Shown in pieces: positions 1 through 61,671 of a stretch of 61,671 nt of DNA. A program made the translations under genes and the position numbers. The stretch's first letter is position 1. The number at the start of each line of letters is the position of its first letter. The DNA is taken from the NCBI GenBank assembly GCA_964640465.1, contig CAZXHR010000002.1:1-61671 (forward strand). The letters run 5' to 3'. The DNA is from an uncultured Opitutaceae bacterium (lineage in GTDB: Bacteria > Verrucomicrobiota > Verrucomicrobiia > Opitutales > Opitutaceae). The notes below the pieces were generated by a model. The model was not told the DNA's origin. It ran no database searches and saw only the letters and a program-made list of their open reading frames with translations.

Positions 1-90
1 GGGGCGGGTGGGGCGGAAGTGGTTGGCCTGGGAGAGGCGTGAGGTGAAAGGCGAGAGGCGGGAGGAATGGGTCGGATGGCGGGTCGGGAG

Positions 91-164
91 GTAGGAGCCT
101 GCTTGCAGGCGATTCCGGCGGCCGCAGCGGACCGAGCGCAGATCGCCTGCAAGCAGGCTCCTAC
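91..164. repeat. REPIN-like perfect inverted repeat: 23-bp arms (GTAGGAGCCTGCTTGCAGGCGAT) with a 28-nt spacer
   Basis: Arms 91-113 and 142-164 are exact reverse complements, read directly. The repeat lies 18 nt 3' of the metY stop and has no T-tract. Confidence 0.8.
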
Positions 165-181
165 AACGGACAGCGGAGATT

Positions 182-1459
182 TTAGGCGGCGGCGATGGCT
201 TGCGCGAAGTCGGCGATGAGGTCGCGCGGGTCCTCGATGCCGACGGAGACGCGGATGAGGTCGGGCGTGATGCCGGCGGCACGCTGCTGTGCCTCGTCGA
301 GCTGGGCGTGGGTGCTGGAGGCGGGATGGAGGACGGAGGTGCGGGCGTCGCCGATGTGCACGACGAGGGCGGCGACCTTGAGCGCCTTGGCGAAGCGGCC
401 GATGGCCTTGCGGTCCCCCTTGAGCCCGAAGGTGAGGATGCCGCTGCCGAGCGGGTGGTTGAAGTACTTCGCGATCCGCTTTTTCCCGACGTGGTCGAGT
501 CCGGGGTAGTTGACCCAGTTCACCTGCGGGTGCTTCTGGAGAAACTTGGCCAGGGCGAGGGCGTTCTCGCTGTGGCGGACCATGCGCAGGTGGAGCGTCT
601 CGAGGCCGAGGTTGAAGAGGAAGGCGTTGAGCGGGGCCATGCAGCCGCCGAAGTCGCGAAGGAACTGCGCGCGGGCCTTGTAGAGAAAGGGCGCCTGCGG
701 GAACTTCTCGGTGTAGACGACGCCGTTGTAGCTCGGGTCGGGCGTGTTGAAGTCGTGGAACTTCGGATCGGTCCAGTCGAAGTTGCCGCCGTCGACGACG
801 GCGCCGCCGATGCTGGTGGCGTGGCCGTCGATGTACTTCGAGGCGGAGTGGGTGACGATGTTGGCGCCGAGCCCGAAGGGGTTGCAGAGGAACGGCGAGG
901 CGAGGGTGTTGTCGACGATGAACGGGACGTTGAAGCGGCGCGCGAGCGCGGCGAGCTTGTCGAAGTCCAGGATGTTGAGACCGGGGTTGCCGATGGTCTC
1001 GCCGAAGAGCGCCTTGGTGTTCGGGCGGAAGAGCTTGGCGATCTCCTTGGCGGGCGCCTCGGGGTCGAAGAACGACGCCTCGATGCCGAACTTCGGCAGC
1101 GTGGAGTTCAACAGGGTGAACGTGCCGCCGTAGAGCGTGGAGGCGGCGACGATGTGGTCGCCGGCACGGGCGATGTTGGTGAGGGTGAGGAGATTCGCCG
1201 CCTGGCCGGAGGCGGTGGCGATGGTGCCGGCGCCGCCCTCCAGCGCGTTGAGCTTCGCCTCGAAACCGAAGACGGAGGGATTGCCCGTGCGGGTGTACTT
1301 GAAGCCGACCTCGCGCAGCGTCATCAGGCGGTTCACCTGCTCGATGTCGTCGTACTTGTAGGTCGTACTCTGGACGATGGGCAGGATGCGCGGCTCGCCG
1401 ACTTTTGGCGAGTAGCCGGCCTGGATGCACAGCGTGTCTTGGCTCAGTTTGGTGCTCAT
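182..1459 (-). CDS. metY: O-acetylhomoserine sulfhydrylase (Cys/Met-metabolism PLP enzyme)
   Basis: 425-aa ORF with the N-terminal DTLCIQAGY...PIVQSTTY pattern and the PLP-lysine motif HSASKYIDGH. Length is typical of the MetY/MetZ type. Confidence 0.85.
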   Translation of the reverse strand: MSTKLSQDTLCIQAGYSPKVGEPRILPIVQSTTYKYDDIEQVNRLMTLREVGFKYTRTGNPSVFGFEAKLNALEGGAGTIATASGQAANLLTLTNIARAGDHIVAASTLYGGTFTLLNSTLPKFGIEASFFDPEAPAKEIAKLFRPNTKALFGETIGNPGLNILDFDKLAALARRFNVPFIVDNTLASPFLCNPFGLGANIVTHSASKYIDGHATSIGGAVVDGGNFDWTDPKFHDFNTPDPSYNGVVYTEKFPQAPFLYKARAQFLRDFGGCMAPLNAFLFNLGLETLHLRMVRHSENALALAKFLQKHPQVNWVNYPGLDHVGKKRIAKYFNHPLGSGILTFGLKGDRKAIGRFAKALKVAALVVHIGDARTSVLHPASSTHAQLDEAQQRAAGITPDLIRVSVGIEDPRDLIADFAQAIAAA

Positions 1460-1486
1460 GGATGATTCCTTTGGTTGGGAGAGGGT

Positions 1487-2158
1487 TCAGCGGCGGCGCC
1501 GGTCGTGGCGGTGGGCGAGGCGGTCGCCGGCGACCTGGATCGCCTGGACGAGCGCGATGAGGATCGCGACGGTCACGATCAGGACGCCGGTCTCGTAGCG
1601 GTAGTAGCCGTAGTTGATCGCGAGAAAACCGATACCGCCGCCGCCGACCACGCCGGCCATCGCCGAGTAGCCGATGAGGCTGATGGCGGTGACGGTGAAG
1701 CCGCGGATCAGGCCGGGCAGCGCCTCGGGAAACAGGACTTCGCGGACGACGAGCCAGTGGGTGGCGCCGAGCGCGCGGGCGGCCTCGACGACCCCGCGGT
1801 CGACCTCGGAGAGGGAGACTTCGACGAGGCGCGCGTAGAAGGCGACGCAGGCGATGACCAGCGGGACGGAGGCGGCGACGGGGCCGGTGGTGTGGCCGGT
1901 GAGCAGCTTGGCCAGCGGCAGCACGAGGATCAGCAGGATCACGAACGGCAGCGAGCGCACGAGGTTGGTCGCGAAGCCGCCGAGGAGGTTGAGCGCGCGG
2001 TTTTCCAGGAGCATGCCGCGGCGGCTCAGGAAGAGCAGAAAGCCCAACGGCAGGCCGAGGAGCAGCGCGAGGCCGAGGCTAATCCCGCTCATCAGCGCGG
2101 TTTCCCACAGCGCCTTGGCGAGATCGGAAATGAGGACGTCGAGCGGTGTGCTACCCAT
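1487..2158 (-). CDS. metI: methionine ABC transporter permease
   Basis: Polytopic membrane protein similar to MetI. I chose the internal ATG at 2158 (MGSTPLDV...), which overlaps the metN stop by 8 nt; the ORF-track N-terminal extension is Arg/Ser-rich and looks non-coding. Confidence 0.8.
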   Translation of the reverse strand: MGSTPLDVLISDLAKALWETALMSGISLGLALLLGLPLGFLLFLSRRGMLLENRALNLLGGFATNLVRSLPFVILLILVLPLAKLLTGHTTGPVAASVPLVIACVAFYARLVEVSLSEVDRGVVEAARALGATHWLVVREVLFPEALPGLIRGFTVTAISLIGYSAMAGVVGGGGIGFLAINYGYYRYETGVLIVTVAILIALVQAIQVAGDRLAHRHDRRRR

Positions 2159-3161
2159 GACGGATGATCTCCAGTTGAGCGACCTTGAGTTCGAGGTGGT
2201 GGAGCGCGTCGGCGATGTGCCGGGAGTCGCCCTCAAGCGAGACGATGAGGATGCCGATGGGGCGGCCGGCGATGTATTCGATGCGACCGTGCAGGATGTT
2301 GAGGTGGATCTGGTGCTGGCGTGCGGTGGCGGCGATGATCGGCTCCTCGGCGGACTCGCCGCGGTAGACGAGGCGCACGAGCGTGCCCTTGGTCTGCTCC
2401 AGCAGGCGCGGCGGCAGGGTGAGATTGAGGGACTTCTCGATCAGCTCGCGGGTGAGCGCGTGCTGGGGCGTGGCGAAGACGTCGTAGGCGGCGTTCTCCT
2501 CGACGACCTCGCCCGCCTGCATGACGGCCACGCGGTGGCAGATGCGTTTGATGACGGCCATCTCGTGGGAGATGATGACGATGGTGATGCCGAGCCGGGC
2601 GTTGATGCCGGCGAGGAGGTCGAGGATCGACTCGGTGGTTTCGAGGTCGAGGGCGGAGGTCGGCTCGTCGCAGAGGAGCAGGGGCGGCTCGTTGGCGAGG
2701 GCGCGGGCGATGCCGACGCGCTGCTTCTGGCCGCCGGAGAGCTGGCCGGGAAAGGCGTGGCGCTTGTCGGAGAGCTCGACGAGATCGAGAAGCTGGGTGA
2801 CGCGCTCGCGAATCCGATCCTCGGATGCGCCGGCGGCGCGCAGCGGGAGGGCGATGTTGTCCTCGACGGTGCGGGAGTGCGCGAGGTTGAAGTGCTGGAA
2901 GACCATGCCCGTGCGCAGGCGGACGGCGCGCAGCGACTCGGTGTCGAGGCCGGTGATCTCGCGCTCGTCGATCCAGACCTGGCCGGAGGTCGGGCGCTCA
3001 AGGAGGTTGATGGTGCGCAGTAGCGTGCTCTTGCCGGCACCGCTGGTGCCGACGATGCCGTAGATCTCGCCGCGGGCGACGCTGAGCGAGACGCCGCGCA
3101 CGGCGTCGACGGTGTGGTCGCCGGCGGTGAAGCGCACGTGGATGTTCTTCAGTTCGAGCAT
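2151..3161 (-). CDS. metN: methionine ABC transporter ATP-binding protein
   Basis: Walker [10 protein letters not shown], signature LSGGQKQR, Walker [13 protein letters not shown], and a C-terminal NIL-like regulatory domain. Confidence 0.9.
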
Positions 3162-3225
3162 GGAGAGGAGCGGACGGAGCGGAACGGAAGGCAGGGCGAG
3201 GCGTTCGCGGGAGAGCCGGGCTTGC

Positions 3226-3256
3226 GGCGGCTCACCGGGGACGGTTCGCCCTACCT
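3226..3256. repeat. GC-rich interspersed repeat with a CCCTACC head (REP-like), copy 1
   Basis: About 28 of 30 nt are identical to 53905-53935 (gcggctcaccgggg[a/c]cggttcgccct[a/g]cct). It shares the 12-mer ccctacctcgga with 11281-11292. It lies between metQ and metN. Confidence 0.6.
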
Positions 3257-3275
3257 CGGATGCGGAGTGGCGCGA

Positions 3276-4115
3276 TTACTTGGCGGCGGGCTTGCCCCAC
3301 TTCGCCTTGTACCACTCGGGCTTCTGGAAGCTGGAGAAGATGTTGGCGGGATTCTCCACGGCGTCGCGGAACGCCTCGGACTCGATGGCCGCCCTGGCGT
3401 CCTTGACCCACTGCTGGTCGACGTCGGCGGTGCGGACGGCCAGGGTGATCTTGATGGAGTCGTCGAGTTCCTCGAGCACGAGGGCGTCGGAGAGCTTCAG
3501 GCCGGCGGCGATGGCGAAGTTGCCGGAGGCGACGGCGAGGGTGGCGCTGCCGAGGGTGCGCGGGATCTGTGCGGCCTCGGTGGGGACGAACTTCAGGCCG
3601 CGCGGGTTCTCGGCGATGTCGCGATCGGTGACCTTGGTCGGGTCGATCTCGGGCTTGAGCTTCACCAGCCCGACCTTCTGGAGGAAGCGCAGGGCGCGGG
3701 CCAGGTTGGTGGGATCGAGCGGGAGCGTGACCTCGTCGCCCTTCTTGAGCTGGTCGAACGACTTCACCTTCTCGGAGTAGATGCCGAGGCTGGCGGTCGG
3801 GATGAGGATGGTGGGCGAGAGCTGGAGGTTGTGGTCCTTCGAGAACTTGGCGAGGTAGAGGCCGTGCTGGAAGAGGTTTGCCTCGGTCTCGCCGTTGGCG
3901 AGGGCGAGGTTGGGCTGGACCCAGTCCTGGAAGGTGACCAGCTCGACCTTGTAGCCCTTCTTTTCGAGGGAAGGCTTGATGGCCTTGGTGATGAGGTCGC
4001 CGTAGGGTCCGGGGCTGACGCCGAAGCGGATGAGCTTGGCGTCGGCGGCGGAGAGGCCGGCGGCGAACGTTGCGGAGAGGGCGAGGAGTGCGAGAACTTT
4101 GGATGCTGTTTTCAT
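3276..4115 (-). CDS. metQ: methionine-binding lipoprotein (MetQ/NlpA family)
   Basis: Start reset to the ATG at 4115 (MKTASKVLALLALSATFAAG..., a signal peptide). Similar to MetQ throughout and adjacent to metNI. Confidence 0.85.
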   Translation of the reverse strand: MKTASKVLALLALSATFAAGLSAADAKLIRFGVSPGPYGDLITKAIKPSLEKKGYKVELVTFQDWVQPNLALANGETEANLFQHGLYLAKFSKDHNLQLSPTILIPTASLGIYSEKVKSFDQLKKGDEVTLPLDPTNLARALRFLQKVGLVKLKPEIDPTKVTDRDIAENPRGLKFVPTEAAQIPRTLGSATLAVASGNFAIAAGLKLSDALVLEELDDSIKITLAVRTADVDQQWVKDARAAIESEAFRDAVENPANIFSSFQKPEWYKAKWGKPAAK

Positions 4116-4224
4116 TTTCGATTTCTTGTTCCGGGGCGCGTCGGGCGACGGCGGACCGTGGTGGCGGCCGTCGGGAAGCGCGGAGCTGCGAGACGTTCGC
4201 CGGGCTCCGCGGGTGCGCGCGGCT

Positions 4225-5262
4225 TCAGTTGCGGGCGTTGAACTGCGCGAGCTTGGCCTTCCAGTAGGAGTCGCCGGGTTGCGCGGAGAGGAGGGAGTCG
4301 AGGGCCGCCTTGAACGGCGTGGTGTCGATGTCGCGGCGGATGTCGCGGTCGGATTGGACGAAGGCGCTTTGGCGGAGCGCATCCCAGAACTGGACGATGC
4401 CAGCGACGTTGGGATCGCTGCTGAACTCGGTGTTGCCGCCCTCGATGACCTCGGCGACGAGCTTGCGGTCGATCTTGAGCGCGGCGGTGACGAGGTCGAC
4501 GGACTCGGCGCGGTGCTCCTCGAGGAAGCGCTCGGCGCGGAGGATGGCCTTCAGGTAGGAGCCCCAGACCTGCGGGCGCTTGGCGAGGTCCTCGGCGAGG
4601 ACGGCGATGCGGCAGCACGGGTGGCCGGGCGAGAGCTTGCCGGTGCGCACGAGGACCTTGAGGCCGTACTCCTCGGCCTTGGTGTCGAAGGGCGCCCAGA
4701 CGACGCCGGCGTCGATCTCGCCGGAGCGCACGGCCTCGACGACGGCGGCCGGGCTCTTCAGCTCGAAAACCTGGATATCGGTGCGCCAGTCGATGCCGGC
4801 CTTGAACAGTTCGGAGCGCACGACGGCGTCGCTGGAGGAGAGGCGGACGGTGCCGACCTTCAGGCCCTTGAGGCCTTTCAGGTCGGAGACCTTGGCGGCG
4901 GTCTCGGCGCGGACGACGACGGCGGAGCCCTCGCCGCCGAGGCCGCCGATGATGCGGAGATTCTCGGCGCCCTTGGCGATGTGCACCAGCGGAGCGGTGA
5001 CGCCGACGGAGCCGGCGTCGTTCTTGCCGCCGCGCAGGGCGGCGATGCCGTCGGCGCTGTTGGCGAACTCGACGAGTTCGACGTCGAGGCCCTCCTCGGC
5101 GAAGAAGCCCTTGTCGCGGGCGATGACGAGTTTGGAGTGCTCGGGCACCGGGATGATGCCGACTTTCAGGTGGACCTTCTCCGCCGACTGGGCGGGGAGG
5201 AAGGCCGGCGCGGCGAGCGCGGCGGCGAGGAATAGGCGGGCGAGCGTGCGGGATGTTTTCAT
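4225..5262 (-). CDS. ABC substrate-binding protein, NMT1/THI5-like (NitT/TauT family), paralog 2
   Basis: Start reset to the ATG at 5262 (MKTSRTLARLFLAAALAAPAFL, a signal peptide). Paralogous to 14340-15410 and shares the HPCCR motif with it. Confidence 0.75.
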   Translation of the reverse strand: MKTSRTLARLFLAAALAAPAFLPAQSAEKVHLKVGIIPVPEHSKLVIARDKGFFAEEGLDVELVEFANSADGIAALRGGKNDAGSVGVTAPLVHIAKGAENLRIIGGLGGEGSAVVVRAETAAKVSDLKGLKGLKVGTVRLSSSDAVVRSELFKAGIDWRTDIQVFELKSPAAVVEAVRSGEIDAGVVWAPFDTKAEEYGLKVLVRTGKLSPGHPCCRIAVLAEDLAKRPQVWGSYLKAILRAERFLEEHRAESVDLVTAALKIDRKLVAEVIEGGNTEFSSDPNVAGIVQFWDALRQSAFVQSDRDIRRDIDTTPFKAALDSLLSAQPGDSYWKAKLAQFNARN

Positions 5263-5305
5263 GGAAACGATGGCGTGGCGGTGAGGTGGGCGGAGTGTGG
5301 GACGT

Positions 5306-6448
5306 TCAGGCTTGGAGGGCTTGGCGGAGATCGGCCTCGAGGTCGTCGGCGGCTTCGAGTCCGACGGAGAGGCGGATGAGGTTGTCGTGGATGCCACGGC
5401 GGGCGCGTTCCTCGGGGGAGATGGAGGCGTGGGTCATCCGCGGCGGGTAGCAGAGCAGCGACTCCACGCCGCCTAGACTCTCGGCGAGGACGAAGAGCTT
5501 GAGCTTGGCGACGAGGCGCTCGACGGCGGGGAAGCCGCCCTTGATCTGGAGGCTGATCATGCCGCCGAAACCGCGCATCTGGCGCTTGGCCAGCGCGTGC
5601 TGGGGATGGCTCGACAGGCCGGGGTAGTAGACGCGTTCGACGGCCGGGTGCGCTTCGAGGAAACGGGCGAGGCGCAGCGCGGTGGTTTGCTGCTCTTCGA
5701 TGCGGACCTTGAGCGTCTTGATGCCGCGGAGGACGAGCCAGGAGTCCCACGGGCCGGGGACGGCGCCGGCGGCGTTCTGGTAGAACTTGATCGGGTCGTA
5801 GAGATCGCGCTCGGAGGTGACGAGGGCGCCGCCGACGACATCGCTGTGCCCGCCGAGGTACTTCGTGGTGCTGTGGACGACGACGTGCGCGCCGAGCTCC
5901 AGCGGACGCTGGAGGTAGGGGCTGGCGAAGGTGTTGTCGACGACGAGGAGCAGGCCGCGGCGGTGGGCGAGCGCGCCCAGTGCGGCGATGTCGACGAGCT
6001 TGAGCAGGGGGTTCGTCGGCGACTCGACCCAGATGAGCGCGGTCTTCGGGCCGATGGCGGCCTCGACGGCGGCGGTGTCGCTGGCATCCACATAGCGGAT
6101 GTCGACGCCCCACGGGCGGAGGATCTTCTCGAAGATGCGGTAGGTGCCGCCGTAGGTGTCGTCGCTGGCGAGGATCTGGTCGCCGGGTTTGACGAGCTGG
6201 AGGGCGGCGGTGGTGGCGGCGTTGCCGGAGCCGAAGGCGAGGCCGTACTTGCCGCCTTCGAGCAGGGCGAGCGCAGCCTCGAGCGCCTGGCGCGTCGGGT
6301 TGCCGGAGCGCGAATACTCGAAGCCCTCGCGGAACTTGCCGATGGCGTCCTGCTGGAAGGTGGAGGTCTGGTAGATCGGCACGCTCACCGCGCCGGTGCG
6401 GGGATCGGGCGCCTGACCGTCGTGGATGGCGAGAGTTTCAAATTTCAT
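5306..6448 (-). CDS. cystathionine gamma-lyase/gamma-synthase family PLP enzyme
   Basis: 380 aa with the PLP-lysine motif HSTTKYLGGHSD. Overlaps the CBS gene by 11 nt, a context that favours the gamma-lyase role in reverse transsulfuration. Confidence 0.8.
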   Translation of the reverse strand: MKFETLAIHDGQAPDPRTGAVSVPIYQTSTFQQDAIGKFREGFEYSRSGNPTRQALEAALALLEGGKYGLAFGSGNAATTAALQLVKPGDQILASDDTYGGTYRIFEKILRPWGVDIRYVDASDTAAVEAAIGPKTALIWVESPTNPLLKLVDIAALGALAHRRGLLLVVDNTFASPYLQRPLELGAHVVVHSTTKYLGGHSDVVGGALVTSERDLYDPIKFYQNAAGAVPGPWDSWLVLRGIKTLKVRIEEQQTTALRLARFLEAHPAVERVYYPGLSSHPQHALAKRQMRGFGGMISLQIKGGFPAVERLVAKLKLFVLAESLGGVESLLCYPPRMTHASISPEERARRGIHDNLIRLSVGLEAADDLEADLRQALQA

Positions 6449-7805
6449 AGGAGTCGCGGTGGCTGAAGGTGGTGATGAGGTCGAAGCGGCTGACGAGGCC
6501 GAGCGGGCGGCCGGCGCGGGTGACGACGAGGGCGGGCGAGCCGCCGAGGAGGATGCGGTAGGCCTCGGCGAGGTCGGTGGACTCGTCGAGGGACGGCAGC
6601 GGTTTTCCCATGACAGCGCGGATCTCCTGGTTCTGGAGGTCGACGCCGTCGTGCAGCGCCTTCATGAGCGTGGCCTCGTTGAGGCTGCCGACGACGCGCC
6701 GGTCCTCGACGACGGGGAGCTGCGAGATGTTGTGCTCCTGGAAGAGCTGGATGGCGGAGCGCAACCGATCCTGCGGGCGCACGGCGATGAGCTGCGGCAG
6801 CGCCGACTTCTCGGCGAGGACGCGGCCGAGCGGGATGGGCCGGGCGGCGCGCTCCTGCCAGAAGCCGTTCTGCTGCATCCACTCGTCGGAGTAGAGTTTG
6901 CTGAGGTAGTTGCGGCCGGTGTCGGGGAGGATGACGACGATCTCGCGCGGCTCGGCGAGGCGCTGGGCGAACTTGAGCGCGGCGGCCAGCGCGGTGCCGG
7001 CGGAGCCGCCGGCGAGGATGCCCTCCTCGCGGGCGAGGCGGCGCGCGGTATTGAAGGAGTCCTTGTCGCTCACGCGCACCATCTCGTCGACGAGCTGGCG
7101 GTTGAACGTCTTCGGGATGAAGTCCTCGCCGATGCCCTCGACCTTGTAGGAGCGCGGCGAGTCGCCGGAGAGGATGGAGCCCTCGGGGTCGGCGCCGACG
7201 ACGACGATGTTCGGGTTCCTCTCCTTCAGGTAGCGCGCGGTTCCGGAGATGGTGCCGCCGGTGCCCATGCCCGCGACGAGCACGCCGACGCGGCCCTCGG
7301 TGTCCTCCCAGATCTCGGGTCCGGTGGAGCGGTAGTGGGCGAGCGGATTGTTCGGGTTGGTGAACTGGTCGGGGCGGAACGCGCCGGGAATCTCGCGTGC
7401 GAGCCGGTCGGCGACGCCGTTGTAACTCTCGGGCGAGTCGGGCGCGACGTTGGTGGCGGTGACGACGACCTCGGCGCCGTAGGCGCGCAGGAGGGCGATC
7501 TTCTCGCCGCTCATCTTGTCGGGCAGGACGACGATGAGGCGGTAGCCCTTCACGGCGGCGGCGAGGGCGAGGCCGACGCCGGTGTTGCCGGCGGTGGCCT
7601 CGACGATGGTGCCGCCGGGCTTGAGCAGGCCGGCCTTCTCGGCCTCCTCGATCATGAGGAGACCGACGCGGTCCTTGACGCTGCCGCCCGGGTTGAGGGA
7701 CTCGACCTTGGCGTAGATGGGCGAGGCGAGGCCGGCGCCGAGGCGTTCGAGGCGGACGAGCGGCGTGCGGCCGACGGCCTGGAGGATGTTGGAATAGCGA
7801 GCCAT
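6438..7805 (-). CDS. cystathionine beta-synthase (CysK-like PLP domain plus a C-terminal CBS-domain pair)
   Basis: 455 aa with the PGGSVKDR PLP motif, followed by a tandem CBS-domain region (ISQLPVVEDRRVVG...). Confidence 0.85.
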   Translation of the reverse strand: MARYSNILQAVGRTPLVRLERLGAGLASPIYAKVESLNPGGSVKDRVGLLMIEEAEKAGLLKPGGTIVEATAGNTGVGLALAAAVKGYRLIVVLPDKMSGEKIALLRAYGAEVVVTATNVAPDSPESYNGVADRLAREIPGAFRPDQFTNPNNPLAHYRSTGPEIWEDTEGRVGVLVAGMGTGGTISGTARYLKERNPNIVVVGADPEGSILSGDSPRSYKVEGIGEDFIPKTFNRQLVDEMVRVSDKDSFNTARRLAREEGILAGGSAGTALAAALKFAQRLAEPREIVVILPDTGRNYLSKLYSDEWMQQNGFWQERAARPIPLGRVLAEKSALPQLIAVRPQDRLRSAIQLFQEHNISQLPVVEDRRVVGSLNEATLMKALHDGVDLQNQEIRAVMGKPLPSLDESTDLAEAYRILLGGSPALVVTRAGRPLGLVSRFDLITTFSHRDSYEI

Positions 7806-7836
7806 GCGAATGGTGTCGTTGAAGGTTGGAGCTCGA

Positions 7837-8493
7837 TCAGAGCTTGGAGGCGGGATTGAGCAGGCGCTGGTAGTAGAAGCCGCTGGTGTAGAGGGCGGCG
7901 GCGGGGTTGTGGCCGGTCACCCGGTCCTTGGTGATGAGCGTGGTGACGGGCGCGGCGGAGTGGCGGATGAAGAGCGAGTCGTGGCCGACGCAGAGGCCGA
8001 CGATGACGTTGAGGTCGGTCTTCTCGCGGTTGAGCAGCTCGGCCTGGAGGACCGGGTTGCAGATGGCCTCGTAGGAGCCCTTCTTGACCTTGAGCGAATC
8101 GGGGATGCCGACGTCGCACTTGTCGACGGAGCCGACCTTGCAGAGCACGGCGTACGACTCGAGCCCGTGGGCCTTGAGGATGCGCGTGAAGATGCGCGTC
8201 TCCTCGATGAGGCCGATACAGGTGGCGATCCCGATACGTTTCGCGCCGATGCGGTTGGCGAAGGCGACGATCTCCTCGACGCGGGTGAGCTTGCCGTAGT
8301 AGGTGCCCTCGACCTCGGCGGCGGCGTGCGCCATCCGGGCCTCGAGCTCGTCGCCGCGGTAGACGGCGGCGGTCTGCTCGACTAGGGCACGGTCGGCGCG
8401 CTCGGTGAGGCAGAAGTCGGGGAAGCGCTTGTCGCGGCGGTAGCAGTTAAGCAGGCCGCACTGGGCGCAGGATTGGGAGAGTTCGGCGGTCAT
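7837..8493 (-). CDS. DUF1847-like Cys-rich metal-binding protein
   Basis: Start reset to the ATG at 8493, forming an ATGA overlap with the upstream stop. The N-terminus is CAQCGLLNCYRRDKRFPDFC. I recall this family from corrinoid methyltransferase neighbourhoods. Confidence 0.6.
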   Translation of the reverse strand: MTAELSQSCAQCGLLNCYRRDKRFPDFCLTERADRALVEQTAAVYRGDELEARMAHAAAEVEGTYYGKLTRVEEIVAFANRIGAKRIGIATCIGLIEETRIFTRILKAHGLESYAVLCKVGSVDKCDVGIPDSLKVKKGSYEAICNPVLQAELLNREKTDLNVIVGLCVGHDSLFIRHSAAPVTTLITKDRVTGHNPAAALYTSGFYYQRLLNPASKL

Positions 8494-10160
8494 GAGGCGA
8501 AGGCGAGGGCGTCGACGAACGTGCGCTGGAACGCGGCGTCGTTGGCGAGTTCGAGCACCTGGACACCGGTGACAGTGCGGCCGAGGTGCTCGCGGGTGTG
8601 GCGGTTGAGGAGGAAGGCGCGAGCGCCGGACTTGGAGGTGTTGCCGACGAACTCGACGCGGTCGGCGAACTCGCGCGGGAGCAGCCCGAGGTGGATCAGG
8701 CTGGCGGTGCGCAGGTGGAAGCCGAACGAGCCGGCGATGAGCACGCGGTCGACCTGGGCGGCGGTGCGGCCGACGGCGGCGAGGAGCGACTCGATGCCGG
8801 TGCGCACAGCGGCCTTGGCGAGCTGCACCTGGCGGATGTCCTTCTGCGAGAGGTAGACGGTGTCGGTGAGCCGGAAGACGGGCTTGCCGTCGAGCGTGCC
8901 GAGACGGTCCTTCCACGGGCGGTCGGGCGCGGCGCCGTTGGTGCGGAAACGGCCGTTCTTGTCGACGGCGCCGTGTGCGGCGAACTCGGCGACGGCGTCG
9001 AGCAGGCCGCTGCCGCAGACGCCGGTGGGTGCGGTCTCGCCGATGGTGCGCAGCTCGACGGAGTCGCCCGCGAGCGAGACGAACTCGATGGCGCCGCGGC
9101 CGGCGCGCATGCCGCAGGCGATGTTCATGCCCTCGAAGGCCGGGCCGGCGGCAGTCGAGGTGGCGACGAGCTTGCCGTCGGCGGCGAGGACCATTTCGCC
9201 GTTGGTGCCGATGTCGACGAAGAGGGTGACGCCGCGCAGCGCGGCGAGATCCGTGGCTAGGATACCGGAGGTGATGTCGGCGCCGACGTAGGCGGACATG
9301 ATCGGCGGCAGGTAGACCTGGCCGCCCGGGGCGAGCTCGAGGCCGATGGAGGCGGCGTCGACGCTTTCGTCGCCGCGCAGCCTGGGCGTGTACGGGTACT
9401 TGCCCAGCGAGGCCGGGTCGGTGCCGGTCGCGAGGTGGATCATCGTGGTGTTGCCGCTGAAGATCGCCTCGTAGATGTGGGCGCGGTCGATCCGCGCCTC
9501 GGCGGCGGCCTCCGCGACGAGGCGGTTCAACTCGGCGATCACCTCGGTGTGGAGCGTGCGCAGGCCCTCGGGCGTGGAGCCGAGCTTGATGCGGGAGAGG
9601 ACGTCCTGGGCGTGGCGCGCCTGCGGGTTGAGCGCGGAGGCGTGGGCGAGTTCGCGGCCGTCGCGCAGGTCGACGAGGGCGACGACCATGGTGGTCGTGC
9701 CGATGTCAATAGCGGCGCCGTAGAGGGCGGCGGTGGTGTCGCCGGATTCCGAGGCCACGATCCGGCCGCCGGCGATGACGGCGGTGCGGTTGGAAACGGG
9801 ATCGAACGACTTCTCGAACCAAGGCGCGATGTCGACGGCGACGGTCTGGCCCTCGCGCAGGATCTTCAGCCCCTCGTCCTTCTTGAGCGGGACTTCGACG
9901 GCGAGGTCGCCGTGGACGAAGGTCTGGCAGGCGAGGGACCAGCCGGCGGCGCGGTCGGCCTCGGCGATCTTGTTGTGCGGGGACTCGACGGCGTGGGCGC
10001 GGGTGGCGGCGTCGAGCCGCACGCGGCATTTGCCGCAGGTGCCGGCGCCGTTGCAGGGCAGGTCGAAGCGGATACCGGCGCTCCTGATCGCGGCGAGCAG
10101 GGAGCGGCGCTCGGGGACCTCGACGGTGAGGTTCTGGAGGATGAAATGGACCTTGGGCAT
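8490..10160 (-). CDS. reductive activator of corrinoid enzymes (RACE/RACo-like: N-terminal 2Fe-2S ferredoxin plus an ASKHA ATPase domain)
   Basis: 556 aa. The N-terminus has the plant-type ferredoxin Cys pattern LPCNGAGTCGKCRV...ACQT. The remainder is an actin-like ATPase region (DIGTTT..., DIGTNGE). Confidence 0.8.
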   Translation of the reverse strand: MPKVHFILQNLTVEVPERRSLLAAIRSAGIRFDLPCNGAGTCGKCRVRLDAATRAHAVESPHNKIAEADRAAGWSLACQTFVHGDLAVEVPLKKDEGLKILREGQTVAVDIAPWFEKSFDPVSNRTAVIAGGRIVASESGDTTAALYGAAIDIGTTTMVVALVDLRDGRELAHASALNPQARHAQDVLSRIKLGSTPEGLRTLHTEVIAELNRLVAEAAAEARIDRAHIYEAIFSGNTTMIHLATGTDPASLGKYPYTPRLRGDESVDAASIGLELAPGGQVYLPPIMSAYVGADITSGILATDLAALRGVTLFVDIGTNGEMVLAADGKLVATSTAAGPAFEGMNIACGMRAGRGAIEFVSLAGDSVELRTIGETAPTGVCGSGLLDAVAEFAAHGAVDKNGRFRTNGAAPDRPWKDRLGTLDGKPVFRLTDTVYLSQKDIRQVQLAKAAVRTGIESLLAAVGRTAAQVDRVLIAGSFGFHLRTASLIHLGLLPREFADRVEFVGNTSKSGARAFLLNRHTREHLGRTVTGVQVLELANDAAFQRTFVDALAFAS

Positions 10161-10165
10161 GGCGG

Positions 10166-11191
10166 TCAGTTGTTGCGCACGGTGTCGGTGAACGCGCGGA
10201 GGGCGTCGATGCGGGTCGAGGTGCTCAGGCCGCAGGCTGGCGAGAGGATGTCGATGCCGCTGCGGACCAGGTTGCGGGTCATGTCGCGGATGCGGTCGGC
10301 GTCGGTGAACTCGAGCGCGTAGGTGCTCAGGTTGCCCATGGTGACGAGGCCGGGGTGGTCGCGCTTGAGGGCGGCGAGGTTGATCATCGCGTCGGTGCTC
10401 AGGGCGGCGAAGCGGAGCTGTGTCACCAGATGCTCGACGCGCTTGAGGTTGCCGCAGATGTGGAGGATGGGCGGGACGCCTGCGGCGCGGATGGCGTCGG
10501 CCAGGCGGTTGAGGTACGGCGCGGCGAAGGCCTCGAACATCGCCGGCCCGAGGATCTCGCCGGTGGCGGACGGGTCGCCGATCATGACGGAGGTGACGCG
10601 GCCCTCGCGGACGAGCACGGTGGCGTACTCGACGAGGAAGTTGGTGACGTAGTCGAGGACGTGGTGCGCGGCCGCGGGGTCCTTGCGCATGTCCTTGTAG
10701 AAGGCCAGGGGCTGGACGATGGAGGCGGCGGTGCTGACCGGGCCGGTGAGGCTGGCGATGACGGGCACGCCTGGGTTGCGCGCGGCGACGATGCGGGAGG
10801 CCTCGGCGACGACGGCGGCGCGGCCCGTGCGGGCGAGCGGGACGATCTCCCGGTACTCGACGACGGCGGAGGTGGCGAAGGGTTCGAGCGCGATCTTCGG
10901 CTCGCAGGCGAGCGTGCCCAGATCGACGCTACTGCCGAGCAGCTCGGCCTCGACGGTCATGCAGAAGGGCACGCCGATGTTCTCGAAACCGGTGTGGGCG
11001 CGGACGGCCTCGGCCAGCGCGGCCATGCGGACGGGATCGCTGTGCGCCTCGGGCAGCGTGAGGCCCGTGGCGTTCATGACGTCGACGATGGCGGCGTTCA
11101 TCATCCCGCCGGTGCAGATGACCGGCGAGCGATCGGCCCGCTCGCGATGGAGGACGTGGAGCAGGCGGTCTTTCTCGGTGAGGTTGCTCAT
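10166..11191 (-). CDS. URO-D-family methylcobamide:thiol-type methyltransferase (MtaA/MtbA/MtsA-like), copy C
   Basis: 341 aa. The Zn-ligand pattern is retained: HICG (H-x-C) plus a downstream PACG. Confidence 0.8.
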   Translation of the reverse strand: MSNLTEKDRLLHVLHRERADRSPVICTGGMMNAAIVDVMNATGLTLPEAHSDPVRMAALAEAVRAHTGFENIGVPFCMTVEAELLGSSVDLGTLACEPKIALEPFATSAVVEYREIVPLARTGRAAVVAEASRIVAARNPGVPVIASLTGPVSTAASIVQPLAFYKDMRKDPAAAHHVLDYVTNFLVEYATVLVREGRVTSVMIGDPSATGEILGPAMFEAFAAPYLNRLADAIRAAGVPPILHICGNLKRVEHLVTQLRFAALSTDAMINLAALKRDHPGLVTMGNLSTYALEFTDADRIRDMTRNLVRSGIDILSPACGLSTSTRIDALRAFTDTVRNN

Positions 11192-12381
11192 GACGATTGG
11201 GCCTGGTGTAAGGAAGTGACGGTTGCAGGTAGGGCGGGACCGCCGGGCCCGCCGCGTTCACGGACGGCCCAGCGGTCCGTCCCTACCTCGGAGAGTTCGT
11301 TGCGAGTCTCGGAACTATTGGCGCTTTGGAGGGCGGAAGGGTTGACGGGCCAGCCGAGCTCGCGGACGGCGTCGAGCATGGCGTCGATGTTGGCGAAGGG
11401 AGTCTCGACCGGCAGGGAGCAGCCGGAGGCGACAACGAGGCCGCGCGGGTTGTCGGCGGCGGCGCGGACGGTGGCGAAGACGGACGCGCGTACCTGGGCG
11501 GGCGTGCCCTGGAGCATGACCTCGGAGGGCGGGACGTTGCCCATGAGGCGGACGCGGTGGCCGATCCGCGCTTTGGCGTCGGCGAGGGCGGCGGCGTTGT
11601 CGAGCGAGAGGCAGTCGGCGCCGGTATCCGCCATGTCGGTCCAGATCGGGTGGGTCTTGCCGCAGATGTGCAGCGTGACGGAGCGTTTCTGCGAATGGAG
11701 AAATTCGACCAGGCGGCGCAGGTACGGCGCGCCGAACTCGCGGAACTGGCGCGGGCTGATGACCGTGGAGGAGCACATGGCGTCGGTGAGGCTCGGCGAC
11801 GCGCCGGTGGCGAGGATGGCGCGCGCGTAGGCGAGGGTGCTCTCGTAGGCGACCTCGACGAGGCGGTGGACGGCGGCGGGATCGCGGAGCATGAGGCGCG
11901 CGAGGTTCTCGGCGCCGATCAGGAACGACGCGGTGGTGAACGGCCCGGTGAGCGCGCCGGTGACGGGCACCTCGTGGCCGACGGCCTTGAACGCGATCTC
12001 CATCGCCTCGAGGTGATGCGGGAGGTTGCCGTCCTTCGACGGGTCGACGACGCGCAACGAGGCGATCTGGTCGACGTCGGCGATGGCCGGCGCGCCGAGG
12101 TAGGCGGTCTCGTCGTCGGGATAGTGGACCTGCGCGCCCATCGCCTCGGCGAGGGTGTAGAGGTCGGTGAAGATGCGGATGTTGTCGTAGCCGAAGCGGC
12201 GGTAGGCTGCGACGTGGGCGTCGGCGAGGAGGCGGCCGTTGCCGCGGAACGCGGAGATCTTGGCGCCGACGAGGCGCGCGGCGGTGTTGCCGACGATCGG
12301 CACGCAGGGGAGCCGGTCGATCGGCTGTCCGCGGCCGTAGGCGGCGAGGCGCTCCAAAGGACTGAGACGGTCGCGGCTCAT
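11188..12381 (-). CDS. URO-D-family methyltransferase, copy B, with a C-terminal extension of about 50 aa
   Basis: 397 aa with Zn ligands HICG plus SGCS. The tail is encoded by the REP-like doublet. There is an ATGA overlap with the downstream gene. Confidence 0.8.
   Translation of the reverse strand: MSRDRLSPLERLAAYGRGQPIDRLPCVPIVGNTAARLVGAKISAFRGNGRLLADAHVAAYRRFGYDNIRIFTDLYTLAEAMGAQVHYPDDETAYLGAPAIADVDQIASLRVVDPSKDGNLPHHLEAMEIAFKAVGHEVPVTGALTGPFTTASFLIGAENLARLMLRDPAAVHRLVEVAYESTLAYARAILATGASPSLTDAMCSSTVISPRQFREFGAPYLRRLVEFLHSQKRSVTLHICGKTHPIWTDMADTGADCLSLDNAAALADAKARIGHRVRLMGNVPPSEVMLQGTPAQVRASVFATVRAAADNPRGLVVASGCSLPVETPFANIDAMLDAVRELGWPVNPSALQSANSSETRNELSEVGTDRWAVRERGGPGGPALPATVTSLHQAQSS
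11227..11288. repeat. REPIN-like inverted doublet with AGGTAGGG heads
   Basis: Arms 11227-11243 (aggtagggcgggaccgc) and 11272-11288 (gcggtccgtccctacct) are complementary at 15 of 17 positions. The doublet lies inside the 3' tail of ORF 11188-12381. Confidence 0.65.
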
Positions 12382-12382
12382 G

Positions 12383-13045
12383 TCAGGCGGCGACGTCGGC
12401 GGTGAGGAGCTGTTGGATGAGTTTCACGGCGGCGGGCGCGGTGGGCGAATAGCCGTCGGCGCCGATGCGTTTGGCGAAACCGGCGGAGATCGGGCCGCCG
12501 CCGACGATGACCTTGAACTTCTCGCGTACGCCGGCCTGTTCGAGCAGGCGGACGACTTCGCTCATCGCGTCCATCGTGGTCGTCATGAGCGTGGAGAGCG
12601 CGATGACGCTGGCGCCGGACTTGATCGCCTCGTCGACGAAACGCTGCGGGGCGATGTCGCGGCCGAGGTCGATGAGCTCGAAGCCGGCGGCCTCTAGCAT
12701 GATCTTCACGAGGTTCTTGCCGATGTCGTGCGTGTCGCCCTCGACGACGCCGATGACGATCTTCTTGCGCTCCTTGGTGCTGTCGCGGCGGATATGCGGC
12801 CGGAGGATGTCGAGGCCGGTGTACATCGCATCGGAGCAGAGCAGGAGCTCGGGGATGAAGTACTCCTCGGTCTCGAAGAGCTGGCCGGCGCGGTTCATGC
12901 CGTCGACCAGGCCGTTCTCGATGGCGGTGGTGGCGTCGACGCCTTGGGCGACCACGGAGTTTGCGTGTGTGCGGGTGGAGTCTTCATCCATGCCGACGAC
13001 GGAATCGGAGAGGGCGCGGAAGAGTTCGGATTGCTGCTGGCTCAT
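12383..13045 (-). CDS. corrinoid (B12-binding) protein, MtaC/MtbC/MtsB-like
   Basis: 220 aa with the DxHxxG motif (GDTHDIGKN), an S-x-L motif (ALSTLM) and a GG motif (VIVGGGPI), preceded by an N-terminal helical cap domain. Confidence 0.9.
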   Translation of the reverse strand: MSQQQSELFRALSDSVVGMDEDSTRTHANSVVAQGVDATTAIENGLVDGMNRAGQLFETEEYFIPELLLCSDAMYTGLDILRPHIRRDSTKERKKIVIGVVEGDTHDIGKNLVKIMLEAAGFELIDLGRDIAPQRFVDEAIKSGASVIALSTLMTTTMDAMSEVVRLLEQAGVREKFKVIVGGGPISAGFAKRIGADGYSPTAPAAVKLIQQLLTADVAA

Positions 13046-13100
13046 GGGAGAAATGGGAGAGAGGGGAAGGATGGGAGGAATGGGATGCGCGGAGCGGAAC

Positions 13101-13126
13101 GGTCGCGGGCGAGCCGCGACCCTACC
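13101..13126. repeat. REP-like hairpin with a GGTAGGG head (minus-strand reading GGTAGGGTCGCGGCTCGCCCGCGACC)
   Basis: Palindrome ggtcgcgg/ccgcgacc, read directly. The TAG within the head is the stop codon of the gene at 13122-14171. Confidence 0.65.
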
Positions 13127-14171
13127 GCAAGCGTGGTGGCGGTTGCGGGGTTGTGGCGCGGGCGGTGGCGACCATGGCCTGGACGTTGGCGAGCGGGACG
13201 GAGGGAGGGATGTCGCAGCCGGGCATGACGAGGTAGCCGGCGCCGGGGCCGGCGAGGCGGATGCTCTCGCGGCAGGCGGCGGCGACGCCCTCGGGCGTCT
13301 CCTTCTGCAGGATGGCGACGGGATTCATGTTGCCTGCGAAGGCGATGTGGCCGCCGAGGGCGCGGCGCGCGGCGGAGAGGTCGACCTTGTAGTCGACGGA
13401 CATGATCTGCGCGCCGGTCGCCGGGATGGTATCCAGACGGTTGGTGGTGTTGCCGCAGATGTGGACGAGCACCCAGACGCCGCGGGCGCGGATGCGGGCG
13501 GCGACACGGGCGAGGTAGGGTTGCGCGAACTCGACGAACTGCTCGCGCGAGATCAGGTCGCCCGAGGCGGTGGGATCGGCGAGCGAGACGAGCGAGACGC
13601 CGGCGTCGATGAACGGCTCCAGGTAGGCGAAGCAGAGCTCGGCGGAGAAATCGAGGACGGCGTGGACGGCGGCGGGGTCCTTGCGGATCGCGCGCATGAG
13701 GTTCTCGACGCCGTAGGCCAGCCCGCCGAGCGTGAACGGCGCCCACTGGCTGGTGCCGACGACGGTGTGCGAGCCGATGGAACGGGAGAGGATGCCGGCG
13801 GCGGCGACCAGTTGGCGGATACCGGCGTCGTCCCCGACGCGGCGCGGGTCGATGCGCGGGATATCGGCGAGCGAGCGCAGGAGCGGCTCCTGGACATCGG
13901 GCGTGCCCTTGGCGCGGAACTTCAGGCGGCCGCCGACGCCGCGGATGGCGAGGTTGTGGTAGCCGGAGCCGGGCCAGACGATGTCGGCGCCGACCTTGAC
14001 GTTGGTCTCTTCGATGACCTCGGCGATGCGTTCGCCGCCGACCTCCAGGGCGCGCTCCAGCGTGAGGCCGCTCTGGTTGAGCGTCCACGCGCCGGCGGAG
14101 AGCAACGACACGGGCTGGCGTGGCGTGGCTTCGAGCCGGATGAGACTGGAGACGATTTCCCTGGAGGTCAT
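13122..14171 (-). CDS. URO-D-family methyltransferase, copy A
   Basis: 349 aa with Zn ligands HICG plus PGCD. Confidence 0.8.
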   Translation of the reverse strand: MTSREIVSSLIRLEATPRQPVSLLSAGAWTLNQSGLTLERALEVGGERIAEVIEETNVKVGADIVWPGSGYHNLAIRGVGGRLKFRAKGTPDVQEPLLRSLADIPRIDPRRVGDDAGIRQLVAAAGILSRSIGSHTVVGTSQWAPFTLGGLAYGVENLMRAIRKDPAAVHAVLDFSAELCFAYLEPFIDAGVSLVSLADPTASGDLISREQFVEFAQPYLARVAARIRARGVWVLVHICGNTTNRLDTIPATGAQIMSVDYKVDLSAARRALGGHIAFAGNMNPVAILQKETPEGVAAACRESIRLAGPGAGYLVMPGCDIPPSVPLANVQAMVATARATTPQPPPRLR

Positions 14172-14339
14172 GGCGACGGACGGATGGAGGCGGAGCGGTT
14201 TGGTTGGGTGGTGGTGGCGGGCGGAAGGACGGAGGCGGTTGGCGTTCGGCTCACACGGGGAGCGCTGGCCGAGCGCGCGACCCGCTTGGGGGCAAGCGGG
14301 TCCACCCGCAGGCGGGCGGCAGCGCGTGTCGGTAGGTAC

Positions 14340-15410
14340 TCAGGGTTTGGTGGCGGGCGCGGTGTCGCGCTTCACGTAGTCGGCCTCGAGTTGCTTCCAG
14401 AACGGGTCCTTCGGGCTGGCGGTGGCGGCTGAGTCGAGGGCGCGCTTGTAGAAGGAGGTGTCGACGAAGGAGGCGATGTCGCGCTCCTGCTCGGCGTACC
14501 CGATGCGACGCATGACGTTCCAGAAGCGGACCGTGTTCGCGATGTCGGGATCGGTCGGCTGGTCGTTGAGGTACGACGCATCGATGATGTGGCGGTCGAG
14601 CTTGATGTACTTGGTGATGATATCGACGGCCTGGTCGCGGTGGTCGTGGCCGAACTTCTCGGCCTTGAGCAGCGCGGCGATCACGCCGGCGATGACCTGG
14701 GGACGCTCGGTGACGTCCTTGGTCTGCACCACCAGGCGGCAGCACGGGTGGTTGGGGAGGAGATCGTGGCTGGTGGCGACGACCTTCAGACCGCTCTCGA
14801 CGGCGCGGACGACGTGCGGCTCCCAGACGGTGCCGGCGTCGACTTCGCCCGAGCGGACGGCCTCGATGACGGCCGGCGGGCTCTTGAGCTCGAAGATCTG
14901 GATATCCTTGCCGGGGACGATGCCCAGGTCGAGGAGGTGGCCGCGCAGGGCGGTGTCGGCGGAGGAGAGGCGGACGACGGCGACCTTGCGGCCCCTGAGA
15001 TCGGCGACGCTCTTGATCGTGGCGGCCTTTTCGGCGGTCGTGATCAGCGCGGCATCCTCGTTGTGGATGCCGCCGACGATCCGGATGTCGGCGCCCTTGG
15101 CGATGTGGAAGAGCGGGGCGGTGGCGCCGAAGGCGCCGAAGTCGAGCTTGCCGGCGCGGACGGCGGCGAGACCGTCAGCGGAGTTCTGGAACTCGACTAG
15201 CTCGACCTTGAGGCCCTGCTCGGCGAAGTAGCCGAGTTCCTGGGCGACGAAGATCTTGCCCTGGCCGGGCACGAGGATGTGGCCGAACTTGATCGGCGTG
15301 AGTTCGGTGGCGGGCGCTGCGGGGGCGGGGTTCTCGGCATGGAGAACGGCGGCTGTCAGCAACGCGAGCGCGGCGGGAAGCGAGCGCTGGAGGATGGAGT
15401 TTGGTTTCAT
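14340..15410 (-). CDS. ABC substrate-binding protein, NMT1/THI5-like (NitT/TauT family), paralog 1
   Basis: 356 aa with a signal peptide and the HPCCR motif. Adjacent to the permease and ATPase genes. Confidence 0.8.
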   Translation of the reverse strand: MKPNSILQRSLPAALALLTAAVLHAENPAPAAPATELTPIKFGHILVPGQGKIFVAQELGYFAEQGLKVELVEFQNSADGLAAVRAGKLDFGAFGATAPLFHIAKGADIRIVGGIHNEDAALITTAEKAATIKSVADLRGRKVAVVRLSSADTALRGHLLDLGIVPGKDIQIFELKSPPAVIEAVRSGEVDAGTVWEPHVVRAVESGLKVVATSHDLLPNHPCCRLVVQTKDVTERPQVIAGVIAALLKAEKFGHDHRDQAVDIITKYIKLDRHIIDASYLNDQPTDPDIANTVRFWNVMRRIGYAEQERDIASFVDTSFYKRALDSAATASPKDPFWKQLEADYVKRDTAPATKP

Positions 15411-15444
15411 TGGGAGTGCGTGATGGAGAGGTGGAAGCAGCGGG

Positions 15445-16296
15445 TCAGCGGACCCAGAAGAGGGCGCGGCGGCGGATGCGTTCGAGCAGGCCGGTGGTGA
15501 GCAGCACGACGACGCTGGTGTAGAGGATGCCGGCGACCATGCGCGGGTAGTCGGCGTAATCGGCGTAGAGCTGGATGAAGCGGCCGAGGCCGGCGCTGGC
15601 GCCGAAGAGCTCGGCGATCGTCAGCATGATGAACGAGAACACGAGGCCGACGGAGAGGCCGGAGAAGATGTGCGGAAGCGCGGCGGGGAAGACGACGTGG
15701 CGGAGGTACTCGGCGCGGCCGAGGCCGAGGATGAGGGCGTTGTCGCGGAAGCGGCGGGGAACCGAGCCGGCGCCGGCGGTGGTATTGAGGAATATGGGCC
15801 AGAAGGCGCCGACGAAGACGATGAAGCCGGCGGCGGTGCGGAAGGAGGGCAGCAGCGCGATCGCGTAGGGGATGTAGATCGTGGGCGGGATCGGCGATGC
15901 CAGGCGCGAGAATGCCGAGAAGAGCCGGTGCAGCGCGGGCGTGGTGCCGACGAGCAGGCCCCAGACGATGCCGGCGACGACGGCGAGCAGGTATCCCGGC
16001 GCGAGGATCAGGAAGGAGGAGACGGAGCCCTTGAGCAGCTCGGGCAGCGAGAGCCAGAGGGCCTTGAGCGAGGCCCATGGCGTGGGGAACAGGTAGCTGC
16101 CGGAGAAGGAGAGGCCGGCACTGACGACGATCCAGAGTGCGAGCAGCGCGAGGAGGAAGACGGCGCCCTCGCGGCCGTGGAGAATTCGCCAGGGACGGAA
16201 GGGCGCGGCGACGGGCGAGTCCGGGAGCTTGTTGCCGTGGGCGAGGATCGTGGTCGGCGCGGAGTCCGCTTGTGCGGTATCGGCGAGTGTGCTCAT
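15445..16296 (-). CDS. ABC transporter permease (SsuC/TauC-like)
   Basis: 283-aa polytopic protein, similar to binding-protein-dependent transport permeases. Confidence 0.8.
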   Translation of the reverse strand: MSTLADTAQADSAPTTILAHGNKLPDSPVAAPFRPWRILHGREGAVFLLALLALWIVVSAGLSFSGSYLFPTPWASLKALWLSLPELLKGSVSSFLILAPGYLLAVVAGIVWGLLVGTTPALHRLFSAFSRLASPIPPTIYIPYAIALLPSFRTAAGFIVFVGAFWPIFLNTTAGAGSVPRRFRDNALILGLGRAEYLRHVVFPAALPHIFSGLSVGLVFSFIMLTIAELFGASAGLGRFIQLYADYADYPRMVAGILYTSVVVLLTTGLLERIRRRALFWVR

Positions 16297-16303
16297 GGGA
16301 GTG

Positions 16304-17146
16304 TCAGATGCCCTCGGCGACGGAGGCGACGAGCGACTCGGCTTCGATCCGGTCGATCAGGTCCTGTTGGAAGCGTTCGTCGATGCGTTGGCGCAGGGCG
16401 ACGAACTCCGGCGTGCGGGAGAGTTCGCGGCGCTGGCGCGGGCGAGGGAAGGGGATGTCGAGCTGCTCGATGACGCGGCCGGGCGTGGAGCCGAGGAGGA
16501 CGACGCGGTCGGAAAGGTACAGGGCCTCGTCGAGGTCGTGGGTGACGAAGACGACGGTCTTGCGCGGGCTGGAACCGGCCCAGATGGCGATGAGAAGATC
16601 CTGGAGCTTGGCGCGGTTGAGCGGATCGAGGGCGCCGAAGGGCTCGTCCATGAGGAGCACCTTTGAGCCGAGGGCGAAGGTGCGCGCGATGGCGCCGCGC
16701 TGGAGCATGCCGCCGGAGAGTTCGAAGGGATACTTCGCGGTGGCGGCCTCGAGGCCGACGAGCCCGAGGAATTCGGCGGCGGTGATGCGGCGCTGCTCGT
16801 CGGTGGTCTCCGGGTGGGACTTGGAGAGGGCGAACTCGACGTTCTCGGAGAGCGTGAGCCACGGGAAGAGCGAGTAGTCCTGGAAAACGACTCCGCGTTC
16901 CAACGACGGGCCGACGAGCGGACGGCCCTGCCAGGAGAGGCTGCCGGACTGTGGGCGATCGAGACCGGCGAGGAGGCGCAGGAGCGTGGTCTTGCCGCAA
17001 CCGCTCGGGCCGAGAAGCGAGACGAACGATCCGGCGGCGATATCGAGCCGGATGTCGGATAGGATCGGCGTGCCGGCGTAGGCGAAGTTGACGGCTTCGA
17101 TCTGCAGGCCGGTGTCGGCGGAGGTGGTGGCGGGTGTGGTGCTCAT
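16304..17146 (-). CDS. ABC transporter ATP-binding protein (SsuB/TauB-like)
   Basis: Start reset to the ATG at 17146. Walker A GPSGCGKTT, signature LSGGMLQR, Walker B LLMDEPFGALD. Confidence 0.85.
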   Translation of the reverse strand: MSTTPATTSADTGLQIEAVNFAYAGTPILSDIRLDIAAGSFVSLLGPSGCGKTTLLRLLAGLDRPQSGSLSWQGRPLVGPSLERGVVFQDYSLFPWLTLSENVEFALSKSHPETTDEQRRITAAEFLGLVGLEAATAKYPFELSGGMLQRGAIARTFALGSKVLLMDEPFGALDPLNRAKLQDLLIAIWAGSSPRKTVVFVTHDLDEALYLSDRVVLLGSTPGRVIEQLDIPFPRPRQRRELSRTPEFVALRQRIDERFQQDLIDRIEAESLVASVAEGI

Positions 17147-17401
17147 GGATCGCGGTGCGCGGTTGAGGCGGGTGGGCGAAGTGGGTGGGACGGGCCGGGT
17201 GGCGTGTGGGCGGGAGTTGCGAGTTGGGCGAAGCGAGGACTGGCGGAGTTGAGGGTTGGTGACGGATTTCGGGCATGGCATGGCCCACGCCCCGTGTCTC
17301 GGGAGTTCGGAGAGGAGGGCCGGTGTGGCGGAGACCGCTCAGCCGTCACACCGGCCGTGGCTGCGTCGAGATGTGGGGGACGCAGCGAAGATGGTGCGGG
17401 A

Positions 17402-18748
17402 TCAGAAGGCGGCGCGGAGGCCGAAGGTCAGGATGTCCTGCGAGTAGGTGCGGCCGGGGAAGGCGGTGTGGTCGAGTTTGTTCCGGGCCTCGTTGCGGGC
17501 GTAGTCGACGGTGAGCGCCCAGTTCTTGTCGACGTCGTAGCGTAGGCCGGCGGAGTAGGTGTAGAACCAGTCCTTGCGGACGGTGGGCAGGGCGTAATCG
17601 GAACCGAGGATACGGAAGCCGAGGTTGCCGGAGAGCGCCGGGGAGAACTTGTGCCTGAGGGTGAGCCCGTAGGTGCTGTCGCGGTAGGAGGCGACGCCGG
17701 TGCTGGAGACGAAGTTCCAGATCTTGTGGGCGAGGACGAGGGAGTCGTTGGCGGAGAGGTCGGCGGTGGCGGAGGCCTCGGTGTAGAGCCAGGTGTGGTT
17801 CTTCTCGGCGATGCCGCGTGTGGCGGTGGCGTTGTCGAAGGTGCGGAAATCGGGGCCGGCCTGGAGGTCGACCTTCAGCCAGGAGGCGAGCTTGCCTTCG
17901 ACGCCGACGAGGAGGCGGCTGTACTTGCTGGCGCTGTCGACCTGCGACCAAGGGAGGTCGTCCTGCCCTTGCGCGCCGTAGCGGTAGCCGGTCCAGAGCG
18001 AGACGTTCTTGTTCAGCTTGGCGCCGACGTCGATGCCGGCGTTCAGGTCCTGGCGGTCGATGTAGTTCTGATACCCGACGTAGGTCCCGGTGGGCTGGTG
18101 GAGCTGGGTCTTGAGGTCGTAGTAGAGGACGTTGGCGACGGCGCGGACGAACCAGGCATCGGCGTCGTAGCGGAGCTGGAGCTTGGCGCGGTCCTGGAAC
18201 TGCTCCTTGCGCTCGCGGGAGCTGGCGGAGCCGTAGGCGTTGAGGAGGCCGTACTGCGGCGTGGTGGACTTGCCGTCGACGTAGGTGAAGGTGTTGTCGA
18301 GGGAGAAGGTGACGGCGTCGGACTTCGTTTTGAGCTGCTGGGAGAAGTTGTGGCGCTGGTTGGTCTCGCTGGAGGCGGAGTGGTAGAACGCGTAGTCGGC
18401 GGCGTAGCCGATGTTGAAGGCGGTGACGGCGGAGTTGTCGCCGAGGCCGAGGGCGGAGCGGAGGTTGAGGACGGCCTTCGGGGAGATGACGGTGACCCAG
18501 GATTCGACGTCGGCCACTTCGGGCAGGCCGGCGAGGGTGGGGTTGAACTCGGTGCCGTAGACGTTGGAGTCGTAGGTTTCTTTGACGGTGACCGAGAGTT
18601 CGGTGAGGGCGGCGGGCTTCTCGGCGAGGGCCGAGGTGGCGAGGCCGGCGGTGGCGGCGAGGGCGAGCAGGCGCGGGAGGCGGGCGAGCTGGCGTTGTTG
18701 CGAGGAGGTCGCGCGGGACGACCGGTTGAGCGCGAGAGAGAAGGACAT
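17402..18748 (-). CDS. outer-membrane beta-barrel protein (putative porin/channel)
   Basis: 448 aa with a signal peptide (LALAATAGLATSALA). The body has the alternating Tyr/Gly/Asp-rich pattern of amphipathic strands, and the protein ends in a terminal Phe (LRAAF). Confidence 0.65.
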   Translation of the reverse strand: MSFSLALNRSSRATSSQQRQLARLPRLLALAATAGLATSALAEKPAALTELSVTVKETYDSNVYGTEFNPTLAGLPEVADVESWVTVISPKAVLNLRSALGLGDNSAVTAFNIGYAADYAFYHSASSETNQRHNFSQQLKTKSDAVTFSLDNTFTYVDGKSTTPQYGLLNAYGSASSRERKEQFQDRAKLQLRYDADAWFVRAVANVLYYDLKTQLHQPTGTYVGYQNYIDRQDLNAGIDVGAKLNKNVSLWTGYRYGAQGQDDLPWSQVDSASKYSRLLVGVEGKLASWLKVDLQAGPDFRTFDNATATRGIAEKNHTWLYTEASATADLSANDSLVLAHKIWNFVSSTGVASYRDSTYGLTLRHKFSPALSGNLGFRILGSDYALPTVRKDWFYTYSAGLRYDVDKNWALTVDYARNEARNKLDHTAFPGRTYSQDILTFGLRAAF

Positions 18749-18907
18749 GTTGAGAGGAGTCGGTTGGCTGACGAGGGCTCCAGTTGTCTGGTCGGAGTGG
18801 GATGGGTTGGGATCGCCGCTGGTGCGGTGGATTTGGCGGCTGCGCGCCGCCGGAACGGAAAGGTGTGGGGACGGCTTGGGCTGCGCGGCGCGGCTGGGGA
18901 GCGGAGA

Positions 18908-19090
18908 TCAGGGCAGGGAGGCGCTAGTGAGGCGGGTTTTCTCGGTGCGCTCGATGAGGGTGACCTTGGCGTCGTGGATGACGATCTGGACGACTCCGAA
19001 GCGCAGGTCCCTGACTTTGTCGCGGACGATGTTCAGCCATTCGGGGGCATTCTCTGCGCTAGGAGCTTGAGGATTGGCTGTGGTGCTCAT
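18908..19090 (-). CDS. YezD/DUF2292-like small protein
   Basis: Start reset to the ATG at 19090, giving 60 aa. The core FGVVQIVIHDAKVTLIERTEKTRL resembles the DUF2292 pattern. It is the first gene of the minus-strand array. Confidence 0.6.
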   Translation of the reverse strand: MSTTANPQAPSAENAPEWLNIVRDKVRDLRFGVVQIVIHDAKVTLIERTEKTRLTSASLP

Positions 19091-19299
19091 GGAGACGGGA
19101 GAATTGGTAAGTGTCAGAAGAACAAAGTGAAGAGATGGATGTCGGGCTAGAAAGATGTAACAGGAGTAAAGAAAACAAGAAGACGCAGACATTGCAAGCA
19201 CTAATAAACCAAGATTACCTAATAACTAAACAAATGCCATGCTTCCCGCTCCTGTTTATCCCTGTCTTGTCCCTCGAAAGTACTTCATACGCTGCGTCG

Positions 19300-19550
19300 A
19301 CGCCTCGAGCGGGGCATTATCTGTTGCTCGAAGGCTTGATGGTGCAGTTTTCGCGAGCGATGCCCTCGGCGACATGCGTGTTCGATACCGGAGTACCGTG
19401 ACTCCGGTTACTCGGATACCGAGTATACGGTGTACCGTTACGATTGCGGTGCACGGATCGCTGCGCCACGGCGTCAACCAGCGCGCAGTGCAGGAGATCC
19501 TCGGGCACTCCGATCCAAGCTTGACCGGGAACGTCTTCACCGACGTTCCC
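19300..19550 (+). pseudogene. decayed tyrosine-recombinase (integrase) remnant
   Basis: The fragment LRHGVNQRAVQEILGHSDPSLTGNVFTDV resembles the C-terminal R/H...LGH...Y box of integrases, with Tyr replaced by Phe. Upstream pieces are in another frame (LLLEGL...). The region looks AT-richer. Confidence 0.45.
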
Positions 19551-19725
19551 GCGCTCTCTCTCCACTCGGAGATGGCGAAATTGCCATGGATCACGGAGGA
19601 AGGGCAGCGATTGGAATCGGTGTCACACCTGGTGTCACAAAACGGCGAGAAAACGCCCTCAGAGCCTTCTCTCCCCGAAATCCTGCAGCAACTGCGGGAT
19701 ATTCTGCAAAGTGTTCGGATTCAGG

Positions 19726-19761
19726 CAAAAACAAACCCGGCTCCGTTGGCGGAAGCCGGGT
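19726..19761 (-). terminator. rho-independent terminator (probably the ancestral tRNA-Asn terminator)
   Basis: Minus strand reads ACCCGGCT-loop-AGCCGGGT followed by TTGTTTTTG. It directly abuts the partial tRNA copy. Confidence 0.6.
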
Positions 19762-19776
19762 CTGAATCTGTAGAAT

Positions 19777-19821
19777 GGCTGCCCAGGCTGGGATCGAACC
19801 AGTGACCAAGTGATTAACAGT
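19777..19821. repeat. attL: 45-bp copy of the 3' half of tRNA-Asn
   Basis: 44 of 45 nt are identical to 28104-28148. The one mismatch (19802 T versus 28129 C) would break the T-stem. Confidence 0.9.
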
Positions 19822-19930
19822 TTCTTGGTTTGCCTGTTCCTCCTTGTCCATCATTGTCCGCTTGTGGCCGTCTGAAAAGACGGTTTTACCTCTGAGAAAT
19901 CAACCGGGAGCACAAGACGGAAGGGAAAAG

Positions 19931-21289
19931 ATGATGACAACCGAGGACACCAAAAACCGGACAGTAACCGGACAGACAAACCGGACAGACAAAACCGCCC
20001 GCCCGGCCAAGACGCATCAGGACTACTGGAAAACCCGCCTGAAACACCGGTGCTACCAAGACCGGGAGGGCAAGACGGTGGAGATCCCGGAATGGCAGGT
20101 CCGCATGTTCCATCTCGGCCGCGAAGTCTGGTTCAACCTCGACACCGCCAACCAGACCGCGGCGGCCATCAAAGCCCGCGACATCTTCCTTTCCCTCGTC
20201 TCCGCCGGTTGGACGGCCACCTTGGCGAAATACAAGCCGGGCACGCCCGCCAAGGTCGGGGGCTGCACGCTGGGCGAGTTCCTTGCCGACGTGGAGAAGC
20301 GCAGCCACCTCAAGCCCGCCACCGTCCGCCGGTATGCCGTGAAGCTGCGCAAGCTCGTTGCCGACATCGCCAAGGTCGAAGCCGGGATGAAAGCCAAGGA
20401 GCGCCGCAAGAAGTTCGATTACGTGAACGGCGGGCACGCCGAATGGCTCGCCAAGGTCGACGGCCAATCGCTGGCGTTGCTCACCCCGGAGAGTGTCAGC
20501 GGCTGGCGCAATAGCTACGTGGCCAAGGCCGGCACCGATCCGGTTGAGCGGAAGTCGGCGGAGCGCTCGGCGGCGACCGTTCTGCGGTGCTCCCGTGCGC
20601 TCTTCTCCCGCGACGTGCTGGCCATGCTCAAGGTCATGCTGCCGCCCGATCCGTTTGCGGGCGTGAAGCTGAAGGACCCCGGCCCGCAGCGCTATCACTC
20701 CGACGTAAGCCCGGAATGGGTGCTGGCGTGCGCGGAACGCGAGCTGAAGGCCGAACACTCGCAAGAGTTCATGGCGCTTCTGCTCTGCCTGTGGGGCGGC
20801 CTGCGGCGCAAGGAGGCCGACACCCTGACTTGGGCGCAGGTCGATTTCGGCGAAGCGCAAATCCACATCCGCCGGACGGAGCATTTCGAACCGAAGACCG
20901 AGGAGAGTCAGCGCACGGTCGACGTGCCGCCGGCGGTGCTCGACGTGCTCCGCGGGTTCAAGAAGGACAGCACATCGGAGTTCGTGCTCGATGGCGGACC
21001 CGCCAACCCGGCGGCGACCTACGATTACTACCGGGCCGACTGCACGTGGCGCCGGTTACACGCATGGCTCAAGGACAAGGGCGTTTCGCAACAGAAGGCC
21101 ATCCACGCCCTACGCAAGGAGTCCGGTTCGCTCGTGGCGTGCGCGTTCGGGATCGAGGCCGCCCGCCAGCATCTCGGGCATGGGGACATCCGCACGACCT
21201 CCGCGCACTACGTCGAAAAGAAACGCCGGATCGAGGTGCAACTCCCGACCGGCGAGAAGGCGGGCCAACTGCGGACGATGGAGGGGTAA
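19931..21289 (+). CDS. int: tyrosine recombinase/integrase
   Basis: C-terminal catalytic boxes AIHALRKESGS and LGHGDIRTTSAHY. The ATG at 19931 is preferred; the ORF-track start at 19844 is possible. Confidence 0.85.
   Translation: MMTTEDTKNRTVTGQTNRTDKTARPAKTHQDYWKTRLKHRCYQDREGKTVEIPEWQVRMFHLGREVWFNLDTANQTAAAIKARDIFLSLVSAGWTATLAKYKPGTPAKVGGCTLGEFLADVEKRSHLKPATVRRYAVKLRKLVADIAKVEAGMKAKERRKKFDYVNGGHAEWLAKVDGQSLALLTPESVSGWRNSYVAKAGTDPVERKSAERSAATVLRCSRALFSRDVLAMLKVMLPPDPFAGVKLKDPGPQRYHSDVSPEWVLACAERELKAEHSQEFMALLLCLWGGLRRKEADTLTWAQVDFGEAQIHIRRTEHFEPKTEESQRTVDVPPAVLDVLRGFKKDSTSEFVLDGGPANPAATYDYYRADCTWRRLHAWLKDKGVSQQKAIHALRKESGSLVACAFGIEAARQHLGHGDIRTTSAHYVEKKRRIEVQLPTGEKAGQLRTMEG
19952..19980 (+). 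repeat. 29-bp arm-type repeat containing CCGGACAG units (left copy)
   Basis: aaaaaccggacagtaaccggacagacaaa is identical to 28009-28037. A third CCGGACAG unit follows at 19981. Confidence 0.8.
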
Positions 21290-21544
21290 CCCAAGCGCGC
21301 ATTGATTTCGGATACACTGGATTACCACCTAAGGGCGCGATTGACATCGCCTGCCCAAGTTGATTCAGGTCTGTCAGCGGCCCAAACCCGGGGCTGCTCC
21401 GGACACCTCCTGATTATGTGAGCCCGGAGCAGTAGGACACTTTGGTACGCGGAACACGCCCGTCGTGCCTCCGCTTGTGCGGATGGATTGAGACCGGGCA
21501 CAACCGCCACTCTGAATGATCGCCTCGCGATCAAGGAGTTTCCT

Positions 21545-21754
21545 ATGTCCGAGAATACGCCCGCCGTAAGTGAACGGCGGTTTCTGAAGAGCAAACAAGC
21601 CGCCGAGAGAATCGGCGTCTGCAAACGAACATTGATCCGATGGAGCGAGACCGGAGTACTTCCCCGGTACAAGATCGGGAATACGGTTCTTTGGGCTGAA
21701 GACGAACTGTTACGCCTCATCCAGAATGGACGAGTTGGAGGGCCTGCCCAATGA
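21545..21754 (+). CDS. AlpA/excisionase-type HTH DNA-binding protein
   Basis: 69 aa. The stretch KQAAERIGVCKRTLIRWSETGVLPRYKIGNTVLW is the typical HTH_17/AlpA pattern. Confidence 0.75.
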   Translation: MSENTPAVSERRFLKSKQAAERIGVCKRTLIRWSETGVLPRYKIGNTVLWAEDELLRLIQNGRVGGPAQ

Positions 21755-21936
21755 CCGCGGCAGAACAGGCACTGACCTTGCGGCGGATCGCGTCGCTCAA
21801 GGAGGAGATCGCCACGGCACAAGCGAAGATGCCGCGGATGCAGGAGGCGATCCGTACCCGCCAGCAAACCCTTGTCCGGCTTGAGGCCAGACTCGCCCTC
21901 GACGAGTTGCGCCCGGCCCGCTCCTCCCGTGAATGA
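21751..21936 (+). CDS. small coiled-coil protein, unknown function
   Basis: 61 aa with an ATGA overlap on the alpA-like stop. Predicted helical (LKEEIATAQAKMPRMQEAIRTRQQTLVRLEARL). Confidence 0.45.
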   Translation: MTAAEQALTLRRIASLKEEIATAQAKMPRMQEAIRTRQQTLVRLEARLALDELRPARSSRE

Positions 21937-23317
21937 GTCGACCGATCCGGCCATCCCGGTTGCGGATTTGCTGGCGCGGAAAGTGTCCTTCTTCGCATCG
22001 GTTCGTGAAACCAGCCCATCGCAAGCCATGACGGTGGGCGGCGTCCTGGATGCCATGCGCGATGGCCGTTGGCGTGAGCCGATGGTAGCCATGCGCGCGG
22101 ACTTCCGGGAGGGCAGACAGGCTTACTACAAGGCCAAGAAAGAGGCCCTGCCGGCGGTGACCTTCTCCGGAGTGTTTGGCCGACACTCGATCACGGGCTT
22201 GCGCGATCACTCGGGGTTGCTGTGCGTCGACTTCGACGATCTTGGCGTCCGCCTTTCGGATGCTCGCCGGGCAATCGAGGCCGACTCCCATGCTCTCGCG
22301 GTCTTCGTTTCGCCTTCAGGCAATGGCTTGAAAGTCCTCGTCCCGATTGCGGCGGCCGATGCCGAAGGACACCGGCGGTGCTTCGATGCAGCTGCCGCAC
22401 ACTTCCGGCGGCTGGGCTTCGGTGCCGATGCTCACTGCCGGGATGTTTCTCGCCTATGCTTCGTTTCCTACGATCCCGACCTTTGGATTCGGCAAGGGGA
22501 GTGCGTGCCGTTCCTCGGTTCGTCTCCGGAGCCTGAAACCTGTACCTGTACGTCTGAACCCTGTACGTCTGAACCCTGTACTCTGAACCCTGTACTCTAT
22601 ACTACAGAGGAGGATCAGCGGGTTCTCGTGGTCAAGGCCCGTGCCCGTGCCGAGGCCAAGCAGCGGTTGGATGAGATGAAGAAACACTCGCCGGTCTTGG
22701 TTGGTCTGTACCGGTCAGAGTTGGAAGATCGGTTCGAACCGGGACTGCACAAACGGAATGCATGGCTGCTTGAGGCTGTCCCGTTCCTATTTCGTGCCTG
22801 CCATCGAGACGCGGCGGAAGCGCTGGCGCTGCTCCATCTCCGGATTCACCCGAAACTCTACGCTGGCCCGGAAGAGGAGCATCGAACCTCGTTCTTGGGC
22901 CTGTGGGAGGGGCTTGAGCATGAATACCCGGCCAGATTGTCGCTGTCCGAAAAGGACATCTACGAGCAATTGGACGAACGCGAACGGAGCGCATTCCGAA
23001 TCTGCAAGGATCTCGCACACGCGAAGAAAGATCGGACATTCTTCCTCGCCAGCGACCATCTTGCGGCACGCCTCGCCTTGGGGCCGGTCAAAGGATGGCG
23101 GCTCTTGCAGACATTCGAGAAGCTCGGATTCCTCCGGCTGGTTTCGAAGGGCGATACCTACGCCAAGGGGCTAGGCCGGCGAGCCCGGGCCAGCACCTAC
23201 CAGTGGCTTCTGCCGGATGCGCCTGCGACGGCGAGCGGAGCGCCAACGGCGGCAGGAATGAGCACCGATTTACCGGATAACGACAGGACACCCCCAACCC
23301 CAATCAATCCCCCATGA
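21872..23317 (+). CDS. primase/replication-initiation-like protein (VirE-N/BT4734-like N-terminal domain)
   Basis: The stretch LPAVTFSGVFGRHSITGLRDHSGLLCVDFDDL resembles the VirE_N/BT4734-like primase-associated domain. The start is uncertain: ATG at 21872, or an in-frame GTG at 21929. Confidence 0.55.
   Translation: MSGLRPDSPSTSCARPAPPVNESTDPAIPVADLLARKVSFFASVRETSPSQAMTVGGVLDAMRDGRWREPMVAMRADFREGRQAYYKAKKEALPAVTFSGVFGRHSITGLRDHSGLLCVDFDDLGVRLSDARRAIEADSHALAVFVSPSGNGLKVLVPIAAADAEGHRRCFDAAAAHFRRLGFGADAHCRDVSRLCFVSYDPDLWIRQGECVPFLGSSPEPETCTCTSEPCTSEPCTLNPVLYTTEEDQRVLVVKARARAEAKQRLDEMKKHSPVLVGLYRSELEDRFEPGLHKRNAWLLEAVPFLFRACHRDAAEALALLHLRIHPKLYAGPEEEHRTSFLGLWEGLEHEYPARLSLSEKDIYEQLDERERSAFRICKDLAHAKKDRTFFLASDHLAARLALGPVKGWRLLQTFEKLGFLRLVSKGDTYAKGLGRRARASTYQWLLPDAPATASGAPTAAGMSTDLPDNDRTPPTPINPP
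22533..22596 (+). repeat. iteron-like tandem repeats, 4 units of CTGAA(A/C)CCTGTAC(GT/T)
   Basis: Read directly. The units begin at 22533, 22554, 22569 and 22583. They lie in the interdomain linker of the pri/rep-like gene and encode PETCTCTSEPCTSEPCTLNPVL. Confidence 0.75.
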
Positions 23318-23661
23318 AACACCTCCTCACGCCCAAGGAAGACGCCTTTGCCCGAGCCATCGTCAGCGGATGCGGGCCCTCGGAAGCCTATCGGGCAGCC
23401 GGGTATTCGACGCGAGGGACGCCGGCGACCATCGCAAGCGAAGCGTCGCGCGTTCTGGCCCGTCCGCATGTGGCGGACCATATCGCCGCACTGTTGGAAA
23501 GGGCCGAGTCCAGATGCGTCCTCGATCATATCGAGCTGCGAGAGCATTGCGCCAGAATCGCGCGTGACCCTCGCCAGCCCGCAGCGGCGGTGCTCTCGGC
23601 GGTGATGCTCGACGCCGCACTCGCCGGGGAGTTGAAACCAAGCCGATCCCGGCGCCGCTAG
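23314..23661 (+). CDS. terminase small subunit-like protein (Terminase_2-type N-terminus)
   Basis: LTPKEDAFARAIVSG...EAYRAAGYS...ASRVLARPHVADHIAALL matches the pattern typical of phage TerS N-termini. There is an ATGA overlap with the pri/rep stop. Confidence 0.65.
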   Translation: MKHLLTPKEDAFARAIVSGCGPSEAYRAAGYSTRGTPATIASEASRVLARPHVADHIAALLERAESRCVLDHIELREHCARIARDPRQPAAAVLSAVMLDAALAGELKPSRSRRR

Positions 23662-23769
23662 GGCCGGAACAGCGGCGGAATCATTCGCCTGCCCGCCGGG
23701 CATCTTCGCGGAGGTCGAGGGATAGCACGGGAATGTCGGATGCGGCCCCCGTCGGAATCATGGCGTCGT

Positions 23770-24576
23770 TCAGCCGTCCCGCCGCCGCTTGATGCCATTC
23801 ACTGTGCAGAGCGTCATTGTCGCGATCGCCGAGAGCCAAAGGAATCCATGGATCATGCGGCTCCAATCAAGCCGCAGCGATTGCCGAAATCTGTCGCTGT
23901 CGCTCGGGACACGTCCGTTCGACGGCCAAGGGGGGTCCTGCGCGAGGAAGAACCGGGGGCCTAGATGGTCTTGGTAGATCACAGTATGGCCGGAACCGAT
24001 CTCTCGCGTGTAGAATGGAAACGAGAGGCTGAGCACGGCGACGACAAGAATCATGAACCCGAACCGCCGGACGACGGGCGATGATGCCCGATGAAGCAGG
24101 CGCTCCGCTGCCGGGTGAACTCCAAGTGCGGCAAACGAGTTCGAGCTGTGCCCGGTTGTCTGGCGCTGGCCCGGCCCCTGTGCAACGGCCTCAAACGCTC
24201 CCTCGGTATTGTGGTCCTCTTCCAGCGATCCCGGCTCGTCTTGCGCTCCGGGATTGGGCTGCGATTCGCCGCAAACGCATCCTCCGGTGTCGGTATCGGA
24301 TGTCTCTTGTTGCTTCCCTGCACGAAGCAAGGCCACCCGCTCCCTGATCGCGCGGTTCATCTGCTCTGCGAACTGGTCGAGATGGTCGGATCGTTTCAGA
24401 ATGCCTGCATCGACCAATGGCATCACGACGGTGACAACGTATTGTCGATTCTCGTTCGACAAGACGTCGCCGTTGTCGATCGCCTCTTGGAAAATCGATA
24501 GCAACTGCGCTCTCGAAATCCGCCCTGCATCGCTGTCGGCAATCGCGACTCCCAGCATTTTAGTGATTTGGGCCAT
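23770..24576 (-). CDS. hypothetical membrane protein (island cargo)
   Basis: 268 aa: an N-terminal soluble helical region, an acidic/Gly linker, and two C-terminal hydrophobic segments. No family was recognised. Confidence 0.55.
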   Translation of the reverse strand: MAQITKMLGVAIADSDAGRISRAQLLSIFQEAIDNGDVLSNENRQYVVTVVMPLVDAGILKRSDHLDQFAEQMNRAIRERVALLRAGKQQETSDTDTGGCVCGESQPNPGAQDEPGSLEEDHNTEGAFEAVAQGPGQRQTTGHSSNSFAALGVHPAAERLLHRASSPVVRRFGFMILVVAVLSLSFPFYTREIGSGHTVIYQDHLGPRFFLAQDPPWPSNGRVPSDSDRFRQSLRLDWSRMIHGFLWLSAIATMTLCTVNGIKRRRDG

Positions 24577-24635
24577 ATCAGGGTCTCCATCTAGTTCAGG
24601 TGGGTTCTACGAGGTGCGAACAGGGTTTGTTACCC

Positions 24636-27137
24636 CTACGGCGTCTCCCCAAGCGAAGCCGGAATCGCGGCGCGGTTCCTCTCAATGATGGCTTGCTGCC
24701 TTTCGCCTATCCGCCCAATCGCGCCAATAAGCTCCCAGAAGCCTTCACGATCCTCCTGCTTCGTGAAAGAGATCTTCTTGTCATGAAGGACCCATGTATC
24801 TCGCGCGGCCAGAAAACGCACCGCCTCTTCAATCTTGTCCACAATACCTTCCTCCAATGCCCAAAGCTCGACGCCATCCTTAGCCGCTTCTCGGGCATTC
24901 AGGTCGAATGCCAACAGACATCGCCGCTTCTCCTCGGATGAGATGGGCAGGTTCTCGATCTTTGTTCGGAATCTGGACATCAACCCCATGCTGATCGGCT
25001 TGAACTTGGCGATGACCGCTCTCGCTCGCCGGATTTTTCCCGTGGCTTCAACAAACCCAGGGTCGTTTTTCATGCGAGATGGCAGCACGCACGTATCAAG
25101 ATCGATTTCTCGAAATTCATGGAGGTAGGCATCGCGGATAGCTGTCGCCTCTTCTATCAGCTCGTTTGTGAGGCGTAAGGCCATTGCCTCCTTCCCTTCG
25201 GCAGTCTGTTTTTCTGGAAGAGGACGGACCGAATCTTTGATAGATGTCGCAGATTGAGCAGCACCCGATGCGGCGGATGCAGAAATCGATTCTGGTGTTG
25301 GCTCGGGTTGAGCCACCGGGGAGTTCGTCTGCGCTGCGAATGCGGTTCGGGCATTCGCCCGTAATGCCTCCTCCTTTCTCTCCAGCTCTTCATCAAAAGC
25401 GCTCATGGCACGTTCTCGGAACATCGCATGGAGCTCGGTTTTCTCCTGTGCTGCGCGCGCGGCTTTCATTCGACTCGAAAAATAGCCATTCACCATCGCC
25501 AGTGCGGCGCCGAAGAGGGCTAGGACCAGAAGCCAAGCCGGAGTATTCCTTCGCCTCGCTGGGGGCGCTCCCACTGCCACAGAATCCGGAGCATGCTGCT
25601 CGGGCGAGTTCTCCCTGTTAAGCAGACTGCCGTCGGCACTCGCAGGTTCGCCGCCTATCCTTGACGTGGGCTCCGAGTCACTGTGCGCTCCGGTGGGATT
25701 TGCACGCGGGTTGTTTCTACGAAAAAGCGAGTAGCCAAGGCACATAGCCGCAAGAAGCGCGAGGTTTATGGCGTGTCCTGCCATATCTATCACAATATCC
25801 CCAACGCTCCAAGGTGCGCTGGGGTTTTCGAGTGATGCCGCCATGCTTTTTCTCTTCTCGATCCGCTCTTTGATTCGACCGTGGAACTCGGCCGGGGTGA
25901 GCTTCATCGGCTCACCGAACACTTGAGCCGTGTACTGGAGCTGGAGCGCATCGTACTGGTTCGCAACGTCCTTGGCCGGGAGCTTGAACGCCACCGCCAT
26001 CGCATGGACGTTCGCCATCCACATGCGGCGGTTCTCCGACTCCTGCGGATCGTCCGTGCTGTAGATGTAACTCACTGCACGCTCGCGCTCCGGCTCAGTG
26101 AGCGCGTTGAGGAAGCTGGTCTGGTCGCCGAACATCGCCTCGATCTTGGCGCGCTCAGCGAGTTTTTCCTTGGTCAGATACTTGTGATTGCCTCTCTCTG
26201 TTTCACTACTCCCGTTCTGCGCACTGGGCTGCGATGGAAGATGGGGAGATGTGGCTGTCGGGGCGGATAGCGCGTAGTTCTCGGTGATCACAGGTGCAAC
26301 GCTGAGGCCGGCGAGATAGAACAAAGCCAGAGAAGCCGACGCGATGAACGAAGTACTACGCTTTTGCCGTGGAAACAGCGCCGGAATGCACAAGAACAGA
26401 TAGGCGAGGAACAGCGACTGACCCAACCACTCAGCGAGCGGCGTGCGGTTTCCGCTCCACGCTGCCGCCTGCAAGAGAAGGCAAAGAATGACAGTTATCC
26501 AAACACCGGGTGCTATCAGGGGATTTGCAGCCCCATTTTGACTAGCTCGCCTGTGTTGATTTGGACTCTGGGGCGCAGGATCGGGTTTGGGTGAGTCTTG
26601 AGGCGGTGCATCCGGAATACTGGGGGTCGGTTGTGATCCCACTCCCAACGGTGTTCCACCCGTTGGGTCCTGCGCTGGCTTGGCGGGGACAGGGGATTGA
26701 AACACCACCGCCAAAGTTCGCACAGCCATCCCGGCCCAGATCAGCAGGAAGATCAGTACCGAAACCGGCCGCACTTTTTCATCTAGCAGTTCGCAGAATA
26801 CTATGCCGAAAACCGGAGTGGCACCGAGGCACCCGAGCAGAGCGAGAGGTGGCAGCCAGCTCCAACGCTTTGCGTATCCAGACATCTGCCGCAGCAGCCA
26901 GAGAAGCCCAATCGAAACGAGTGAGATCCAGACCCAATTCAGCAATGTCGCGCCAATGTGGAATCTCCCGCGCTCGATCACGTCCAAAACGAAGTCATCG
27001 CCGCCGTTCGGGAACGTCGTGCAAACGAGGGCGGCGACAAAAACGATAACCTTGGTTGAGCGTGACGGTTCAGTGAGGGGCATTAGCGCAAGGGAGTTGA
27101 GGCAGGGGGCGCAAGGAGTCGGTGCCAATAGGCGCAC
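24636..27137 (-). CDS. large polytopic membrane protein, unknown function (island cargo)
   Basis: 833 aa. It has an N-terminal multi-TM block with a Pro-rich linker, a central soluble region, further TM segments, a coiled coil and a C-terminal globular region. No catalytic motif was recognised. An alternative start lies at 27083. Confidence 0.6.
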   Translation of the reverse strand: MRLLAPTPCAPCLNSLALMPLTEPSRSTKVIVFVAALVCTTFPNGGDDFVLDVIERGRFHIGATLLNWVWISLVSIGLLWLLRQMSGYAKRWSWLPPLALLGCLGATPVFGIVFCELLDEKVRPVSVLIFLLIWAGMAVRTLAVVFQSPVPAKPAQDPTGGTPLGVGSQPTPSIPDAPPQDSPKPDPAPQSPNQHRRASQNGAANPLIAPGVWITVILCLLLQAAAWSGNRTPLAEWLGQSLFLAYLFLCIPALFPRQKRSTSFIASASLALFYLAGLSVAPVITENYALSAPTATSPHLPSQPSAQNGSSETERGNHKYLTKEKLAERAKIEAMFGDQTSFLNALTEPERERAVSYIYSTDDPQESENRRMWMANVHAMAVAFKLPAKDVANQYDALQLQYTAQVFGEPMKLTPAEFHGRIKERIEKRKSMAASLENPSAPWSVGDIVIDMAGHAINLALLAAMCLGYSLFRRNNPRANPTGAHSDSEPTSRIGGEPASADGSLLNRENSPEQHAPDSVAVGAPPARRRNTPAWLLVLALFGAALAMVNGYFSSRMKAARAAQEKTELHAMFRERAMSAFDEELERKEEALRANARTAFAAQTNSPVAQPEPTPESISASAASGAAQSATSIKDSVRPLPEKQTAEGKEAMALRLTNELIEEATAIRDAYLHEFREIDLDTCVLPSRMKNDPGFVEATGKIRRARAVIAKFKPISMGLMSRFRTKIENLPISSEEKRRCLLAFDLNAREAAKDGVELWALEEGIVDKIEEAVRFLAARDTWVLHDKKISFTKQEDREGFWELIGAIGRIGERQQAIIERNRAAIPASLGETP

Positions 27138-27166
27138 CGCGGAGGATACGAGCTGACGTTTCGTTT

Positions 27167-27210
27167 TACGGCATGTCGTGCCGTTCTGTCAAAGTCTCCG
27201 ATACGGCATG
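27167..27210. promoter_or_regulatory. candidate operator in the divergent xre/cargo control region
   Basis: A 17-bp palindrome ACGGCATGTCGTGCCGT sits at 27168-27184. TACGGCATG is repeated at 27167-27175 and 27202-27210, between the 833-aa gene and the XRE gene. Confidence 0.35.
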
Positions 27211-27217
27211 ATGGGGC

Positions 27218-27445
27218 GTGCGATCCAAGGACGCCACTGCCCAACAACTGAAGCTCTTCGGGGCCAATCTCCGCCGTGAGCGGCTGGCCCGGGGCTTCAC
27301 GCAGGAACGGCTGGCGGAGTTGGCGGACCTGAACCCGCGCACGCTTCAGAAGATCGAGGCCGGCCAAACGAACATCCTCGTGACGACTGCCCAACGCCTC
27401 CGCTCCGCTGTGGGCTGCGCGTGGGGCGCCCTGCTTGGCGAATAG
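27218..27445 (+). CDS. XRE-family (Cro/CI-type) HTH transcriptional regulator
   Basis: 75 aa with a GTG start. LRRERLARGFTQERLAELADLNPRTLQKIEAG is the canonical HTH_3 pattern. Confidence 0.8.
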   Translation: MRSKDATAQQLKLFGANLRRERLARGFTQERLAELADLNPRTLQKIEAGQTNILVTTAQRLRSAVGCAWGALLGE

Positions 27446-27689
27446 GCGCACGCCCAAGGCTTCCGTGGGCCCGCGAGGCCAAGTCCTGCGGTTGGCGCTT
27501 GTCGGTGGCGTGGCGGCCGGATTCTCGGCTCGCGTGAGAGTGACTTACGAAAGTCCGAACTCGTTAGGGTATTGCGTCTATCAACCGAACAAGCGCGCAA
27601 GTCTCGGAAGAACCGGGCAGGCTCTTCGCAGCCAAGCGGCGCCCGAACTGCCCTTTTCGCGGTAGGAGGCCTACACCGATCCCGGGAGG

Positions 27690-28049
27690 GTGGCGCCGTT
27701 GTCCACAGCCCCGGCTGGCGGGATGGTAGTCGCCATGCCGCCATCACCCGCACCGCTTGCCGGACCCATCGCCGAGCCCGCCGGCTTGACCTGCCGGCGC
27801 TTCAGCAAGGCCAAGCCCATCGCCGCCCGGCTGGGCATCTGCTCGCGCACGCTCTTCCGTTGGGCGGATGCCGGGTTGATCGCCCGCCACAAGATCAACG
27901 CCCGCGTCGTCCTCTTCGATGAAACGGAGGTGGCGGCTTTCGTCGTGGCCGCACGGGTGGAGGCGGTGCGACCGGACAGCATGGCCGGCGAAGGTCGGAC
28001 AGCGTTCGAAAAACCGGACAGTAACCGGACAGACAAATCCCGTTTGTAA
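27690..28049 (+). CDS. excisionase/AlpA-type HTH DNA-binding protein
   Basis: KPIAARLGICSRTLFRWADAGLIARHKINARVVLFDETEV. Paralogous in pattern to 21545-21754. The true start may be the internal ATG near 27735. Confidence 0.65.
   Translation: MAPLSTAPAGGMVVAMPPSPAPLAGPIAEPAGLTCRRFSKAKPIAARLGICSRTLFRWADAGLIARHKINARVVLFDETEVAAFVVAARVEAVRPDSMAGEGRTAFEKPDSNRTDKSRL
28009..28037 (+). repeat. 29-bp arm-type repeat (right copy)
   Basis: Identical to 19952-19980. Additional (C/T)CGGACAG units lie at 27972 and 27995. Confidence 0.8.
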
Positions 28050-28062
28050 CGGAATCCGGATA

Positions 28063-28095
28063 GCAAAAACCTCTGAACCCTTTCGGATTCAGAGG
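28063..28095 (-). terminator. rho-independent terminator of tRNA-Asn (supplied by the element)
   Basis: Minus strand reads CCTCTGAAT-loop-TTCAGAGG followed by TTTTTGC, just 3' of the tRNA CCA end. Confidence 0.65.
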
Positions 28096-28103
28096 CTTGA
28101 AAT

Positions 28104-28178
<75 letters not shown>

Positions 28179-28635
28179 GTGGAAAGAAGGTCCGCTAGAA
28201 CAGGGTTGCGCGGGCGGTTGTCAACACTCCGATTTGCGTCTCGGCGAAAAAAATCATGCGGCCGGGCACCGCGTTGTTTGTCGAGGGAAAGGTGAGCGAC
28301 AAGGCGGATTTGCTGGCGTGCAGGATTGTGTTCGCCGGGAGACATGGCCGCTCCCGCCCGAGTGGCAAGAACCCCTGGATACTGAACCGCGTGGCGGATG
28401 GACCAACTGTAGTGTCGGGCACGGCCAAGCGGCTTGACAGAAGATGCATCGGACGAACGTAAGAGTCACCAAGACGGCTCCCGGGGCGGGCAAATGGGTT
28501 GACGCCGCTGTGCGGCGCCGAGAAATCGCATGTGCGCGGCGAGCCTGTGTGCGACCGGCCGGGACTTGTGCCCGACGGCGCGCGGCATATGGCAGCCGGG
28601 CATCCCCCCATCCTCGAAGCCAACTCCTCCTCCTC

Positions 28636-29682
28636 GTGAAAAAACAAGGCGTGTTCATCGGCACCGACAGCGGCGCCACCACATCCAAGACCTGCGGCGT
28701 GTGGGCCAACGGCACTGCGATCTCGCAGAAGCTCCGCCAGAGCTCCACCAATTCGCAGCTCGGCACCCAGGCGGTGATCGCCGGCTGGGTCGAAGGCGTG
28801 GCTGGGTTCCTCGCCGAGAACGGCCTGCTGTGGTCGGATGTGCGCGGCGTGGGGCTGGCGCTTCCCGGGCCGTACCAGCGCTATGGCGTGCTCGATCGCT
28901 CGGCCAACCTGCCGGCGAGCTTTGTCGGCTGGGATTTCTATACGGACTACTCGAAGGCGCTTGCTGCCGCGGCCGGCCGGCCGGTGCCGCTGGTCGTGGG
29001 CAATGACGGCAACCTCGGCGGCGTGGGCGAGGCGCAGCGTGTGCGCGGCGACGACAAGGCCTCCGTGCTGATGCTGGCCCCGGGCTCCGGCTTGGGCGCG
29101 GCGTACGTGGGGCCCGATGGCATGCCGCTCGATGGCGACACGCTCGCCGGCATGGAGGCGGGACACATGCCCGCGCCGCTGCACCTGCTCGGCGGCGTGC
29201 GCCCGTATCCGTGCGGTTGTGGCCGCACTTGGGGATGCGTGGAGGCGTACACGACCATTTCCGGCCTGCCGCACCTGCTGGAGGACATGCTCAAGAAGTA
29301 CCCGCAGCACGAGCTGGCCACCTCGACGGCTCCGACGAAGGAGAAGGTGCTTTCGCTGCGCGGCCGCGCCCAGAAGGGCGATGCGCTCGCGCTGGAGATT
29401 TTCGACTTCCAGGCCAAGGCGATGGGACTTCATGTGGCCAACCTCACGCTGGCGCTGGACACGAAGTATGTCGTGATCGGCGGCGGTTTGATGGATCCGG
29501 AGTCGACGACTCCCGAGTTCCGCGAACGCTACCTGCGGATCGTGCGCGAGACGGCGATGCCGTACCTGTTCCCGGCGCAGCGGGCGACGATGAAGATCGT
29601 GCCGGCCACGTTGGGCGAACTGTCCCAGGCTATCGGTGCGGCGCTCGTGGCTCTCTACACCGCGAAGGCGGAAGGCCGCTGA
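28636..29682 (+). CDS. ROK-family sugar kinase
   Basis: GTG start at 28636 (VKKQGVFIGTDSGATTSK, an ATP-binding DxGxT-type motif) and the zinc motif CGCGRTWGCVE. The ORF-track upstream extension looks non-coding. Confidence 0.75.
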   Translation: MKKQGVFIGTDSGATTSKTCGVWANGTAISQKLRQSSTNSQLGTQAVIAGWVEGVAGFLAENGLLWSDVRGVGLALPGPYQRYGVLDRSANLPASFVGWDFYTDYSKALAAAAGRPVPLVVGNDGNLGGVGEAQRVRGDDKASVLMLAPGSGLGAAYVGPDGMPLDGDTLAGMEAGHMPAPLHLLGGVRPYPCGCGRTWGCVEAYTTISGLPHLLEDMLKKYPQHELATSTAPTKEKVLSLRGRAQKGDALALEIFDFQAKAMGLHVANLTLALDTKYVVIGGGLMDPESTTPEFRERYLRIVRETAMPYLFPAQRATMKIVPATLGELSQAIGAALVALYTAKAEGR

Positions 29683-29811
29683 GTCCAGACGTGCGGTTTC
29701 CCACAGGGCTCGCGGCATGCGCCGCGGGCCGAACCTGCGTTCCCTGCGCTCGGGAGCGGGCTTGCCGCGTGGAGCCTATTGGGACTGTATCGAGACCGCA
29801 CCTTTTCTCCG

Positions 29812-30462
29812 ATGTCGATCAAGCTGGCCATAGTGGAGGATCAGGAACTGTTCCGGCGCCTGCTGGCGGGGTTATGCTCGACGCAGTTCGGGTTCGATGT
29901 GGTTTGCGAGGCTGGCACGGTGGCCGAGGCACTGGAACGCATCCCGAAGGCGAGGCCCGATGTGGTGTTGCTGGATTTGCAGCTACCCGATGGCGACGGC
30001 TTGGATGTGGCGGCGAAGCTGTTCGGGATCATGCCCCGCCTACGCGTGTTGGTGCTGACCTCGCTGCACGATGAGGTGACGATCCACCGGATGCGCCAGC
30101 TGGGAGTCCAGGGATTCATCGACAAGAACATCCAGCAGCCGGAGACGCTGCGCGCAACGATCGAGACTGTTGCTCACGGACGGGTCTACTTCTCCGAGGT
30201 GGTGCAACAGGTCAACCAGACGATACGCGACGATCCTCGGTCCTTCACCAAGGTGCTCAGCGAGCGCGAGCAGGAGCTGTTGCAGATGCTCGGGCGCGGG
30301 CTGACCAACGAAGAGGCGGCGGCGCAGATGGGGCTGACGGCGTGGACGGTGCATTCGCACCGACGCAACATCATGAAGAAGCTCGGTGTGGCGACGCAGG
30401 CGGATCTGATGCGCTACGCGTTACGAAAGGGATTTGTCCGGCCGGAGAATATGCAGCCCTGA
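29812..30462 (+). CDS. NarL/LuxR-family response regulator
   Basis: Receiver domain (VLLDLQLPDGDG) plus a C-terminal LuxR-type HTH (LSEREQELLQMLGRGLTNEEAAAQMGLTAWTVHSHRRNIMKKLG). Confidence 0.85.
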   Translation: MSIKLAIVEDQELFRRLLAGLCSTQFGFDVVCEAGTVAEALERIPKARPDVVLLDLQLPDGDGLDVAAKLFGIMPRLRVLVLTSLHDEVTIHRMRQLGVQGFIDKNIQQPETLRATIETVAHGRVYFSEVVQQVNQTIRDDPRSFTKVLSEREQELLQMLGRGLTNEEAAAQMGLTAWTVHSHRRNIMKKLGVATQADLMRYALRKGFVRPENMQP

Positions 30463-30493
30463 GCCTGCGTTCGGGGGACGGAACGGACTCGCT

Positions 30494-30943
30494 TCACACG
30501 CAGGGGCGGCCGACCGGGCGGCCTTCGTCGGCCTCGATCAGATCGAAGAAGGTTTCGACTCCGCGGCCGGCCAGACCGTATTCCGCGACACGAAGCTTGA
30601 GGCGGTCGGAGACCTCGTCGCGCAACCCGAGTTTCGCCATGTAGGCGTTCCAGATGGTGCAGTCCTCGTCGGTGTGCGGGAGGCCGTGAGCGTGGGCCCA
30701 AGCGAGGATTTCCTCGTCGGTGCCGCCCTGCACGGTGCGGGTGACCAGATCGATGTGGTGGATGCCGAGGAAGCGGCAGCAGCGGGCGTCGAAGACGCGG
30801 GGATTGGCCTCGCCGAGGTTGGCGACGTATTCGGGCGGGAGACGGTCGGCGGCATGGAGCCGGATCTTGTCGACCATGCGCCCGAAGTAGACGAGGCGGC
30901 CGACTTTATCGTAAGGGGAACGGAGTCCTGGAATGTTGGGCAT
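30494..30943 (-). CDS. DUF5069-like protein
   Basis: 149 aa from the ATG at 30943. The N-terminus is GLRSPYDKVGRLVYFGRMVDKIRLH. Assigned to the family from memory. Confidence 0.5.
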   Translation of the reverse strand: MPNIPGLRSPYDKVGRLVYFGRMVDKIRLHAADRLPPEYVANLGEANPRVFDARCCRFLGIHHIDLVTRTVQGGTDEEILAWAHAHGLPHTDEDCTIWNAYMAKLGLRDEVSDRLKLRVAEYGLAGRGVETFFDLIEADEGRPVGRPCV

Positions 30944-30999
30944 GGCGATGACACCAACGGCACAATCACGCGTCGGTCGGATGTCGTGTGTTGCCAGCT

Positions 31000-33219
31000 T
31001 CAGCGCCGCGGGGCGAAGGCGTTGTGCTGGTTGGCGGCGACGGGGGTGCCGGTCTGCGCCCAGAGCTGCTGGCGCGGCCAGAGGTCGATGGCATCGGAGA
31101 GAATGCGGAGGCTCTCGCGGAGATGGATGTCGATGCGTGTCTTCGGGTCGGTGTCGTAATCGTCCGCCTCGTCGTCGGATTTTGTGGGCGGGGTGACGGG
31201 CTCGGGATCGGGGGCGACGTTGTCGAGCTTCACCTCGGTGCTGGGGAAGTTGAGCTTGGCGAGCTCGAGACGCTGTTTTTTGGCGGCATCGCGGAAGGCG
31301 TCGTCGTCCTTCTTCTGGGTGCGGCGGGTCTCGAGGTTGAGGGAGACGGTTTTGCGTTCCTCGTACTGCTTGAAGCGCTCGATGTTGTGGCGGAGGTAGG
31401 AGAATTCCTCGAGGGTGGTCTGGCGGGACTGGCTGCGCTGGCGGAGGATGTCGAGAAAGCGGGCATCGAGGGAGGCCCCCTCGAAACGGGTGGTGCGGAT
31501 GGTGTCCCAAGCGAGGGCGTGGGGAAGATCGGATTCGCCGATGGGGAGGAACTCCTCGATGGAGGGGAGGGCGATGTCGGAGACGACGCCGCGGTTCTGG
31601 GTGGAGGCGCCGTTGGGGAGGTAGAACTTCTGTATCGTGATCTTCGTGGCTCCGGAGCGGGGTGGATTCTGGATGAATCGGGAGAAGCGGGATTCCTCTA
31701 GGATGGGCAGGACGGTCTGGACGGTGCCTTTGCCGTGGGTGGAGTTGTCGCCGATGACGATGGCTCGGCCGTAGTTTTGGAGGGCTCCGGCGACGATCTC
31801 TGAGGCGGAGGCGCTGTAGCGGGAGGTGAGGACGGCGAGGGGACCGTCCCAGACGGTGCGGGGGTTTTCGTCGGCGCGGACTTCGATGCGGCCGATGGAG
31901 TCCTTTACCTGGACGACGGGGCCTTTGGCGATGAAGAGGCCGGTGAGATCGACGGCTTCGGAGAGGAGACCGCCGCCGTTGCGGCGCAGGTCGAGGACGA
32001 TGCCTTTGGCGCCGGCGGCGATGAGCTTGCGGAGGAGTTGCTCGACGTCGTTGGTGGCACTGACTGCGGGATCGCCGCTTTCGTCCTCGTTGGCGCCGTA
32101 GAAGGCCGGAAGCTCGATGACGCCGACGGGGATGGTGCCGTGGCCGTCGGTGGCGGGGACTTGTTCGAGGGTGGCGCGGGCGCGTTTGTCGTTGAGTTTG
32201 ACCTCGTCGCGCACGAGCGAGATCTCGCGGCGGACGGAGGTGTCGGTGGCGTCGCCGGGCTGGATGAGGAGGCGGACGGTGGTGCCTTTGTCGCCGCGGA
32301 TGAGCTGGACGACTTTGCGGAGCTTCATGCCGACGACATCGACGAACTCGGCGGGGCCTTGGGCGACGCCCATGATCTTGTCGTTGGGGTGGAGCTGCTT
32401 TGAGAGGTCGGCCGGGCCGCCGGGGATGAGTTCGCGGATGGTGCAGATGCCGTCCTCATCGGCGAGCTGGGCGCCGATGCCGATGAGCTTGAGGCGCATC
32501 TGCATATTGAAGTCGTCGAGGGTGGAGGGGGACATGTACGAGGTGTGGGGGTCGTACATGGCGGCGAGGGAGGTGAGGTAGATCTCTTGAATCTCCTCGC
32601 TATCGATCTCGTCGAGGCTGTGAAGGAGGCGTTCGTAGCGTTTGCGGACCTTGTCCTTGGCGGCGTCGAGGGCTTTGACCGCATCGCCGGTCTTGTCGTT
32701 GAGGATGTCCTGCAGGAGCTCGAACTTCAGGCGCTGGCGCCAGAGGTTGTTGGCTTGGTCGAGGGTGGAGGGCCAGGGGGCCTTGGAGCGGTCCCAGTGG
32801 AATTCCTCGGCGATGGTGAAATCGATGTCTTTGGCCAGTTCGAGGCCGATCCAAGCGACGCGGGCTTCGACGCGCTCGCGGTAGATGCGGAAGGCTTCGT
32901 AGGCGGCGTCGATGTTGCCGAGGTAGCGGAGGTCCTTGGCGAGGCGTTCGCCGTAGCGGGCCGTGAGTTGATCCTGGTCGGAGGCCAGGAAGAACATGTG
33001 GTAGGCGTCGAGCTCACCCATGAAATCGGGGATGAGCTGGCGAAAGTCGTCGTTGGTGAGTTCGCGGCCTTGAAAATGGAAACTTTCCAGGAAGCGCACC
33101 ATGCGGGTCGTTTCCTGCACCATCACCGGGGTGGTGACGAACGGGGTTACCTGCGGCTGGACAGCCCAGCAGGTGGCGGCGAGTGCGAGGAGAAACGCGG
33201 AGAAAAGGCGGCGGCTCAC
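31000..33219 (-). CDS. prc: carboxy-terminal processing (tail-specific) protease, peptidase S41
   Basis: 739 aa with a signal peptide, a PDZ-like region and an S41 core (SASASEI...). Length is typical of Prc. Confidence 0.8.
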   Translation of the reverse strand: MSRRLFSAFLLALAATCWAVQPQVTPFVTTPVMVQETTRMVRFLESFHFQGRELTNDDFRQLIPDFMGELDAYHMFFLASDQDQLTARYGERLAKDLRYLGNIDAAYEAFRIYRERVEARVAWIGLELAKDIDFTIAEEFHWDRSKAPWPSTLDQANNLWRQRLKFELLQDILNDKTGDAVKALDAAKDKVRKRYERLLHSLDEIDSEEIQEIYLTSLAAMYDPHTSYMSPSTLDDFNMQMRLKLIGIGAQLADEDGICTIRELIPGGPADLSKQLHPNDKIMGVAQGPAEFVDVVGMKLRKVVQLIRGDKGTTVRLLIQPGDATDTSVRREISLVRDEVKLNDKRARATLEQVPATDGHGTIPVGVIELPAFYGANEDESGDPAVSATNDVEQLLRKLIAAGAKGIVLDLRRNGGGLLSEAVDLTGLFIAKGPVVQVKDSIGRIEVRADENPRTVWDGPLAVLTSRYSASASEIVAGALQNYGRAIVIGDNSTHGKGTVQTVLPILEESRFSRFIQNPPRSGATKITIQKFYLPNGASTQNRGVVSDIALPSIEEFLPIGESDLPHALAWDTIRTTRFEGASLDARFLDILRQRSQSRQTTLEEFSYLRHNIERFKQYEERKTVSLNLETRRTQKKDDDAFRDAAKKQRLELAKLNFPSTEVKLDNVAPDPEPVTPPTKSDDEADDYDTDPKTRIDIHLRESLRILSDAIDLWPRQQLWAQTGTPVAANQHNAFAPRR

Positions 33220-33426
33220 GTGGCGTGGAGATTGATTGGGAGAAGGAAACGCCGCAGCGGGGAAGGTTCCCGTTGCTGTGGCGCCGGCGAGTGTTGCAGG
33301 ACAGGGTATCGGTGCAAGCTCGGGGCAGCTGAAGGAAGAGCGTGCCCGCTGATCGTAACCGGCGCGGGTTTGCGACTGTGGGGCGCCCGAGCGGAAGATG
33401 CGCCCCTGCTGGTCGCCGGCAGCGCG

Positions 33427-34326
33427 CTAATGTTTGGTCATCAGGTTCCGCGCCTCGTCGAGGGTGCGTTTCTCCTCGGCGGTGAGGGAGCCGAATCCGC
33501 TGGTGTTGATCTTGTCGAGGATGCGGTCGACTTCGGCCATGAGATCTTCGCGCGCAGTCAGGTTGACCTTGAAGGAAGAGGAGGTGGCCCCGGCGCTCTT
33601 CTTTTTCATCCACGAGGGCAGTTCGATGGTGCGGTGTGGGCGTTCATCCTCGTCTTCCTCGCCGGGTTCAGGGGCGTTGCGGATCGCCCGGTAGGCGATG
33701 ATGCCGGCGACCATGCCAGCGATGTGGGCGGAATGGGCGAACCCGCTCGGGGCTCCCACGGGGAAGAGTTCGGCGAAGAGGAAGAAGAGCGCTTCGATGC
33801 CGCCGATCACCATCAGGAAGTAGCGGGGGACAATCGTGAGCGGGATCACGAAGAAGAGCAGGATCGTCATCCGCTCGTAGGCGAAACGGCAGCAGAACAA
33901 CGCGAGCAGACCGTACGCGCCGGCGGATGCGCCGAGGAGCGGGGGCGGGTAGGGTCGGAAGAAATTCACGGCGAGCCAGAGCAGGCCGCCGGCGAACACC
34001 GCACAGAAGTACGTCCACAGGAACCTCCGCGTGCCGACAACTGGCAGGAGGATTCGCCCGACGAAGAGGATGGCTAGGACGTTGCCGATCAGGTGCAACA
34101 GGTTGTCCCGATCATGGAGCAGGCTGTATGTGAACAGGGTCCAGATACGCCCGCTGGCGATGTTTGCCGGAGAGAGCGCCAGCCACCGTGAGGTGGTGCC
34201 CGGCACGATCGCGTCGATCGAACACTGCACGATGAATCCGGCGACGATCGCTCCCAGCAGCCAGAGCAGGGGGGCAAGCCCCTTTGCGGGATCGTTGGCG
34301 CGCATGTAGTAGCGGTCGGAGATCAT
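33427..34326 (-). CDS. rhomboid-family intramembrane serine protease
   Basis: Polytopic, with the GxSxG-type motif GASAGAYGL and the HIAGMVAG histidine helix, followed by a C-terminal soluble tail. Confidence 0.75.
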   Translation of the reverse strand: MISDRYYMRANDPAKGLAPLLWLLGAIVAGFIVQCSIDAIVPGTTSRWLALSPANIASGRIWTLFTYSLLHDRDNLLHLIGNVLAILFVGRILLPVVGTRRFLWTYFCAVFAGGLLWLAVNFFRPYPPPLLGASAGAYGLLALFCCRFAYERMTILLFFVIPLTIVPRYFLMVIGGIEALFFLFAELFPVGAPSGFAHSAHIAGMVAGIIAYRAIRNAPEPGEEDEDERPHRTIELPSWMKKKSAGATSSSFKVNLTAREDLMAEVDRILDKINTSGFGSLTAEEKRTLDEARNLMTKH

Positions 34327-34708
34327 CGGGAACGGCGGTGGAAATCGGAGAATTCAGTCGAAAACAAAGCCCTCCGTGATGTTTTGCAACGGCCAAGGCG
34401 CGAGAGAGGCCGCAGCATGGAGTTTTTTATGCCAGCGGGGGAGGGGGTGTGCGTGCGGCCGGGCCGGATCGACGGCGCGGTTCGAGGCCTATGTCGTGGG
34501 CGCATGGTCCCGTGGTGCGGGGACTGCGAGTTGCGAGTGCCCGTGGCTGAGTGGACGTTGCTTGGCGCGGCTGTGCGCGAGTCAGACGGCCTTTGCACCT
34601 CGTATGCATTGTCATGGCTAAGCCCGCGGACCAGGGGATTCCCCGGGCGATCCGTGTAGGCTTAGCCTCTTGACTCGGCTCCCCCCGCCGACTTCTTCTT
34701 GCCGCACT

Positions 34709-34945
34709 ATGGCAAACAAAGCTGAGAAGTGGGAGGACAACGTTGCCGGGAAATTCTACGTCGATCAGCAGTGCATCGACTGCGATCTTTGCCGCGAGAC
34801 GGCCCCGAATTTCTTCGGGCGCAACGAGGAGTCGGGTCACACATTCGTGAGCAAGCAGCCGACGACGGAGGAGGAGATCGCCCAGTGCACCGAGGCTCTC
34901 GAGGGGTGTCCTGTCGAGGCCATCGGCAACGACGGCGATTCCTGA
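34709..34945 (+). CDS. small ferredoxin (single Fe-S cluster type)
   Basis: 78 aa from the ATG at 34709, with the pattern CIDCDLCRETAP...C. Confidence 0.7.
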   Translation: MANKAEKWEDNVAGKFYVDQQCIDCDLCRETAPNFFGRNEESGHTFVSKQPTTEEEIAQCTEALEGCPVEAIGNDGDS

Positions 34946-35141
34946 GTGCCCCCCCTGCAGCCATAGATCACTTTCTTGGAGGAGGCGTGTACCGCGCGGT
35001 GCACGCCTCTTTCCGTTTTTTCGGCCATCGGGGTGGTGAGGCTCTCGGCTTCGAACGTGTCGCAGTGAGGGCCCTGCACTTCGGGGTGGGCATCGGCCGC
35101 CGGCTCGCATACCGGTGGGGCCTCTTCATATTTTTCGATCC

Positions 35142-36134
35142 ATGCCGCCGCTGCGTCTTGTCTTCCTCGGTTCCGACCCGATCGCGCTCCCTACGCTTGA
35201 GTATCTCGCGGGCGAAGGCCGCGCGTTGGCGGAGGTTATCGCTGTATTTACGCAGCCGGACCGCCCCCACGGACGGGGGCAGAAGCTCCTGCCCGGGCCG
35301 ATCAAGGAGTGGGCGCTGGCGCGCGGGCTGCCGGTGTTCCAGCCAGAGCGGCTCGGCCCCGAGGATACGGCCCGCGTGCGCGAGTGCGGCGCCGATGCGG
35401 CGCTGGTGATGGCGTTCGGCCAGTTGCTCAAGGACGACTTCCTGGCTGCGCCGCGGTTGGGCGTGTTCAACCTCCACACTTCGCTGCTGCCGAAGTACCG
35501 CGGCGCCTCGCCGGCGACGGTCGCCATCGCCAGCGGCGACAACGAAACCGGCGTCACCTTCATGCGCGTCGTCCGCAAGCTCGACGCCGGAGCGATCGTC
35601 GACCAACAGCGCGTGCCGATCGGGCCGCACGAGACGACTGCCTCGCTGGAGGCCGCGCTCGGCTTGGCCGCTGCACCGCTCACCGCGCGGTGCCTCGCGG
35701 CACTGCGCGAGGGCACGCTCGCCTCGCGCGAGCAAGATGAGATGCAGGTGAGCTACTGCCGCCGCTTGGCAAAGACGGACGGCGTGCTCGATTTCTCCCG
35801 ACCGGCAGTGGAGCTGGCTCGCCGCATCAACGCCCTCATGCCTTGGCCGGGGTGCTCGGTGGAGATCGCCGGCGCGCCGGTGAAACTCGGACTGGCCGAG
35901 GTGGTGGCGCGCGATTGCGGCGCGGGTCCCGGCACGGTGCTCGCGCCGGAGCCGGATGCGTTGTCCGTGGCCACCGGCAGTGGTGTACTGCGGCTCATTC
36001 GCCTCCAGCGGCCCGGCGGGAAGATGCTGCCGGCGGCGGAATTTCTGCGCGGGTTTACGGTGCCGGCCGGCACTGTGCTTGCCTCGCAAGCGATGCCGCC
36101 GCTGGTCGGCCCGGTGCCGTTCCCGCGGAAGTGA
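35142..36134 (+). CDS. fmt: methionyl-tRNA formyltransferase
   Basis: LRLVFLGSDPIALPTLEYL...QPDRPHGRGQK...NLHTSLLPKYRGASP, the canonical Fmt motifs. Confidence 0.9.
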   Translation: MPPLRLVFLGSDPIALPTLEYLAGEGRALAEVIAVFTQPDRPHGRGQKLLPGPIKEWALARGLPVFQPERLGPEDTARVRECGADAALVMAFGQLLKDDFLAAPRLGVFNLHTSLLPKYRGASPATVAIASGDNETGVTFMRVVRKLDAGAIVDQQRVPIGPHETTASLEAALGLAAAPLTARCLAALREGTLASREQDEMQVSYCRRLAKTDGVLDFSRPAVELARRINALMPWPGCSVEIAGAPVKLGLAEVVARDCGAGPGTVLAPEPDALSVATGSGVLRLIRLQRPGGKMLPAAEFLRGFTVPAGTVLASQAMPPLVGPVPFPRK

Positions 36135-36272
36135 TCCGGGCTCGGCCGGTGCGGTGCTTCCGGCGTAGGGATTGTACGGAGATAGATCGGCCGAACGCGA
36201 TTGCGCGGTGAAAACGTTGGGATGCCGGCAACGCGCTTGTTTTTGCGCGGCCGAGTTTGCATGCTGACCGGT

Positions 36273-36890
36273 ATGAAATCGCGGATTGCCCTGTTTGCCG
36301 GACTGTTTGCCGCCTCTTCGCTGCTGGCCCAGCGCGCCGACCCGCGTGCGCTGGAGATGGCCAACCTCCGCGAGGATGTGCGACTGCTCCAGCAGACCGT
36401 GGCGGAGTTGCAGGCTTCCGTGGCCCAACTCCAACGCGACAACGCCGCTCTCTCCAGTCAGGCGGAGTCGGGCAAGGCCGCGTACGTCACGCTCGCGCAG
36501 CTCAACGACGCGCTCGCCCAGTTGCGGCAGGCGACCGAGTCCTCGCTTGCCGAGCAGAAACGCGAGACGCTCCTGCTGGTGGCGCAGCAGATTGGCAAGC
36601 TGGCCAAGGAGACCAACGCCGCTATCGCCGCCCTCGCCAAGGGTCAGGCGACGCGTCCGACCATCACCACCGAGTTTAACGACGATTTTCCGAAGGAGGG
36701 CGTGACTCACACCGTCCAGCAGGGCGAGACGCTCTCCATCATCGCAAAAAAATACGGCATCCCGATGAAGAACATCCAGAATGCCAACCGCATCGCCGAC
36801 CCCACGAAGATCTTTGTCGGCCAGAGCCTTTTCATCCCCGGTGCGACCGGCGCGATTATGCCCGCACCGCAGGTCCGACCCACCAACTGA
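36273..36890 (+). CDS. LysM-domain protein with an N-terminal coiled coil
   Basis: Signal peptide, heptad-rich region, and a C-terminal LysM domain (HTVQQGETLSIIAKKYGIPMKNIQNANRI). Confidence 0.75.
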   Translation: MKSRIALFAGLFAASSLLAQRADPRALEMANLREDVRLLQQTVAELQASVAQLQRDNAALSSQAESGKAAYVTLAQLNDALAQLRQATESSLAEQKRETLLLVAQQIGKLAKETNAAIAALAKGQATRPTITTEFNDDFPKEGVTHTVQQGETLSIIAKKYGIPMKNIQNANRIADPTKIFVGQSLFIPGATGAIMPAPQVRPTN

Positions 36891-36891
36891 C

Positions 36892-37881
36892 ATGTCCACT
36901 CCCAAGATCCAATCCCGTCTCGGGCGCGGCCTCGGCGCCTTGATCGCGTCCGGAGCTGGCGCTGCGAAGAAGAACGAAACGCCGGTCGCTGCGCCCGCGA
37001 AACCCGCTGCTCCGACCGCACCTGCCGCCTCGCCGGTGGCCCCGGCGGCCCCGACTGCGTTGCCCAAGCCCGACGGTTACGCCGAGATTCCAGTCGCGTC
37101 GATCGAGCCCAACCCGCACCAGCCTCGCAAGTCGATCGAACCGGCAGCGCTGGCGGAACTGGCCGAGAGCATCCGCGCCGAGGGGCTGATGCAGCCCATT
37201 GTTGTGCGGAAGGTGGGGGAGAAATACCAGCTCGTCTCCGGCGAGCGCCGTTGGCGCGCACACCAGCTTCTCAAGGCCAAGACCATTGCGGCGAAAATCG
37301 TCGCCGCCAACGACGCCTCCTCGGCGGCGATGGCCCTCATCGAGAACCTCCAGCGCGAGGATCTCAACCCGATGGACGAGGCCTTCGGCTACGCGCGCCT
37401 GATGAAGGAGTTCGGGCTCACGCAGGAGCTCGCCGCCGAGCGCGTGGGCAAGGCGCGCGCCTCAGTTGCCAACGCGTTGCGGCTGCTCCAGCTCGATCCC
37501 GAGACCCAGGGCTACATCTCGAAAGGCCTGCTCAGCGTCGGCCATGCGAAGGTTCTGCTCGGTCTTGAAAACGCCGCCGAGCGGCAGCTACTTGCCCGCC
37601 GTACCATCGAGGAAGGCGTGAGCGTGCGCGTGCTCGAACAGCTCGTGCAGCGCCACCGCGCCGCGGCCGCTGCGCCCAGCGCTTCCGCTGGCGAAAACGG
37701 TGGCCGCGTCGTGCCCGCCGCCGAGGCCACGGCTGTGGCGAACATCGAGAAGAAGCTCACCTCCCACTTCAACGCCCGCGTCTCGCTCAAGCATTCGCCC
37801 AAGAAGGGCAAGATTGTCATCGAGTATCAGGGTAACACCGACCTTCAGCGCATCCTCGACCGCCTCGGCATCAGTGTGTGA
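36892..37881 (+). CDS. parB: ParB/Spo0J chromosome partitioning protein
   Basis: GLGRGLGALI box, then SIEPNPHQPRK...LAESIRAEGLMQPIVV...GERRWRA. Confidence 0.9.
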   Translation: MSTPKIQSRLGRGLGALIASGAGAAKKNETPVAAPAKPAAPTAPAASPVAPAAPTALPKPDGYAEIPVASIEPNPHQPRKSIEPAALAELAESIRAEGLMQPIVVRKVGEKYQLVSGERRWRAHQLLKAKTIAAKIVAANDASSAAMALIENLQREDLNPMDEAFGYARLMKEFGLTQELAAERVGKARASVANALRLLQLDPETQGYISKGLLSVGHAKVLLGLENAAERQLLARRTIEEGVSVRVLEQLVQRHRAAAAAPSASAGENGGRVVPAAEATAVANIEKKLTSHFNARVSLKHSPKKGKIVIEYQGNTDLQRILDRLGISV

Positions 37882-38016
37882 GGGTGTGGGTGGGGCGGCT
37901 CTGGCGGAAGCTGGGCTCCGTGTATTCCCTGCGGCCGTGGCCGGTGACAGTGAAGCCGGTCTCCGGCCGCGACCTGCCTTGACAAAGTTTGGCGGGCTCG
38001 GTTGCCTCGCCACTTC

Positions 38017-38379
38017 ATGACCATTTTGAACGTTGTTCTGATCTTCCTGCTTGTCCTCGTTTCGCTGTTTCTGGGGCTGCTCGTGCTGGTGCAGAAGCCT
38101 CGTTCCGACAGTGGTCTGGGCACGGCGATGGGCGGCGGTGTGGCCGAGGCCACCTTCGGTGCCGAGACAGGCAACGTGCTGACTCGTTCGACGATCGTGT
38201 TGGCGGTCGCGTTCTTCGTCCTCGGCTTCGGCGCCTACCTCGGGCAGATCTATGTGGCGAAGCACAAGGACAAGTCGAACGACGCCTTGCCCACGGTCCC
38301 CGCTGCTACCGCGCCTGCCACCCCGGCAGCTGTCCCCGCGGCGCCCCCGGCTCCCGCCACTCCGGCCCCCCAGTCCTGA
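38017..38379 (+). CDS. secG: preprotein translocase subunit SecG
   Basis: MTILNVVLIFLLVLVSLFLGLLVLVQK...GLG...FGA, followed by a second TM segment and a Pro/Ala-rich tail. Confidence 0.75.
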   Translation: MTILNVVLIFLLVLVSLFLGLLVLVQKPRSDSGLGTAMGGGVAEATFGAETGNVLTRSTIVLAVAFFVLGFGAYLGQIYVAKHKDKSNDALPTVPAATAPATPAAVPAAPPAPATPAPQS

Positions 38380-38399
38380 GGCTGCAGTTCCTTCTTTCC

Positions 38400-39266
38400 A
38401 TGAACGCGAGGCTCATTGGCCGGTGCACGGTCTGTGGTCTCGCGTTTTTTTTGGCATTCTCGGCGGCGGCCCAGAGCCGAGTCCGGCCTGAGCCCAGGTA
38501 TGCATTTACCGGTTCTGCGGATCAGGCCGAAGGGCGTCGTATCTTGGCGGAGTTCCGCCGGCTCGGACTGGCGGGCGACTACGCCTTGGCTTTTTCATTG
38601 CGTGTGATGCCACGGCGGGGCGAGGAGCGTCTTGTCGCCGGCCACTTGTATGGCACTCGCAACGAAGTGGGGCCACTTACCCTAGTCGAGTTTCCCGTTG
38701 GCACGGAGGGCGCCCGCCGCGTGCTAGTCCAGAACGGCCCGCAGTCGAGCGTCTGGACGGTGCCGACCGACAATGTCGATGCCGTGGCCGTTGGAGCCGA
38801 ACAGCTTTTCACGCCGCTGGCGGGGACCGATCTGACTGCTTTCGACCTGCAGATGCCGTTCCTCTTCTGGGAGGATTGCGTCTTCGAAGGGGTGGTGAGT
38901 GTACGCGGTCGGCCGGCGCATCGGTTTCTCGCCTATCCGCCAGCCTCGATCGCTGCTGTGCGCCCGGCTTTGGTGGGCGTGCGGTTCTATCTCGATACCC
39001 AGTATTCGGCGCTGGTGCAGGCCGAGGAAATCGGACCGGACCAGGCCCCGCTGAAGACCATCAGCGTGCTGGACCTGCAGCGTACGCTGGACCAGTGGAT
39101 CGTGCGCACGATCGACCTGCGCGACGAGGTGACGCGCAACAAGACGCGATTTCGTGTCGATGCCGCCGCGCTTGGGCTGAGCCTGCCGCGCATCGTGTTC
39201 GCTCCGTCGCATCTGCCAGTGCCGCCGGAACTGGACGGCTCCCTCAAGTACGAGGAATTCAAGTAG
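38400..39266 (+). CDS. hypothetical secreted protein
   Basis: 288 aa from the ATG at 38400, with a signal peptide (GLAFFLAFSAAAQS). No family was recognised. Confidence 0.55.
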   Translation: MNARLIGRCTVCGLAFFLAFSAAAQSRVRPEPRYAFTGSADQAEGRRILAEFRRLGLAGDYALAFSLRVMPRRGEERLVAGHLYGTRNEVGPLTLVEFPVGTEGARRVLVQNGPQSSVWTVPTDNVDAVAVGAEQLFTPLAGTDLTAFDLQMPFLFWEDCVFEGVVSVRGRPAHRFLAYPPASIAAVRPALVGVRFYLDTQYSALVQAEEIGPDQAPLKTISVLDLQRTLDQWIVRTIDLRDEVTRNKTRFRVDAAALGLSLPRIVFAPSHLPVPPELDGSLKYEEFK

Positions 39267-39555
39267 CGGTGGCGCGTTTCGCGGGCGTTTTTCGCCCGGT
39301 TGCACGGTTTCCTCCCGATCGGCGCTCCTGTGTGTCCCGCGCTTCGGGGCCTCGCGTATGCGACAGCCGGTGAGGCCGCCCCGGTCGGGGAGAAGTGGGG
39401 ATTTCCCACTAGGAAACCCGGGACGGGGCGAGGATCGACGGTATCGAAAAAGAGCCGATGCGAAAAAAACTTGTTGCCGTCGAATACGTTTCGGAAAAGT
39501 TACGTAATCTGACCCGCAACTGCGATACATCCAACACCGTTAACCGAATACTGAT

Positions 39556-39879
39556 ATGCCCTCCGCTCAAGAAAGTTCACCTCTCACATTCGATCTCAAG
39601 GAAGAGCTCCTCGCCAAGATTGAGGCCGCCCGCGAGAACCTCGACCTGGCTACCAACAGCGAGGTTATCCGCCATGCGATCGAAGAGTTCGACTTCGCTT
39701 CCTATTCCGCTCCGGTGAAGGCGCATCGCCAGATTTCCGTGCGTCTTCGCATGGACAGCAAGCAGCGCCTCGTGAAGCTCGCCAAGAAGCACGACGTCAG
39801 CGTCGGCGAGCTCCTCCGTACTGCGATCGACGCCCTCCCGGTCAAGGCCTCCAAGGCCGCCAAGAAGGCCAAGAAATAA
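39556..39879 (+). CDS. tandem ribbon-helix-helix (CopG-like) protein
   Basis: Two RHH-like units (LTFDLKEELLAKIEAA...NSEVIRHAIEEF and ISVRLRMDSKQRLVKLAKKHDVSVGELLRTAIDAL) and a Lys-rich tail. Confidence 0.55.
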   Translation: MPSAQESSPLTFDLKEELLAKIEAARENLDLATNSEVIRHAIEEFDFASYSAPVKAHRQISVRLRMDSKQRLVKLAKKHDVSVGELLRTAIDALPVKASKAAKKAKK

Positions 39880-39901
39880 GGAAGTTCACATTTGAACCCA
39901 G

Positions 39902-39931
39902 AACCCCGGGCTTAGCGGCTCGGGGTTTTTT
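39902..39931 (+). terminator. rho-independent terminator
   Basis: AACCCCG...CGGGGTT stem followed by TTTTTT. Confidence 0.6.
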
Positions 39932-40035
39932 CGTGTGCATTGTGCCGGACGGCGCGCACGGGTGGGGCGGATCGTCGCTTCGACGATAACCCGGCTTGCT
40001 TCGCCACGAACGCCCCCACAGCCTGCGCAACTGCC

Positions 40036-41229
40036 ATGACCCAAAACCGCCGTTCCCTGTCTCCCTGGGCCAAGAACATCTCCCCGTCGCCGACTCTGGC
40101 GGTGGATGCCAAGGCCAAAGCCCTCAAAGCCGCCGGTGTCGATGTCTGCGGCTTTGCTGCCGGTGAACCCGATTTCGATACTCCCGATTTCATCAAGGAG
40201 GCCTGCGCCAAGGCCCTTGCTGCGGGAAAAACCAAATATGCGCCCGCCGCCGGTATCGACGAGCTGCGCGCCGCCATCGCCGAGCGCTACGCCAACGACT
40301 ACGGCTTCCAGGTGAAGCCTGCGCAGACGTGCGTGAGCCCTGGTGGCAAGTACTCCTGCTACCTCGCCATCATGGCGACTGTCGGCCCCGGCGACGAGGT
40401 CATCGTCCCCGCGCCGTATTGGGTCAGCTATCCCGAGATGGTGAAGCTCGCCGGCGCCACCCCCGTGATCGTGGCCGCCTCGGCCGCCAACGGCTTCAAG
40501 CTCACCGCCGCCCAGCTCGAGTCCGCGATCACCCCGCGCACCAAGCTCGTCATCCTCAACAGCCCCTCGAATCCCACCGGCGCGGTCTACACCAAGGCCG
40601 AGCTGGAGGCGTTTGTCGGTGTCGTGCTCAAGCACGGCCTCTACCTGATGTCCGACGAGATGTACGAGCATCTCACCTATGACGGCCAAAAGCACTTCTG
40701 CGCCGCCACCATCCTGCCCGAGGCCGCCGCGGCGACGATCGTCGTTTCCGGCTTTAGCAAGAGCTACTCGATGACCGGCTGGCGCCTCGGTACCCTCGTT
40801 GCCCCGCCGGATGTCGCCAAGGCCGCCATCGACATCCAGAGCCAGACTTCGTCCAACGCCACCACCTTTGCCCAGTACGGCGCGCTTGCCGCGCTCAAGG
40901 AGAAGGACAAGGCCGCTGCCGCGATGAAGCCGATGCTCGAAGCCTTCGACCGCCGTCGCCGTTTCCTGCACGCCGAGCTCAACAAGATCCCCGGCATCAC
41001 CTGCGGGCTTTCCCAAGGCGCATTCTATCTCTTCCCGACGATCTCGTCGTTTGGGATGAGCTCGACCGAGTTCTGCGCGAAGCTGCTGGATCAGGAGAAG
41101 GTCGCCGCCGTCCCTGGCATCGCCTTCGGCGACGACACCTGCCTGCGTCTCAGCTACGCCACCGGCGACAAGATCATCGCCGAGGGCGTGCGCCGCCTCG
41201 GCGTGTTCTGCGCCTCGCTCAAGCGCTGA
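40036..41229 (+). CDS. class I PLP aminotransferase (aspartate aminotransferase type)
   Basis: 397 aa from the ATG at 40036, with [16 protein letters not shown] and [15 protein letters not shown] (PLP lysine). Confidence 0.85.
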
Positions 41230-41251
41230 GCGACCGGCAATCCACTCTGCG

Positions 41252-41280
41252 AGGCCGCGGGTACGCCCGCGGCCTTTTTG
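41252..41280 (+). terminator. rho-independent terminator
   Basis: AGGCCGCGGG-TACG-CCCGCGGCCT followed by TTTTTG. Confidence 0.8.
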
Positions 41281-41377
41281 TTGTCGCAGGGTTCACGTTG
41301 ACTCTGAAACTCGTTGTTCCCGCTTCCCCCGGTGCGGCAGGCTGAAACAACTCCATCCAATCCCTACACTCCCATCC

Positions 41378-42895
41378 ATGAGTCTCTTCATTGGCATCGA
41401 TAGCGGCACACAGAGCACGAAGGCCATCGTCCTCGATCTCGAAACCGGCAAGGTCGTCGCCGAGGCGCGCGCGTCCTACCAGCTCATCCCGAACCTCCCG
41501 GTCGGGCACATGGAGCAGCATCCCTCCGCCTGGACCGAGGCGTTGGACAAGGTGATCCTCTCCGTCCTCGAAAAAGTCGACCGCTCGGCCGTTGCCGGCA
41601 TCGGCGTATCCGGCCAGCAGCACGGCTTCGTGCCTCTCGACGAGGCCGGCGAGGTCATCCGCCCGGCCAAGCTCTGGTGCGACACCTCCACGGTGCCCGA
41701 GTGCGAGGCGATCATGAAGAAGCTCGGCGGGCCGAAGGCCACGCTGAAGAAGACCGGCAACCTCGTGCTCGCGGGTTTCACCGCGGGTAAGATCGCCTGG
41801 CTGAAGAAGAAGGAGCCAGCCAACTACCGTCGCCTCCGCCACGTGCTCCTCCCTCACGACTACCTCAATTTCCACCTCACCGGCCAGTACTTCATGGAGT
41901 TCGGCGACGCCTCCGGCACGGCCCTCATGGATGTCCGCAAGGCTGCTTGGTCGAAGGCCGCCATCGACGCCATCGATCCGAAGCTCGCGCAGTACCTGCC
42001 GAAGATCTCCCCGTCGCACGCCGCGGCCGGCACACTCCGCCCGGAGATCGCCGAGAGGTACGGCCTGTCGACCTCCGTCGTCGTGAGCGCCGGCGGCGGC
42101 GACAACATGATGGGCGCCATCGGTACTGGTAACGTGGAACCGGGCGTCGTCACCGCCAGCTTCGGCACCTCCGGCACCATCTACGCCTTCAGCAAGAAGC
42201 CGGTCTGCGATCCCGACGGCGAGATCGCCGCCTTCTGCAGCTCCACCGGCGGCTGGCTCCCGCTGCTGTGCACGATGAACGTCACCAGCGTCACCGAGCA
42301 CATGCGCAATCTCTTCGGTTGGGACGTGAAGACCTTCGACGACCAGGTGGCCACCGTGCCCGCTGGCTGCGACGGCCTGCTGCTCCTTCCGTACTATGCC
42401 GGCGAGCGCACGCCGAATGTGCCGACCGGCTCGGGCTCGTTCATCGGCCTCAACGCAAAGACAAACACCCAGGCTCACTTCGCCCGCGCCGCGATGGAAG
42501 GTGCCACGCTCGGTATGAACTACGGCCTGCGCCGTCTCGCCCAGCTCGGCGTGAAGGCGAAGGAAATCCGAATCACCGGCGGCGGCGCTAAGTCGCCAGT
42601 CTGGCGTCAGATGATGGCCGATGTCTTCGGCGTGCCCGTTGTGGCGATGGTTGAGGACGAGGGCGCCGCGCTCGGCGGTGCACTCCAGGCTGCTTGGTGC
42701 GTGGCTCGCCAGTCCAACTCGAAGGCGAAACTCGAGGACATCACCCGCCGTATCGTGGCGCTCGACGAGGCGACCCGTTGCCAGCCCAACAAGGCCAACG
42801 TCGCCATCTACCGCAAGATGCAGGATCTGCACGACCAGCTTAGCCGAGCGCTTCGTCCGTTGTTCCCGGTTCAACGCAAGATCGCCAACAGCTGA
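41378..42895 (+). CDS. xylB: xylulokinase (FGGY family)
   Basis: 505 aa with the N-terminus LFIGIDSGTQSTKAIVLD and the FGGY C-terminal pattern ITGGGAKSPVWRQMMADVFG. Confidence 0.8.
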   Translation: MSLFIGIDSGTQSTKAIVLDLETGKVVAEARASYQLIPNLPVGHMEQHPSAWTEALDKVILSVLEKVDRSAVAGIGVSGQQHGFVPLDEAGEVIRPAKLWCDTSTVPECEAIMKKLGGPKATLKKTGNLVLAGFTAGKIAWLKKKEPANYRRLRHVLLPHDYLNFHLTGQYFMEFGDASGTALMDVRKAAWSKAAIDAIDPKLAQYLPKISPSHAAAGTLRPEIAERYGLSTSVVVSAGGGDNMMGAIGTGNVEPGVVTASFGTSGTIYAFSKKPVCDPDGEIAAFCSSTGGWLPLLCTMNVTSVTEHMRNLFGWDVKTFDDQVATVPAGCDGLLLLPYYAGERTPNVPTGSGSFIGLNAKTNTQAHFARAAMEGATLGMNYGLRRLAQLGVKAKEIRITGGGAKSPVWRQMMADVFGVPVVAMVEDEGAALGGALQAAWCVARQSNSKAKLEDITRRIVALDEATRCQPNKANVAIYRKMQDLHDQLSRALRPLFPVQRKIANS

Positions 42896-42923
42896 TTCAC
42901 GCAGCCCGAAAAGATTGTCCGCA

Positions 42924-42954
42924 CAGCTGGAGGCTTCTGCCCTCCGGCTGTTTT
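42924..42954 (+). terminator. rho-independent terminator
   Basis: CAGCTGGAGG-loop-CCTCCGGCTG followed by TTTTG. Confidence 0.65.
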
Positions 42955-43024
42955 GTCTATTGGCAGGAAAGGCGCGGACAGCGGCGGATGACGCTGGTGC
43001 TACTATCGGCCGGCTATGCTGCCC

Positions 43025-43417
43025 TTAAGCATCGGGAACCTTGGCCCGCTTGAATTCCACTTCGATGGCGGCGATCGAAAGCGTGATCTCGTGCACGCAG
43101 AAGGTGAGGGAGACGATGAAGCAGCCCAGTGAGCTGGCAAAGAGGGCGTCGCCGAGGCGCGGAAAACCGTGGACGATCGCGCCCATCGAGAGGGCCGCGA
43201 GAATGAAGGACGCCAGCCCCAAGAGCTGCATCTTGCGGATGAGGTGAAGGCGGCGGCGGATGTTGATGAGCTGGACCTCCCAGTGGGGCTGGGGGTTGGC
43301 GAGGTGCTCGACGAGCATCTTGCGCGCAACACCCGTAAGTCCGAGAAACCGATTTGTGTACGAGAGGAACAGCAGCGAGATGGCCGGGAAAATCAGCGCA
43401 GGGACGGCGGGATTCAT
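43025..43417 (-). CDS. DUF2721-like membrane protein
   Basis: 130 aa from the ATG at 43417, with three hydrophobic segments. Assigned to the family from memory. Confidence 0.45.
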   Translation of the reverse strand: MNPAVPALIFPAISLLFLSYTNRFLGLTGVARKMLVEHLANPQPHWEVQLINIRRRLHLIRKMQLLGLASFILAALSMGAIVHGFPRLGDALFASSLGCFIVSLTFCVHEITLSIAAIEVEFKRAKVPDA

Positions 43418-43489
43418 GATGGCGTGGATCGATGGAGCAAAAAGGGCGCATCCGCAAATGGATGCGCCCACATTTCATATGCTGTTATC

Positions 43490-45232
43490 CTAGAGCTGTG
43501 CGGTGAATGCGGATGGCATGATCTGCTGCCATCTTGACAGCGTGATACCTGCGCCCACGCCGCCACCACCTCCAGTATTGATATCGTAGAATATATCCAG
43601 ATAGGTGGTGCCAGTCAGATCGACCTTGTCTGCGATCAACTGCCCCCTGAATTGATGGGAGTTATTCTGATCTTGGCAGACGACTGATACCGTTCCGTTA
43701 GGTATCTTCACGATGGCGGCGGCATCCTTCTGGGAGCCGATGTCCATTTTGAATGCCGCGGCTTGGCTGCTTGTGATGAGGAGTCGCTCAGGTTTGTACC
43801 CCACGCCTTTGATGTTGTTTGTCTTGTCGAGATTGTCGTCGTCGCTGATATTGTTATCGGCGTTTGCAAACTTGATGTTATAACTTGAGGAGTCGGCGAG
43901 GACGATCGTCAGTTTCGAAGTGCTGTCGACGAATGAGAGCTTCACGCCATCCCCATTGTTCATATTGGCGCCACCAGTCAGGATCAGCACCGCATCGCCC
44001 TTGACGACGATCTCACCCAAGCCGGCGACATTACCTAACGATGTTACAGTCTTCGTGTTGTCGCCTGCCTTGTAGTTGCTGGGACCGAGTACTGTCTTGG
44101 ATGAATTTGCATTCATCGAATCGAGTTCCTTATTATTGTGGCCGTTGATCGCTTTGGTCGCGGTGTAGTTGCTTGTATCGAAAGTCGTGTAGGCACCGCT
44201 GACCGGATCTTTCAAGAAGCCGGTAAGGCTGAAAAGATCGCTGGGGAATGCATAGTTATACACGACATTGTCACCTAGGCCGCCAGTCCCTTCGCTATCC
44301 ATGTTGAATCCCATGTAGGGGTTTGCGGTGGATGCAGAGTTCGTGTACTTCGCGGCTGCGGCCAGATCGATGACGCTTGCCACGTAAGGGTTCTGCGAGG
44401 GCCATTCGCTGGCGCTCTTGCCTGTCTTGGGGTTGGCGGTCACCGTGAGCGTAGTAGCACTGCCGCCGACAGCAACGGTGCCGTATATTATGCAACCGTA
44501 TAGGGTCGCTTTCCCATTGACGTCTTTTAGCCCGATCGTGGCTGCGTCTCCATAGTTCAGACCGGAAACGGCGCCGGTGGCGAAGTTGACTGTCATATCG
44601 GCTTTGCCATTGTTCTTGGTGCTATCGTACGAGGCGACCAGAAAATGGGCCTTGCGGTTGGGGACATCGAACGGGTTTTCGTTGGCACCGGAACCGAAAT
44701 CTAGTTTGGTTTTAGCGGCCACTGCTGCTCCGCCCTTACCACTGCTCGATGTCGAGTAATCCAGCTCGGTATGAATGGCTCGCTGGGATACAATATCGTT
44801 GCCGCCTTTACCGCCTTTGGCGGTTCCGAGCGAGTAGACCGAGTAGGTTGTTTTGCTGCCGCTCGCGATGCCCGGCTTCACGATGACGGAGCAGGTTCCT
44901 ATGCGGTTGTTGCGCAAGTCGACCGACGGGAAGTAACCTCGGTAGTAGGCTGTCGTCGAGCCGACCACTTTCTTGTACCATACCCCGGACTCGTCGGTTA
45001 CTGTTGTTGGTACGGTTGTGACCGCGCCGGCAATTCCGTTCGCCTTGATGAAGGCCGCAGCTCGGTCGATACCTGATTCGGCCAAGCTGAAGGCTGCAGT
45101 GTCGAAATAGGACTTAAGCGAGCCTCGGTATTCTGTGTGAGCTATGGTCAATAAAGCGGCTACAGCGGTCAGGAAGATGGCCGACAGTAGAATGGCGGTA
45201 AGTAGGGCCGAACCGCGTCTGTTTGTTCTCAT
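43490..45232 (-). CDS. large PilX/GspK-like minor pseudopilin (putative tip protein)
   Basis: 580 aa. N-terminus MRTNRRGSALLTAILLSAIFLTAVAALL is a PilX-N-like hydrophobic anchor without Glu5. The body is Thr/Ser/Gly/Asn-rich, and the gene looks AT-richer. Confidence 0.6.
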   Translation of the reverse strand: MRTNRRGSALLTAILLSAIFLTAVAALLTIAHTEYRGSLKSYFDTAAFSLAESGIDRAAAFIKANGIAGAVTTVPTTVTDESGVWYKKVVGSTTAYYRGYFPSVDLRNNRIGTCSVIVKPGIASGSKTTYSVYSLGTAKGGKGGNDIVSQRAIHTELDYSTSSSGKGGAAVAAKTKLDFGSGANENPFDVPNRKAHFLVASYDSTKNNGKADMTVNFATGAVSGLNYGDAATIGLKDVNGKATLYGCIIYGTVAVGGSATTLTVTANPKTGKSASEWPSQNPYVASVIDLAAAAKYTNSASTANPYMGFNMDSEGTGGLGDNVVYNYAFPSDLFSLTGFLKDPVSGAYTTFDTSNYTATKAINGHNNKELDSMNANSSKTVLGPSNYKAGDNTKTVTSLGNVAGLGEIVVKGDAVLILTGGANMNNGDGVKLSFVDSTSKLTIVLADSSSYNIKFANADNNISDDDNLDKTNNIKGVGYKPERLLITSSQAAAFKMDIGSQKDAAAIVKIPNGTVSVVCQDQNNSHQFRGQLIADKVDLTGTTYLDIFYDINTGGGGGVGAGITLSRWQQIMPSAFTAQL

Positions 45233-45237
45233 AAAGT

Positions 45238-45915
45238 CTATTTTGCTTTATACGATGGGTATCTCAGTTGGACGACAGCCGAGCACGACGGATCGTTTTC
45301 GCCGGGGACAAGAGGGGGCCTCCCCTGTGGTAGAAATGCAAAACGGATTGCGTTGGCATTCGCCTTGTCGGTCGAGCCGAGCGATTCGAGCGTTCCGGTG
45401 TTTGTTTTGCGTGTGTAGAACGTAAAGCAGCCATCCTGCAGATTGCGCAGCACTTTTCGGCTCTTTCCGCCCGAGGTGCGCATCAGCGACATGGATGGCT
45501 TGCCTGTTGCGGTGGTGCCATCGGCGACGACGGAATAGGTGACATCGACGATTCCGGTACCATTGTATTCGTCGATTTTTGCGGTGAATGAGCGGAAGCA
45601 GTTTGTCACCTCGGCGCCGGTATAGTTTGCGAAGATTCTCGCGACTTCCGTCGCGCTCAATGTCGACTCGATCTTTGTGATCTCGGTAATGGAGCGTAGG
45701 TCGTAGAGCAGACGTTCTTGGACAAAGCGCGAACGCCCATTCAGATCGACGGCATCTGAAACCGCATAAGTCGATTTCAATGTCCCAATGAAGACGGACA
45801 TAACGCCGGCCATCGCTACGCCGAAGATGATCATGGCGACGATTACTTCCACGAGGGTGAATGCGGCGTGGTGATGCCGCCGCCGACGGATGTTATGACG
45901 ATAGTAGATATTCAT
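45238..45915 (-). CDS. prepilin-type N-terminal domain protein (PilW/GspJ-like minor pseudopilin)
   Basis: Leader plus AAFTLVEVIVAMIIFG, the class III signal with Glu5. Confidence 0.7.
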   Translation of the reverse strand: MNIYYRHNIRRRRHHHAAFTLVEVIVAMIIFGVAMAGVMSVFIGTLKSTYAVSDAVDLNGRSRFVQERLLYDLRSITEITKIESTLSATEVARIFANYTGAEVTNCFRSFTAKIDEYNGTGIVDVTYSVVADGTTATGKPSMSLMRTSGGKSRKVLRNLQDGCFTFYTRKTNTGTLESLGSTDKANANAIRFAFLPQGRPPLVPGENDPSCSAVVQLRYPSYKAK

Positions 45916-45921
45916 CAGTCC

Positions 45922-46449
45922 TTACTTATTGATAAGCCCTGATGCGGAGATATAGGTGACGACGGTTATCCTTTTGGATTCCAAACCGTCGGCCCATACG
46001 TTCACGACGATTCGCAGAGGATCGCTCGCCAGATCGGTGCAGGTGCGCTCCCATCGATAGGTATAGGCTCCGGCGAGCACTGGTCCTGTGCCTGCGCCGC
46101 TTGGCGTGGTGGGCGGCACCTCGCCACAGGTGGTGTTTGCCTTGGTGCCATCTACGGTGATTCCCATGGACGCATTGCCGGTCTTCAGTTCCGTTTTCAG
46201 TTCCGCGAACGTCATCGAACGCATGCGTTCGACGAGGTCGTTCACTATCGCCGTTTCGCGATAGGTGATCTTGGAGTCTCGGGAAAGGGATGCTGCACGG
46301 ACCATGGAGGAGAGCACTCCACCGAACACGAACACCAGCACGAACATGGCGAGCATGACCTCGATGAGGGTCATGGCACGGCGGAGGCGCGAGCTACCCA
46401 AGGCGAAGCTGTGATATCTTGCGATGCGGGAGTGTTTTGCGAAGAGCAT
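45922..46449 (-). CDS. prepilin-type N-terminal domain protein (PilV/GspI-like minor pseudopilin)
   Basis: Start chosen at the ATG at 46449. Basic leader ...SSRLRRA followed by MTLIEVMLAMFVLVFVFGG. Confidence 0.65.
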   Translation of the reverse strand: MLFAKHSRIARYHSFALGSSRLRRAMTLIEVMLAMFVLVFVFGGVLSSMVRAASLSRDSKITYRETAIVNDLVERMRSMTFAELKTELKTGNASMGITVDGTKANTTCGEVPPTTPSGAGTGPVLAGAYTYRWERTCTDLASDPLRIVVNVWADGLESKRITVVTYISASGLINK

Positions 46450-47227
46450 GAGCGCGTGTGCCGCTATGATCGGCGTGGGGTAAGGTGAATACGAGCCTTT
46501 GCGGACGGGATTGCGAGGTGGTAGTGGGCGTATTGCATCCGAATGCAACCTGTTCGCTGGGGCACTTACGTAATGCTAGCATACTACTGCCGGTGCAAGT
46601 CGTGATTTGTCTGGGGGTATCCCCGAGGGCCCAATGCAAGCTGGACTAGGGGCTATGGACTCCGGCCACTTGTGAATCGAGACCAGGTGACAAAAAAGTA
46701 CGAATAAACAATGCATCGGCTTGTGCACGGCTGACCCTTTCGAGAGGTCGACTGCGCAAGGCGGGGCTAAGGCGAGTCGCCTGTGCGATGATTATCCTGC
46801 ATGCGGTGCATCGATCAGTGCGCTGTATCCAGCGACTAGGCGCCCTTTTCACGGCCGGACACCGACTGCATCGATCCGCGTGAGGTGGCTCTCTGGGAGA
46901 CGGAGAATGGCGGCTGGAACGACGTTCGCGACGACAGTTGAACCGAGGAGGACAATACGCACTGAGACGTTCGCCGGCGATCTACCGGAAATACCTTTCT
47001 ATGCCGAAGGCGGTCGTCGAGGGCGGGAATTAGAGCGTGGAGTTCACTGTCTCGCTGCGCGACGGCAGCATCGAGCGGTGGACCGTCGAGGGCGGACAAG
47101 AAGTTGGGAGCTAGAAGCTAGGAGATAAAAGCCTGGCGGACGGAGGCTGACGTTCGGCGCTCCGCTCCGGCGGCGCGGGTTCGCCTCCAAACTTCCGGAT
47201 TCCAGCTCCTAGCTTCTACCAGTACCT

Positions 47228-47335
47228 CGCGCTCAACTGGAGAAGCCCGGCACGGTTATGGCGGCGTTTGCGGTCGAGTCGGGCGGTGGGATCGCAATGG
47301 GCGCCGTGTTAAGGTTAAGCAGTGATCCCTTCGAC
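47228..47335 (+). repeat. direct repeat copy A (about 110 bp), flanking the vat-RAYT module
   Basis: Hand-aligned to 49096-49206 (cgcgctcaactggagaagcccggcacggt...gggcgcc.tgt.aa.gttaag...cccttc). It includes the last codons of vat. Confidence 0.7.
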
Positions 47336-47971
47336 CCCGTCTTCGGGAATCGGATCGCCGGGCAACACGCCTTTCATCAGCGCCGGCAGCAGCGAGCGGA
47401 CTTCCTCCGGCGGCAGATCCCACCACCTGAGGCGAAGGAGCCGCTGGACCGTCTCCGGCGCGAAACGTTCGCGGATCCTCCGCGCCGGCACGCCGCCGAC
47501 GGTGGTGTACGGCGGCACATCCTTCGTCACGACCGCGCGCGCGCCGATGATGGCGCCATCGCCGATGTGGACGCCGGAGAGGATCACCGCCTCGTAGCCG
47601 ATCCACACGTCGTTGCCGACGACGATGTCGCCCTTGTTGTCCCAGGCCTCGGTGATCGTCGCCGGATCGAGCCCCCATTCGGCGAAGAAGATCGGGAAGG
47701 GGTAGGTCGAGAGCGACTTGGCGGTGTGGTTGGCGGAGGTGAAGAGGAACTTCGCGCCGCAGGCGATGGAACAATACTTGCCGATCACCAGGCGATCGCG
47801 GTTGATCGGGTAGTGGTAGAGGACGTTGTTGCGGGCGAAATCCTTCGGGTCGCGGACAAAGTCGTTGTACATCGTGAAGTCGCCGACCTCGATGTTCGGA
47901 TCTTTGACGACGTTCCGCAGATAGACGGTCTGAGTGTCGTTTGGGGCGAAATAGGGGGTCAAACTTTGCAC
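47315..47971 (-). CDS. Vat/XAT-family hexapeptide-repeat xenobiotic (streptogramin A/chloramphenicol-type) O-acetyltransferase
   Basis: 218 aa. [22 protein letters not shown]...[35 protein letters not shown]...[12 protein letters not shown] is the typical XAT pattern. The GTG start lies inside the left inverted repeat. Confidence 0.8.
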
Positions 47972-47977
47972 TTTGCA
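47950..47977. repeat. left 28-bp inverted repeat of the RAYT unit
   Basis: aatagggggtcaaactttgcactttgca is the reverse complement of 48969-48996. It encodes the RAYT C-terminus and stop, and the vat start, in two different frames. Confidence 0.85.
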
Positions 47978-48933
47978 ATGCGCGCGACGTAGGGCTGGTA
48001 CGCATCGGGGGCTGTGCGGCAGTCGGTGACGAGGCGGCTGAGGCGAAACGGACTGCCCATGTTGAGCCGCTCAGCGAGCCAAGGATTGCCCGCGGTGGTC
48101 GACGACTTCATCGCACTGGCGACCGCCACCTTCCATGGGCTTCCTTTCGGTGCGTCGGTGATGTCCTTGGGCGATTTGCTGATCGCCGTTAGCAATCCTG
48201 TCAGTGTCTCGGTCCAGTGGGCCTCACGCGCATCGCGGGCGCTTTGATCTTTCCGTTCCAGTGCGCTTTCGAGGTCTTTGTGCTCCTTGATCAACTCTTT
48301 GCGGAACGCCACCGTACCGACTGCCCAGTCTTTCGACATTCGCTCGAAGGCGAAGGCTTTCTTGGCTTCATCGTCGAGGTGGAGCCAGTCGAGGTAGGCG
48401 AGGTAACGCTTTCTGCCGGCGGGAGTGTCCTTGAGGCCACCGGCGTGTTCCAATGCTTCGCCGACCGACAGCCATGCCGGACGCGGACAGTTGCGAGTGA
48501 GGGCCTGCATGCTCGACCAAGGATAGGAGGGGAGGGCGCCGACCTCGACCAGACGGGCTCGCACCGGGTTGAGATGGATGTAGTGGCAGACCGCGCCGAC
48601 GGCGTCGGGTTCGACCGGCAGGGCCTTGTAGCGCCCTTGGAAGACATGCCCCTGTTCGCCGCGAAATCGGTTGAAGCGCACGGAGAACGTGGCCTGTAGC
48701 CAACGCATGCCGTCGACGAGGTTGGGTTGCGGCGTGCGCAGGCACAGATGGTAGTGGTTCGACATCACGCACCAGGCGTGGATCAGCCAACCGGACTTGG
48801 TGCAGGCTTCGTCAAGGCAGTGGAGGAACGCCGCCTTGGTGGAGTCGGCGGCGAAGACATCGGCCCGGTAGTTGCCACGAACGATGACATGGTAGACCGC
48901 CTCCTCCGCCTCGATCCGTAGTTTGCGCGCCAT
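47959..48933 (-). CDS. REP-associated tyrosine transposase (RAYT; IS200/Y1 HUH family) with a C-terminal extension
   Basis: HUH motif SNHYHLCL and the catalytic-Tyr region [15 protein letters not shown], within 324 aa. Confidence 0.8.
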
Positions 48934-48968
48934 GGACGCAACGAGTGCGGATCAGGCGGATTCGCGAG

Positions 48969-48996
48969 TGCAAAGTGCAAAGTTTGACCCCCTATT
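48969..48996. repeat. right 28-bp inverted repeat of the RAYT unit
   Basis: tgcaaagtgcaaagtttgaccccctatt, located 36 nt upstream of the RAYT start. Confidence 0.85.
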
Positions 48997-49095
48997 CCGG
49001 CCTCATAACTAACCAACCCGTCCCCGCTGTCTCACGTTCGGGGTCCACCTCACGGCGAGGGAACCGTCTTCCCGTTTTCCATTGGCCGCCTCGAT

Positions 49096-49206
49096 CGCGC
49101 TCAACTGGAGAAGCCCGGCACGGTGATGGAGGCGTTCGTGGTCGAGTAGGGGACGGAGGGATGGCGGTTGGGCGCCTTGTCAAAAGTTAAGACGTGACCC
49201 CTTCAG
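49096..49206 (+). repeat. direct repeat copy B
   Basis: See copy A at 47228-47335. Confidence 0.7.
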
Positions 49207-49239
49207 TCCGCTCTCGCTCTTGTCTCCTTCCTAACGACG

Positions 49240-49297
49240 TCGTTCGTGGTCGAGCAGGGGCGGCGGGTTTGATTGGGCGCCGTGTCAGAAGTCGTGA
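49240..49297 (+). repeat. partial third copy (C) of the same repeat
   Basis: gcgttcgtggtcgag.aggggc.g..ggg....ttgggcgcc.tgtca.aagt aligns to 49130-49197. Confidence 0.5.
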
Positions 49298-49345
49298 CAT
49301 GAACTATCAATCCAGCCTTGAAAAACAACGATCTGCGTACGTAGA

Positions 49346-50302
49346 GTGATCCCGATGCCCCACTTCTTTTGCATACACTGTGGTCAGCATCTCGAGATTG
49401 CTGAGTCAGCAGATGGCCGAGAGTTTGAGTGCCCCTCCTGCAAGGGGATCGTTGTCGCACCAAGCCATGTTATCAGGCCTTTAGGCGCGGCCATACCTGA
49501 CTCAGCCCCTGTGGAACCGGAAGATGCGGTTCCGGAATCGGAATGCGAAGTCGGCGATGCATGCGACCTGAGCAGTGTGGGTTTTAGTGTTCGTCTTCGC
49601 GCATATGCCATCGACCATATGCTGATTGTGATTGTGAGCCAGCTGCTTAGCATTCCGCTGTTCTACTTGATATACAAGGCAGGCGTTCCCGAATCTGGAG
49701 CAACGGGTCGAACTGGCTTGTTGTTCTGCTCACTGGGGTTTGTGCTGATAGCGTGGCTCTACTATTCTATTATGGAGTCTTCAAGGTATCAGGCGACACT
49801 CGGTAAACTATTCCTTGGACTTGTGGTTGTTGGGGCGGATGGTGAGCGAGTGTCTTTTAGGCGCGCGTCGGCTCGTTTCTGGACAGTAGCTCTATTCTAT
49901 CTTCCGCTGCTGGTATTTCTAGCGGATACCAATGTGCTATCGGTCTTGGCTTGGTTTGGAGTGAAGTTTATTTTCGCAATCTTTATAGACATTTCCAAAG
50001 AACAGCGCGCGCTAAACGACACATTATGTTCGTGTTGGGTTTTCCGACGGTCGCCGAGTGTAGCTCGACTCAGGACATGTTCGCCTGTATTGGCGGGGCT
50101 GTTTGTTGGTGCAATTACTTGGCTATTTTTTCTGCTTCAGCTAATCGGAAGTGGCGATTTTCAAGAACGAATGCCTTTCGCGCAGAGAGTTGTTGCTGCT
50201 GGATCGGCCGCCCTAATCTTGGCGCTTCCTATTTGTGTTATCGTGGCGCTAGTTCGCTATTTTGGCCGGCAAAGCGGGCGCAAGGCAGTCGATCTTCCTT
50301 GA
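49346..50302 (+). CDS. zinc-ribbon plus RDD-domain membrane protein
   Basis: N-terminal CxxC...CxxC (FFCIHCGQHL...ECPSCKG), then an RDD-like polytopic region (RLRAYAIDHMLIV...). The gene looks AT-richer. Confidence 0.6.
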   Translation: MIPMPHFFCIHCGQHLEIAESADGREFECPSCKGIVVAPSHVIRPLGAAIPDSAPVEPEDAVPESECEVGDACDLSSVGFSVRLRAYAIDHMLIVIVSQLLSIPLFYLIYKAGVPESGATGRTGLLFCSLGFVLIAWLYYSIMESSRYQATLGKLFLGLVVVGADGERVSFRRASARFWTVALFYLPLLVFLADTNVLSVLAWFGVKFIFAIFIDISKEQRALNDTLCSCWVFRRSPSVARLRTCSPVLAGLFVGAITWLFFLLQLIGSGDFQERMPFAQRVVAAGSAALILALPICVIVALVRYFGRQSGRKAVDLP

Positions 50303-50464
50303 GAGATCTGCTCGATAGGCGCTGTACTGCTTGGGAAGCCGCATGGCATACTGGCACCCGCGCTAATGATCAGGACTGTTTCTTGAGATACCGTCTGTAT
50401 AGGCGTCTTTAAATGCTATGGACGTCGTTGATTGAAATCCCGTTTGTTGTGTTCGGCGGCGATT

Positions 50465-51187
50465 CTATGGCGGTGGTGATACCAACGGGAGAGTAGCCGG
50501 ATCAACGAGCTTGAGATGCAGATATGGTATGGGTGAGTTCAATCGGGCGAAGAACTCTTCGGAGAACCTTCTGGCGGAAACGTACGCCCAGTTGACTGCC
50601 TCCACGCAGAGGCATGAATCGGGAAATCCAGCTCTGGGGTTCTCTCCCGTGAAGTATTTGCTGAGCTCCTGCGCCAGCTTTTGAGGGTGATGCGTCCCTC
50701 TGGGATCAAGCTGAAGAACCGGATCGTAGTGGACCAGTTCGTTTCGAAAGAATGTGAGTTTCCTCGCTGGCGTTTCTGTTGATTTGGCCAGCTCCTGGCG
50801 TTCGAGGGTGCTGAGAACGAACTTGTATTTGTCTATGCAGTTCCACCTATCGGCGTTGCGCTCGTAGAGCCGAGCTTGAAGCGCTGAGAACAATCGCTCG
50901 CGCTGTGCGATATCGGGAATCTCGATCTGCCGTTGATGAACGTCGAACAGTGTTTCGTTGATCTGCGCTTCAAGGAAGGCGACGGCGATAAATATGCTAG
51001 CCGTAACTGTGCCGTGGTATGCGCAGGATTTTCGTGTATCAAGGCGATTGGAGAGATGTTGAATACGAAGATCGGGCAGTACCTCGATGAAGTAGGACAG
51101 TGTCTGCAGATGACTGAGTGATAGCATGTGCAGGTAGAAACCATCGAAGGTGATGGATACAGCGTCTTGTATTTCGCCCTTTGGCAT
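50465..51187 (-). CDS. HEPN-like hypothetical protein (Rx4H motif)
   Basis: 240 aa from the ATG at 51187. The ORF-track entry 50465-52384 is a chimera with clpB antisense. The protein is all-helical in character, with AFLEAQINETL and FFRNELVHY (R-x4-H). The gene looks AT-richer. Confidence 0.5.
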   Translation of the reverse strand: MPKGEIQDAVSITFDGFYLHMLSLSHLQTLSYFIEVLPDLRIQHLSNRLDTRKSCAYHGTVTASIFIAVAFLEAQINETLFDVHQRQIEIPDIAQRERLFSALQARLYERNADRWNCIDKYKFVLSTLERQELAKSTETPARKLTFFRNELVHYDPVLQLDPRGTHHPQKLAQELSKYFTGENPRAGFPDSCLCVEAVNWAYVSARRFSEEFFARLNSPIPYLHLKLVDPATLPLVSPPP

Positions 51188-51192
51188 ATCGA

Positions 51193-53790
<2,598 letters not shown>

Positions 53791-53847
53791 GGGAATGCGT
53801 GGTTGAGCGAAAGACTGGGAGCCGGCGGGTGGCTGGCTGAATGGATC

Positions 53848-53874
53848 GTATAGGACGTATGGGACCTATAGGAC
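53848..53874 (-). promoter_or_regulatory. three tandem 9-mers (G/C)TAT(A/G)GGAC upstream of clpB
   Basis: gtataggac gtatgggac ctataggac, read directly, 58-84 nt upstream of the clpB start codon. Confidence 0.3.
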
Positions 53875-53904
53875 TTTGGATAAGGTGACGCGGGCGGCGC
53901 GAAA

Positions 53905-53935
53905 GCGGCTCACCGGGGCCGGTTCGCCCTGCCTA
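53905..53935. repeat. GC-rich interspersed repeat with a CCTAC head, copy 2
   Basis: About 28 of 30 nt match 3226-3256. The TAG in its head is the stop codon of the J-protein gene. Confidence 0.6.
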
Positions 53936-54895
53936 CTCGCGCGGGTTGAACTGGCTGGTTTCGGAGAGTTTTTCCCAGAGGGCGCGTTCGGCGGCGGGCG
54001 GGTCCTCGGGAACTTGGACACGGATGATCACATGGAGATCGCCGCGCTGGCCGTGCTCGTTGTGGAGGCCGAGGCCGTTGAGGCGGAGCTGCTGCCCTCC
54101 CTGCGTGCCGGGCTTGATGCGGAGGTTCACTTTGCCGTCGAGCGTCTGCAGCGGGATGGTGGCGCCGAGGACAGCTTCCCACGGAGCGAGCTCGAGATCG
54201 TAGAAGAGATCGTCGCCCTCGCGGCGGAACTCCGGGTGCTGGAGGAAACGGACGTTGAGGAAGAGGTCGCCGCCGTTGCCTTGGCCGGCGAGGCGGATCT
54301 TCTGACCCTCGCGGATGCCGGCGGGGATCTTGATGTTGTAGGTCTGAACGGCGGGCGCGCCGGTGGCGGGATCGGTGCGCTTGTAGGAGATCTGGCGATG
54401 CGAGCCCTTGACCGCCTCCTCAAGGGTGATGCGGATGTCGGCCTCGACATCGCCGGAGGGGCGGCGGGATTTGCCGCGTGGGCTGCCGCGGCCGGTTCCT
54501 CCGGTGGAGAATCCGCGGCCGAAGAACTGCTCGAAGAAATCGCTGAAGCCGGCGCCACCGAAGGCGTCTTCGAAATCCTGGGGTGAGCCCTGCTGCTGTT
54601 GCCAGCCGCCGCCGAAGGGGCCGCCACTGAAACCGCCACCGCGGCTATACTGCGGCTGGTCCCAGTTGGCACCGAGCTCGTCGTAGCGTTTGCGTTTCTC
54701 GGGGTCGCCGAGGACCTCGTAGGCCTCGTTGATCTCCTTGAATTTGACCTCCATCGCGGCCTTGCGGGTGGCGGTGGGCGCGCGGTCGGGATGGTATTCG
54801 CGGGCGAGCCGGCGGAACGCCTTCTTGATCTCCTCGGGTGTGGCGGTGCGGGCGACGCCGAGGGTCTGGTAGTAGTCTTTGAAGGCGGAGGGCAT
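53933..54895 (-). CDS. J-domain co-chaperone without a zinc finger (CbpA/DnaJ class II type)
   Basis: DYYQTLGV...EIKKAFRRLAREYHPD J-domain, a G/F-rich linker and C-terminal substrate-binding domains. It has no CxxCxGxG repeats. Confidence 0.85.
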   Translation of the reverse strand: MPSAFKDYYQTLGVARTATPEEIKKAFRRLAREYHPDRAPTATRKAAMEVKFKEINEAYEVLGDPEKRKRYDELGANWDQPQYSRGGGFSGGPFGGGWQQQQGSPQDFEDAFGGAGFSDFFEQFFGRGFSTGGTGRGSPRGKSRRPSGDVEADIRITLEEAVKGSHRQISYKRTDPATGAPAVQTYNIKIPAGIREGQKIRLAGQGNGGDLFLNVRFLQHPEFRREGDDLFYDLELAPWEAVLGATIPLQTLDGKVNLRIKPGTQGGQQLRLNGLGLHNEHGQRGDLHVIIRVQVPEDPPAAERALWEKLSETSQFNPRE

Positions 54896-54929
54896 GGGAT
54901 GAAGTTTCGGCGCGTGGCGCGCCGAAACT

Positions 54930-55520
54930 TTAGTGCTGATTCACGACGACTTGGGCGTAGCGGAGGACCTGGTCGCCCTTGATGTAGCCTTCGCGATAGA
55001 CCTGCACGACGGTGTTGTCGGGCTTGCCCTCGATCTTCTGCATCGAGACGGCTTCGTGACGGTGCGGGTCGAAGGGTTGGTCGAGGCTCGGGATCTTCTC
55101 GACGCCGTTTTCGCGGAGGAGCTGGTAGAACTTTTCGAGCGTCATGCGGACGCCGGCGGTGAGGTGATCGACGGTCTCCTTGTCGGCGGGCGTGGTGAGC
55201 GCCATCTCCAGATTGTCGGCGATGGAGAGGGCCTGTTGGATGAAGTCGATCTTCTTGGCCTCGGCGGTGCGCTGGGCGTCGGAGGTGATGCGGCGGCGGG
55301 TGTTCTCGAAGTCAGCGACCTTGCGCAGGAACTTGTCGCGCTCGTCGGCGAGGGCGGCCTCGGCTTGCTGCGCGCGGGCCTCGAGCTCGGCGATGCGCTG
55401 CTGCTCGGGCGAGAGCGGCGCGGCGCCTTCGGCGGCCGGATGAGGCGTGGCGGTGGCCTGCTCGGGGGCGGGCGGCGGCGTGGATTCGGGAGCGGGAGGA
55501 GTGGCGGAGGCTTCGGGCAT
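54930..55520 (-). CDS. grpE: nucleotide exchange factor GrpE
   Basis: 196 aa: a coiled N-terminal half, then KFLRKVADFENTRRR...FDPHRHEAV.... Confidence 0.9.
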   Translation of the reverse strand: MPEASATPPAPESTPPPAPEQATATPHPAAEGAAPLSPEQQRIAELEARAQQAEAALADERDKFLRKVADFENTRRRITSDAQRTAEAKKIDFIQQALSIADNLEMALTTPADKETVDHLTAGVRMTLEKFYQLLRENGVEKIPSLDQPFDPHRHEAVSMQKIEGKPDNTVVQVYREGYIKGDQVLRYAQVVVNQH

Positions 55521-55663
55521 GACGGAAAGGGAGGAAGAAGGACGGCGAACGGATGGCAGACGGCGGACGACGGAGGACGGATGACAGAAGGAAACGAAGA
55601 GAAGGAAGACCGGAGAGGCGGAATGGAGCTATCGCGGATTCAGGAAACCAGGAACGGAATCTC

Positions 55664-55726
55664 ACCACAGAGGGCACAGAGGAATCGGAGTTCGGAACTC
55701 TCCCGGTTCTCTGTGTGCTCTGTGGT
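55664..55726. repeat. long imperfect hairpin (stem of about 20 bp) directly 3' of htpG, REP-like or terminator-like
   Basis: ACCACAGAGGGCACAGAGGA pairs with TTCTCTGTGTGCTCTGTGGT, with one mismatch and two G-U pairs. No clear T-tract. Confidence 0.55.
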
Positions 55727-55734
55727 TCAATCTG

Positions 55735-57588
55735 TCACTTGGCGGCCATTTCGAGGATTTTGTTGAGGCGGGAGACGAAGTTGCGCGGCTCCTCGACGAT
55801 GCCGGCGGCGAGCAGGGCGTTCTCGTAGAGCTGCTCGGCGATGAGCGAGGCGCGGTCGGCGTCGCTGGTGGAGAGCTTGTAGAGGCTCTTGATGAGCGGG
55901 TGGCGCGGGTTGATCTCGAGATCCATCTTGGCGGGGGTCTCGGCCTCGTCGGGCTTCATGGCGCGCATGATGCGACGCATGGCGGGCGAGAGGAACTTGT
56001 CGGAGTTGAGGGCGACGACTGGGCTGTCGACGAGGCGCTTGCCCGCCTCGACCTTGCCGACCTTGGCTTCGCCGAGCTTGTCCTTGAGCCATCCGCACAG
56101 GGTCTTGACCTCGGCCTCGGGAAGCGGCTCGCCGGCGGTGGCGGGCGCATCGCCCAGGTCGAGATCGGCGGTGTCGGCGGAGACGAGGCGCTTGCTCTCG
56201 AACGTGGAGAGGTGGTTCATCACGAACTCGTCGATGGGCTCGTAGACGATGCGAACCGCGAAGTTGCGGGACTTGAAGGCCTCGAGCTACGGGCCGGACT
56301 CCAGCGCGGCGCGGTTGAGGGCGTGGAGGTAATAGATCTCCTTCTGCGCCTCGGGCATGCGCTTCACGTACTCGGCGAGCGAGGTGGTCTTGCCCTTCTC
56401 GGTGAGCGAGGACTCATAGCGGAGGAGCTTGGCGAGCTGCTCGCGGTGTGTGTAGTCGGCGGTGACGCCTTCCTTCAGGAAGATGCCGAACTGCTTGTAG
56501 AAGTCGGCGTAGGCGTCGGCGTTCTTCTCGGCCTCCTCCTCGAGGAACTTCAGGTAGCGCTTGGTGATGACGCGGTTGAGCTTCTGCACGAGCGCGCTGT
56601 CCTGCATGGACTCGCGGGAGATGTTCAGCGGGAGGTCGGCGGAATCGACGACGCCCTTGAGGAAGCGCAGCCACTCGGGGAGCAAGCCCTCGGGCTTGGC
56701 GTCGATGAGGACGTTCTTGCAGTAGAGCGAGACGCCGGGGTCCATGCGGCCGAAGCCGAAGCGCTCCTGGTTCTCCTTCGGCGTGAAGAGGAGGGCGTTG
56801 ATGGTGAGCGGGGCGTCGGCGCTGAAATGGAGGCGGTTGCGCGGTTCGTCCCAGGCCTTGGCCTGGAACTTGTAGAACTCGGTGTATTCCTCGTCCTTGA
56901 TCGTCGACTTCGCGCGGAGCCAGAGGGCCTCGATCTTGTTGACCTTCTCGCCGTTGAGATTGACCGGGAAGGGGACGAACGAGGAGTAGTGCTCGAGGAT
57001 GCGTTTCACCTCGGAGGCCTGGGCGAACTGCTTCTGGTCGTCCTTGAGGGTGACGACGATCTTGCAGCCGCGCTTCTGGTCGGCGGTGGCGTCGATCTCG
57101 TAGTCGCCGGAGCCGTCGGAGGACCAGACGAGGTGTTCGTCGGTCGGGCGCCAGGAGTGGGTGTAGACGCGGACTTCCTTGGCCGGCATGAAGGCGGAGT
57201 AGAAGCCGACGCCGAACTGACCGATGAGATTGGTGGAGGAGGCGTCTCCCTTCTCCTTGAGGGCGGAGAGAAAGGCCTTGGTGCCTGAGTGGGCGATGGT
57301 GCCGAGGTTTTCGACGAGCTCGGTGCGGCTCATGCCGATACCGTGGTCCTGGAAGGTGATTGTTCCGGCCTTGTCGTCGGTGGTGATGTTGATCTCGAGC
57401 GGGAGGTCGGGCTCGAAGATGTCCTTTTCGACGATCTTGAGGTGGCGGAGCTTTTCGAGGGCGTCGCTCGCGTTGGAGACCAGCTCGCGGATGAAGATCT
57501 CGCGGTCGGTGTAGCGCGAGTGGATGACGAGCTCGAGGAGCTGCGTACCTTCGGCCGGGAAGACGTGTTTTTCGGCGGGAGCGGACAT
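55735..57588 (-). pseudogene. htpG: htpG (Hsp90) interrupted by a single in-frame TAG
   Basis: ORFs 56287-57588 and 55735-56223 are one reading frame. Translation across the junction reads [31 protein letters not shown]. The TAG (plus-strand cta at 56287-56289) sits where Hsp90 proteins usually have an aromatic or His residue (SP[YH]LE). Confidence 0.8.
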
Positions 57589-57838
57589 GGTCGGGAGGAC
57601 GGGTTGGTTTGTTATGAAAGGGTGAGAAACGACTCTCGGAAACGGCGCGAGCGCACCGGACCGGGCGGAGGTTTTGCAGAAGGTGTGCCGTGCGGTGCAG
57701 TGCGGCGCTCTCCTCTGAAAACGCAGGCCGTCAACCAAGCGCGCGCGGTGGGGGCGTGTCAACGTGGCACGTCGGTGGCGCAGTGGGCGGGCGGAGGTGA
57801 CACGGTGGAGGGCGGAGCTGGGCTCGATGGGCTGAGCT

Positions 57839-57866
57839 GTGGCGCCGTTCGCGAGAACGGCGATGG
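57839..57866. repeat. 28-nt palindromic repeat (core GCCGTTCGCGAGAACGGC), copy 1
   Basis: 26 of 28 nt are identical to 61643-61670. Intergenic. Confidence 0.7.
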
Positions 57867-57940
57867 CCGCGCGCCGTCTGCGCCTAGGTAGAGCTGCTCG
57901 CGTGAGCAGTTCCACATTCCGGAACCGGCTGCAGCCGGGC

Positions 57941-57982
57941 CAACAAAACGGCCGGTGGCTCACTGGGCGCACACCGGCCGTT
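57941..57982 (-). terminator. rho-independent terminator of trpB2
   Basis: Minus strand reads AACGGCCGGTG-loop-CACCGGCCGTT followed by TTTGTTGG. Confidence 0.6.
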
Positions 57983-58012
57983 GTCGGGTTTGCGGGGAAA
58001 ATGCGATGCGGC

Positions 58013-59377
58013 TCAGACGCCGGGGACTTTCGGCAGTTCGGCGAGGGCTTCGTCGACTTGCGCGTGGCTGTACTCGTGATCGGCGAGCTTGCCGGCGCGG
58101 TAGTCCTGGTAGGCGGGCATGTCGAAGTAGCCGTGACCGGAGAGACCGAAGAGGATCGTCTCGGCCTTGTTCTCCCGCTTGCAGCGGAGGGCCTCGTCGA
58201 TGGCGCCCTTGATTGCGTGCGAGCTCTCGGGAGCAGGGAGGAGCCCTTCGGTCTGAGCGAAGGTCATCGCCGCCTCGAAGCAGCTCAGTTGCGGGTACGC
58301 GCGGGCCTCGATCTGGCCGAGGGACATGAGGTGCGAGACGATCGGGGACATGCCGTGGTAGCGCAGGCCGCCGGCATGGATGCCCTCGGGCACGAAGGTG
58401 TTGCCGAGGGTGTACATCTTCATGAGCGGCGTGAGGTGGGCGGTGTCGCCGAAGTCGTAGGTGAACTTGCCCTTCGTGAGCGAGGGGCAGGAGGCCGGTT
58501 CGACGGCGAGGACGCGGGTGGTGCGCTCGCCGCGGAGCTTCTTGCCGAGGAAGGGGAAGGTGAGGCCGGCGAAGTTGCTGCCGCCGCCCGCGCAGGCGAT
58601 GACGACATCGGGATAGTCGCCGGCGGCCTCCATCTGCTTGAGCGACTCCAGGCCGATGACGGTCTGGTGGAGGGCGACGTGGTTGAGGACGGAGCCCAGC
58701 GCGTACTTGGCATTCGGATCGCCGGCGGCGACCTCGACGGCTTCGGCGATGGCCATGCCCAGCGAGCCGGTGCAGTTCGGATCCTGGGCGAGGCCGGCGC
58801 GGCCGGCGGCGGTGGTGTTGGAGGGGCTGGCGATGACGTTGGCGCCCCAGGTCTCCATGAGCGCGCGACGGTACGGCTTCTGGCCGTAGCTCACCTTCAC
58901 CATGTAGATGAGAACCTCGATGCCGAAGAACGTGCCGGCGAGCGCGAGCGACGCGCCCCACTGGCCGGCGCCGGTCTCGGTGATGATGCGCTTCACGCCC
59001 TCGCGCTTGTTGTAGTAGGCCTGCGGGATGGCGGAGTTGGGCTTGTGGGAGCCGGCGGGGGAGACGCTCTCGTTCTTGAAGTAGATCTTGGCCGGCGTGC
59101 CGAGGAACTGCTCGAGGCGGCGGGCGCGGTGCAGCGGGGTGCAGCGCCACTGGCGGTAGATGTCGCGGACCGGCTCCGGAATCTGAATCCAGCGGTCGGT
59201 GGAGACCTCCTGCTCGATGACGGCCATCGGGAAGATGGGGGCGAGGTCCTGCGGGCCGATCGGCTTCATCGTGCCGGGGTGGATCACCGGCGGGAGCGGC
59301 ACGGGCAGGTCGGCCGCGATGTTGTACCACGCGGTCGGGATCTCGGTTTCGGGGAGCAGGTATTTGACGTTGTCCAT
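58013..59377 (-). CDS. trpB: TrpB-like PLP enzyme (tryptophan synthase beta, TrpB2 type)
   Basis: 454 aa with [13 protein letters not shown] (PLP lysine). The long N-terminal extension is typical of the TrpB2 subgroup. There is no adjacent trpA. Confidence 0.8.
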
Positions 59378-59613
59378 GAAAGTGTGGGGACGGGGCGCGC
59401 GGCCGGCGGGGTGTCGGGCGCGCGCGGAAAGGGCTTGGAAGCGGGAAAGCAGAGCGCGCCGCAGGCGACAGGGAAAGCGTTTTTTGTCGAGGGCCGCGTC
59501 GCGGGCGATGGTGAATGCGGCGTGCGGGCGGCGAATCCACGCCGCGCTTTCCCAGATTGGGATTGCCCCGCTCCGGGGCCGGCCGTTTCGTGGCCTCTCT
59601 TTTGTCCCTTATC

Positions 59614-61407
<1,794 letters not shown>

Positions 61408-61440
61408 GCCGATCGGCGACAAGACGTAGATCTGTTTGAA

Positions 61441-61472
61441 ACGAAGCCCGGAGCGAAAGCCCCGGGCTTCGT
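61441..61472 (+). terminator. hairpin 3' of aspS (terminator-like, no T-tract)
   Basis: ACGAAGCCCGG-loop-CCGGGCTTCGT, an 11-bp perfect stem. Confidence 0.45.
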
Positions 61473-61642
61473 CGCAGTTGCGCGTGGCGACGTCTTCCAT
61501 GAATGGTTCGCGACATACGGCCGGGATTACCGATCCTGTCTACAGTGGGTCGGCGGCGGAGCGTCGCGAGGAGCGCGATGAGGCGGAAGCCGAGCTGGAG
61601 CTTGGCGCACCCGTGAGGCGTGTTGCGGTGTGCGTGTCCGCC

Positions 61643-61670
61643 GTGGTGCCGTTCGCGAGAACGGCGAGGG
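61643..61670. repeat. 28-nt palindromic repeat, copy 2
   Basis: See 57839-57866. Confidence 0.7.
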
Positions 61671-61671
61671 C

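Follow-up and report, generated by a model that had tools for sequence, protein, structure and literature searches.

The operon-like locus analysed here is best read, with moderate confidence, as an Opitutaceae sulfur-assimilation super-operon centred on a type 1 mlp cluster, in which S-methyl compounds would be scavenged anaerobically through corrinoid-dependent demethylation to feed O-acetylhomoserine sulfhydrylase (MetY), cystathionine beta-synthase (CBS) and cystathionine gamma-lyase (CGL). The DNA, hereafter the window, is the stretch of 61,671 nt at positions 1–61,671 (forward strand) of contig CAZXHR010000002.1 (assembly GCA_964640465.1) of an uncultured Opitutaceae bacterium (Verrucomicrobiota). 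Methyl groups are probably stripped from sulfur compounds so that their sulfur becomes usable. Rather than a new kind of system, the core appears to be what Kountz & Balskus (bioRxiv 2023) term a 'type 1 mlp gene cluster', in its non-selenium clade, and the original prediction, which knew of no such wiring in this kind of organism, was out of date on this point, since that preprint describes clusters with sulfur genes in non-methanogens. What appears new is the occurrence of an mlp-type cluster in Verrucomicrobiota (Opitutaceae), as well as in the carriers identified here among Acidobacteriota, Planctomycetota and Anaeromyxobacter, none of them on the published list of 367 organisms; the core type was already described, by bioinformatics, in 2023.

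Organization of the locus

Six densely packed minus-strand genes at 7837–14171 encode three URO-D methyltransferases (UROD1–3), a corrinoid protein, a RACo-type activase and a DUF1847 protein (Table 1). Open reading frames and Pfam profile searches bore out the families and positions originally proposed, together with the tight coupling of the genes: ATGA overlaps at 8490–8493 and 11188–11191, a 1-nt gap at 12382, and 31 nt between the DUF1847 and CBS genes. The UROD2/UROD3 overlap is owed solely to a GC-rich palindromic, hairpin-forming insertion through which the UROD2 frame stays open and which makes up its last 42 codons (~11191–11316); the 93% identical orthologue of L012, the closest relative, lacks this insertion. 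While the six-gene block stood, the functional unit proved larger (~182–18748), running upstream to 18748 and downstream to 182 and adding an outer-membrane protein, an ABC importer and MetNIQ. A terminator-like hairpin ends the preceding transcript, and the promoter of the unit is therefore expected in 18749–19731; at the other end, a perfect palindrome (fold energy of −62.7 kcal/mol over 60–185) possibly marks the transcript end. A search for regulatory elements linking expression to sulfur status, SAM and B12 riboswitches among them, turned up none. The host is a soil-type Verrucomicrobium.

Table 1 Features of the super-operon and its flanks
Feature	Coordinates	Strand	Basis
Terminator-like hairpin	19732..19764	−	13 pairs + T-run; ends preceding minus-strand transcript
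Outer-membrane beta-barrel protein, first gene of unit	17402..18748	−	Weak OMP_b-brl/DUF2490 Pfam matches
ABC transporter ATPase (SsuB/TauB-like)	16304..17281	−	ORF + orthologues
ABC transporter permease (SsuC-like)	15445..16296	−	60–86% identity in related loci
SBP1, periplasmic substrate-binding protein (NMT1/SsuA family)	14340..15410	−	PF13379 + PF09084
UROD1, Zn corrinoid methyltransferase	13122..14171	−	URO-D Pfam E = 1e-55; predicted ligands H237/C239/C319
Corrinoid (B12-binding) protein	12383..13045	−	B12-binding + B12-binding_2 Pfam; DTHDIG at residue 104
UROD2, Mlp2-type Zn methyltransferase (putative)	11188..12381	−	URO-D Pfam E = 5e-88; predicted ligands H238/C240/C321
UROD3, Mlp3-type Zn methyltransferase (putative)	10166..11191	−	URO-D Pfam E = 8e-68; predicted ligands H244/C246/C320
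RACo/RACE-type reductive activase	8490..10160	−	Fer2 + Raco_middle + RACo_C_ter; 2Fe-2S ferredoxin, middle and ASKHA ATPase domains
DUF1847 protein	7837..8493	−	Pfam DUF1847 E = 1e-64
Cystathionine beta-synthase (CBS)	6438..7805	−	PALP + two CBS domains; TIGR01137 553 bits (cut-off 510)
Cystathionine gamma-lyase/gamma-synthase family enzyme (CGL)	5306..6448	−	PF01053 (Cys_Met_Meta_PP); PRK07811 547 bits (cut-off 513)
SBP2, second SsuA/NMT1-family binding protein	4225..5262	−	46% identical to SBP1
MetQ-type lipoprotein	3276..4115	−	42–48% identical to Lipoprotein_9 genes of L002
MetN ABC ATPase, C-terminal NIL-type region	2151..3161	−	54% identical to PF09383-bearing L002 gene
MetI permease	1487..2158	−	ORF + comparison with related loci
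MetY2, cluster-associated O-acetylhomoserine sulfhydrylase	182..1459	−	TIGR01326 534 bits (cut-off 495)
Perfect long palindrome (GTAGGAGCC...GGCTCCTAC)	88..165	−	3' of MetY2; REP-like

The transport genes recur in relatives. An orthologue of the outer-membrane protein occupies the same position in L012 (62% identical; PF10082 BBP2_2), with homologues also in L004 and L007, and orthologues of the ABC ATPase (57–74% identity) adjoin UROD1 in L003–L009 and L012. SBP1, which scores slightly under the SsuA_fam cut-off (TIGR01728, 158 against 163.5 bits) and has E. coli SsuA 2x26 as its closest solved structure (E = 5.5e-19), is kept with the cluster even in Firmicutes (L016, 39% identity). Among the sulfur amino-acid genes, those for CGL and CBS overlap by 11 nt, a full-length CBS orthologue (60% identical) forms the end of the Bryobacterales cluster L003, and MetY2 is 67% identical to the Anaeromyxobacter MetY 3' of UROD1 and 83% to the L012 copy.

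Three predicted zinc methyltransferases and their corrinoid partners

The H-x-C...C ligand pattern originally noted in all three methyltransferases was recovered by motif check, as HIC 237–239 with MPGCD (C319) in UROD1, HIC 238–240 with SGCS (C321) in UROD2 and HIC 244–246 with PACG (C320) in UROD3. The His and two Cys positions are 98–100% conserved among 119–120 homologues each of UROD1 and UROD3, and the UROD3 motifs align with LHICGN and PGCG of MtaA (PDB 4ay7). The Pfam family name, and the label 'uroporphyrinogen decarboxylase' carried by homologues in many database entries, would instead assign the three enzymes to haem biosynthesis, a reading to which we give next to no credence: the hemE model returns 37–94 bits (cut-off 303) and MT2-type models 177–349 bits, all three have zinc ligands, and they are encoded alongside a corrinoid protein and an activase. 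By sequence, all three are MtaA/CmuA-type methyltransferases, not HemE, and the original methyltransferase reading, for which clustering with HemE had been named as the challenge, holds.

Placed in a neighbour-joining (NJ) tree, along the lines the original prediction had suggested, the three enzymes turned out not to be equivalent but to represent three old lineages with differing conservation patterns. UROD3 clusters with Mlp3-position proteins and MtaA, and UROD2 falls in one clade with Mlp2-position proteins, including Acetoanaerobium proteins of 350/356 aa; UROD1 is, on sequence grounds, a lineage of its own related to Mlp2. UROD3 is the most MtaA/MtbA-like of the three (PRK06252, 349 bits against a cut-off of 244; match to MtaA 4ay7, E = 5e-41, ~30–40% similar) but misses the equivalog cut-offs of both MtaA (211 bits; 400) and MtbA (194 bits; 600). 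UROD2 would thus correspond to Mlp2 and UROD3 to Mlp3, an assignment that draws on the rough NJ tree and on orthologous clusters in organisms that Kountz & Balskus list, or in relatives of these, rather than on their reference sequences, the labels of the published tree being anonymised.

The accessory proteins largely matched expectation. The corrinoid protein carries the anticipated DTHDIG motif, is 55–64% identical to its counterparts in Acetoanaerobium, Acetivibrio and Clostridia clusters, and is matched by the metH model (E = 4e-34). Pfam confirms the ferredoxin-type 2Fe-2S and ASKHA domains of the activase, whose cysteines are, however, spaced C36-x5-C42-x2-C45...C78 rather than C-x4-C-x2-C as first described. 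The DUF1847 protein, which goes unmentioned in the Kountz & Balskus text, is 72–74% identical to Firmicutes homologues that likewise lie 3' of RACo and has eight invariant cysteines (9, 12, 17, 28, 92, 118, 145, 168) plus H171 and H195; its AF2 model (pLDDT 78) gave no significant PDB fold match.

The URO-D family also includes O-demethylases and the chloromethane enzyme CdmB, and UROD1 faintly matches the CdmB structure 9rui (E = 7.5e-6), which raises the prospect of methylotrophic catabolism, with an O-, N- or halo-methyl compound donating its methyl to a pterin for carbon or energy. As originally observed, no pterin-binding, MtaB or MttB domain was detected by profile searches in any annotated ORF of the window. 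A pterin could still accept the methyl group despite this absence, as the URO-D-family MtoA of Methermicoccus uses H4MPT. Even so, we regard such catabolism as very improbable: the invariant His-Cys-Cys set is of the thiol/selenol type, whereas O-demethylases have carboxylates in place of Cys, no folate methyltransferase was found at the cluster and no C1 or folate gene near it, and the conserved neighbours are all sulfur genes.

Conservation and relation to known systems

UROD1 is 69–76% identical across Acidobacteriota, Planctomycetota, Verrucomicrobiota and Myxococcota, and lies directly upstream of MetY2 in L001–L009 (these phyla and other MAGs); adjacency to a dedicated O-acetylhomoserine sulfhydrylase spans five phyla. 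UROD3 orthologues (52–61% identity) immediately precede RACo in 12 of 13 related loci. The UROD3 type occurs in every cluster while the UROD1 and UROD2 types vary, and one minimal cluster makes do with a UROD1-like and a UROD3-like enzyme, a corrinoid protein and RACo. Sulfur amino-acid genes adjoin the module in relatives of at least five phyla, with CBS, PALP, CGL, MetK, MetNIQ, Rrf2, sulfite reductase or a methionine-type aminotransferase nearby. In L012, CBS/CGL are not next to the core; the genes downstream of it encode a binding protein, a metallo-beta-lactamase-fold protein, ABC proteins, an aminotransferase and MetY. The neighbourhood conservation originally anticipated therefore held for MetY and sulfur assimilation generally, which is the conserved feature, and not for the specific CBS/CGL adjacency.

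The core extends to Firmicutes in unchanged order: Methylomusa anaerophila and Acetivibrio straminisolvens share UROD2 (65–68%; the first methyltransferase of their clusters), UROD3 (53%), RACo (52–53%), DUF1847 (72–74%) and the NMT1 binding protein, and the Acetivibrio locus additionally has the corrinoid protein (64%); the same orthologous, syntenic genes are common to the window and Methylomusa, Acetivibrio or Clostridia mlp clusters. Methylomusa anaerophila is listed among the carriers of non-selenium type I MGCs, and methyl-sulfur metabolism has been proposed for non-methanogen type 1 clusters, which adjoin MetY, MccA (CBS-like), MetB/MetC and methionine transporters (Kountz & Balskus, bioRxiv 2023). 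With these the window shares methionine/cysteine-metabolism neighbours and the lack of an H4folate methyltransferase, but it differs in its extra outer-membrane protein, full reverse-transsulfuration pair and MetNIQ, in a UROD1-lineage enzyme with no fixed place in the Mlp1/2/3 scheme, and in having no Mar-like nitrogenase-family gene nearby or elsewhere in the window.

A selenium role, in which dimethylselenide or methylselenol would be demethylated to selenide as proposed for ~90% of type 1 clusters, draws on the family's only enzyme assay, where ClMlp2, with methylcobalamin as the methyl source, methylated selenide and, at a lower rate, sulfide (a 4.3-fold preference for the former), and on deletion of the Mlp2 gene sdmC in Methanococcus voltae, which abolished dimethylselenide use (Kountz & Balskus, bioRxiv 2023). 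For this locus it is scarcely probable: UROD3 groups with the Methylomusa/Acetivibrio non-selenium clade and shares just 40% identity with the selenium-type Mlp3 of Acetoanaerobium, no selenium gene was found in the window or related loci, and sulfur genes abound in every neighbourhood.

Methanogen systems (MtsA/MtsB, MtpA/MtpC, fused MtsD/F/H and the MT2 enzymes MtaA/MtbA) share the predicted chemistry, methyl exchange between a Zn-thiolate methyltransferase and a corrinoid protein that alternates between Co(I) and CH3-Co(III), with thioether donors possible. Unlike methanogen methylthiol:CoM systems, the window has no coenzyme M context and no methanogenesis, its activase is of the bacterial RACo type, and its purpose appears assimilatory rather than energy-yielding. 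MetH and core-MetE (MesA-type) likewise have a Zn-activated homocysteine thiolate attack methyl-cobalamin or a methyl-corrinoid, with a DxHxxG B12-binding domain, whereas the window system is modular, on separate polypeptides, with RACo for reactivation and neither a pterin-binding nor an AdoMet-reactivation domain. MarBHDK and related nitrogenase-like systems (DMS, DMSP, methylthioethanol) share its ecological logic and its neighbours: sulfonate-type transporters, MetY, MetC and methionine transporters. The Mar system of R. palustris is induced under sulfate limitation, and Mar-like genes function in assimilating DMS and methylthio compounds under anoxia; they surround, and are physically linked to, the orthologous Firmicutes clusters. 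Mar cleaves C–S bonds reductively on a nitrogenase-like cofactor, whereas the window cluster would transfer methyl to cobalt.

Proposed route of methylated sulfur

A sulfur-centred methyl donor and acceptor is the best reading, also published by Kountz & Balskus, because the enzymes are of the MtaA/CmuA type with invariant His-Cys-Cys, no folate methyltransferase is present and sulfur genes are neighbours in at least five phyla. Together with the gene content, orthology and synteny described above, family knowledge of Co(I)/CH3-Co(III) cycling, Zn-thiolate chemistry and ATP-dependent reactivation suggests the following route. S-methylated organosulfur compounds, including methionine, would enter through the outer-membrane channel, the SsuABC-like importer with its two binding proteins, and MetNIQ. 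RACo, probably assisted by DUF1847 as a putative 8-Cys metalloprotein, would bring the corrinoid protein to the Co(I) state at the expense of ATP and a low-potential electron. On the donor side, UROD2 (Mlp2) and UROD1 would hold thioether sulfur on zinc, pass the methyl to Co(I) and free the thiol; genomic context, which guides the choice of substrates, flux direction and final acceptor, suggests as candidates the conversion of DMS into methanethiol, of methanethiol into sulfide and of methionine (or another R-S-CH3) into homocysteine (or R-SH). The MtaA-like UROD3 (Mlp3) would deliver methyl from CH3-Co(III) to a thiol, most plausibly homocysteine or sulfide. We propose this division of donor and acceptor sides from the ubiquity of UROD3 and its adjacency to RACo, set against the variable UROD1 and UROD2. 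MetY2 would condense freed sulfide or methanethiol with O-acetylhomoserine, and CBS and CGL would convert homocysteine to cysteine. The missing CBS/CGL adjacency in L012, the selenide preference in the family assay and the lack of a riboswitch at the locus count against this reading.

Kountz & Balskus (bioRxiv 2023) model the non-selenium clusters as methionine salvage, in which the methylthio group of endogenous MTA-derived metabolites is dismantled, the methyl parked on the corrinoid protein and methionine rebuilt from homocysteine. Methionine-type aminotransferases and MetK adjoin related clusters, and the Mar-like genes linked in Firmicutes are known from anaerobic MTA salvage; here we consider salvage unlikely, given that MTA-pathway genes (MtnP/MtnK/MtnA, aldolase, RubisCO-like protein) are absent from the window and L001–L012 and that the conserved outer-membrane protein and ABC importer favour an external substrate.

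The second hypothesis of the original prediction, not mutually exclusive with its first, demethylation, was folate-independent methionine synthesis, with UROD3 delivering the methyl of an imported donor to MetY2-made homocysteine in place of MetH/MetE. MetY2 is strictly linked to the cluster, and the archaeal core methionine synthase model PRK00957 weakly matches UROD3 (E = 2.8e-5, a marginal similarity) and Acetoanaerobium Mlp3 (E = 4.7e-11). These MetE-like signals are clan-level and far under cut-off, Meth_synt_2 finds no match in the window UROD3 even at E ≤ 10, and CBS/CGL with a methionine importer in the operon point to consumption of methionine or homocysteine, which leaves this wiring a doubtful one. 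A few homologues have a precomputed PF01717 match, a further sign in its favour.

For the demethylation route that we favour, homocysteine cannot absorb both methyls per DMS sulfur, so another methyl acceptor may exist. Volatile DMS and methanethiol need no ABC importer, and the conserved SsuA-like binding protein thus points to a polar substrate.

Operon structure and the three methyltransferases

The genes at 182-18748 all run on the minus strand, through DNA of 68-70% G+C, and their assignments are supported by Pfam and NCBIfam with strong E-values, the outer-membrane protein having weak matches. Coordinates are collected in the table. Successive members of the central module, from the URO-D-family zinc methyltransferase UROD1 to the DUF1847 protein, are spaced by 76, 1, -4, 5 and -4 nt, and DUF1847 lies 31 nt from CBS. 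The original prediction of a six-gene corrinoid methyltransferase module proved structurally correct, with its motifs present and the family profiles matched, save that the ferredoxin motif of the activase reads C-x5-C-x2-C...C (Cys 36, 42, 45 and 78) rather than C-x4-C-x2-C. This activase (RACo) carries Fer2 (E=1.4e-10), Raco_middle (E=1.8e-55) and RACo_C_ter (E=2.1e-69) domains. It reached 386 bits on the AcsV-specific model against a cut-off of 800, and we therefore do not regard it as a CoFeSP activase.

Features of the operon, of the adjoining low-G+C block and of related clusters (window positions unless a related locus is named)
Feature	Position	Strand	Remark
Outer-membrane beta-barrel protein	17402-18748	minus	first in transcription order
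ABC ATPase	16304-17281	minus
ABC permease	15445-16296	minus
SBP1, SsuA/NMT1-family binding protein	14340-15410	minus
UROD1	13122-14171	minus
Corrinoid protein	12383-13045	minus
UROD2	11188-12381	minus
UROD3	10166-11191	minus
RACo-type activase	8490-10160	minus
DUF1847 protein	7837-8493	minus
Cystathionine beta-synthase (CBS)	6438-7805	minus
Cystathionine gamma-lyase/synthase-family enzyme	5306-6448	minus
SBP2, second SsuA-like binding protein	4225-5262	minus
MetQ, MetN, MetI	1487-4115 together	minus
O-acetylhomoserine sulfhydrylase (MetY2)	182-1459	minus
Tyrosine integrase gene	19844-21289		starts lower-G+C block
BT4734-like N-terminal-domain protein	21872-23317		in lower-G+C block
tRNA-Asn	28104-28178		ends lower-G+C block
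DUF1638/CobW accessory genes	L001 5261-5953; L002 5654-6439; L014 5396-6331; L019 2206-3156		related clusters

A strong terminator-like hairpin at 19732-19764 ends the transcript preceding the operon. Within the operon we found no convincing internal terminator, and other terminator-like sites were no commoner than in shuffled sequences. A sigma-70 consensus scan returned no promoter-like site, and Rfam returned no SAM, B12 or other riboswitch, either in the window at the gathering threshold or in the upstream region at E<=1. Plus-strand GC skew is strongly positive, at about +0.2, wherever genes run on the minus strand (1-20000, 30000-34000 and 50000-58000), so the coding strand is markedly richer in C than in G; this presumably stems from codon bias and not from a replication signal.

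All three methyltransferases contain the predicted H-x-C...C zinc-ligand motif, which is invariant among about 120 homologues each of UROD1 and UROD3. The closest solved structure for each of the three is MtaA (PDB 4ay7), whose LHICGN and PGCG motifs align with the UROD3 ligands. As had been anticipated, they are not HemE uroporphyrinogen decarboxylases: they scored 71, 94 and 37 bits on TIGR01464, with a cut-off of 303, against 177-349 bits on MtaA/CmuA and PRK06252 models. Profile scores and ligands led us to reject HemE and O-demethylase readings alike, and we consider methylotrophy on O-, N- or Cl-methyl compounds very improbable for this locus. The MtaA and MtbA equivalog models, with cut-offs of 400 and 600, were missed by UROD3 (211/194 bits), UROD2 (153/126) and UROD1 (124/127), and the broad subfamily model PRK06252 (cut-off 244) was passed by UROD3 alone, at 349 bits. 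No CoM-biosynthesis or Mcr genes were seen within the window.

The three paralogues share 25-30% identity with one another, whereas each has orthologues in distant phyla at 50-76%; these values point to three old lineages. In a rough neighbor-joining tree, UROD3 grouped with MtaA and with the proteins that precede the activase in every related cluster. UROD2 fell together with two Acetoanaerobium proteins and with the methyltransferase that comes first in the Methylomusa, Acetivibrio and Clostridia clusters, and UROD1 belonged to a large, diverse lineage of its own, the sister of the UROD2 clade. Exhaustive searching with HMMER yielded 144 clusters at 50% identity related to UROD1 (E<=1e-30). 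Relatives listed for UROD3 and UROD1 were mostly metagenome proteins; one, a fused corrinoid-methyltransferase protein from Methanofastidiosia, was too distant (30% identity) to be diagnostic.

Type 1 mlp membership and conserved neighbors

[quoted passage not shown] Judged from sequence, the locus described here has this composition. A His-Cys-Cys coordination sphere is present as a motif in UROD1, UROD2 and UROD3, with the metal predicted; Pfam and NCBIfam identify a corrinoid protein and a bacterial-type Ram/RACE activase; and no pterin-binding H4folate methyltransferase occurs at 182-18748, where every ORF falls in another family. Published tree leaves are anonymized (for example, 'Mlp2 247'), and Mlp classes were assigned through orthology to the clusters of Methylomusa anaerophila, a listed carrier of non-selenium type I clusters (PMC10418091), and Acetivibrio straminisolvens. 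The Methylomusa order is URO-D, URO-D, RACo, DUF1847 and NMT1 binding protein, its methyltransferases being 68% identical to UROD2 and 53% to UROD3. In Acetivibrio, a corrinoid protein (64%), orthologues of UROD2 (65%) and UROD3 (53%), RACo (52%), DUF1847 (72%), a binding protein and ABC genes follow one another and adjoin genes resembling the nitrogenase-like methylthio-alkane reductase (Mar), an architecture like that in Figure 7a of the same study. Since clusters with only two Mlps must by definition hold one Mlp2 and one Mlp3, UROD2 would be an Mlp2 and UROD3 an Mlp3, an assignment with which the tree agrees.

The majority of type 1 mlp clusters are tied to selenium, and a non-selenium clade adjoins MetY, CysK, MetB/MetC, MccA, methionine transporters and Mar-like nitrogenase-family genes (PMC10418091). 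Compared with counterparts in the Acetoanaerobium, Acetivibrio, Methylomusa or Clostridia clusters, identities come to 55-64% for the corrinoid protein and 35-53% for RACo. Acetoanaerobium noterae, a listed carrier of a selenium-type cluster (PMC10418091), is clearly more distant (40% identity to UROD3, 32-34% to UROD2), which places our locus in the non-selenium group; on the rough tree, too, UROD3 joins the Methylomusa, Acetivibrio and Clostridia proteins and stands away from the Acetoanaerobium Mlp3. This Mlp3 placement and the MetY, CBS, CGL and MetNIQ neighbors are what would be expected of the non-selenium clade. Methyl-sulfur use or methionine salvage had been suggested by the authors as the role of that clade (PMC10418091), so that the sulfur-centered function originally predicted here, although reasonable, re-derives a published hypothesis.

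Beyond that hypothesis, the present locus and its relatives make modest additions. They extend the cluster type to Verrucomicrobiota, Acidobacteriota, Planctomycetota and Myxococcota, all missing from the published list, whose known carriers are stated to be obligate anaerobes throughout (PMC10418091). They also reveal a strict pairing of UROD1 with MetY2, near-constant DUF1847 and SsuA-like importer components, and the embedding of the cluster with a complete reverse-transsulfuration pair and MetNIQ.

Proteins of Opitutaceae MAGs match UROD3 and DUF1847 at 84-90% identity, and the closest relative, an Opitutaceae locus on a 4.5-Mb contig (L012), has the same core in the same order; the window accordingly derives from a bacterium of the Opitutaceae (Verrucomicrobiota). 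UROD1 orthologues (69-76%) occur in Bryobacterales, Bryobacteraceae, Isosphaeraceae, Chthoniobacteraceae, Anaeromyxobacter(aceae) and other MAGs. Our scan of genome contigs returned nine loci (L001-L009); because it relies on exact peptide words, these undersample the taxonomic breadth. In all nine, UROD1 is followed directly by MetY2, a methyltransferase-like protein (330-346 aa, weakly similar to class-I SAM-methyltransferases and assigned to no Pfam family) and a DddQ-like DMSP-lyase cupin (PF16867; PDB 5cu1, E=1e-18). Most of these blocks also connect with genes for an SsuA-like ABC importer, the corrinoid protein, UROD3, RACo and DUF1847 and, where the locus has one, UROD2. Orthology identifies the MetY of the window as MetY2, which shares 67% identity with the Anaeromyxobacter copy and 83% with that of L012. 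A search of the window revealed neither the methyltransferase-like gene nor the cupin gene; the window stops 181 nt past MetY2, and as the methyltransferase-like gene of L012 follows MetY2, both may sit just outside. The pair itself spans five phyla from soil, peat and fen (L001 12344-14007, the same block in L002-L009, and L012 20059-21015), and it is puzzling to meet a homologue of DMSP lyase in genomes of this non-marine, anaerobe-like type.

UROD3-type proteins are the constant partner, lying directly upstream of RACo in 12 of 13 loci, and UROD1 and UROD2 types are variable. Proteins 42-48% identical to UROD1 serve as third methyltransferases in Firmicutes-type clusters. Such proteins lie between RACo and Mar-like genes (L020), between MetY/MetA and further Cys/Met enzymes (L019), and at the head of a minimal cluster in the order UROD1-like protein, corrinoid protein, UROD3-like protein, RACo (L017). 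Among relatives the UROD1-MetY2 pairing is conserved (9/9), and CBS/CGL adjacency is not universal. The cluster of L003 ends with a full-length CBS (60% identical), and PALP- or CGL-type genes lie nearby in L002, L009, L013 and L016, whereas L012 has instead a binding protein, a metallo-beta-lactamase-fold protein, ABC genes, a methionine-type aminotransferase and MetY2; an assimilatory sulfite reductase lies upstream. A class I/II aminotransferase in the window (39940-41229, plus strand) is 30% identical to the methionine-type aminotransferase of the L002, L012 and L016 clusters; lying 20 kb from the operon, it is probably unrelated. Accessory genes elsewhere comprise DUF1638 (Anaeromyxobacter and a metagenome contig) and CobW-type GTPases (Acetoanaerobium and L019), possibly zinc chaperones; neither type is present in the window.

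No other protein of the set is as well conserved as DUF1847, which keeps 72-74% identity from Opitutaceae to Firmicutes and has eight invariant cysteines (9, 12, 17, 28, 92, 118, 145 and 168) and two invariant histidines (H171 and H195). It follows RACo in the window, L003, L012, L015 (Methylomusa) and L016 (Acetivibrio), and lies within the cluster in L001, L008 and L009. Its AF2 model (pLDDT 78) has an alpha/beta core, for which Foldseek against the PDB gave nothing significant (best E=5e-3, TM about 0.3, generic Rossmann-like folds); a sequence search of the PDB gave no match, and a literature search found no paper. Our guess is a metal- or cluster-binding helper of corrinoid activation.

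Candidate route from methylated sulfur to cysteine

RACo-type enzymes use ATP to reduce corrinoid proteins that are in the inactive Co(II) state, DxHxxG proteins alternate between Co(I) and CH3-Co(III), and in MT2-type URO-D enzymes a Zn-bound thiolate exchanges methyl with cobalt. Together with the genomic context, this family knowledge leads most economically to a model in which S-methyl compounds are demethylated for assimilation. UROD2 (Mlp2) and UROD1 would act on methyl donors to yield methanethiol, sulfide or homocysteine-type thiols, and UROD3 (Mlp3) would discharge the methyl group onto a thiol acceptor. MetY2 would capture sulfide or methanethiol on O-acetylhomoserine, and CBS and CGL would carry homocysteine to cysteine. 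The CBS is bona fide by profile (TIGR01137, 553 bits against 510; PALP and two CBS domains), and its partner exceeds the cut-off of PRK07811 (547 against 513), a model that bears the name gamma-synthase; we assign the partner to the gamma-lyase family, its sequence being compatible with lyase or synthase activity alike, and the two together make up a reverse-transsulfuration pair.

The conserved importer, whose binding protein has SsuA as its closest solved relative, implies a polar substrate, which is one weak point of the demethylation model. The UROD1-MetY2-cupin block hints at a route that would start from DMSP-like sulfonium compounds and run through DMS and methanethiol to methionine. 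There is a parallel in Rhodopseudomonas palustris, where Mar-dependent assimilation of DMS/DMSP was recently shown: its Mar loci, induced by sulfate limitation, have neighbors of the same kinds as this cluster. Methyl balance is another weak point, as an acceptor beyond homocysteine is needed if DMS is the substrate. Two further points count against sulfur demethylation. No riboswitch or other regulatory clue emerged from Rfam and promoter scans, and the sole enzymology in the family favored selenide: given methylcobalamin, ClMlp2 methylated selenide, and sulfide 4.3-fold more slowly (PMC10418091). Even so, for a cluster placed in the non-selenium group, we give selenium salvage very little credence.

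In the authors' model for the clade, the corrinoid protein holds the methyl group, which may then be passed back to homocysteine (PMC10418091). A MetE-like character of UROD3 is not used here as evidence for a homocysteine acceptor, because the window's UROD3 has no Meth_synt_2 match (Pfam, E<=10), its Acetivibrio orthologue reaching only E=0.023. We hold folate-independent methionine synthesis to be improbable. Methionine salvage, the other role put forward for the clade, would here start from MTA, and we think it unlikely.

Returning to demethylation, we offer a joint reading tentatively: the locus might encode a route from methylated sulfur to cysteine that does not depend on SAM, its corrinoid-dependent zinc methyltransferases acting directly on imported methionine, or on DMS/methanethiol and a polar S-methyl compound, and leaving homocysteine or sulfide after demethylation. 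On this view UROD1 would be a cobalt-based functional analogue of the nitrogenase-like Mar enzymes, and DUF1847 a previously unrecognized, near-obligatory metallo-partner of RACo. If this were true, anaerobic soil and peat bacteria of the Verrucomicrobiota, Acidobacteriota, Planctomycetota and Myxococcota would live on methylated sulfur in a way that has gone unrecognized. The demethylation model, if true, would add a cobalamin-dependent branch to the sulfur cycle of anoxic soils (DMS, methanethiol and methionine turnover) and tie sulfur nutrition to the availability of B12.

Soil sulfur consists predominantly of organosulfur compounds, whose oxygen-independent uses are poorly known. Mlp clusters are widespread, and we know of no substrate firmly assigned to them. 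The locus and its relatives carry the cluster type from mostly Firmicutes anaerobes into abundant soil and peat phyla, and they offer three experimental handles: the dedicated importer, whose binding protein is open to ligand screening; the strict UROD1-MetY pairing, from which methanethiol or sulfide is predicted as an intermediate; and DUF1847, so strongly conserved between Verrucomicrobia and Firmicutes.

Palindromes and a probable mobile element

UROD2 ends in a 42-residue tail that is absent from its 93%-identical L012 orthologue (ending ...ALQSTN*). The DNA encoding the tail (11195-11316) forms a palindrome rich in GC, GGTAGGG...CCCTACC, and its stretch 11195-11300 is predicted to fold with an energy of -55.5 kcal/mol. 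It resembles a small insertion of the REP-like kind through which the original stop codon was lost and the overlap with UROD3 created. The ATGA overlap noted in the original prediction is present, but only because UROD2 reads through this 42-codon palindromic insertion. A perfect long palindrome, GTAGGAGCCTGCTTGCAGGCGAT...ATCGCCTGCAAGCAGGCTCCTAC, lies at 88-165, directly after MetY2, and L012 has a similar palindrome after its own MetY2 gene (gene end about 19935). Both the MetY2-side palindrome and the UROD2 insertion start with GTAGG, a trait of REP elements. The minus strand at 47959-48933, in a stretch of lower GC (54-61%), encodes a protein of 324 aa that carries an IS200-like Y1 transposase domain (PF01797, E=1.4e-14) and could be a REP-associated tyrosine transposase (RAYT) tied to the GTAGG palindromes.

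Adjoining the upstream region of the operon is a block of lower G+C (19844-28178, 58-64%) that runs from a tyrosine integrase gene to tRNA-Asn and contains several ORFs without family matches; it is a probable integrated mobile element. At the same position L012 holds the sulfite reductase and a PALP enzyme.

Follow-up and report, generated by a model that had tools for sequence, protein, structure and literature searches.

The five-gene envelope module at the head of a minus-strand gene array in an Opitutaceae bacterium of anaerobic digesters and wastewater is best explained as the uptake part of an operon for sulfur scavenging, with a small reduced-sulfur solute as its cargo, a reading to which we give a probability of about 0.6. 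The ligand would be a small acid with a thiol or methylthio group, or a sulfide- or thiosulfate-like compound. In the window (the whole analysed stretch of 61,671 nucleotides of contig CAZXHR010000002.1), the array comprises the following features:

18908..19090, minus strand: DUF2292 protein (YezD/OscA-like), 60 aa, first gene of the array (Pfam PF10055, E 2e-12)
17402..18748, minus strand: outer-membrane beta-barrel, 448 aa, signal peptide (weak own Pfam matches, and homologs)
16304..17281, minus strand: ABC ATPase, NitT/TauT type (ABC_tran, E 9e-30)
15445..16296, minus strand: ABC permease BPD_transp_1, 283 aa (Pfam, E 2e-19)
14340..15410, minus strand: SBP1, periplasmic binding protein, 356 aa (NMT1_2, E 4e-30)
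8490..14171, minus strand: mlp cassette of MlpA, corrinoid protein, MlpB, MlpC and RACo (URO-D, B12-binding and RACo families)
7837..8496, minus strand: DUF1847, cysteine-rich cytoplasmic protein (PF08901, E 1e-64)
182..7805, minus strand: sulfur amino-acid genes CBS, CGL-type, (SBP2), MetQ, MetN, MetI and MetY
5306-6448: CGL-type gene
4225..5262, minus strand: SBP2, orphan paralogous binding protein, 345 aa (paralogy to SBP1)
3276-4112: metQ

The importer and its gene array

All five module genes lie on the minus strand at the coordinates given in a preliminary description, and SBP2 is, as described there, a paralog of SBP1 (46% identity over 321 residues) located between the CGL-type gene and metQ. 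Several genes overlap within 182-19090, where we found neither intergenic terminator-like sites on the minus strand nor a riboswitch; the gap from SBP1 to MlpA is 168 bp. CBS scores 553 bits against the equivalog model TIGR01137 (cut-off 510), and MetY passes TIGR01326. Contigs from two wastewater metatranscriptome runs cover SBP1, the permease, the ATPase, the barrel, MlpC and CBS, with DNA carry-over possible, and one of them bridges the barrel-ATPase gap. These contigs, which differ from the locus by about 1-5% (5-20 other letters in 265-477 bases), are the whole of the RNA evidence and carry no reading of expression level.

The earlier proposal of an envelope-spanning uptake module holds, since the outer-membrane and ABC genes form a coherent unit and the barrel still adjoins the ABC genes in related contigs, lying directly upstream of them in L065, L066, L067 and L072. 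The longest contigs that carry homologs of the barrel also match, in length, those that carry homologs of the SBP. The 448-aa barrel protein contains no cysteine and ends in Phe. Its own Pfam matches are weak (OMP_b-brl, DUF2490), and its homologs P0285 and P0279 (62-67% identity) pass BBP2_2 (PF10082); the family is narrow, with 29 proteins. The best NCBIfam matches of the ATPase are ntrCD (242 bits), TauB (229) and SaoA (213), each under its cut-off, and the permease likewise falls under the cut-offs of ntrB, SaoP, TauC and SsuC. Because alignments of ATPase homologs start near residue 45 (residues 33-59), the true start is probably Met46 at 17146.

A small DUF2292 protein heads this predicted sulfur-uptake operon, as in the oscA system of Pseudomonas, where the DUF2292 gene is induced together with sbp, ssu and cysA under sulfur stress and the protein is labelled by NCBIfam as a sulfur starvation response protein. 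The 60-aa protein differs from it in not being an OscA equivalog (37.5 bits, cut-off 85). In Bacillota, too, DUF2292 genes precede CC-type ABC operons (L147 and L139).

The cysteine pair and the predicted ligand pocket

Both binding proteins carry the HPCCR motif that had been noted in them (NHPCCRLVV, codons at 14736-14750 in SBP1; GHPCCRIAV, 4609-4623 in SBP2), and the pair provides the sole cysteines of each protein (C223 and C224 in SBP1). In an alignment of 49 sequences (23-60% identity to SBP1) just three columns are invariant, and the pair supplies two of them; HPCC is present in all 120 of the listed homologs, thus the motif is more than chance. The pair is without counterpart in SsuA and TauA of E. 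coli and SsuA of X. citri, again as first described; its column corresponds to Leu204/Asp205 of TauA and Gly186/Gly187 of SsuA, with two alignments differing by one residue in register. The TauA paper places Leu204 and Asp205 in the wall of the binding site, with taurine's distal group bound by Asp205. By this alignment the cysteine pair would lie in the ligand pocket, and not buried far from the cleft, the placement that the preliminary description had named as evidence against its proposal.

The backbone positions for anion binding are kept in SBP1 (S77, G95 and S/T150, equivalent to TauA G61, G79 and T132), with conserved R147, D152 and R225 in addition. Ile45 stands where TauA has its sulfonate-binding Gln30. 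In the SBP1 clade H116 and H221 are invariant, H44 and H199 near-invariant, and acidic residues occur in the pocket windows. The structure model of SBP1 (pLDDT 92) has SsuA 2x26 as its best fold match, followed by 3UN6.

By sequence, the Cys pair marks a very large clade of NitT/TauT binding proteins that occurs in anaerobes and comprises a "CCR" type (SBP1 and SBP2) and a "CCV" type (PDB 3UN6); in some members a further CC pair stands at the C-terminus. The clade takes in proteins of methanogens and sulfate reducers (named SsuA-family by NCBI), and HPCC extends beyond proteins with a corrinoid link.

SBP2, which groups with P0124 in a separate, well-supported clade, departs from SBP1 in the pocket at residues 44-50, 116-120 and 197-199. 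SBP1, SBP2 and a third clade have one invariant core in common, and their clade-invariant residues differ at 46-50, 96, 116-120 and 197-200. These pocket differences would fit related but distinct ligands, in agreement with the idea that the two paralogs may widen the substrate range.

Gene partners of the importer

Among orthologs of at least 81% identity, the order barrel-ABC-mlp-DUF1847-CBS-CGL-SBP2 is kept. The order of the mlp cassette is conserved in L066, L067 and L072, that of SBP1 followed by MlpA in L065-L068 and L072, and SBP2 orthologs (92-94% identity) occupy the same place in L066 and L072. In three Bacillota loci (L140, L143 and L144) a CCR-type SBP adjoins Mlp, CorP and RACo genes in differing gene orders; these loci join CCR-type importers to Mlp genes independently. 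MlpB orthologs (60-65% identity) were detected in 4 of 4 Bacillota genomes with the closest SBPs vs 2 of 297 others. Since close orthologs and the three Bacillota loci again show the link to Mlp genes, it is possible that the importer feeds the methyltransferases. The proposal that the transporter delivers their substrate stands to that extent and does not extend to the nine other Verrucomicrobiota genomes with the importer, in which no MlpB homolog was found at E 1e-40.

In those nine genomes the commonest partners are DUF1847, MetY and CysK. DUF1847, which has eight invariant cysteines and two invariant histidines, is the most frequent partner in Verrucomicrobiota loci: it adjoins CC-type ABC genes in 7 of 11, with MetY, CysK or CGL present in 5, and it is also adjacent in Bacillota L140. 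In a sample of 301 genomes of the phylum, the SBP was found in 10, DUF1847 in 14 and both in 9, and DUF1847 occurs without the importer in four or five genomes. The Bacillota CCR-type loci contain CGL, CysK, MetY, DUF1847, Mlp, CorP and RACo. At 45 control loci encoding non-CC NitT/TauT SBPs, DUF1847 was detected at none, Mlp at 2 and Cys/Met PLP enzymes at 3. The genome (99.2% complete) yielded no CysD, ATP sulfurylase or NIR_SIR sulfite reductase, no SsuD or TauD, and no SelD above the cut-off. The gene linkage could also represent shared control under sulfur limitation instead of a substrate chain.

Candidate cargoes and known systems

A narrower version of the cargo, which we regard as a tentative second choice, would be a methylated sulfur compound, for example methylmercaptopropionate, S-methylcysteine or a different methylthio acid, that donates its methyl group directly to the Mlp corrinoid system while the Cys pair contacts the thioether. 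It draws on the 168-bp distance from SBP1 to MlpA, free of terminator-like sites, on the conservation of that order, on the Bacillota loci and on the co-occurrence of the closest SBPs with MlpB. The importer lies directly upstream of a type 1 mlp cluster of the non-selenium clade, for which Kountz and Balskus (2023) propose methyl-sulfur metabolism; that paper (PMC10418091) has sulfur genes and methionine transporters as accessory genes of mlp, while NitT/TauT importers, DUF1847 and an outer-membrane channel go unmentioned in it. The nine importer genomes without MlpB indicate that the transporter family can do without Mlp enzymes. Mlp genes also have non-CC NitT/TauT systems nearby (L023 and L106), thus the Cys pair is not required for the link. 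Zn binds thiolate far better than thioether, and its presence in the pocket would favour a thiolate ligand accordingly.

Import of a metal, organometallic or metalloid (Zn, Ni, Co or a selenium compound) with the Cys pair as metal ligand is unlikely. The only solved CC-type relative, S. aureus 3UN6, an unpublished structural-genomics entry, contains Zn and no ligand, and its Cys-Cys occupies the same aligned column (YCCVLV vs HPCCRLV). [quoted passage not shown] Importers similar to 3UN6 have been published beside clade B Ni-CODH (Inoue 2019, PMC6344411; PMC13592312, 2026); Inoue et al. proposed Ni import, which the authors of the 2026 paper themselves doubt. Unlike those importers, the present one has no CODH gene beside it and is partnered by DUF1847, Mlp and Cys/Met enzymes; its recurrent neighbours are Cys/Met PLP enzymes and the DUF2292 gene, not metal-homeostasis genes. 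The CCV type conserves D47, H49, H221, N116 and Q151, whereas the CCR type has R225, R147, T/S150 and G49. Because the CCR type does not preserve D47 and H49 (SBP1 has G49), the Zn site of 3UN6 may have no counterpart here.

Haft and Gwadz (bioRxiv 10.1101/2022.07.06.499078) had already published a CC motif in the binding cleft of SaoX and read it as a heavy-atom contact. The pair, first described as unusual, is absent from canonical SsuA and TauA, and a CC motif is not new as a cleft feature. The three ABC parts match the Sao models distantly (SaoX 37.6, SaoP 63.5 and SaoA 213 bits, against cut-offs of 300, 295 and 360), the SaoX motif being compared by description. The locus differs from SAO in lacking selenocysteine, MerB-like and double-cubane genes, and SaoX is a lipoprotein, whereas SBP1 and SBP2 have no lipobox cysteine. 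The missing SelD counts against the metal or metalloid cargo.

It is very unlikely that the adjacent cysteines are a structural vicinal disulfide or family relic with no role in ligand recognition: as sole cysteines of an exported protein they could pair in an oxidising periplasm, but they are invariant in a clade diverged to about 23% identity, align with binding-site residues, belong to organisms known as anaerobes and are joined in some members by the C-terminal CC pair.

The least probable reading is an ordinary aliphatic sulfonate or taurine importer under another name. It has in its favour the best fold match, to E. coli SsuA, and SsuA_fam as the best named NCBIfam model (SBP1 158.2 bits, cut-off 163.5), which CCV-type relatives pass. 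Against it, both SBPs fall under every named cut-off, Ile45 replaces Gln30 of TauA, SsuD and TauD were not found in the genome, none of the examined loci encodes a desulfonating enzyme, and the clade includes methanogens, sulfate reducers and clostridia, strict anaerobes in which O2-dependent Ssu/Tau chemistry is impossible. The module shares with E. coli SsuABC/TauABC the three-part ABC architecture, the SBP fold (Foldseek E 3e-20 to SsuA 2x26 and 5e-19 to TauA 6ssy), the anion-binding backbone and, as predicted here, a use in sulfur scavenging; it differs in the Cys pair, the dedicated outer-membrane barrel and the DUF2292 gene.

In the preferred sulfur-scavenging reading, the dedicated BBP2-like barrel would let a small reduced-sulfur solute across the outer membrane, SBP1 or the orphan paralog SBP2 would capture it in the periplasm, and the single NitT/TauT-type permease/ATPase pair would pump it inward. 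Its anionic head group would be held by backbone, Asn/Ser/Thr positions, R147 and R225, with His221-Pro-Cys223-Cys224 at the specificity site of the pocket touching the sulfur end, with the thiols in direct contact or with a bound metal (Zn, for example, as in 3UN6) in between. DUF1847 would then act on the cargo in the cytoplasm, as would, in this lineage, the corrinoid Mlp methyltransferases; MetY would fix the released sulfur into homocysteine, which CBS and the CGL-type enzyme would convert to cysteine. Within the family of sulfonate/nitrate importers it falls in a large and uncharacterised branch, and its feeding of corrinoid enzymes is plausible.

An importer of the NitT/TauT family with two binding proteins

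The genes considered here all lie on the reverse strand of the window.

Genes of the importer array and the paralogous binding protein
18908-19090 (-): DUF2292 protein, 60 amino acids (Pfam E 2e-12, 46.8 bits against a cut-off of 22)
17402-18748 (-): exported, probable barrel protein, 448 amino acids, C-terminal Phe, no cysteine (weak Pfam matches of its own)
16304-17281 (-): ABC ATPase (ABC_tran; ntrCD 242 bits, TauB 229 bits)
15445-16296 (-): permease (BPD_transp_1; top matches ntrB, SaoP, TauC and SsuC)
14340-15410 (-): binding protein SBP1 (NMT1_2, E 4e-30; HPCCR encoded at 14736-14750)
4225-5262 (-): binding protein SBP2 (NMT1_2, E 6.5e-31; HPCCR encoded at 4609-4623)

Genes, coordinates, paralog and both HPCC motifs agree in every detail with the preliminary description. 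With an ATPase, a permease and an NMT1_2-type exported binding protein encoded together with the membrane parts, this is an importer of the NitT/TauT family. SBP1 and SBP2 (46% identity) have signal peptides evident in the sequence and a fold like that of SsuA, TauA and NrtA, and the only cysteines of either protein are those of the HPCCR pair. The SBP2 gene sits between metQ and a gene of CGL type without membrane components of its own, and SBP2 presumably shares the permease of SBP1.

For OscA (NCBIfam NF033785, cut-off 85 bits) the DUF2292 protein scores 37.5 bits, short of equivalog level. The barrel itself has no match to PF10082 (BBP2_2, cut-off 23.7), for which the scores of homologs with 62-67% identity are 32 and 36.8 bits. 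Among PDB sequences the barrel found no counterpart. The longest ATPase reading frame opens with 45 codons (17147-17281, reverse strand) for a stretch rich in Pro, Arg, Ser and Thr, which has a counterpart only in L065, a near-identical contig; alignments with the other homologs start at about residues 33-59. Because these alignments begin near residue 45, translation probably starts at Met46 (17146), which would probably leave a gap of 255 bp between the barrel and ATPase genes.

Several genes overlap, and neither terminator-like sites between genes nor riboswitches (Rfam) were detected across 182-19090; a scan for sigma-70 promoters found none. Contigs from two wastewater metatranscriptome runs cover SBP1, the permease, the ATPase, the barrel, MlpC and CBS with about 1-5% mismatches, one of them bridging the barrel-ATPase gap; such contigs give no level, strand or single-transcript information, and the uncovered parts carry no meaning. 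They hint that the importer and parts of the Mlp/CBS genes are expressed in relatives.

The predicted model of SBP1 has a mean pLDDT of 92, rising to 97 around the motif, and places the pair at the start of a strand. In a profile alignment the pair (C223 and C224 in SBP1 numbering) occupies the column of TauA Leu204/Asp205, with a shift of one residue in the single-sequence alignment. According to the TauA paper, the binding site is lined by Leu204/Asp205, or in SsuA by the equivalent Gly186/Gly187, and these residues determine its specificity; Asp205 binds the distal amine of taurine. The placement, made by alignment alone, would put the Cys pair at binding-site residues. The TauA residues that bind the anion through their backbone (G61, G79 and T132) correspond in the alignment to S77, G95 and S150 of SBP1. 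The TauA ligand residues Gln30 (the sulfonate-binding residue), Glu106 and Asp205 are not kept in SBP1, where they align with Ile45, Ala120 and Cys224 or Arg225, respectively.

Conservation and subtypes of the cysteine pair

HPCC is present in all 120 SBP1 homologs among the matches listed. Among representatives clustered at 50% identity the Cys pair is kept down to about 23% identity, and just three columns of an alignment of 49 sequences are invariant, C223 and C224 among them. Two subtypes can be distinguished. The CCR type (82 representatives, including both window proteins) conserves R225, R147, T/S150, D152, D79 and three glycines, while the CCV type (17 representatives) conserves D47, H49, H221, N116 and Q151. 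Many proteins of methanogens and sulfate reducers belong to the CCV type (H-x-C-C in 116 of 120 among the matches listed), and some proteins of this type exceed the SsuA_fam cut-off of NCBI. When a characterised Gram-positive SsuA was sought within the CCV type, the matches listed were all methanogen and sulfate-reducer proteins with automatically assigned names. The preliminary description had expected HPCC to mark linkage to corrinoid genes; instead, the pair marks this wide CCR/CCV clade. Its statement that the pair is unusual for canonical sulfonate and taurine binders is borne out by SsuA and TauA of E. coli and SsuA of X. citri. Yeast THI5, which belongs to this superfamily too, carries a cysteine-rich motif that could, but need not, correspond to the HPCC pair.

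Comparable motifs have been described elsewhere. A conserved CC motif lies in the cleft of SaoX, the binding protein of the SAO locus, and double-cysteine motifs are absent from all 38 ABC binding proteins of E. coli K-12 (Haft and Gwadz, bioRxiv 10.1101/2022.07.06.499078). Proteins resembling 3UN6, a relative from S. aureus, are encoded beside clade B CODH (Inoue et al., PMC6344411; a 2026 paper, PMC13592312).

Of the 120 listed SBP1 homologs, 32 (P0041-P0115) have another Cys-Cys pair close to the C-terminus, at a distance of 2-4 residues; 28 of the 32 form one clade. This additional pair typically reads VPNCCRQ, an echo of the internal HPCCR, and brings the total with the pocket pair to four cysteines. 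It is conceivable that in these homologs the tail reaches into the pocket or that the four cysteines form a metal site; SBP1 and SBP2 have no such tail.

In the tree, SBP1 falls in a well-supported clade of 37 sequences, and SBP2 and the homolog P0124 sit on a separate long branch. Both share with a third clade an invariant core (N76, S77, D79, G95, T97, G114, E118, R147, D152, D191, W196, H221, P222, C223, C224 and R225). Positions 46-50 read LVPGQ, PVTGH and PVPEH in the SBP1, third and SBP2 clades, and positions 116-120 read H(N/D)EDA, MGEDA and GGEGS, with further clade-invariant differences at position 96 and positions 197-200. These residues support a pattern of related binders that may recognise different ligands. 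The widened substrate range proposed in the preliminary description fits these clade-invariant distinctions, which do not prove it.

Gene neighbourhoods in Verrucomicrobiota and Bacillota

The order barrel-ATPase-permease-SBP1-MlpA-CorP-MlpB-MlpC-RACo-DUF1847-CBS-CGL-SBP2, in which CorP is the corrinoid protein, is kept wherever the SBP1 ortholog is at least 81% identical, as far as the contigs reach. One of these contigs (L067) carries an extra binding-protein gene between the barrel and the ATPase (5584-6549, 55% identical to SBP1), so that two such genes stand side by side, and several Verrucomicrobiota loci have two complete tandem ABC copies.

Among 301 sampled Verrucomicrobiota genomes, only 10 have the binding protein, and the 26 further members of the source family in that sample are not among them. 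DUF1847 is present in 14 of the 301, nine of which are among the ten genomes with the binding protein. At 11 Verrucomicrobiota importer loci, DUF1847 adjoins the ABC genes in seven, MetY, CysK-like or CGL genes do so in five and an Mlp gene in none; the other nine genomes with the binding protein have no MlpB homolog at E 1e-40. In a Bacillota sample of 301 genomes, an MlpB ortholog (60-65% identity) was detected in all four genomes with the closest CCR-type proteins and in 2 of the 297 others. At three Bacillota loci with differing gene orders, the binding-protein gene lies in a tight same-strand run with Mlp, CorP and RACo genes, or with MlpB, DUF1847 and CysK, and DUF2292 genes precede CC-type ABC operons at two Bacillota loci. 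Adjacency of the importer to Mlp, corrinoid and RACo genes was thus seen for five close orthologs and at three Bacillota loci, and was not found in the nine Verrucomicrobiota importer genomes.

As a control we used 45 loci of NitT/TauT relatives without the pair (22-34% identity to the query, matched via chance peptide patterns), of which none has DUF1847, two have Mlp genes and three have Cys/Met PLP enzymes; all these neighbourhood counts overstate significance because related genomes are not independent. Recurrence in two phyla with differing gene orders is nevertheless hard to explain without a functional link. Two loci carry another kind of NitT/TauT-like system, which comprises two permease genes and a binding protein that lacks the pair. 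At one of them (L023, 2671-13391) CorP, MlpC and RACo are a few kb away, at the other (L106, 8409-17705) an MlpB-like gene, CysK and MetY. Thus, mlp clusters recruit more than one kind of importer of this family.

DUF1847 adjoins CC-type ABC genes or MetY and CysK in the window (7837-8496, reverse strand) and in L056-L063, L140, L152 and L156; among 14 control genomes it was found only in two methanogens. Copies from Verrucomicrobiota and Bacillota are 53-69% identical and have eight invariant Cys and two invariant His; the predicted model has a pLDDT of 55. The window copy is 69% identical to a Bacillota copy versus 53-58% to other Verrucomicrobiota copies, and MlpB likewise shows 60-65% versus at most 37%. 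As both are closer to Bacillota copies, horizontal acquisition of the mlp-DUF1847 block is suggested. DUF1847 is not mentioned in the literature searched, and DUF2292 only in passing.

Sulfur physiology and the likely cargo

The source genome (99.2% complete) has no match for CysD, ATP sulfurylase or an NIR_SIR sulfite reductase domain, and no SelD above cut-off. The end of the operon encodes MetY, a CBS at equivalog level and a CGL-type enzyme, which by annotation would give a route from sulfide via homocysteine to cysteine. Judged by its gene content, the organism appears unable to assimilate sulfate, and these missing genes together with the MetY/CBS/CGL route make it appear dependent on reduced sulfur. 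The 19-kb array appears to be its visible sulfur acquisition locus. The window DNA occurs in anaerobic-digester and wastewater metagenomes.

Our preferred reading, to which we assign a probability of roughly 0.6, is that a small solute with reduced sulfur and an anionic head group enters through the module and supplies sulfur assimilation, with HPCC contacting the sulfur end. The HPCC element would read that end of the ligand, possibly via a bound metal. Delivery of the methyl donor of the Mlp corrinoid system is possible without being probable: the link between importer and Mlp genes recurs, but the importer family clearly works without Mlp enzymes elsewhere. That the cargo is itself a metal or metalloid seems improbable. 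C223 and C224 of SBP1 align with the CC of the CCV-type protein 3UN6, which was deposited in the PDB with bound zinc, and in an AF3 model of the 2026 CODH paper (PMC13592312) a metal sits on two Cys together with one or two His. The putative CCV-type metal ligands D47, H49 and H221 are not all present in SBP1 (V47, G49, H221), and of the 82 CCR-type representatives 37 have G at position 49 and just five have H. It is quite improbable that the pair, invariant and aligned with specificity-setting residues of TauA, is a purely structural disulfide. Least probable is import of an ordinary sulfonate or taurine, which would make the finding routine, since both proteins miss the SsuA_fam cut-off (TIGR01728, 163.5 bits; SBP1 158.2, SBP2 131.8), the TauA equivalog model gives 57.5 against a cut-off of 304, and no desulfonating partner was found in the genome (no match for SsuD, TIGR03565, or TauD, PF02668).

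The NitT/TauT kind of importer, the CC motif in the SaoX cleft and 3UN6-like binders beside CODH are already known. The literature searched yielded no description of the CCR subtype, of its recurrent linkage to DUF1847, MetY/CysK/CGL, DUF2292 and mlp clusters, of a dedicated outer-membrane barrel for such an importer, or of the argument from a missing sulfate pathway.

Little is understood of how strict anaerobes unable to reduce sulfate obtain sulfur when it is scarce, and three published systems await an assigned substrate, namely the type 1 mlp clusters of Kountz and Balskus, clade B CODH with an importer, and DUF1847. The locus encodes two binding proteins that are soluble, lack a lipid anchor and have one Cys pair each, beside all candidate downstream enzymes. 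The identity of the SBP1 and SBP2 ligands would narrow the chemistry of the neighbouring enzymes and inform all three unexplained systems. More speculatively, and in our judgement somewhat unlikely as a whole, the HPCC(R/V) clade may be a class of binding proteins for thiolate, sulfide or related soft-atom ligands recognised via the Cys pair, possibly with Zn as recognition cofactor, and may supply the missing uptake step for DUF1847, non-selenium mlp clusters and clade B "CODH". If this is true, the clade would mark out a widespread way for anaerobes to acquire reduced sulfur that has so far gone undescribed.

Follow-up and report, generated by a model that had tools for sequence, protein, structure and literature searches.

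A stretch of 61,671 nt from an uncultured Opitutaceae bacterium (the whole of which is referred to here as the window) contains a phage-satellite-like island of ∼8.4 kb that is integrated at a tRNA-Asn gene, and the region studied here is the variable cargo slot of this island. In the window, the slot holds two genes, B and C. The product of B is a polytopic membrane protein assembled as a mosaic from three modules: a four-transmembrane (four-TM) anchor, a phage-derived insert and a C-terminal helical domain. Since a captured phage domain sits in a membrane protein, B may block the entry of phage DNA. As its function we tentatively propose, with confidence clearly short of even, that it keeps superinfecting phages out by disturbing their ejection conduit, and not the membrane-disrupting abortive infection that the preliminary description had suggested.

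A satellite-like island with an exchangeable cargo slot

The island is bounded by a 46-nt direct repeat (97.8% identity). The left copy, attL (19776–19821), matches the 3′ part of the tRNA-Asn(GTT) gene (28104–28178, − strand; ARAGORN; Rfam 69.4 bits), which provides attR (28104–28149). On the + strand, the backbone encodes a tyrosine integrase (19931–21289, 452 aa as called on other assemblies; Pfam Phage_integrase, 9.5e-10), an AlpA/excisionase-like HTH_17 protein (21488–21754; Pfam HTH_17, 1.5e-9), a primase-like replication protein with a BT4734-like N domain (22028–23317; PF08800, 1.4e-24; PHROG primase/helicase, 2.7e-20), a small terminase subunit-like protein, TerS, of 115 aa (23314–23661; PHROG_51 terS, 1.8e-13; Pfam Terminase_2, 31.4 bits with a cut-off of 26.1) and a second small HTH_17/MerR-like protein of 104 aa (27735–28049; weak HTH_17 match, 9.4e-5). 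The island thus has an integrase and att direct repeats at a tRNA gene, its own primase/rep and terS genes and, with 8.4 kb, a size in the satellite range of about 7–20 kb; no capsid or tail genes were found within these 8.4 kb. These findings agree with the earlier view that B and C occupy the accessory slot of an island that is integrative and satellite-like. As had been noted, this slot is AT-richer, with a GC content of 0.573–0.582 over 24–27 kb compared to 0.64–0.67 in the flanks, and the GC3 of the cargo is 0.63–0.70, compared to 0.83–0.91 in four host genes measured. No CRISPR array linking host and phage was present within the window. A scan of genome contigs with the island primase gave no match, and a metagenome scan returned one contig (L014), which diverges directly after the primase and is silent on the cargo.

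The slot is edged by terS, its right-hand backbone edge, on one side and by xre and its operator on the other. It proved to be a true hot spot: at least five versions of the cargo occur, flanked by terS and xre/operator sequences that are identical or near-identical. In the window, B and C lie between the genes for the 115-aa TerS and the XRE regulator with its operator. A related locus (L006) carries A, B″ and C, and three others (L016, L021 and L022) carry a lipoprotein and a Sel1-trypsin protease; in all four, TerS is identical to that of the window and xre/operator is near-identical. Two further loci, each with a diverged terS copy, hold A and B′ (L005) or A and a four-TM/DUF4328 protein (L025). 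Gene A, an extra upstream gene for a DUF3592-like protein, is thus present in three relatives and lacking in the window. C is absent from one relative, showing that B and C, described earlier as a pair, are not obligate partners. Across all versions, the cargo proteins are predicted to be membrane-bound, lipoproteins or secreted. A PADLOC search of the cargos found no catalogued defence system as a system, the only matches being generic trypsin domain matches in L016. Another contig (L009), in which B and C appeared to be fragmented, turned out to represent the same locus (99.1% identity, 62 indels) and was discarded because it is most likely an error-prone assembly.

At the backbone edge of the slot, an XRE-family HTH regulator of 75 aa (27218–27445, + strand) starts at a GTG codon and is transcribed divergently from the cargo, as had been described (Pfam HTH_3, PF01381; 7.4e-11, 42.4 bits with a cut-off of 23). 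Its product is 97% identical in L006, and PADLOC assigned it to generic control-protein and HTH models only. Both the gene and the operator are real and conserved, the operator region being kept in four cargo versions. Since unrelated cargo is flanked by both as well, they belong to the island backbone and not to this particular cargo. The control region, previously given as 80 nt, measures 134 nt because B most likely starts at ATG 27083. The 17-bp palindrome described there is present at 27168–27184 but is imperfect, as seven of eight positions pair and one is a T·G mismatch. The repeated TACGGCATG was recovered in two copies (27167–27175 and 27202–27210), with no third copy in 61.7 kb (chance expectation 0.23). 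The near-palindrome ACGGCATGTCGTGCCGT and a third half-site make up an operator-like region (27167–27210). By binding to ACGGCAYG half-sites, XRE could set the divergent cargo promoter, its own expression, or both. A sigma-70 promoter scan of 23.6–28.2 kb detected none; the promoters may be of another type.

Architecture of proteins B and C

B had been presented as a protein of 833 aa. An ORF of this length does exist (24636–27137, − strand, from GTG 27137), but the likelier start is ATG 27083, yielding 815 aa (24636–27083): this codon was used by gene callers on four assemblies and corresponds to the first residue in three of three homologues. The gap to the 268-aa ORF is 59 nt, as stated before. 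Hydropathy also supported the layout described for B, in which about nine TM segments and a Pro-rich linker precede a soluble centre and two more TM segments, followed by a helical stretch and the C-terminal domain; an inner-membrane location like that of SieA is a prediction from about nine hydrophobic segments.

Judged by their sequences, B and C look like real genes. Their dN/dS values against diverged copies are 0.29–0.78 and below 1 in every module, and at least four independent metagenome assemblies contain the 815-codon ORF in intact and identical form. Such conservation, together with a confident AF2 model of the C-terminal domain, makes it very unlikely that B is a decaying chimeric gene with no present function, even though its mosaic architecture, the loss of gene A relative to other versions and the fairly high dN/dS of the N-module (0.78 against L006) would fit decay.

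As reported earlier, neither B nor C has a recognisable motif: no match exceeded the curated cut-offs in Pfam, NCBIfam, PHROGs or PADLOC, and the single library match was TarH at 16.8 bits (cut-off 25.2). The same libraries yielded nothing usable for A and the variants, and PADLOC-DB 2.0 had no family for B, C or A (E ≤ 1 or 0.01). No PHROG, Pfam or NCBIfam match connected B to a known Sie family. Searches with tblastn found no match to B in 50,697 phage records or 72,556 plasmids, nor did scans of IMG/VR with the B alignment and with P0070. A housekeeping role, for example as a transporter or in envelope biogenesis, did not emerge from any search. The earlier view that the proteins lack assignable kin therefore holds for library families but not beyond them, as the insert and the C-terminal domain of B and the N-terminal domain of C all have relatives.

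The N-terminal four-TM module of B (aa 1–145; 26649–27083, − strand) is confined to this island family. Its identity is 84–88% in the homologues P0001 and P0002 and 55–60% in P0071, which joins the module to DUF4328. At the other end, B carries a helical-bundle domain with a β-hairpin (aa 625–815; 24639–25211, − strand) from an uncharacterised extracytoplasmic family that is borderline DUF3053-like and comprises about 290 clusters of the 304 B search matches. The AF2 model of this domain (pLDDT 90.7, pTM 0.86) retrieved only generic or designed helical bundles in Foldseek (best E 0.3 in the PDB and 0.13 in BFVD), and profile or sequence searches of the family against the PDB gave nothing significant. 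Similar to DUF3053/YiaF, several relatives have lipoprotein or Sec signals, and 13 of 143 family members match DUF3053 (best E 5e-7). B itself was rejected as a member of DUF3053 (PF11254), a family of no known function: its C-terminal domain matches no family, and the hhalign comparison of the profile with YiaF was not significant (probability 0.7%). The link is thus at most one of distant superfamily. YiaF is an envelope lipoprotein, and E. coli yiaF likewise lies divergent from an XRE-type gene, yiaG. A scan with a narrower C-terminal alignment gave two loci, both in ordinary chromosomal context, and in Methylobacter marinus (L029) a family member stands solitary among housekeeping genes.

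Protein C (268 aa; 23770–24576, − strand) consists of a helical N-domain (aa 1–95), a low-complexity linker, two TM segments and a basic tail, the two C-terminal TM segments noted before being supported by hydropathy. It belongs, as a membrane-tethered member, to a small-protein family that is uncharacterised. The family of its N-domain counts 61 clusters; the AF2 model (pLDDT 88) had a best Foldseek E of 0.9 against the PDB, where profile or sequence searches with the C family and P0070 likewise gave nothing significant. A C-like small protein also occurs in ordinary chromosomal context, next to clpB in Phycisphaerales (L010).

A podophage-related insert and its possible role

The insert of B (aa 303–420; 25824–26177, − strand) shares homology with the N-terminal ∼117 residues of the internal virion proteins that occupy the gp16 position in podophages, behind T7 gp14-like and gp15-sized genes. 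Among 1.84 billion representatives, phmmer found relatives only in one protein of 289 aa and three of 1,526–1,639 aa (E 1.7e-38 to 5e-14; 65, 65, 51 and 44% identity), and in all of them the alignment begins at residue 3–5. Two loci of the giant proteins share the order tail protein, internal virion protein/T7_gp14, ∼525-aa protein, giant protein. We call the giant proteins gp16-like from gene order and size alone, sequence similarity to solved structures and to T7 gp16 not being detectable; nor was a recognisable lytic transglycosylase found in the donor N-domain. B is not itself a T7-like largest internal virion protein: what relates it to a T7-type ejectosome is the 44–65% identity to the N-terminal domain, and this domain alone is present in B. 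Searches of the PDB with the insert gave no significant match. The GC content is 63% in the phage contigs and 64.5% in the window.

P0001, P0002 and P0071 lack the insert, which argues that B acquired it. As such relatives fill the same slot, the insert cannot be the whole function of B. Furthermore, most of the differences that separate the insert from its phage relatives could have arisen before capture and need not reflect selection on the insert within B. The existence of B variants without it would also fit an envelope cargo outside phage defence, serving for example in stress sensing or surface remodelling, with the insert as a tolerated by-product of satellite–phage recombination. The lack of defence-library matches and the solitary occurrence of the C-terminal and C-like families among chromosomal housekeeping genes (L029 and L010) are in line with this alternative. 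We nevertheless regard it as doubtful: the slot turns over fast between near-identical backbones, as is typical of satellite conflict genes, the four-TM module is restricted to this island family, and the insert keeps the reading frame, falls precisely into the gap from one TM segment to the next and is domain-sized, starting at the first residues of its donor.

Between the insert and the C-terminal domain, hydropathy indicates a hairpin in which TM7 and TM8 enclose a loop with RR and RRR at its flanks (aa 429–536; 25476–25799, − strand); it would place both domains on the same side. Three short loops or loop flanks with a charge of +3 lie on one side. Counted crudely by the positive-inside rule, the C-terminal family gave an ambiguous picture (59 out, 48 in, 18 ties), and the topology was then judged from relatives of the C-terminal domain, many of which have a signal peptide or lipobox ahead of it. 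The C-terminal domain would accordingly be extracytoplasmic and, given the two intervening TM segments, the insert should face the periplasm too, as far as hydropathy, charge and family inference indicate.

In the periplasm, the ejection proteins of an incoming phage would assemble the conduit for its DNA. A membrane-tethered copy of the N-domain of an ejection protein, perhaps acting jointly with the C-terminal domain, could compete with or poison conduit assembly, and the disturbed assembly would keep the phage DNA out. C, whose helical domain is predicted on the cytoplasmic face, may act as an accessory or modulating partner, as may the DUF3592-like protein A of the relatives. In its full form, the model has the satellite mimic the injection machinery: the ejection-protein N-domain displayed in the periplasm serves as a decoy or poison for the conduit, which protects the host or excludes competitors, and the displayed parts are swapped by recombination around a fixed anchor at the terS–xre hot spot. 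This complete version is somewhat doubtful.

Membrane effectors are a common theme in abortive infection, and the many TM segments of B, the repressor-like XRE control and the membrane tether of C could be read in this sense: B would detect a phage component, possibly via the captured domain, and then permeabilise the membrane, with C as partner or brake. We consider this unlikely, and nothing points to the membrane-disrupting effector suggested previously. B does not resemble any known effector that forms pores or acts in abortive infection. Its two soluble domains are predicted to lie outside the cytoplasm, a position suited to sensing early entry and not replication, and the slot is elsewhere filled by a periplasmic protease and a lipoprotein, which are not cell-death effectors. 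Satellites also commonly interfere with helper assembly (PMC11364771; SaPI literature). The origin of the insert from a virion-internal protein and the island's own terS would suit a captured N-domain that binds helper core proteins during assembly, disturbing helper virions and favouring satellite transfer. Such piracy is quite unlikely, however, as it requires a cytoplasmic insert whereas the predicted topology points to the periplasm, other island variants fill the slot with secreted proteins, and island relatives without the insert are otherwise the same.

Known systems and implications

For the proposed exclusion of phages by B, precedents exist on several sides. HXS prevents the entry of DNA, acting from the periplasm (PMC13128918), and immune systems borne by satellites target phage structural steps (PMC11364771). 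The superinfection-exclusion protein SieA of P22 sits in the inner membrane, is encoded by a mobile element and blocks the conduit formed by podophage ejection proteins (PMC10883804). Like SieA, B is carried by an integrated mobile element, is (by prediction) a polytopic inner-membrane protein and is tied to podophage ejection proteins, in its case by direct sequence relationship to one of them. In contrast to SieA, for which no copy of the target inside the protein has been reported, B is far larger, mosaic and without detectable sequence similarity to any PHROGs phage family, and its exclusion activity is a prediction. PICI and P4-like satellites have accessory hot spots with anti-phage systems (PMC11364771, PMC10085698, PMC8628076). 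The island resembles them in its small size, its int, alpA-like, primase-like and terS genes, the lack of structural genes and the interchangeable cargo in a backbone-flanked slot. It differs in that its cargos match no catalogued defence system as a system and its host is uncultured and high-GC.

Even if our reading of B is wrong, the locus is a clean case of modular cargo exchange between fixed backbone edges. If it is true, B would be an exclusion factor that owes its specificity to a stolen piece of its own target. The mechanism would be simple, evolvable and predictable from sequence, by looking within the membrane proteins that mobile elements encode for fragments of phage ejection proteins. 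In addition, the cargo hot spots of PICI-type satellites would reach into an uncultured high-GC lineage, and the locus gives access to three families that are uncharacterised: the DUF3053-like periplasmic domain, the IFQEAIDNGDIL small proteins and the DUF3592/DUF4328 partners.

The island and its cargo genes

Two copies of a 46-nt direct repeat, the 3′ part of tRNA-Asn(GTT), bound an element of ∼8.4 kb (19776–19821 and 28104–28149). Its genes run from a tyrosine integrase through an AlpA/excisionase-like HTH_17 protein, a 61-aa ORF, a BT4734/PrimPol-like primase and a small-terminase-like protein (TerS) to the minus-strand genes C and B, the XRE regulator and a second small HTH protein. Capsid or tail genes were not found in these ∼8.4 kb, and by gene content the element is built like a PICI-type phage satellite. 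The very strong strand-specific composition skew of host genes is absent from the island genes, which fits recent acquisition. In the host DNA (1–19000 and 31000–34000), minus-strand genes have a GC3 skew of −0.45 to −0.60 and plus-strand genes one of +0.05 to +0.30; the values of island genes (19800–28150) are near zero. Just inside both island ends lies a perfect 29-nt direct repeat, AAAAACCGGACAGTAACCGGACAGACAAA (19952–19980 and 28009–28037), accompanied by AACCGGACAG sub-repeats; they are candidates for arm-type sites of the integrase. Within the primase-like gene, a 15-nt tandem repeat (22545–22595; 3.5 copies, 97% match) encodes a repeated EPCTS peptide and could represent replication-origin iterons. 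Immediately outside attL, where GC is 53.6%, lies a plus-strand 188-aa ORF (19239–19805); it is present in all assemblies of the locus, has a weak match (E 0.0027) to the C-terminus of Phage_integrase and is probably left over from an earlier element at this tRNA-Asn.

The cargo layout was recovered as first described: the longest ORF of B encodes 833 aa from a GTG (24636–27137, minus strand), C follows 59 nt downstream (23770–24576, minus strand; 268 aa), and the XRE gene starts with GTG on the plus strand (27218–27445; Pfam HTH_3, 7.4e-11). The cargo is indeed AT-richer than its flanks (GC 0.57–0.58 versus 0.64–0.67), with a GC3 of 0.63–0.70 compared with 0.83–0.91 in host genes (n = 4 measured). 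The 833-aa ORF exists, but its start had to be moved: B most likely begins at ATG 27083 (815 aa), since the same start was called on four independent assemblies and the equivalent residue begins every homologue. With this start, the control region measures 134 nt instead of the proposed 80 nt. The 17-bp palindrome reported for it is present (27168–27184), although it is imperfect, with 7 of 8 positions pairing. The repeated element, TACGGCATG, occurs exactly twice in the 61.7-kb window, its copies 35 bp apart, versus 0.23 occurrences expected by chance. Elsewhere in the window, a low-GC (0.54–0.56) minus-strand operon (43490–46548) encodes two products with prepilin-type N-terminal motifs (FTLVEV..., MTLIEV...), then a 580-aa protein; inspection by eye suggests a pseudopilin or type-II-secretion-like cluster.

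The B and C ORFs were identical across at least four assemblies. In L009 the locus recurs with 99.1% identity and 62 indels, most likely through an error-prone assembly and not as a pseudogenised copy. Compared with diverged copies, dN/dS was 0.40–0.78 for the N-terminal module of B, 0.29–0.45 for its C-terminal domain and 0.49 for C, and the insert of B gave 0.29–0.35 against phage relatives. These ratios indicate that both genes are constrained yet evolving fast. Gene decay is a most improbable alternative.

Exchange of cargo between terS and xre

An exact-sequence look-up with the 115-aa TerS returned 17 contigs. Drawing on these plus contigs carrying B homologues, we distinguished five cargo versions in one slot, which makes the slot a recombination hot spot and upholds the earlier view of the genes as accessory cargo of a mobile island. 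The version in the window (i; B of 815 aa plus C) is identical in L001–L004. Version ii (L006) encodes protein A (181 aa, two TM segments, weak DUF3592 match), the 474-aa B-type protein B′′ and C; version iii (L005) encodes A and the 663-aa B′, without C; and version iv (L025) encodes A and a 413-aa protein in which a B-type four-TM N-module is fused to DUF4328. Version v (L016, L021 and L022) pairs a 193-aa lipoprotein with a signal-peptide-bearing Sel1-repeat/trypsin-like protease of 556 aa. The preliminary description had B and C as a two-gene operon; C is missing from versions iii and iv and is not obligatory for B-type proteins. All cargo proteins across the versions are predicted envelope proteins.

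TerS is identical between versions i and v and its gene is diverged in L025 and L005; the L006 contig stops before terS. Versions i, ii, iv and v share, upstream of xre, an essentially identical stretch of ∼55 nt that holds all three ACGGCAYG half-sites, and homology between versions ends immediately past this stretch. Because of this conservation and the break just beyond it, we assign xre and its putative operator to the backbone. The slot edges are xre with this operator on one side and the 3′ end of terS on the other. The L016 island occupies the same tRNA-Asn/ROK chromosomal site, on a 237-kb contig. In this related genome (L016 1–9816 and 10351–12735), the terS/xre backbone carries the lipoprotein and Sel1-repeat/trypsin protease genes, and the neighbourhood is defence-rich, since genes for a JetD-like protein (PADLOC 8.5e-118), a Cas5/6-type protein, a Cas4-Cas1 fusion and Cas2 lie to the left of the cargo.

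Modules and predicted topology of B and C

Hydropathy bore out the layout described earlier for both proteins: B has, from N to C, ∼9 hydrophobic segments, a Pro-rich linker, a soluble centre, two further TM segments, a helical stretch and a C-terminal domain, and C has a soluble N-terminal part followed by two C-terminal TM segments. A word-seeded search of 5.8 billion clusters returned only two relatives of B, and exhaustive phmmer of 1.84 billion representatives gave 304 hits to three separate modules. In the latter search, the N-terminal four-TM module (aa 1–145) was found only in P0001, P0002 and P0071, all cargo proteins of this island family; at the DNA level, identity with the window is ∼90%. 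The insert (aa 303–420) aligns to residues 3–120 of P0069 (289 aa, 65% identity), P0070 (1,526 aa, 65%), P0072 (1,639 aa, 51%) and P0078 (1,581 aa, 44%). Both P0070 and P0072 sit in podophage structural modules. Along the P0070 locus come a tail protein (PHROG_376), a head-morphogenesis/acetyltransferase protein, an internal virion protein (PHROG_418), a ∼525-aa protein and then the giant P0070; in the P0072 locus, the gene preceding the ∼525-aa protein matches Pfam T7_gp14. By order and size alone, these loci have a putative gp14-gp15-gp16 ejectosome arrangement; the giant proteins had no detectable sequence similarity to solved structures, and T7 gp16 itself was unmatched. The P0001 alignment runs from TM6 directly to TM7, skipping the insert, which P0002 and P0071 likewise lack; B has therefore gained the donor's first ∼117 codons in frame. 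The insert might be fortuitous in a protein with a non-defence envelope function, an unlikely but serious rival; no housekeeping role was assigned to B or C. That a protein with such a fragment serves piracy of helper assembly is very unlikely.

The C-terminal domain of B (aa ∼610–810) is 20–34% identical to ∼290 representative proteins, typically of 250–350 aa with 1–4 N-terminal TM segments and the domain at the end. Its AF2 model (143 sequences; pLDDT 90.7, pTM 0.86) is a long helical bundle with one β-hairpin, for which neither PDB nor BFVD offered a specific structural neighbour. Pfam DUF3053 was matched by 13 of the 143 family members (best 5e-7) and not by B itself, and hhalign of the family against E. 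coli YiaF was not significant; DUF3053 is possibly a distant relative at most. In Methylobacter marinus, a family member occurs as a lone gene on the chromosome. In E. coli K-12 (L027; 3718334–3719768), yiaF (DUF3053) is divergent from the XRE-type yiaG, an arrangement like that of B and xre; sequence similarity between XRE and YiaG was not found, and the shared arrangement may be a coincidence. Elsewhere, the domains found N-terminal to this family include Zn-ribbon and RDD modules; in the window, a plus-strand 318-aa protein (49346–50302) that by eye combines a zinc ribbon at its N-terminus with an RDD-like membrane domain lies in a 0.53-GC patch near clpB (51193–53790).

Since a classical Sec signal peptide or lipobox precedes the domain in many relatives (for example P0083, P0107, P0114, P0196 and P0208), the C-terminal domain appears to be extracytoplasmic. 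Two clear TM segments (aa ∼430–448 and 518–536) separate it from the insert; the loop between them has RR and RRR flanks, and the remaining short basic loops of B (RQMSGYAKR, PRQKR) lie on the same side. We infer an N-in, C-out topology in which the C-terminal domain is periplasmic and so, likely, is the phage-derived insert. A crude automated positive-inside count over the C-terminal family was ambiguous.

The family to which the first ∼90 residues of C belong comprises at least 61 clusters; its members are stand-alone 90–105-aa proteins with an invariant-rich core, IFQEAIDNGDIL. Many members, and most stand-alone ones in the alignment of P0009–P0058, have a conserved basic, aromatic C-terminal tail, PWW[KR]FW[KR], a possible anchor at the membrane interface, and one member has a TM segment at its end; C has a two-TM hairpin in place of this tail. 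The AF2 model of the domain (pLDDT 88) has three short helices and one long one, with neither a structural nor a sequence neighbour in the PDB. Beyond it, C consists of a low-complexity linker, the TM hairpin and a KRRR tail, a hydropathy layout that would place the domain on the cytoplasmic face. Family members lie near a Y1 transposase (L011), adjoining clpB (L010, a Phycisphaerales MAG), in a low-GC patch beside unknown genes (L007) and, twice in tandem within one protein, downstream of an XRE-type gene (L008). The gene call in L007 (3995–4879) joins the family member to the N-terminal half of a carboxylesterase; the true product is probably the 92-aa P0006, from an internal Met, in which case a low-GC insertion would have truncated the esterase gene.

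A putative block to phage entry

The best-supported reading of the B/C module is a putative role in superinfection exclusion or in blocking phage entry, because the cargo sits in a satellite hot spot, because slot cargos are exclusively envelope-located, including a periplasmic protease in an alternative version, and because B carries a predicted periplasm-facing copy of a podophage ejection-protein N-terminal domain. The displayed copy would belong to the protein class that builds the podophage trans-envelope DNA conduit, and entry of phage DNA would be blocked at the envelope. That B does so as a mimic or decoy of the ejection protein is a tentative, rather doubtful idea. The preliminary description had raised a membrane-disrupting abortive-infection effector; this mechanism found no positive support in our analysis, and we rate it as decidedly unlikely. 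HXS acts from the periplasm to block DNA entry (PMC13128918), and Tai systems, which satellites carry, are directed at structural steps of phages (PMC11364771); these set a precedent for the outcome, though none for the means. In the literature, we found no report of an exclusion protein containing a fragment of its own target, and carrying such a piece would be the novel element here.
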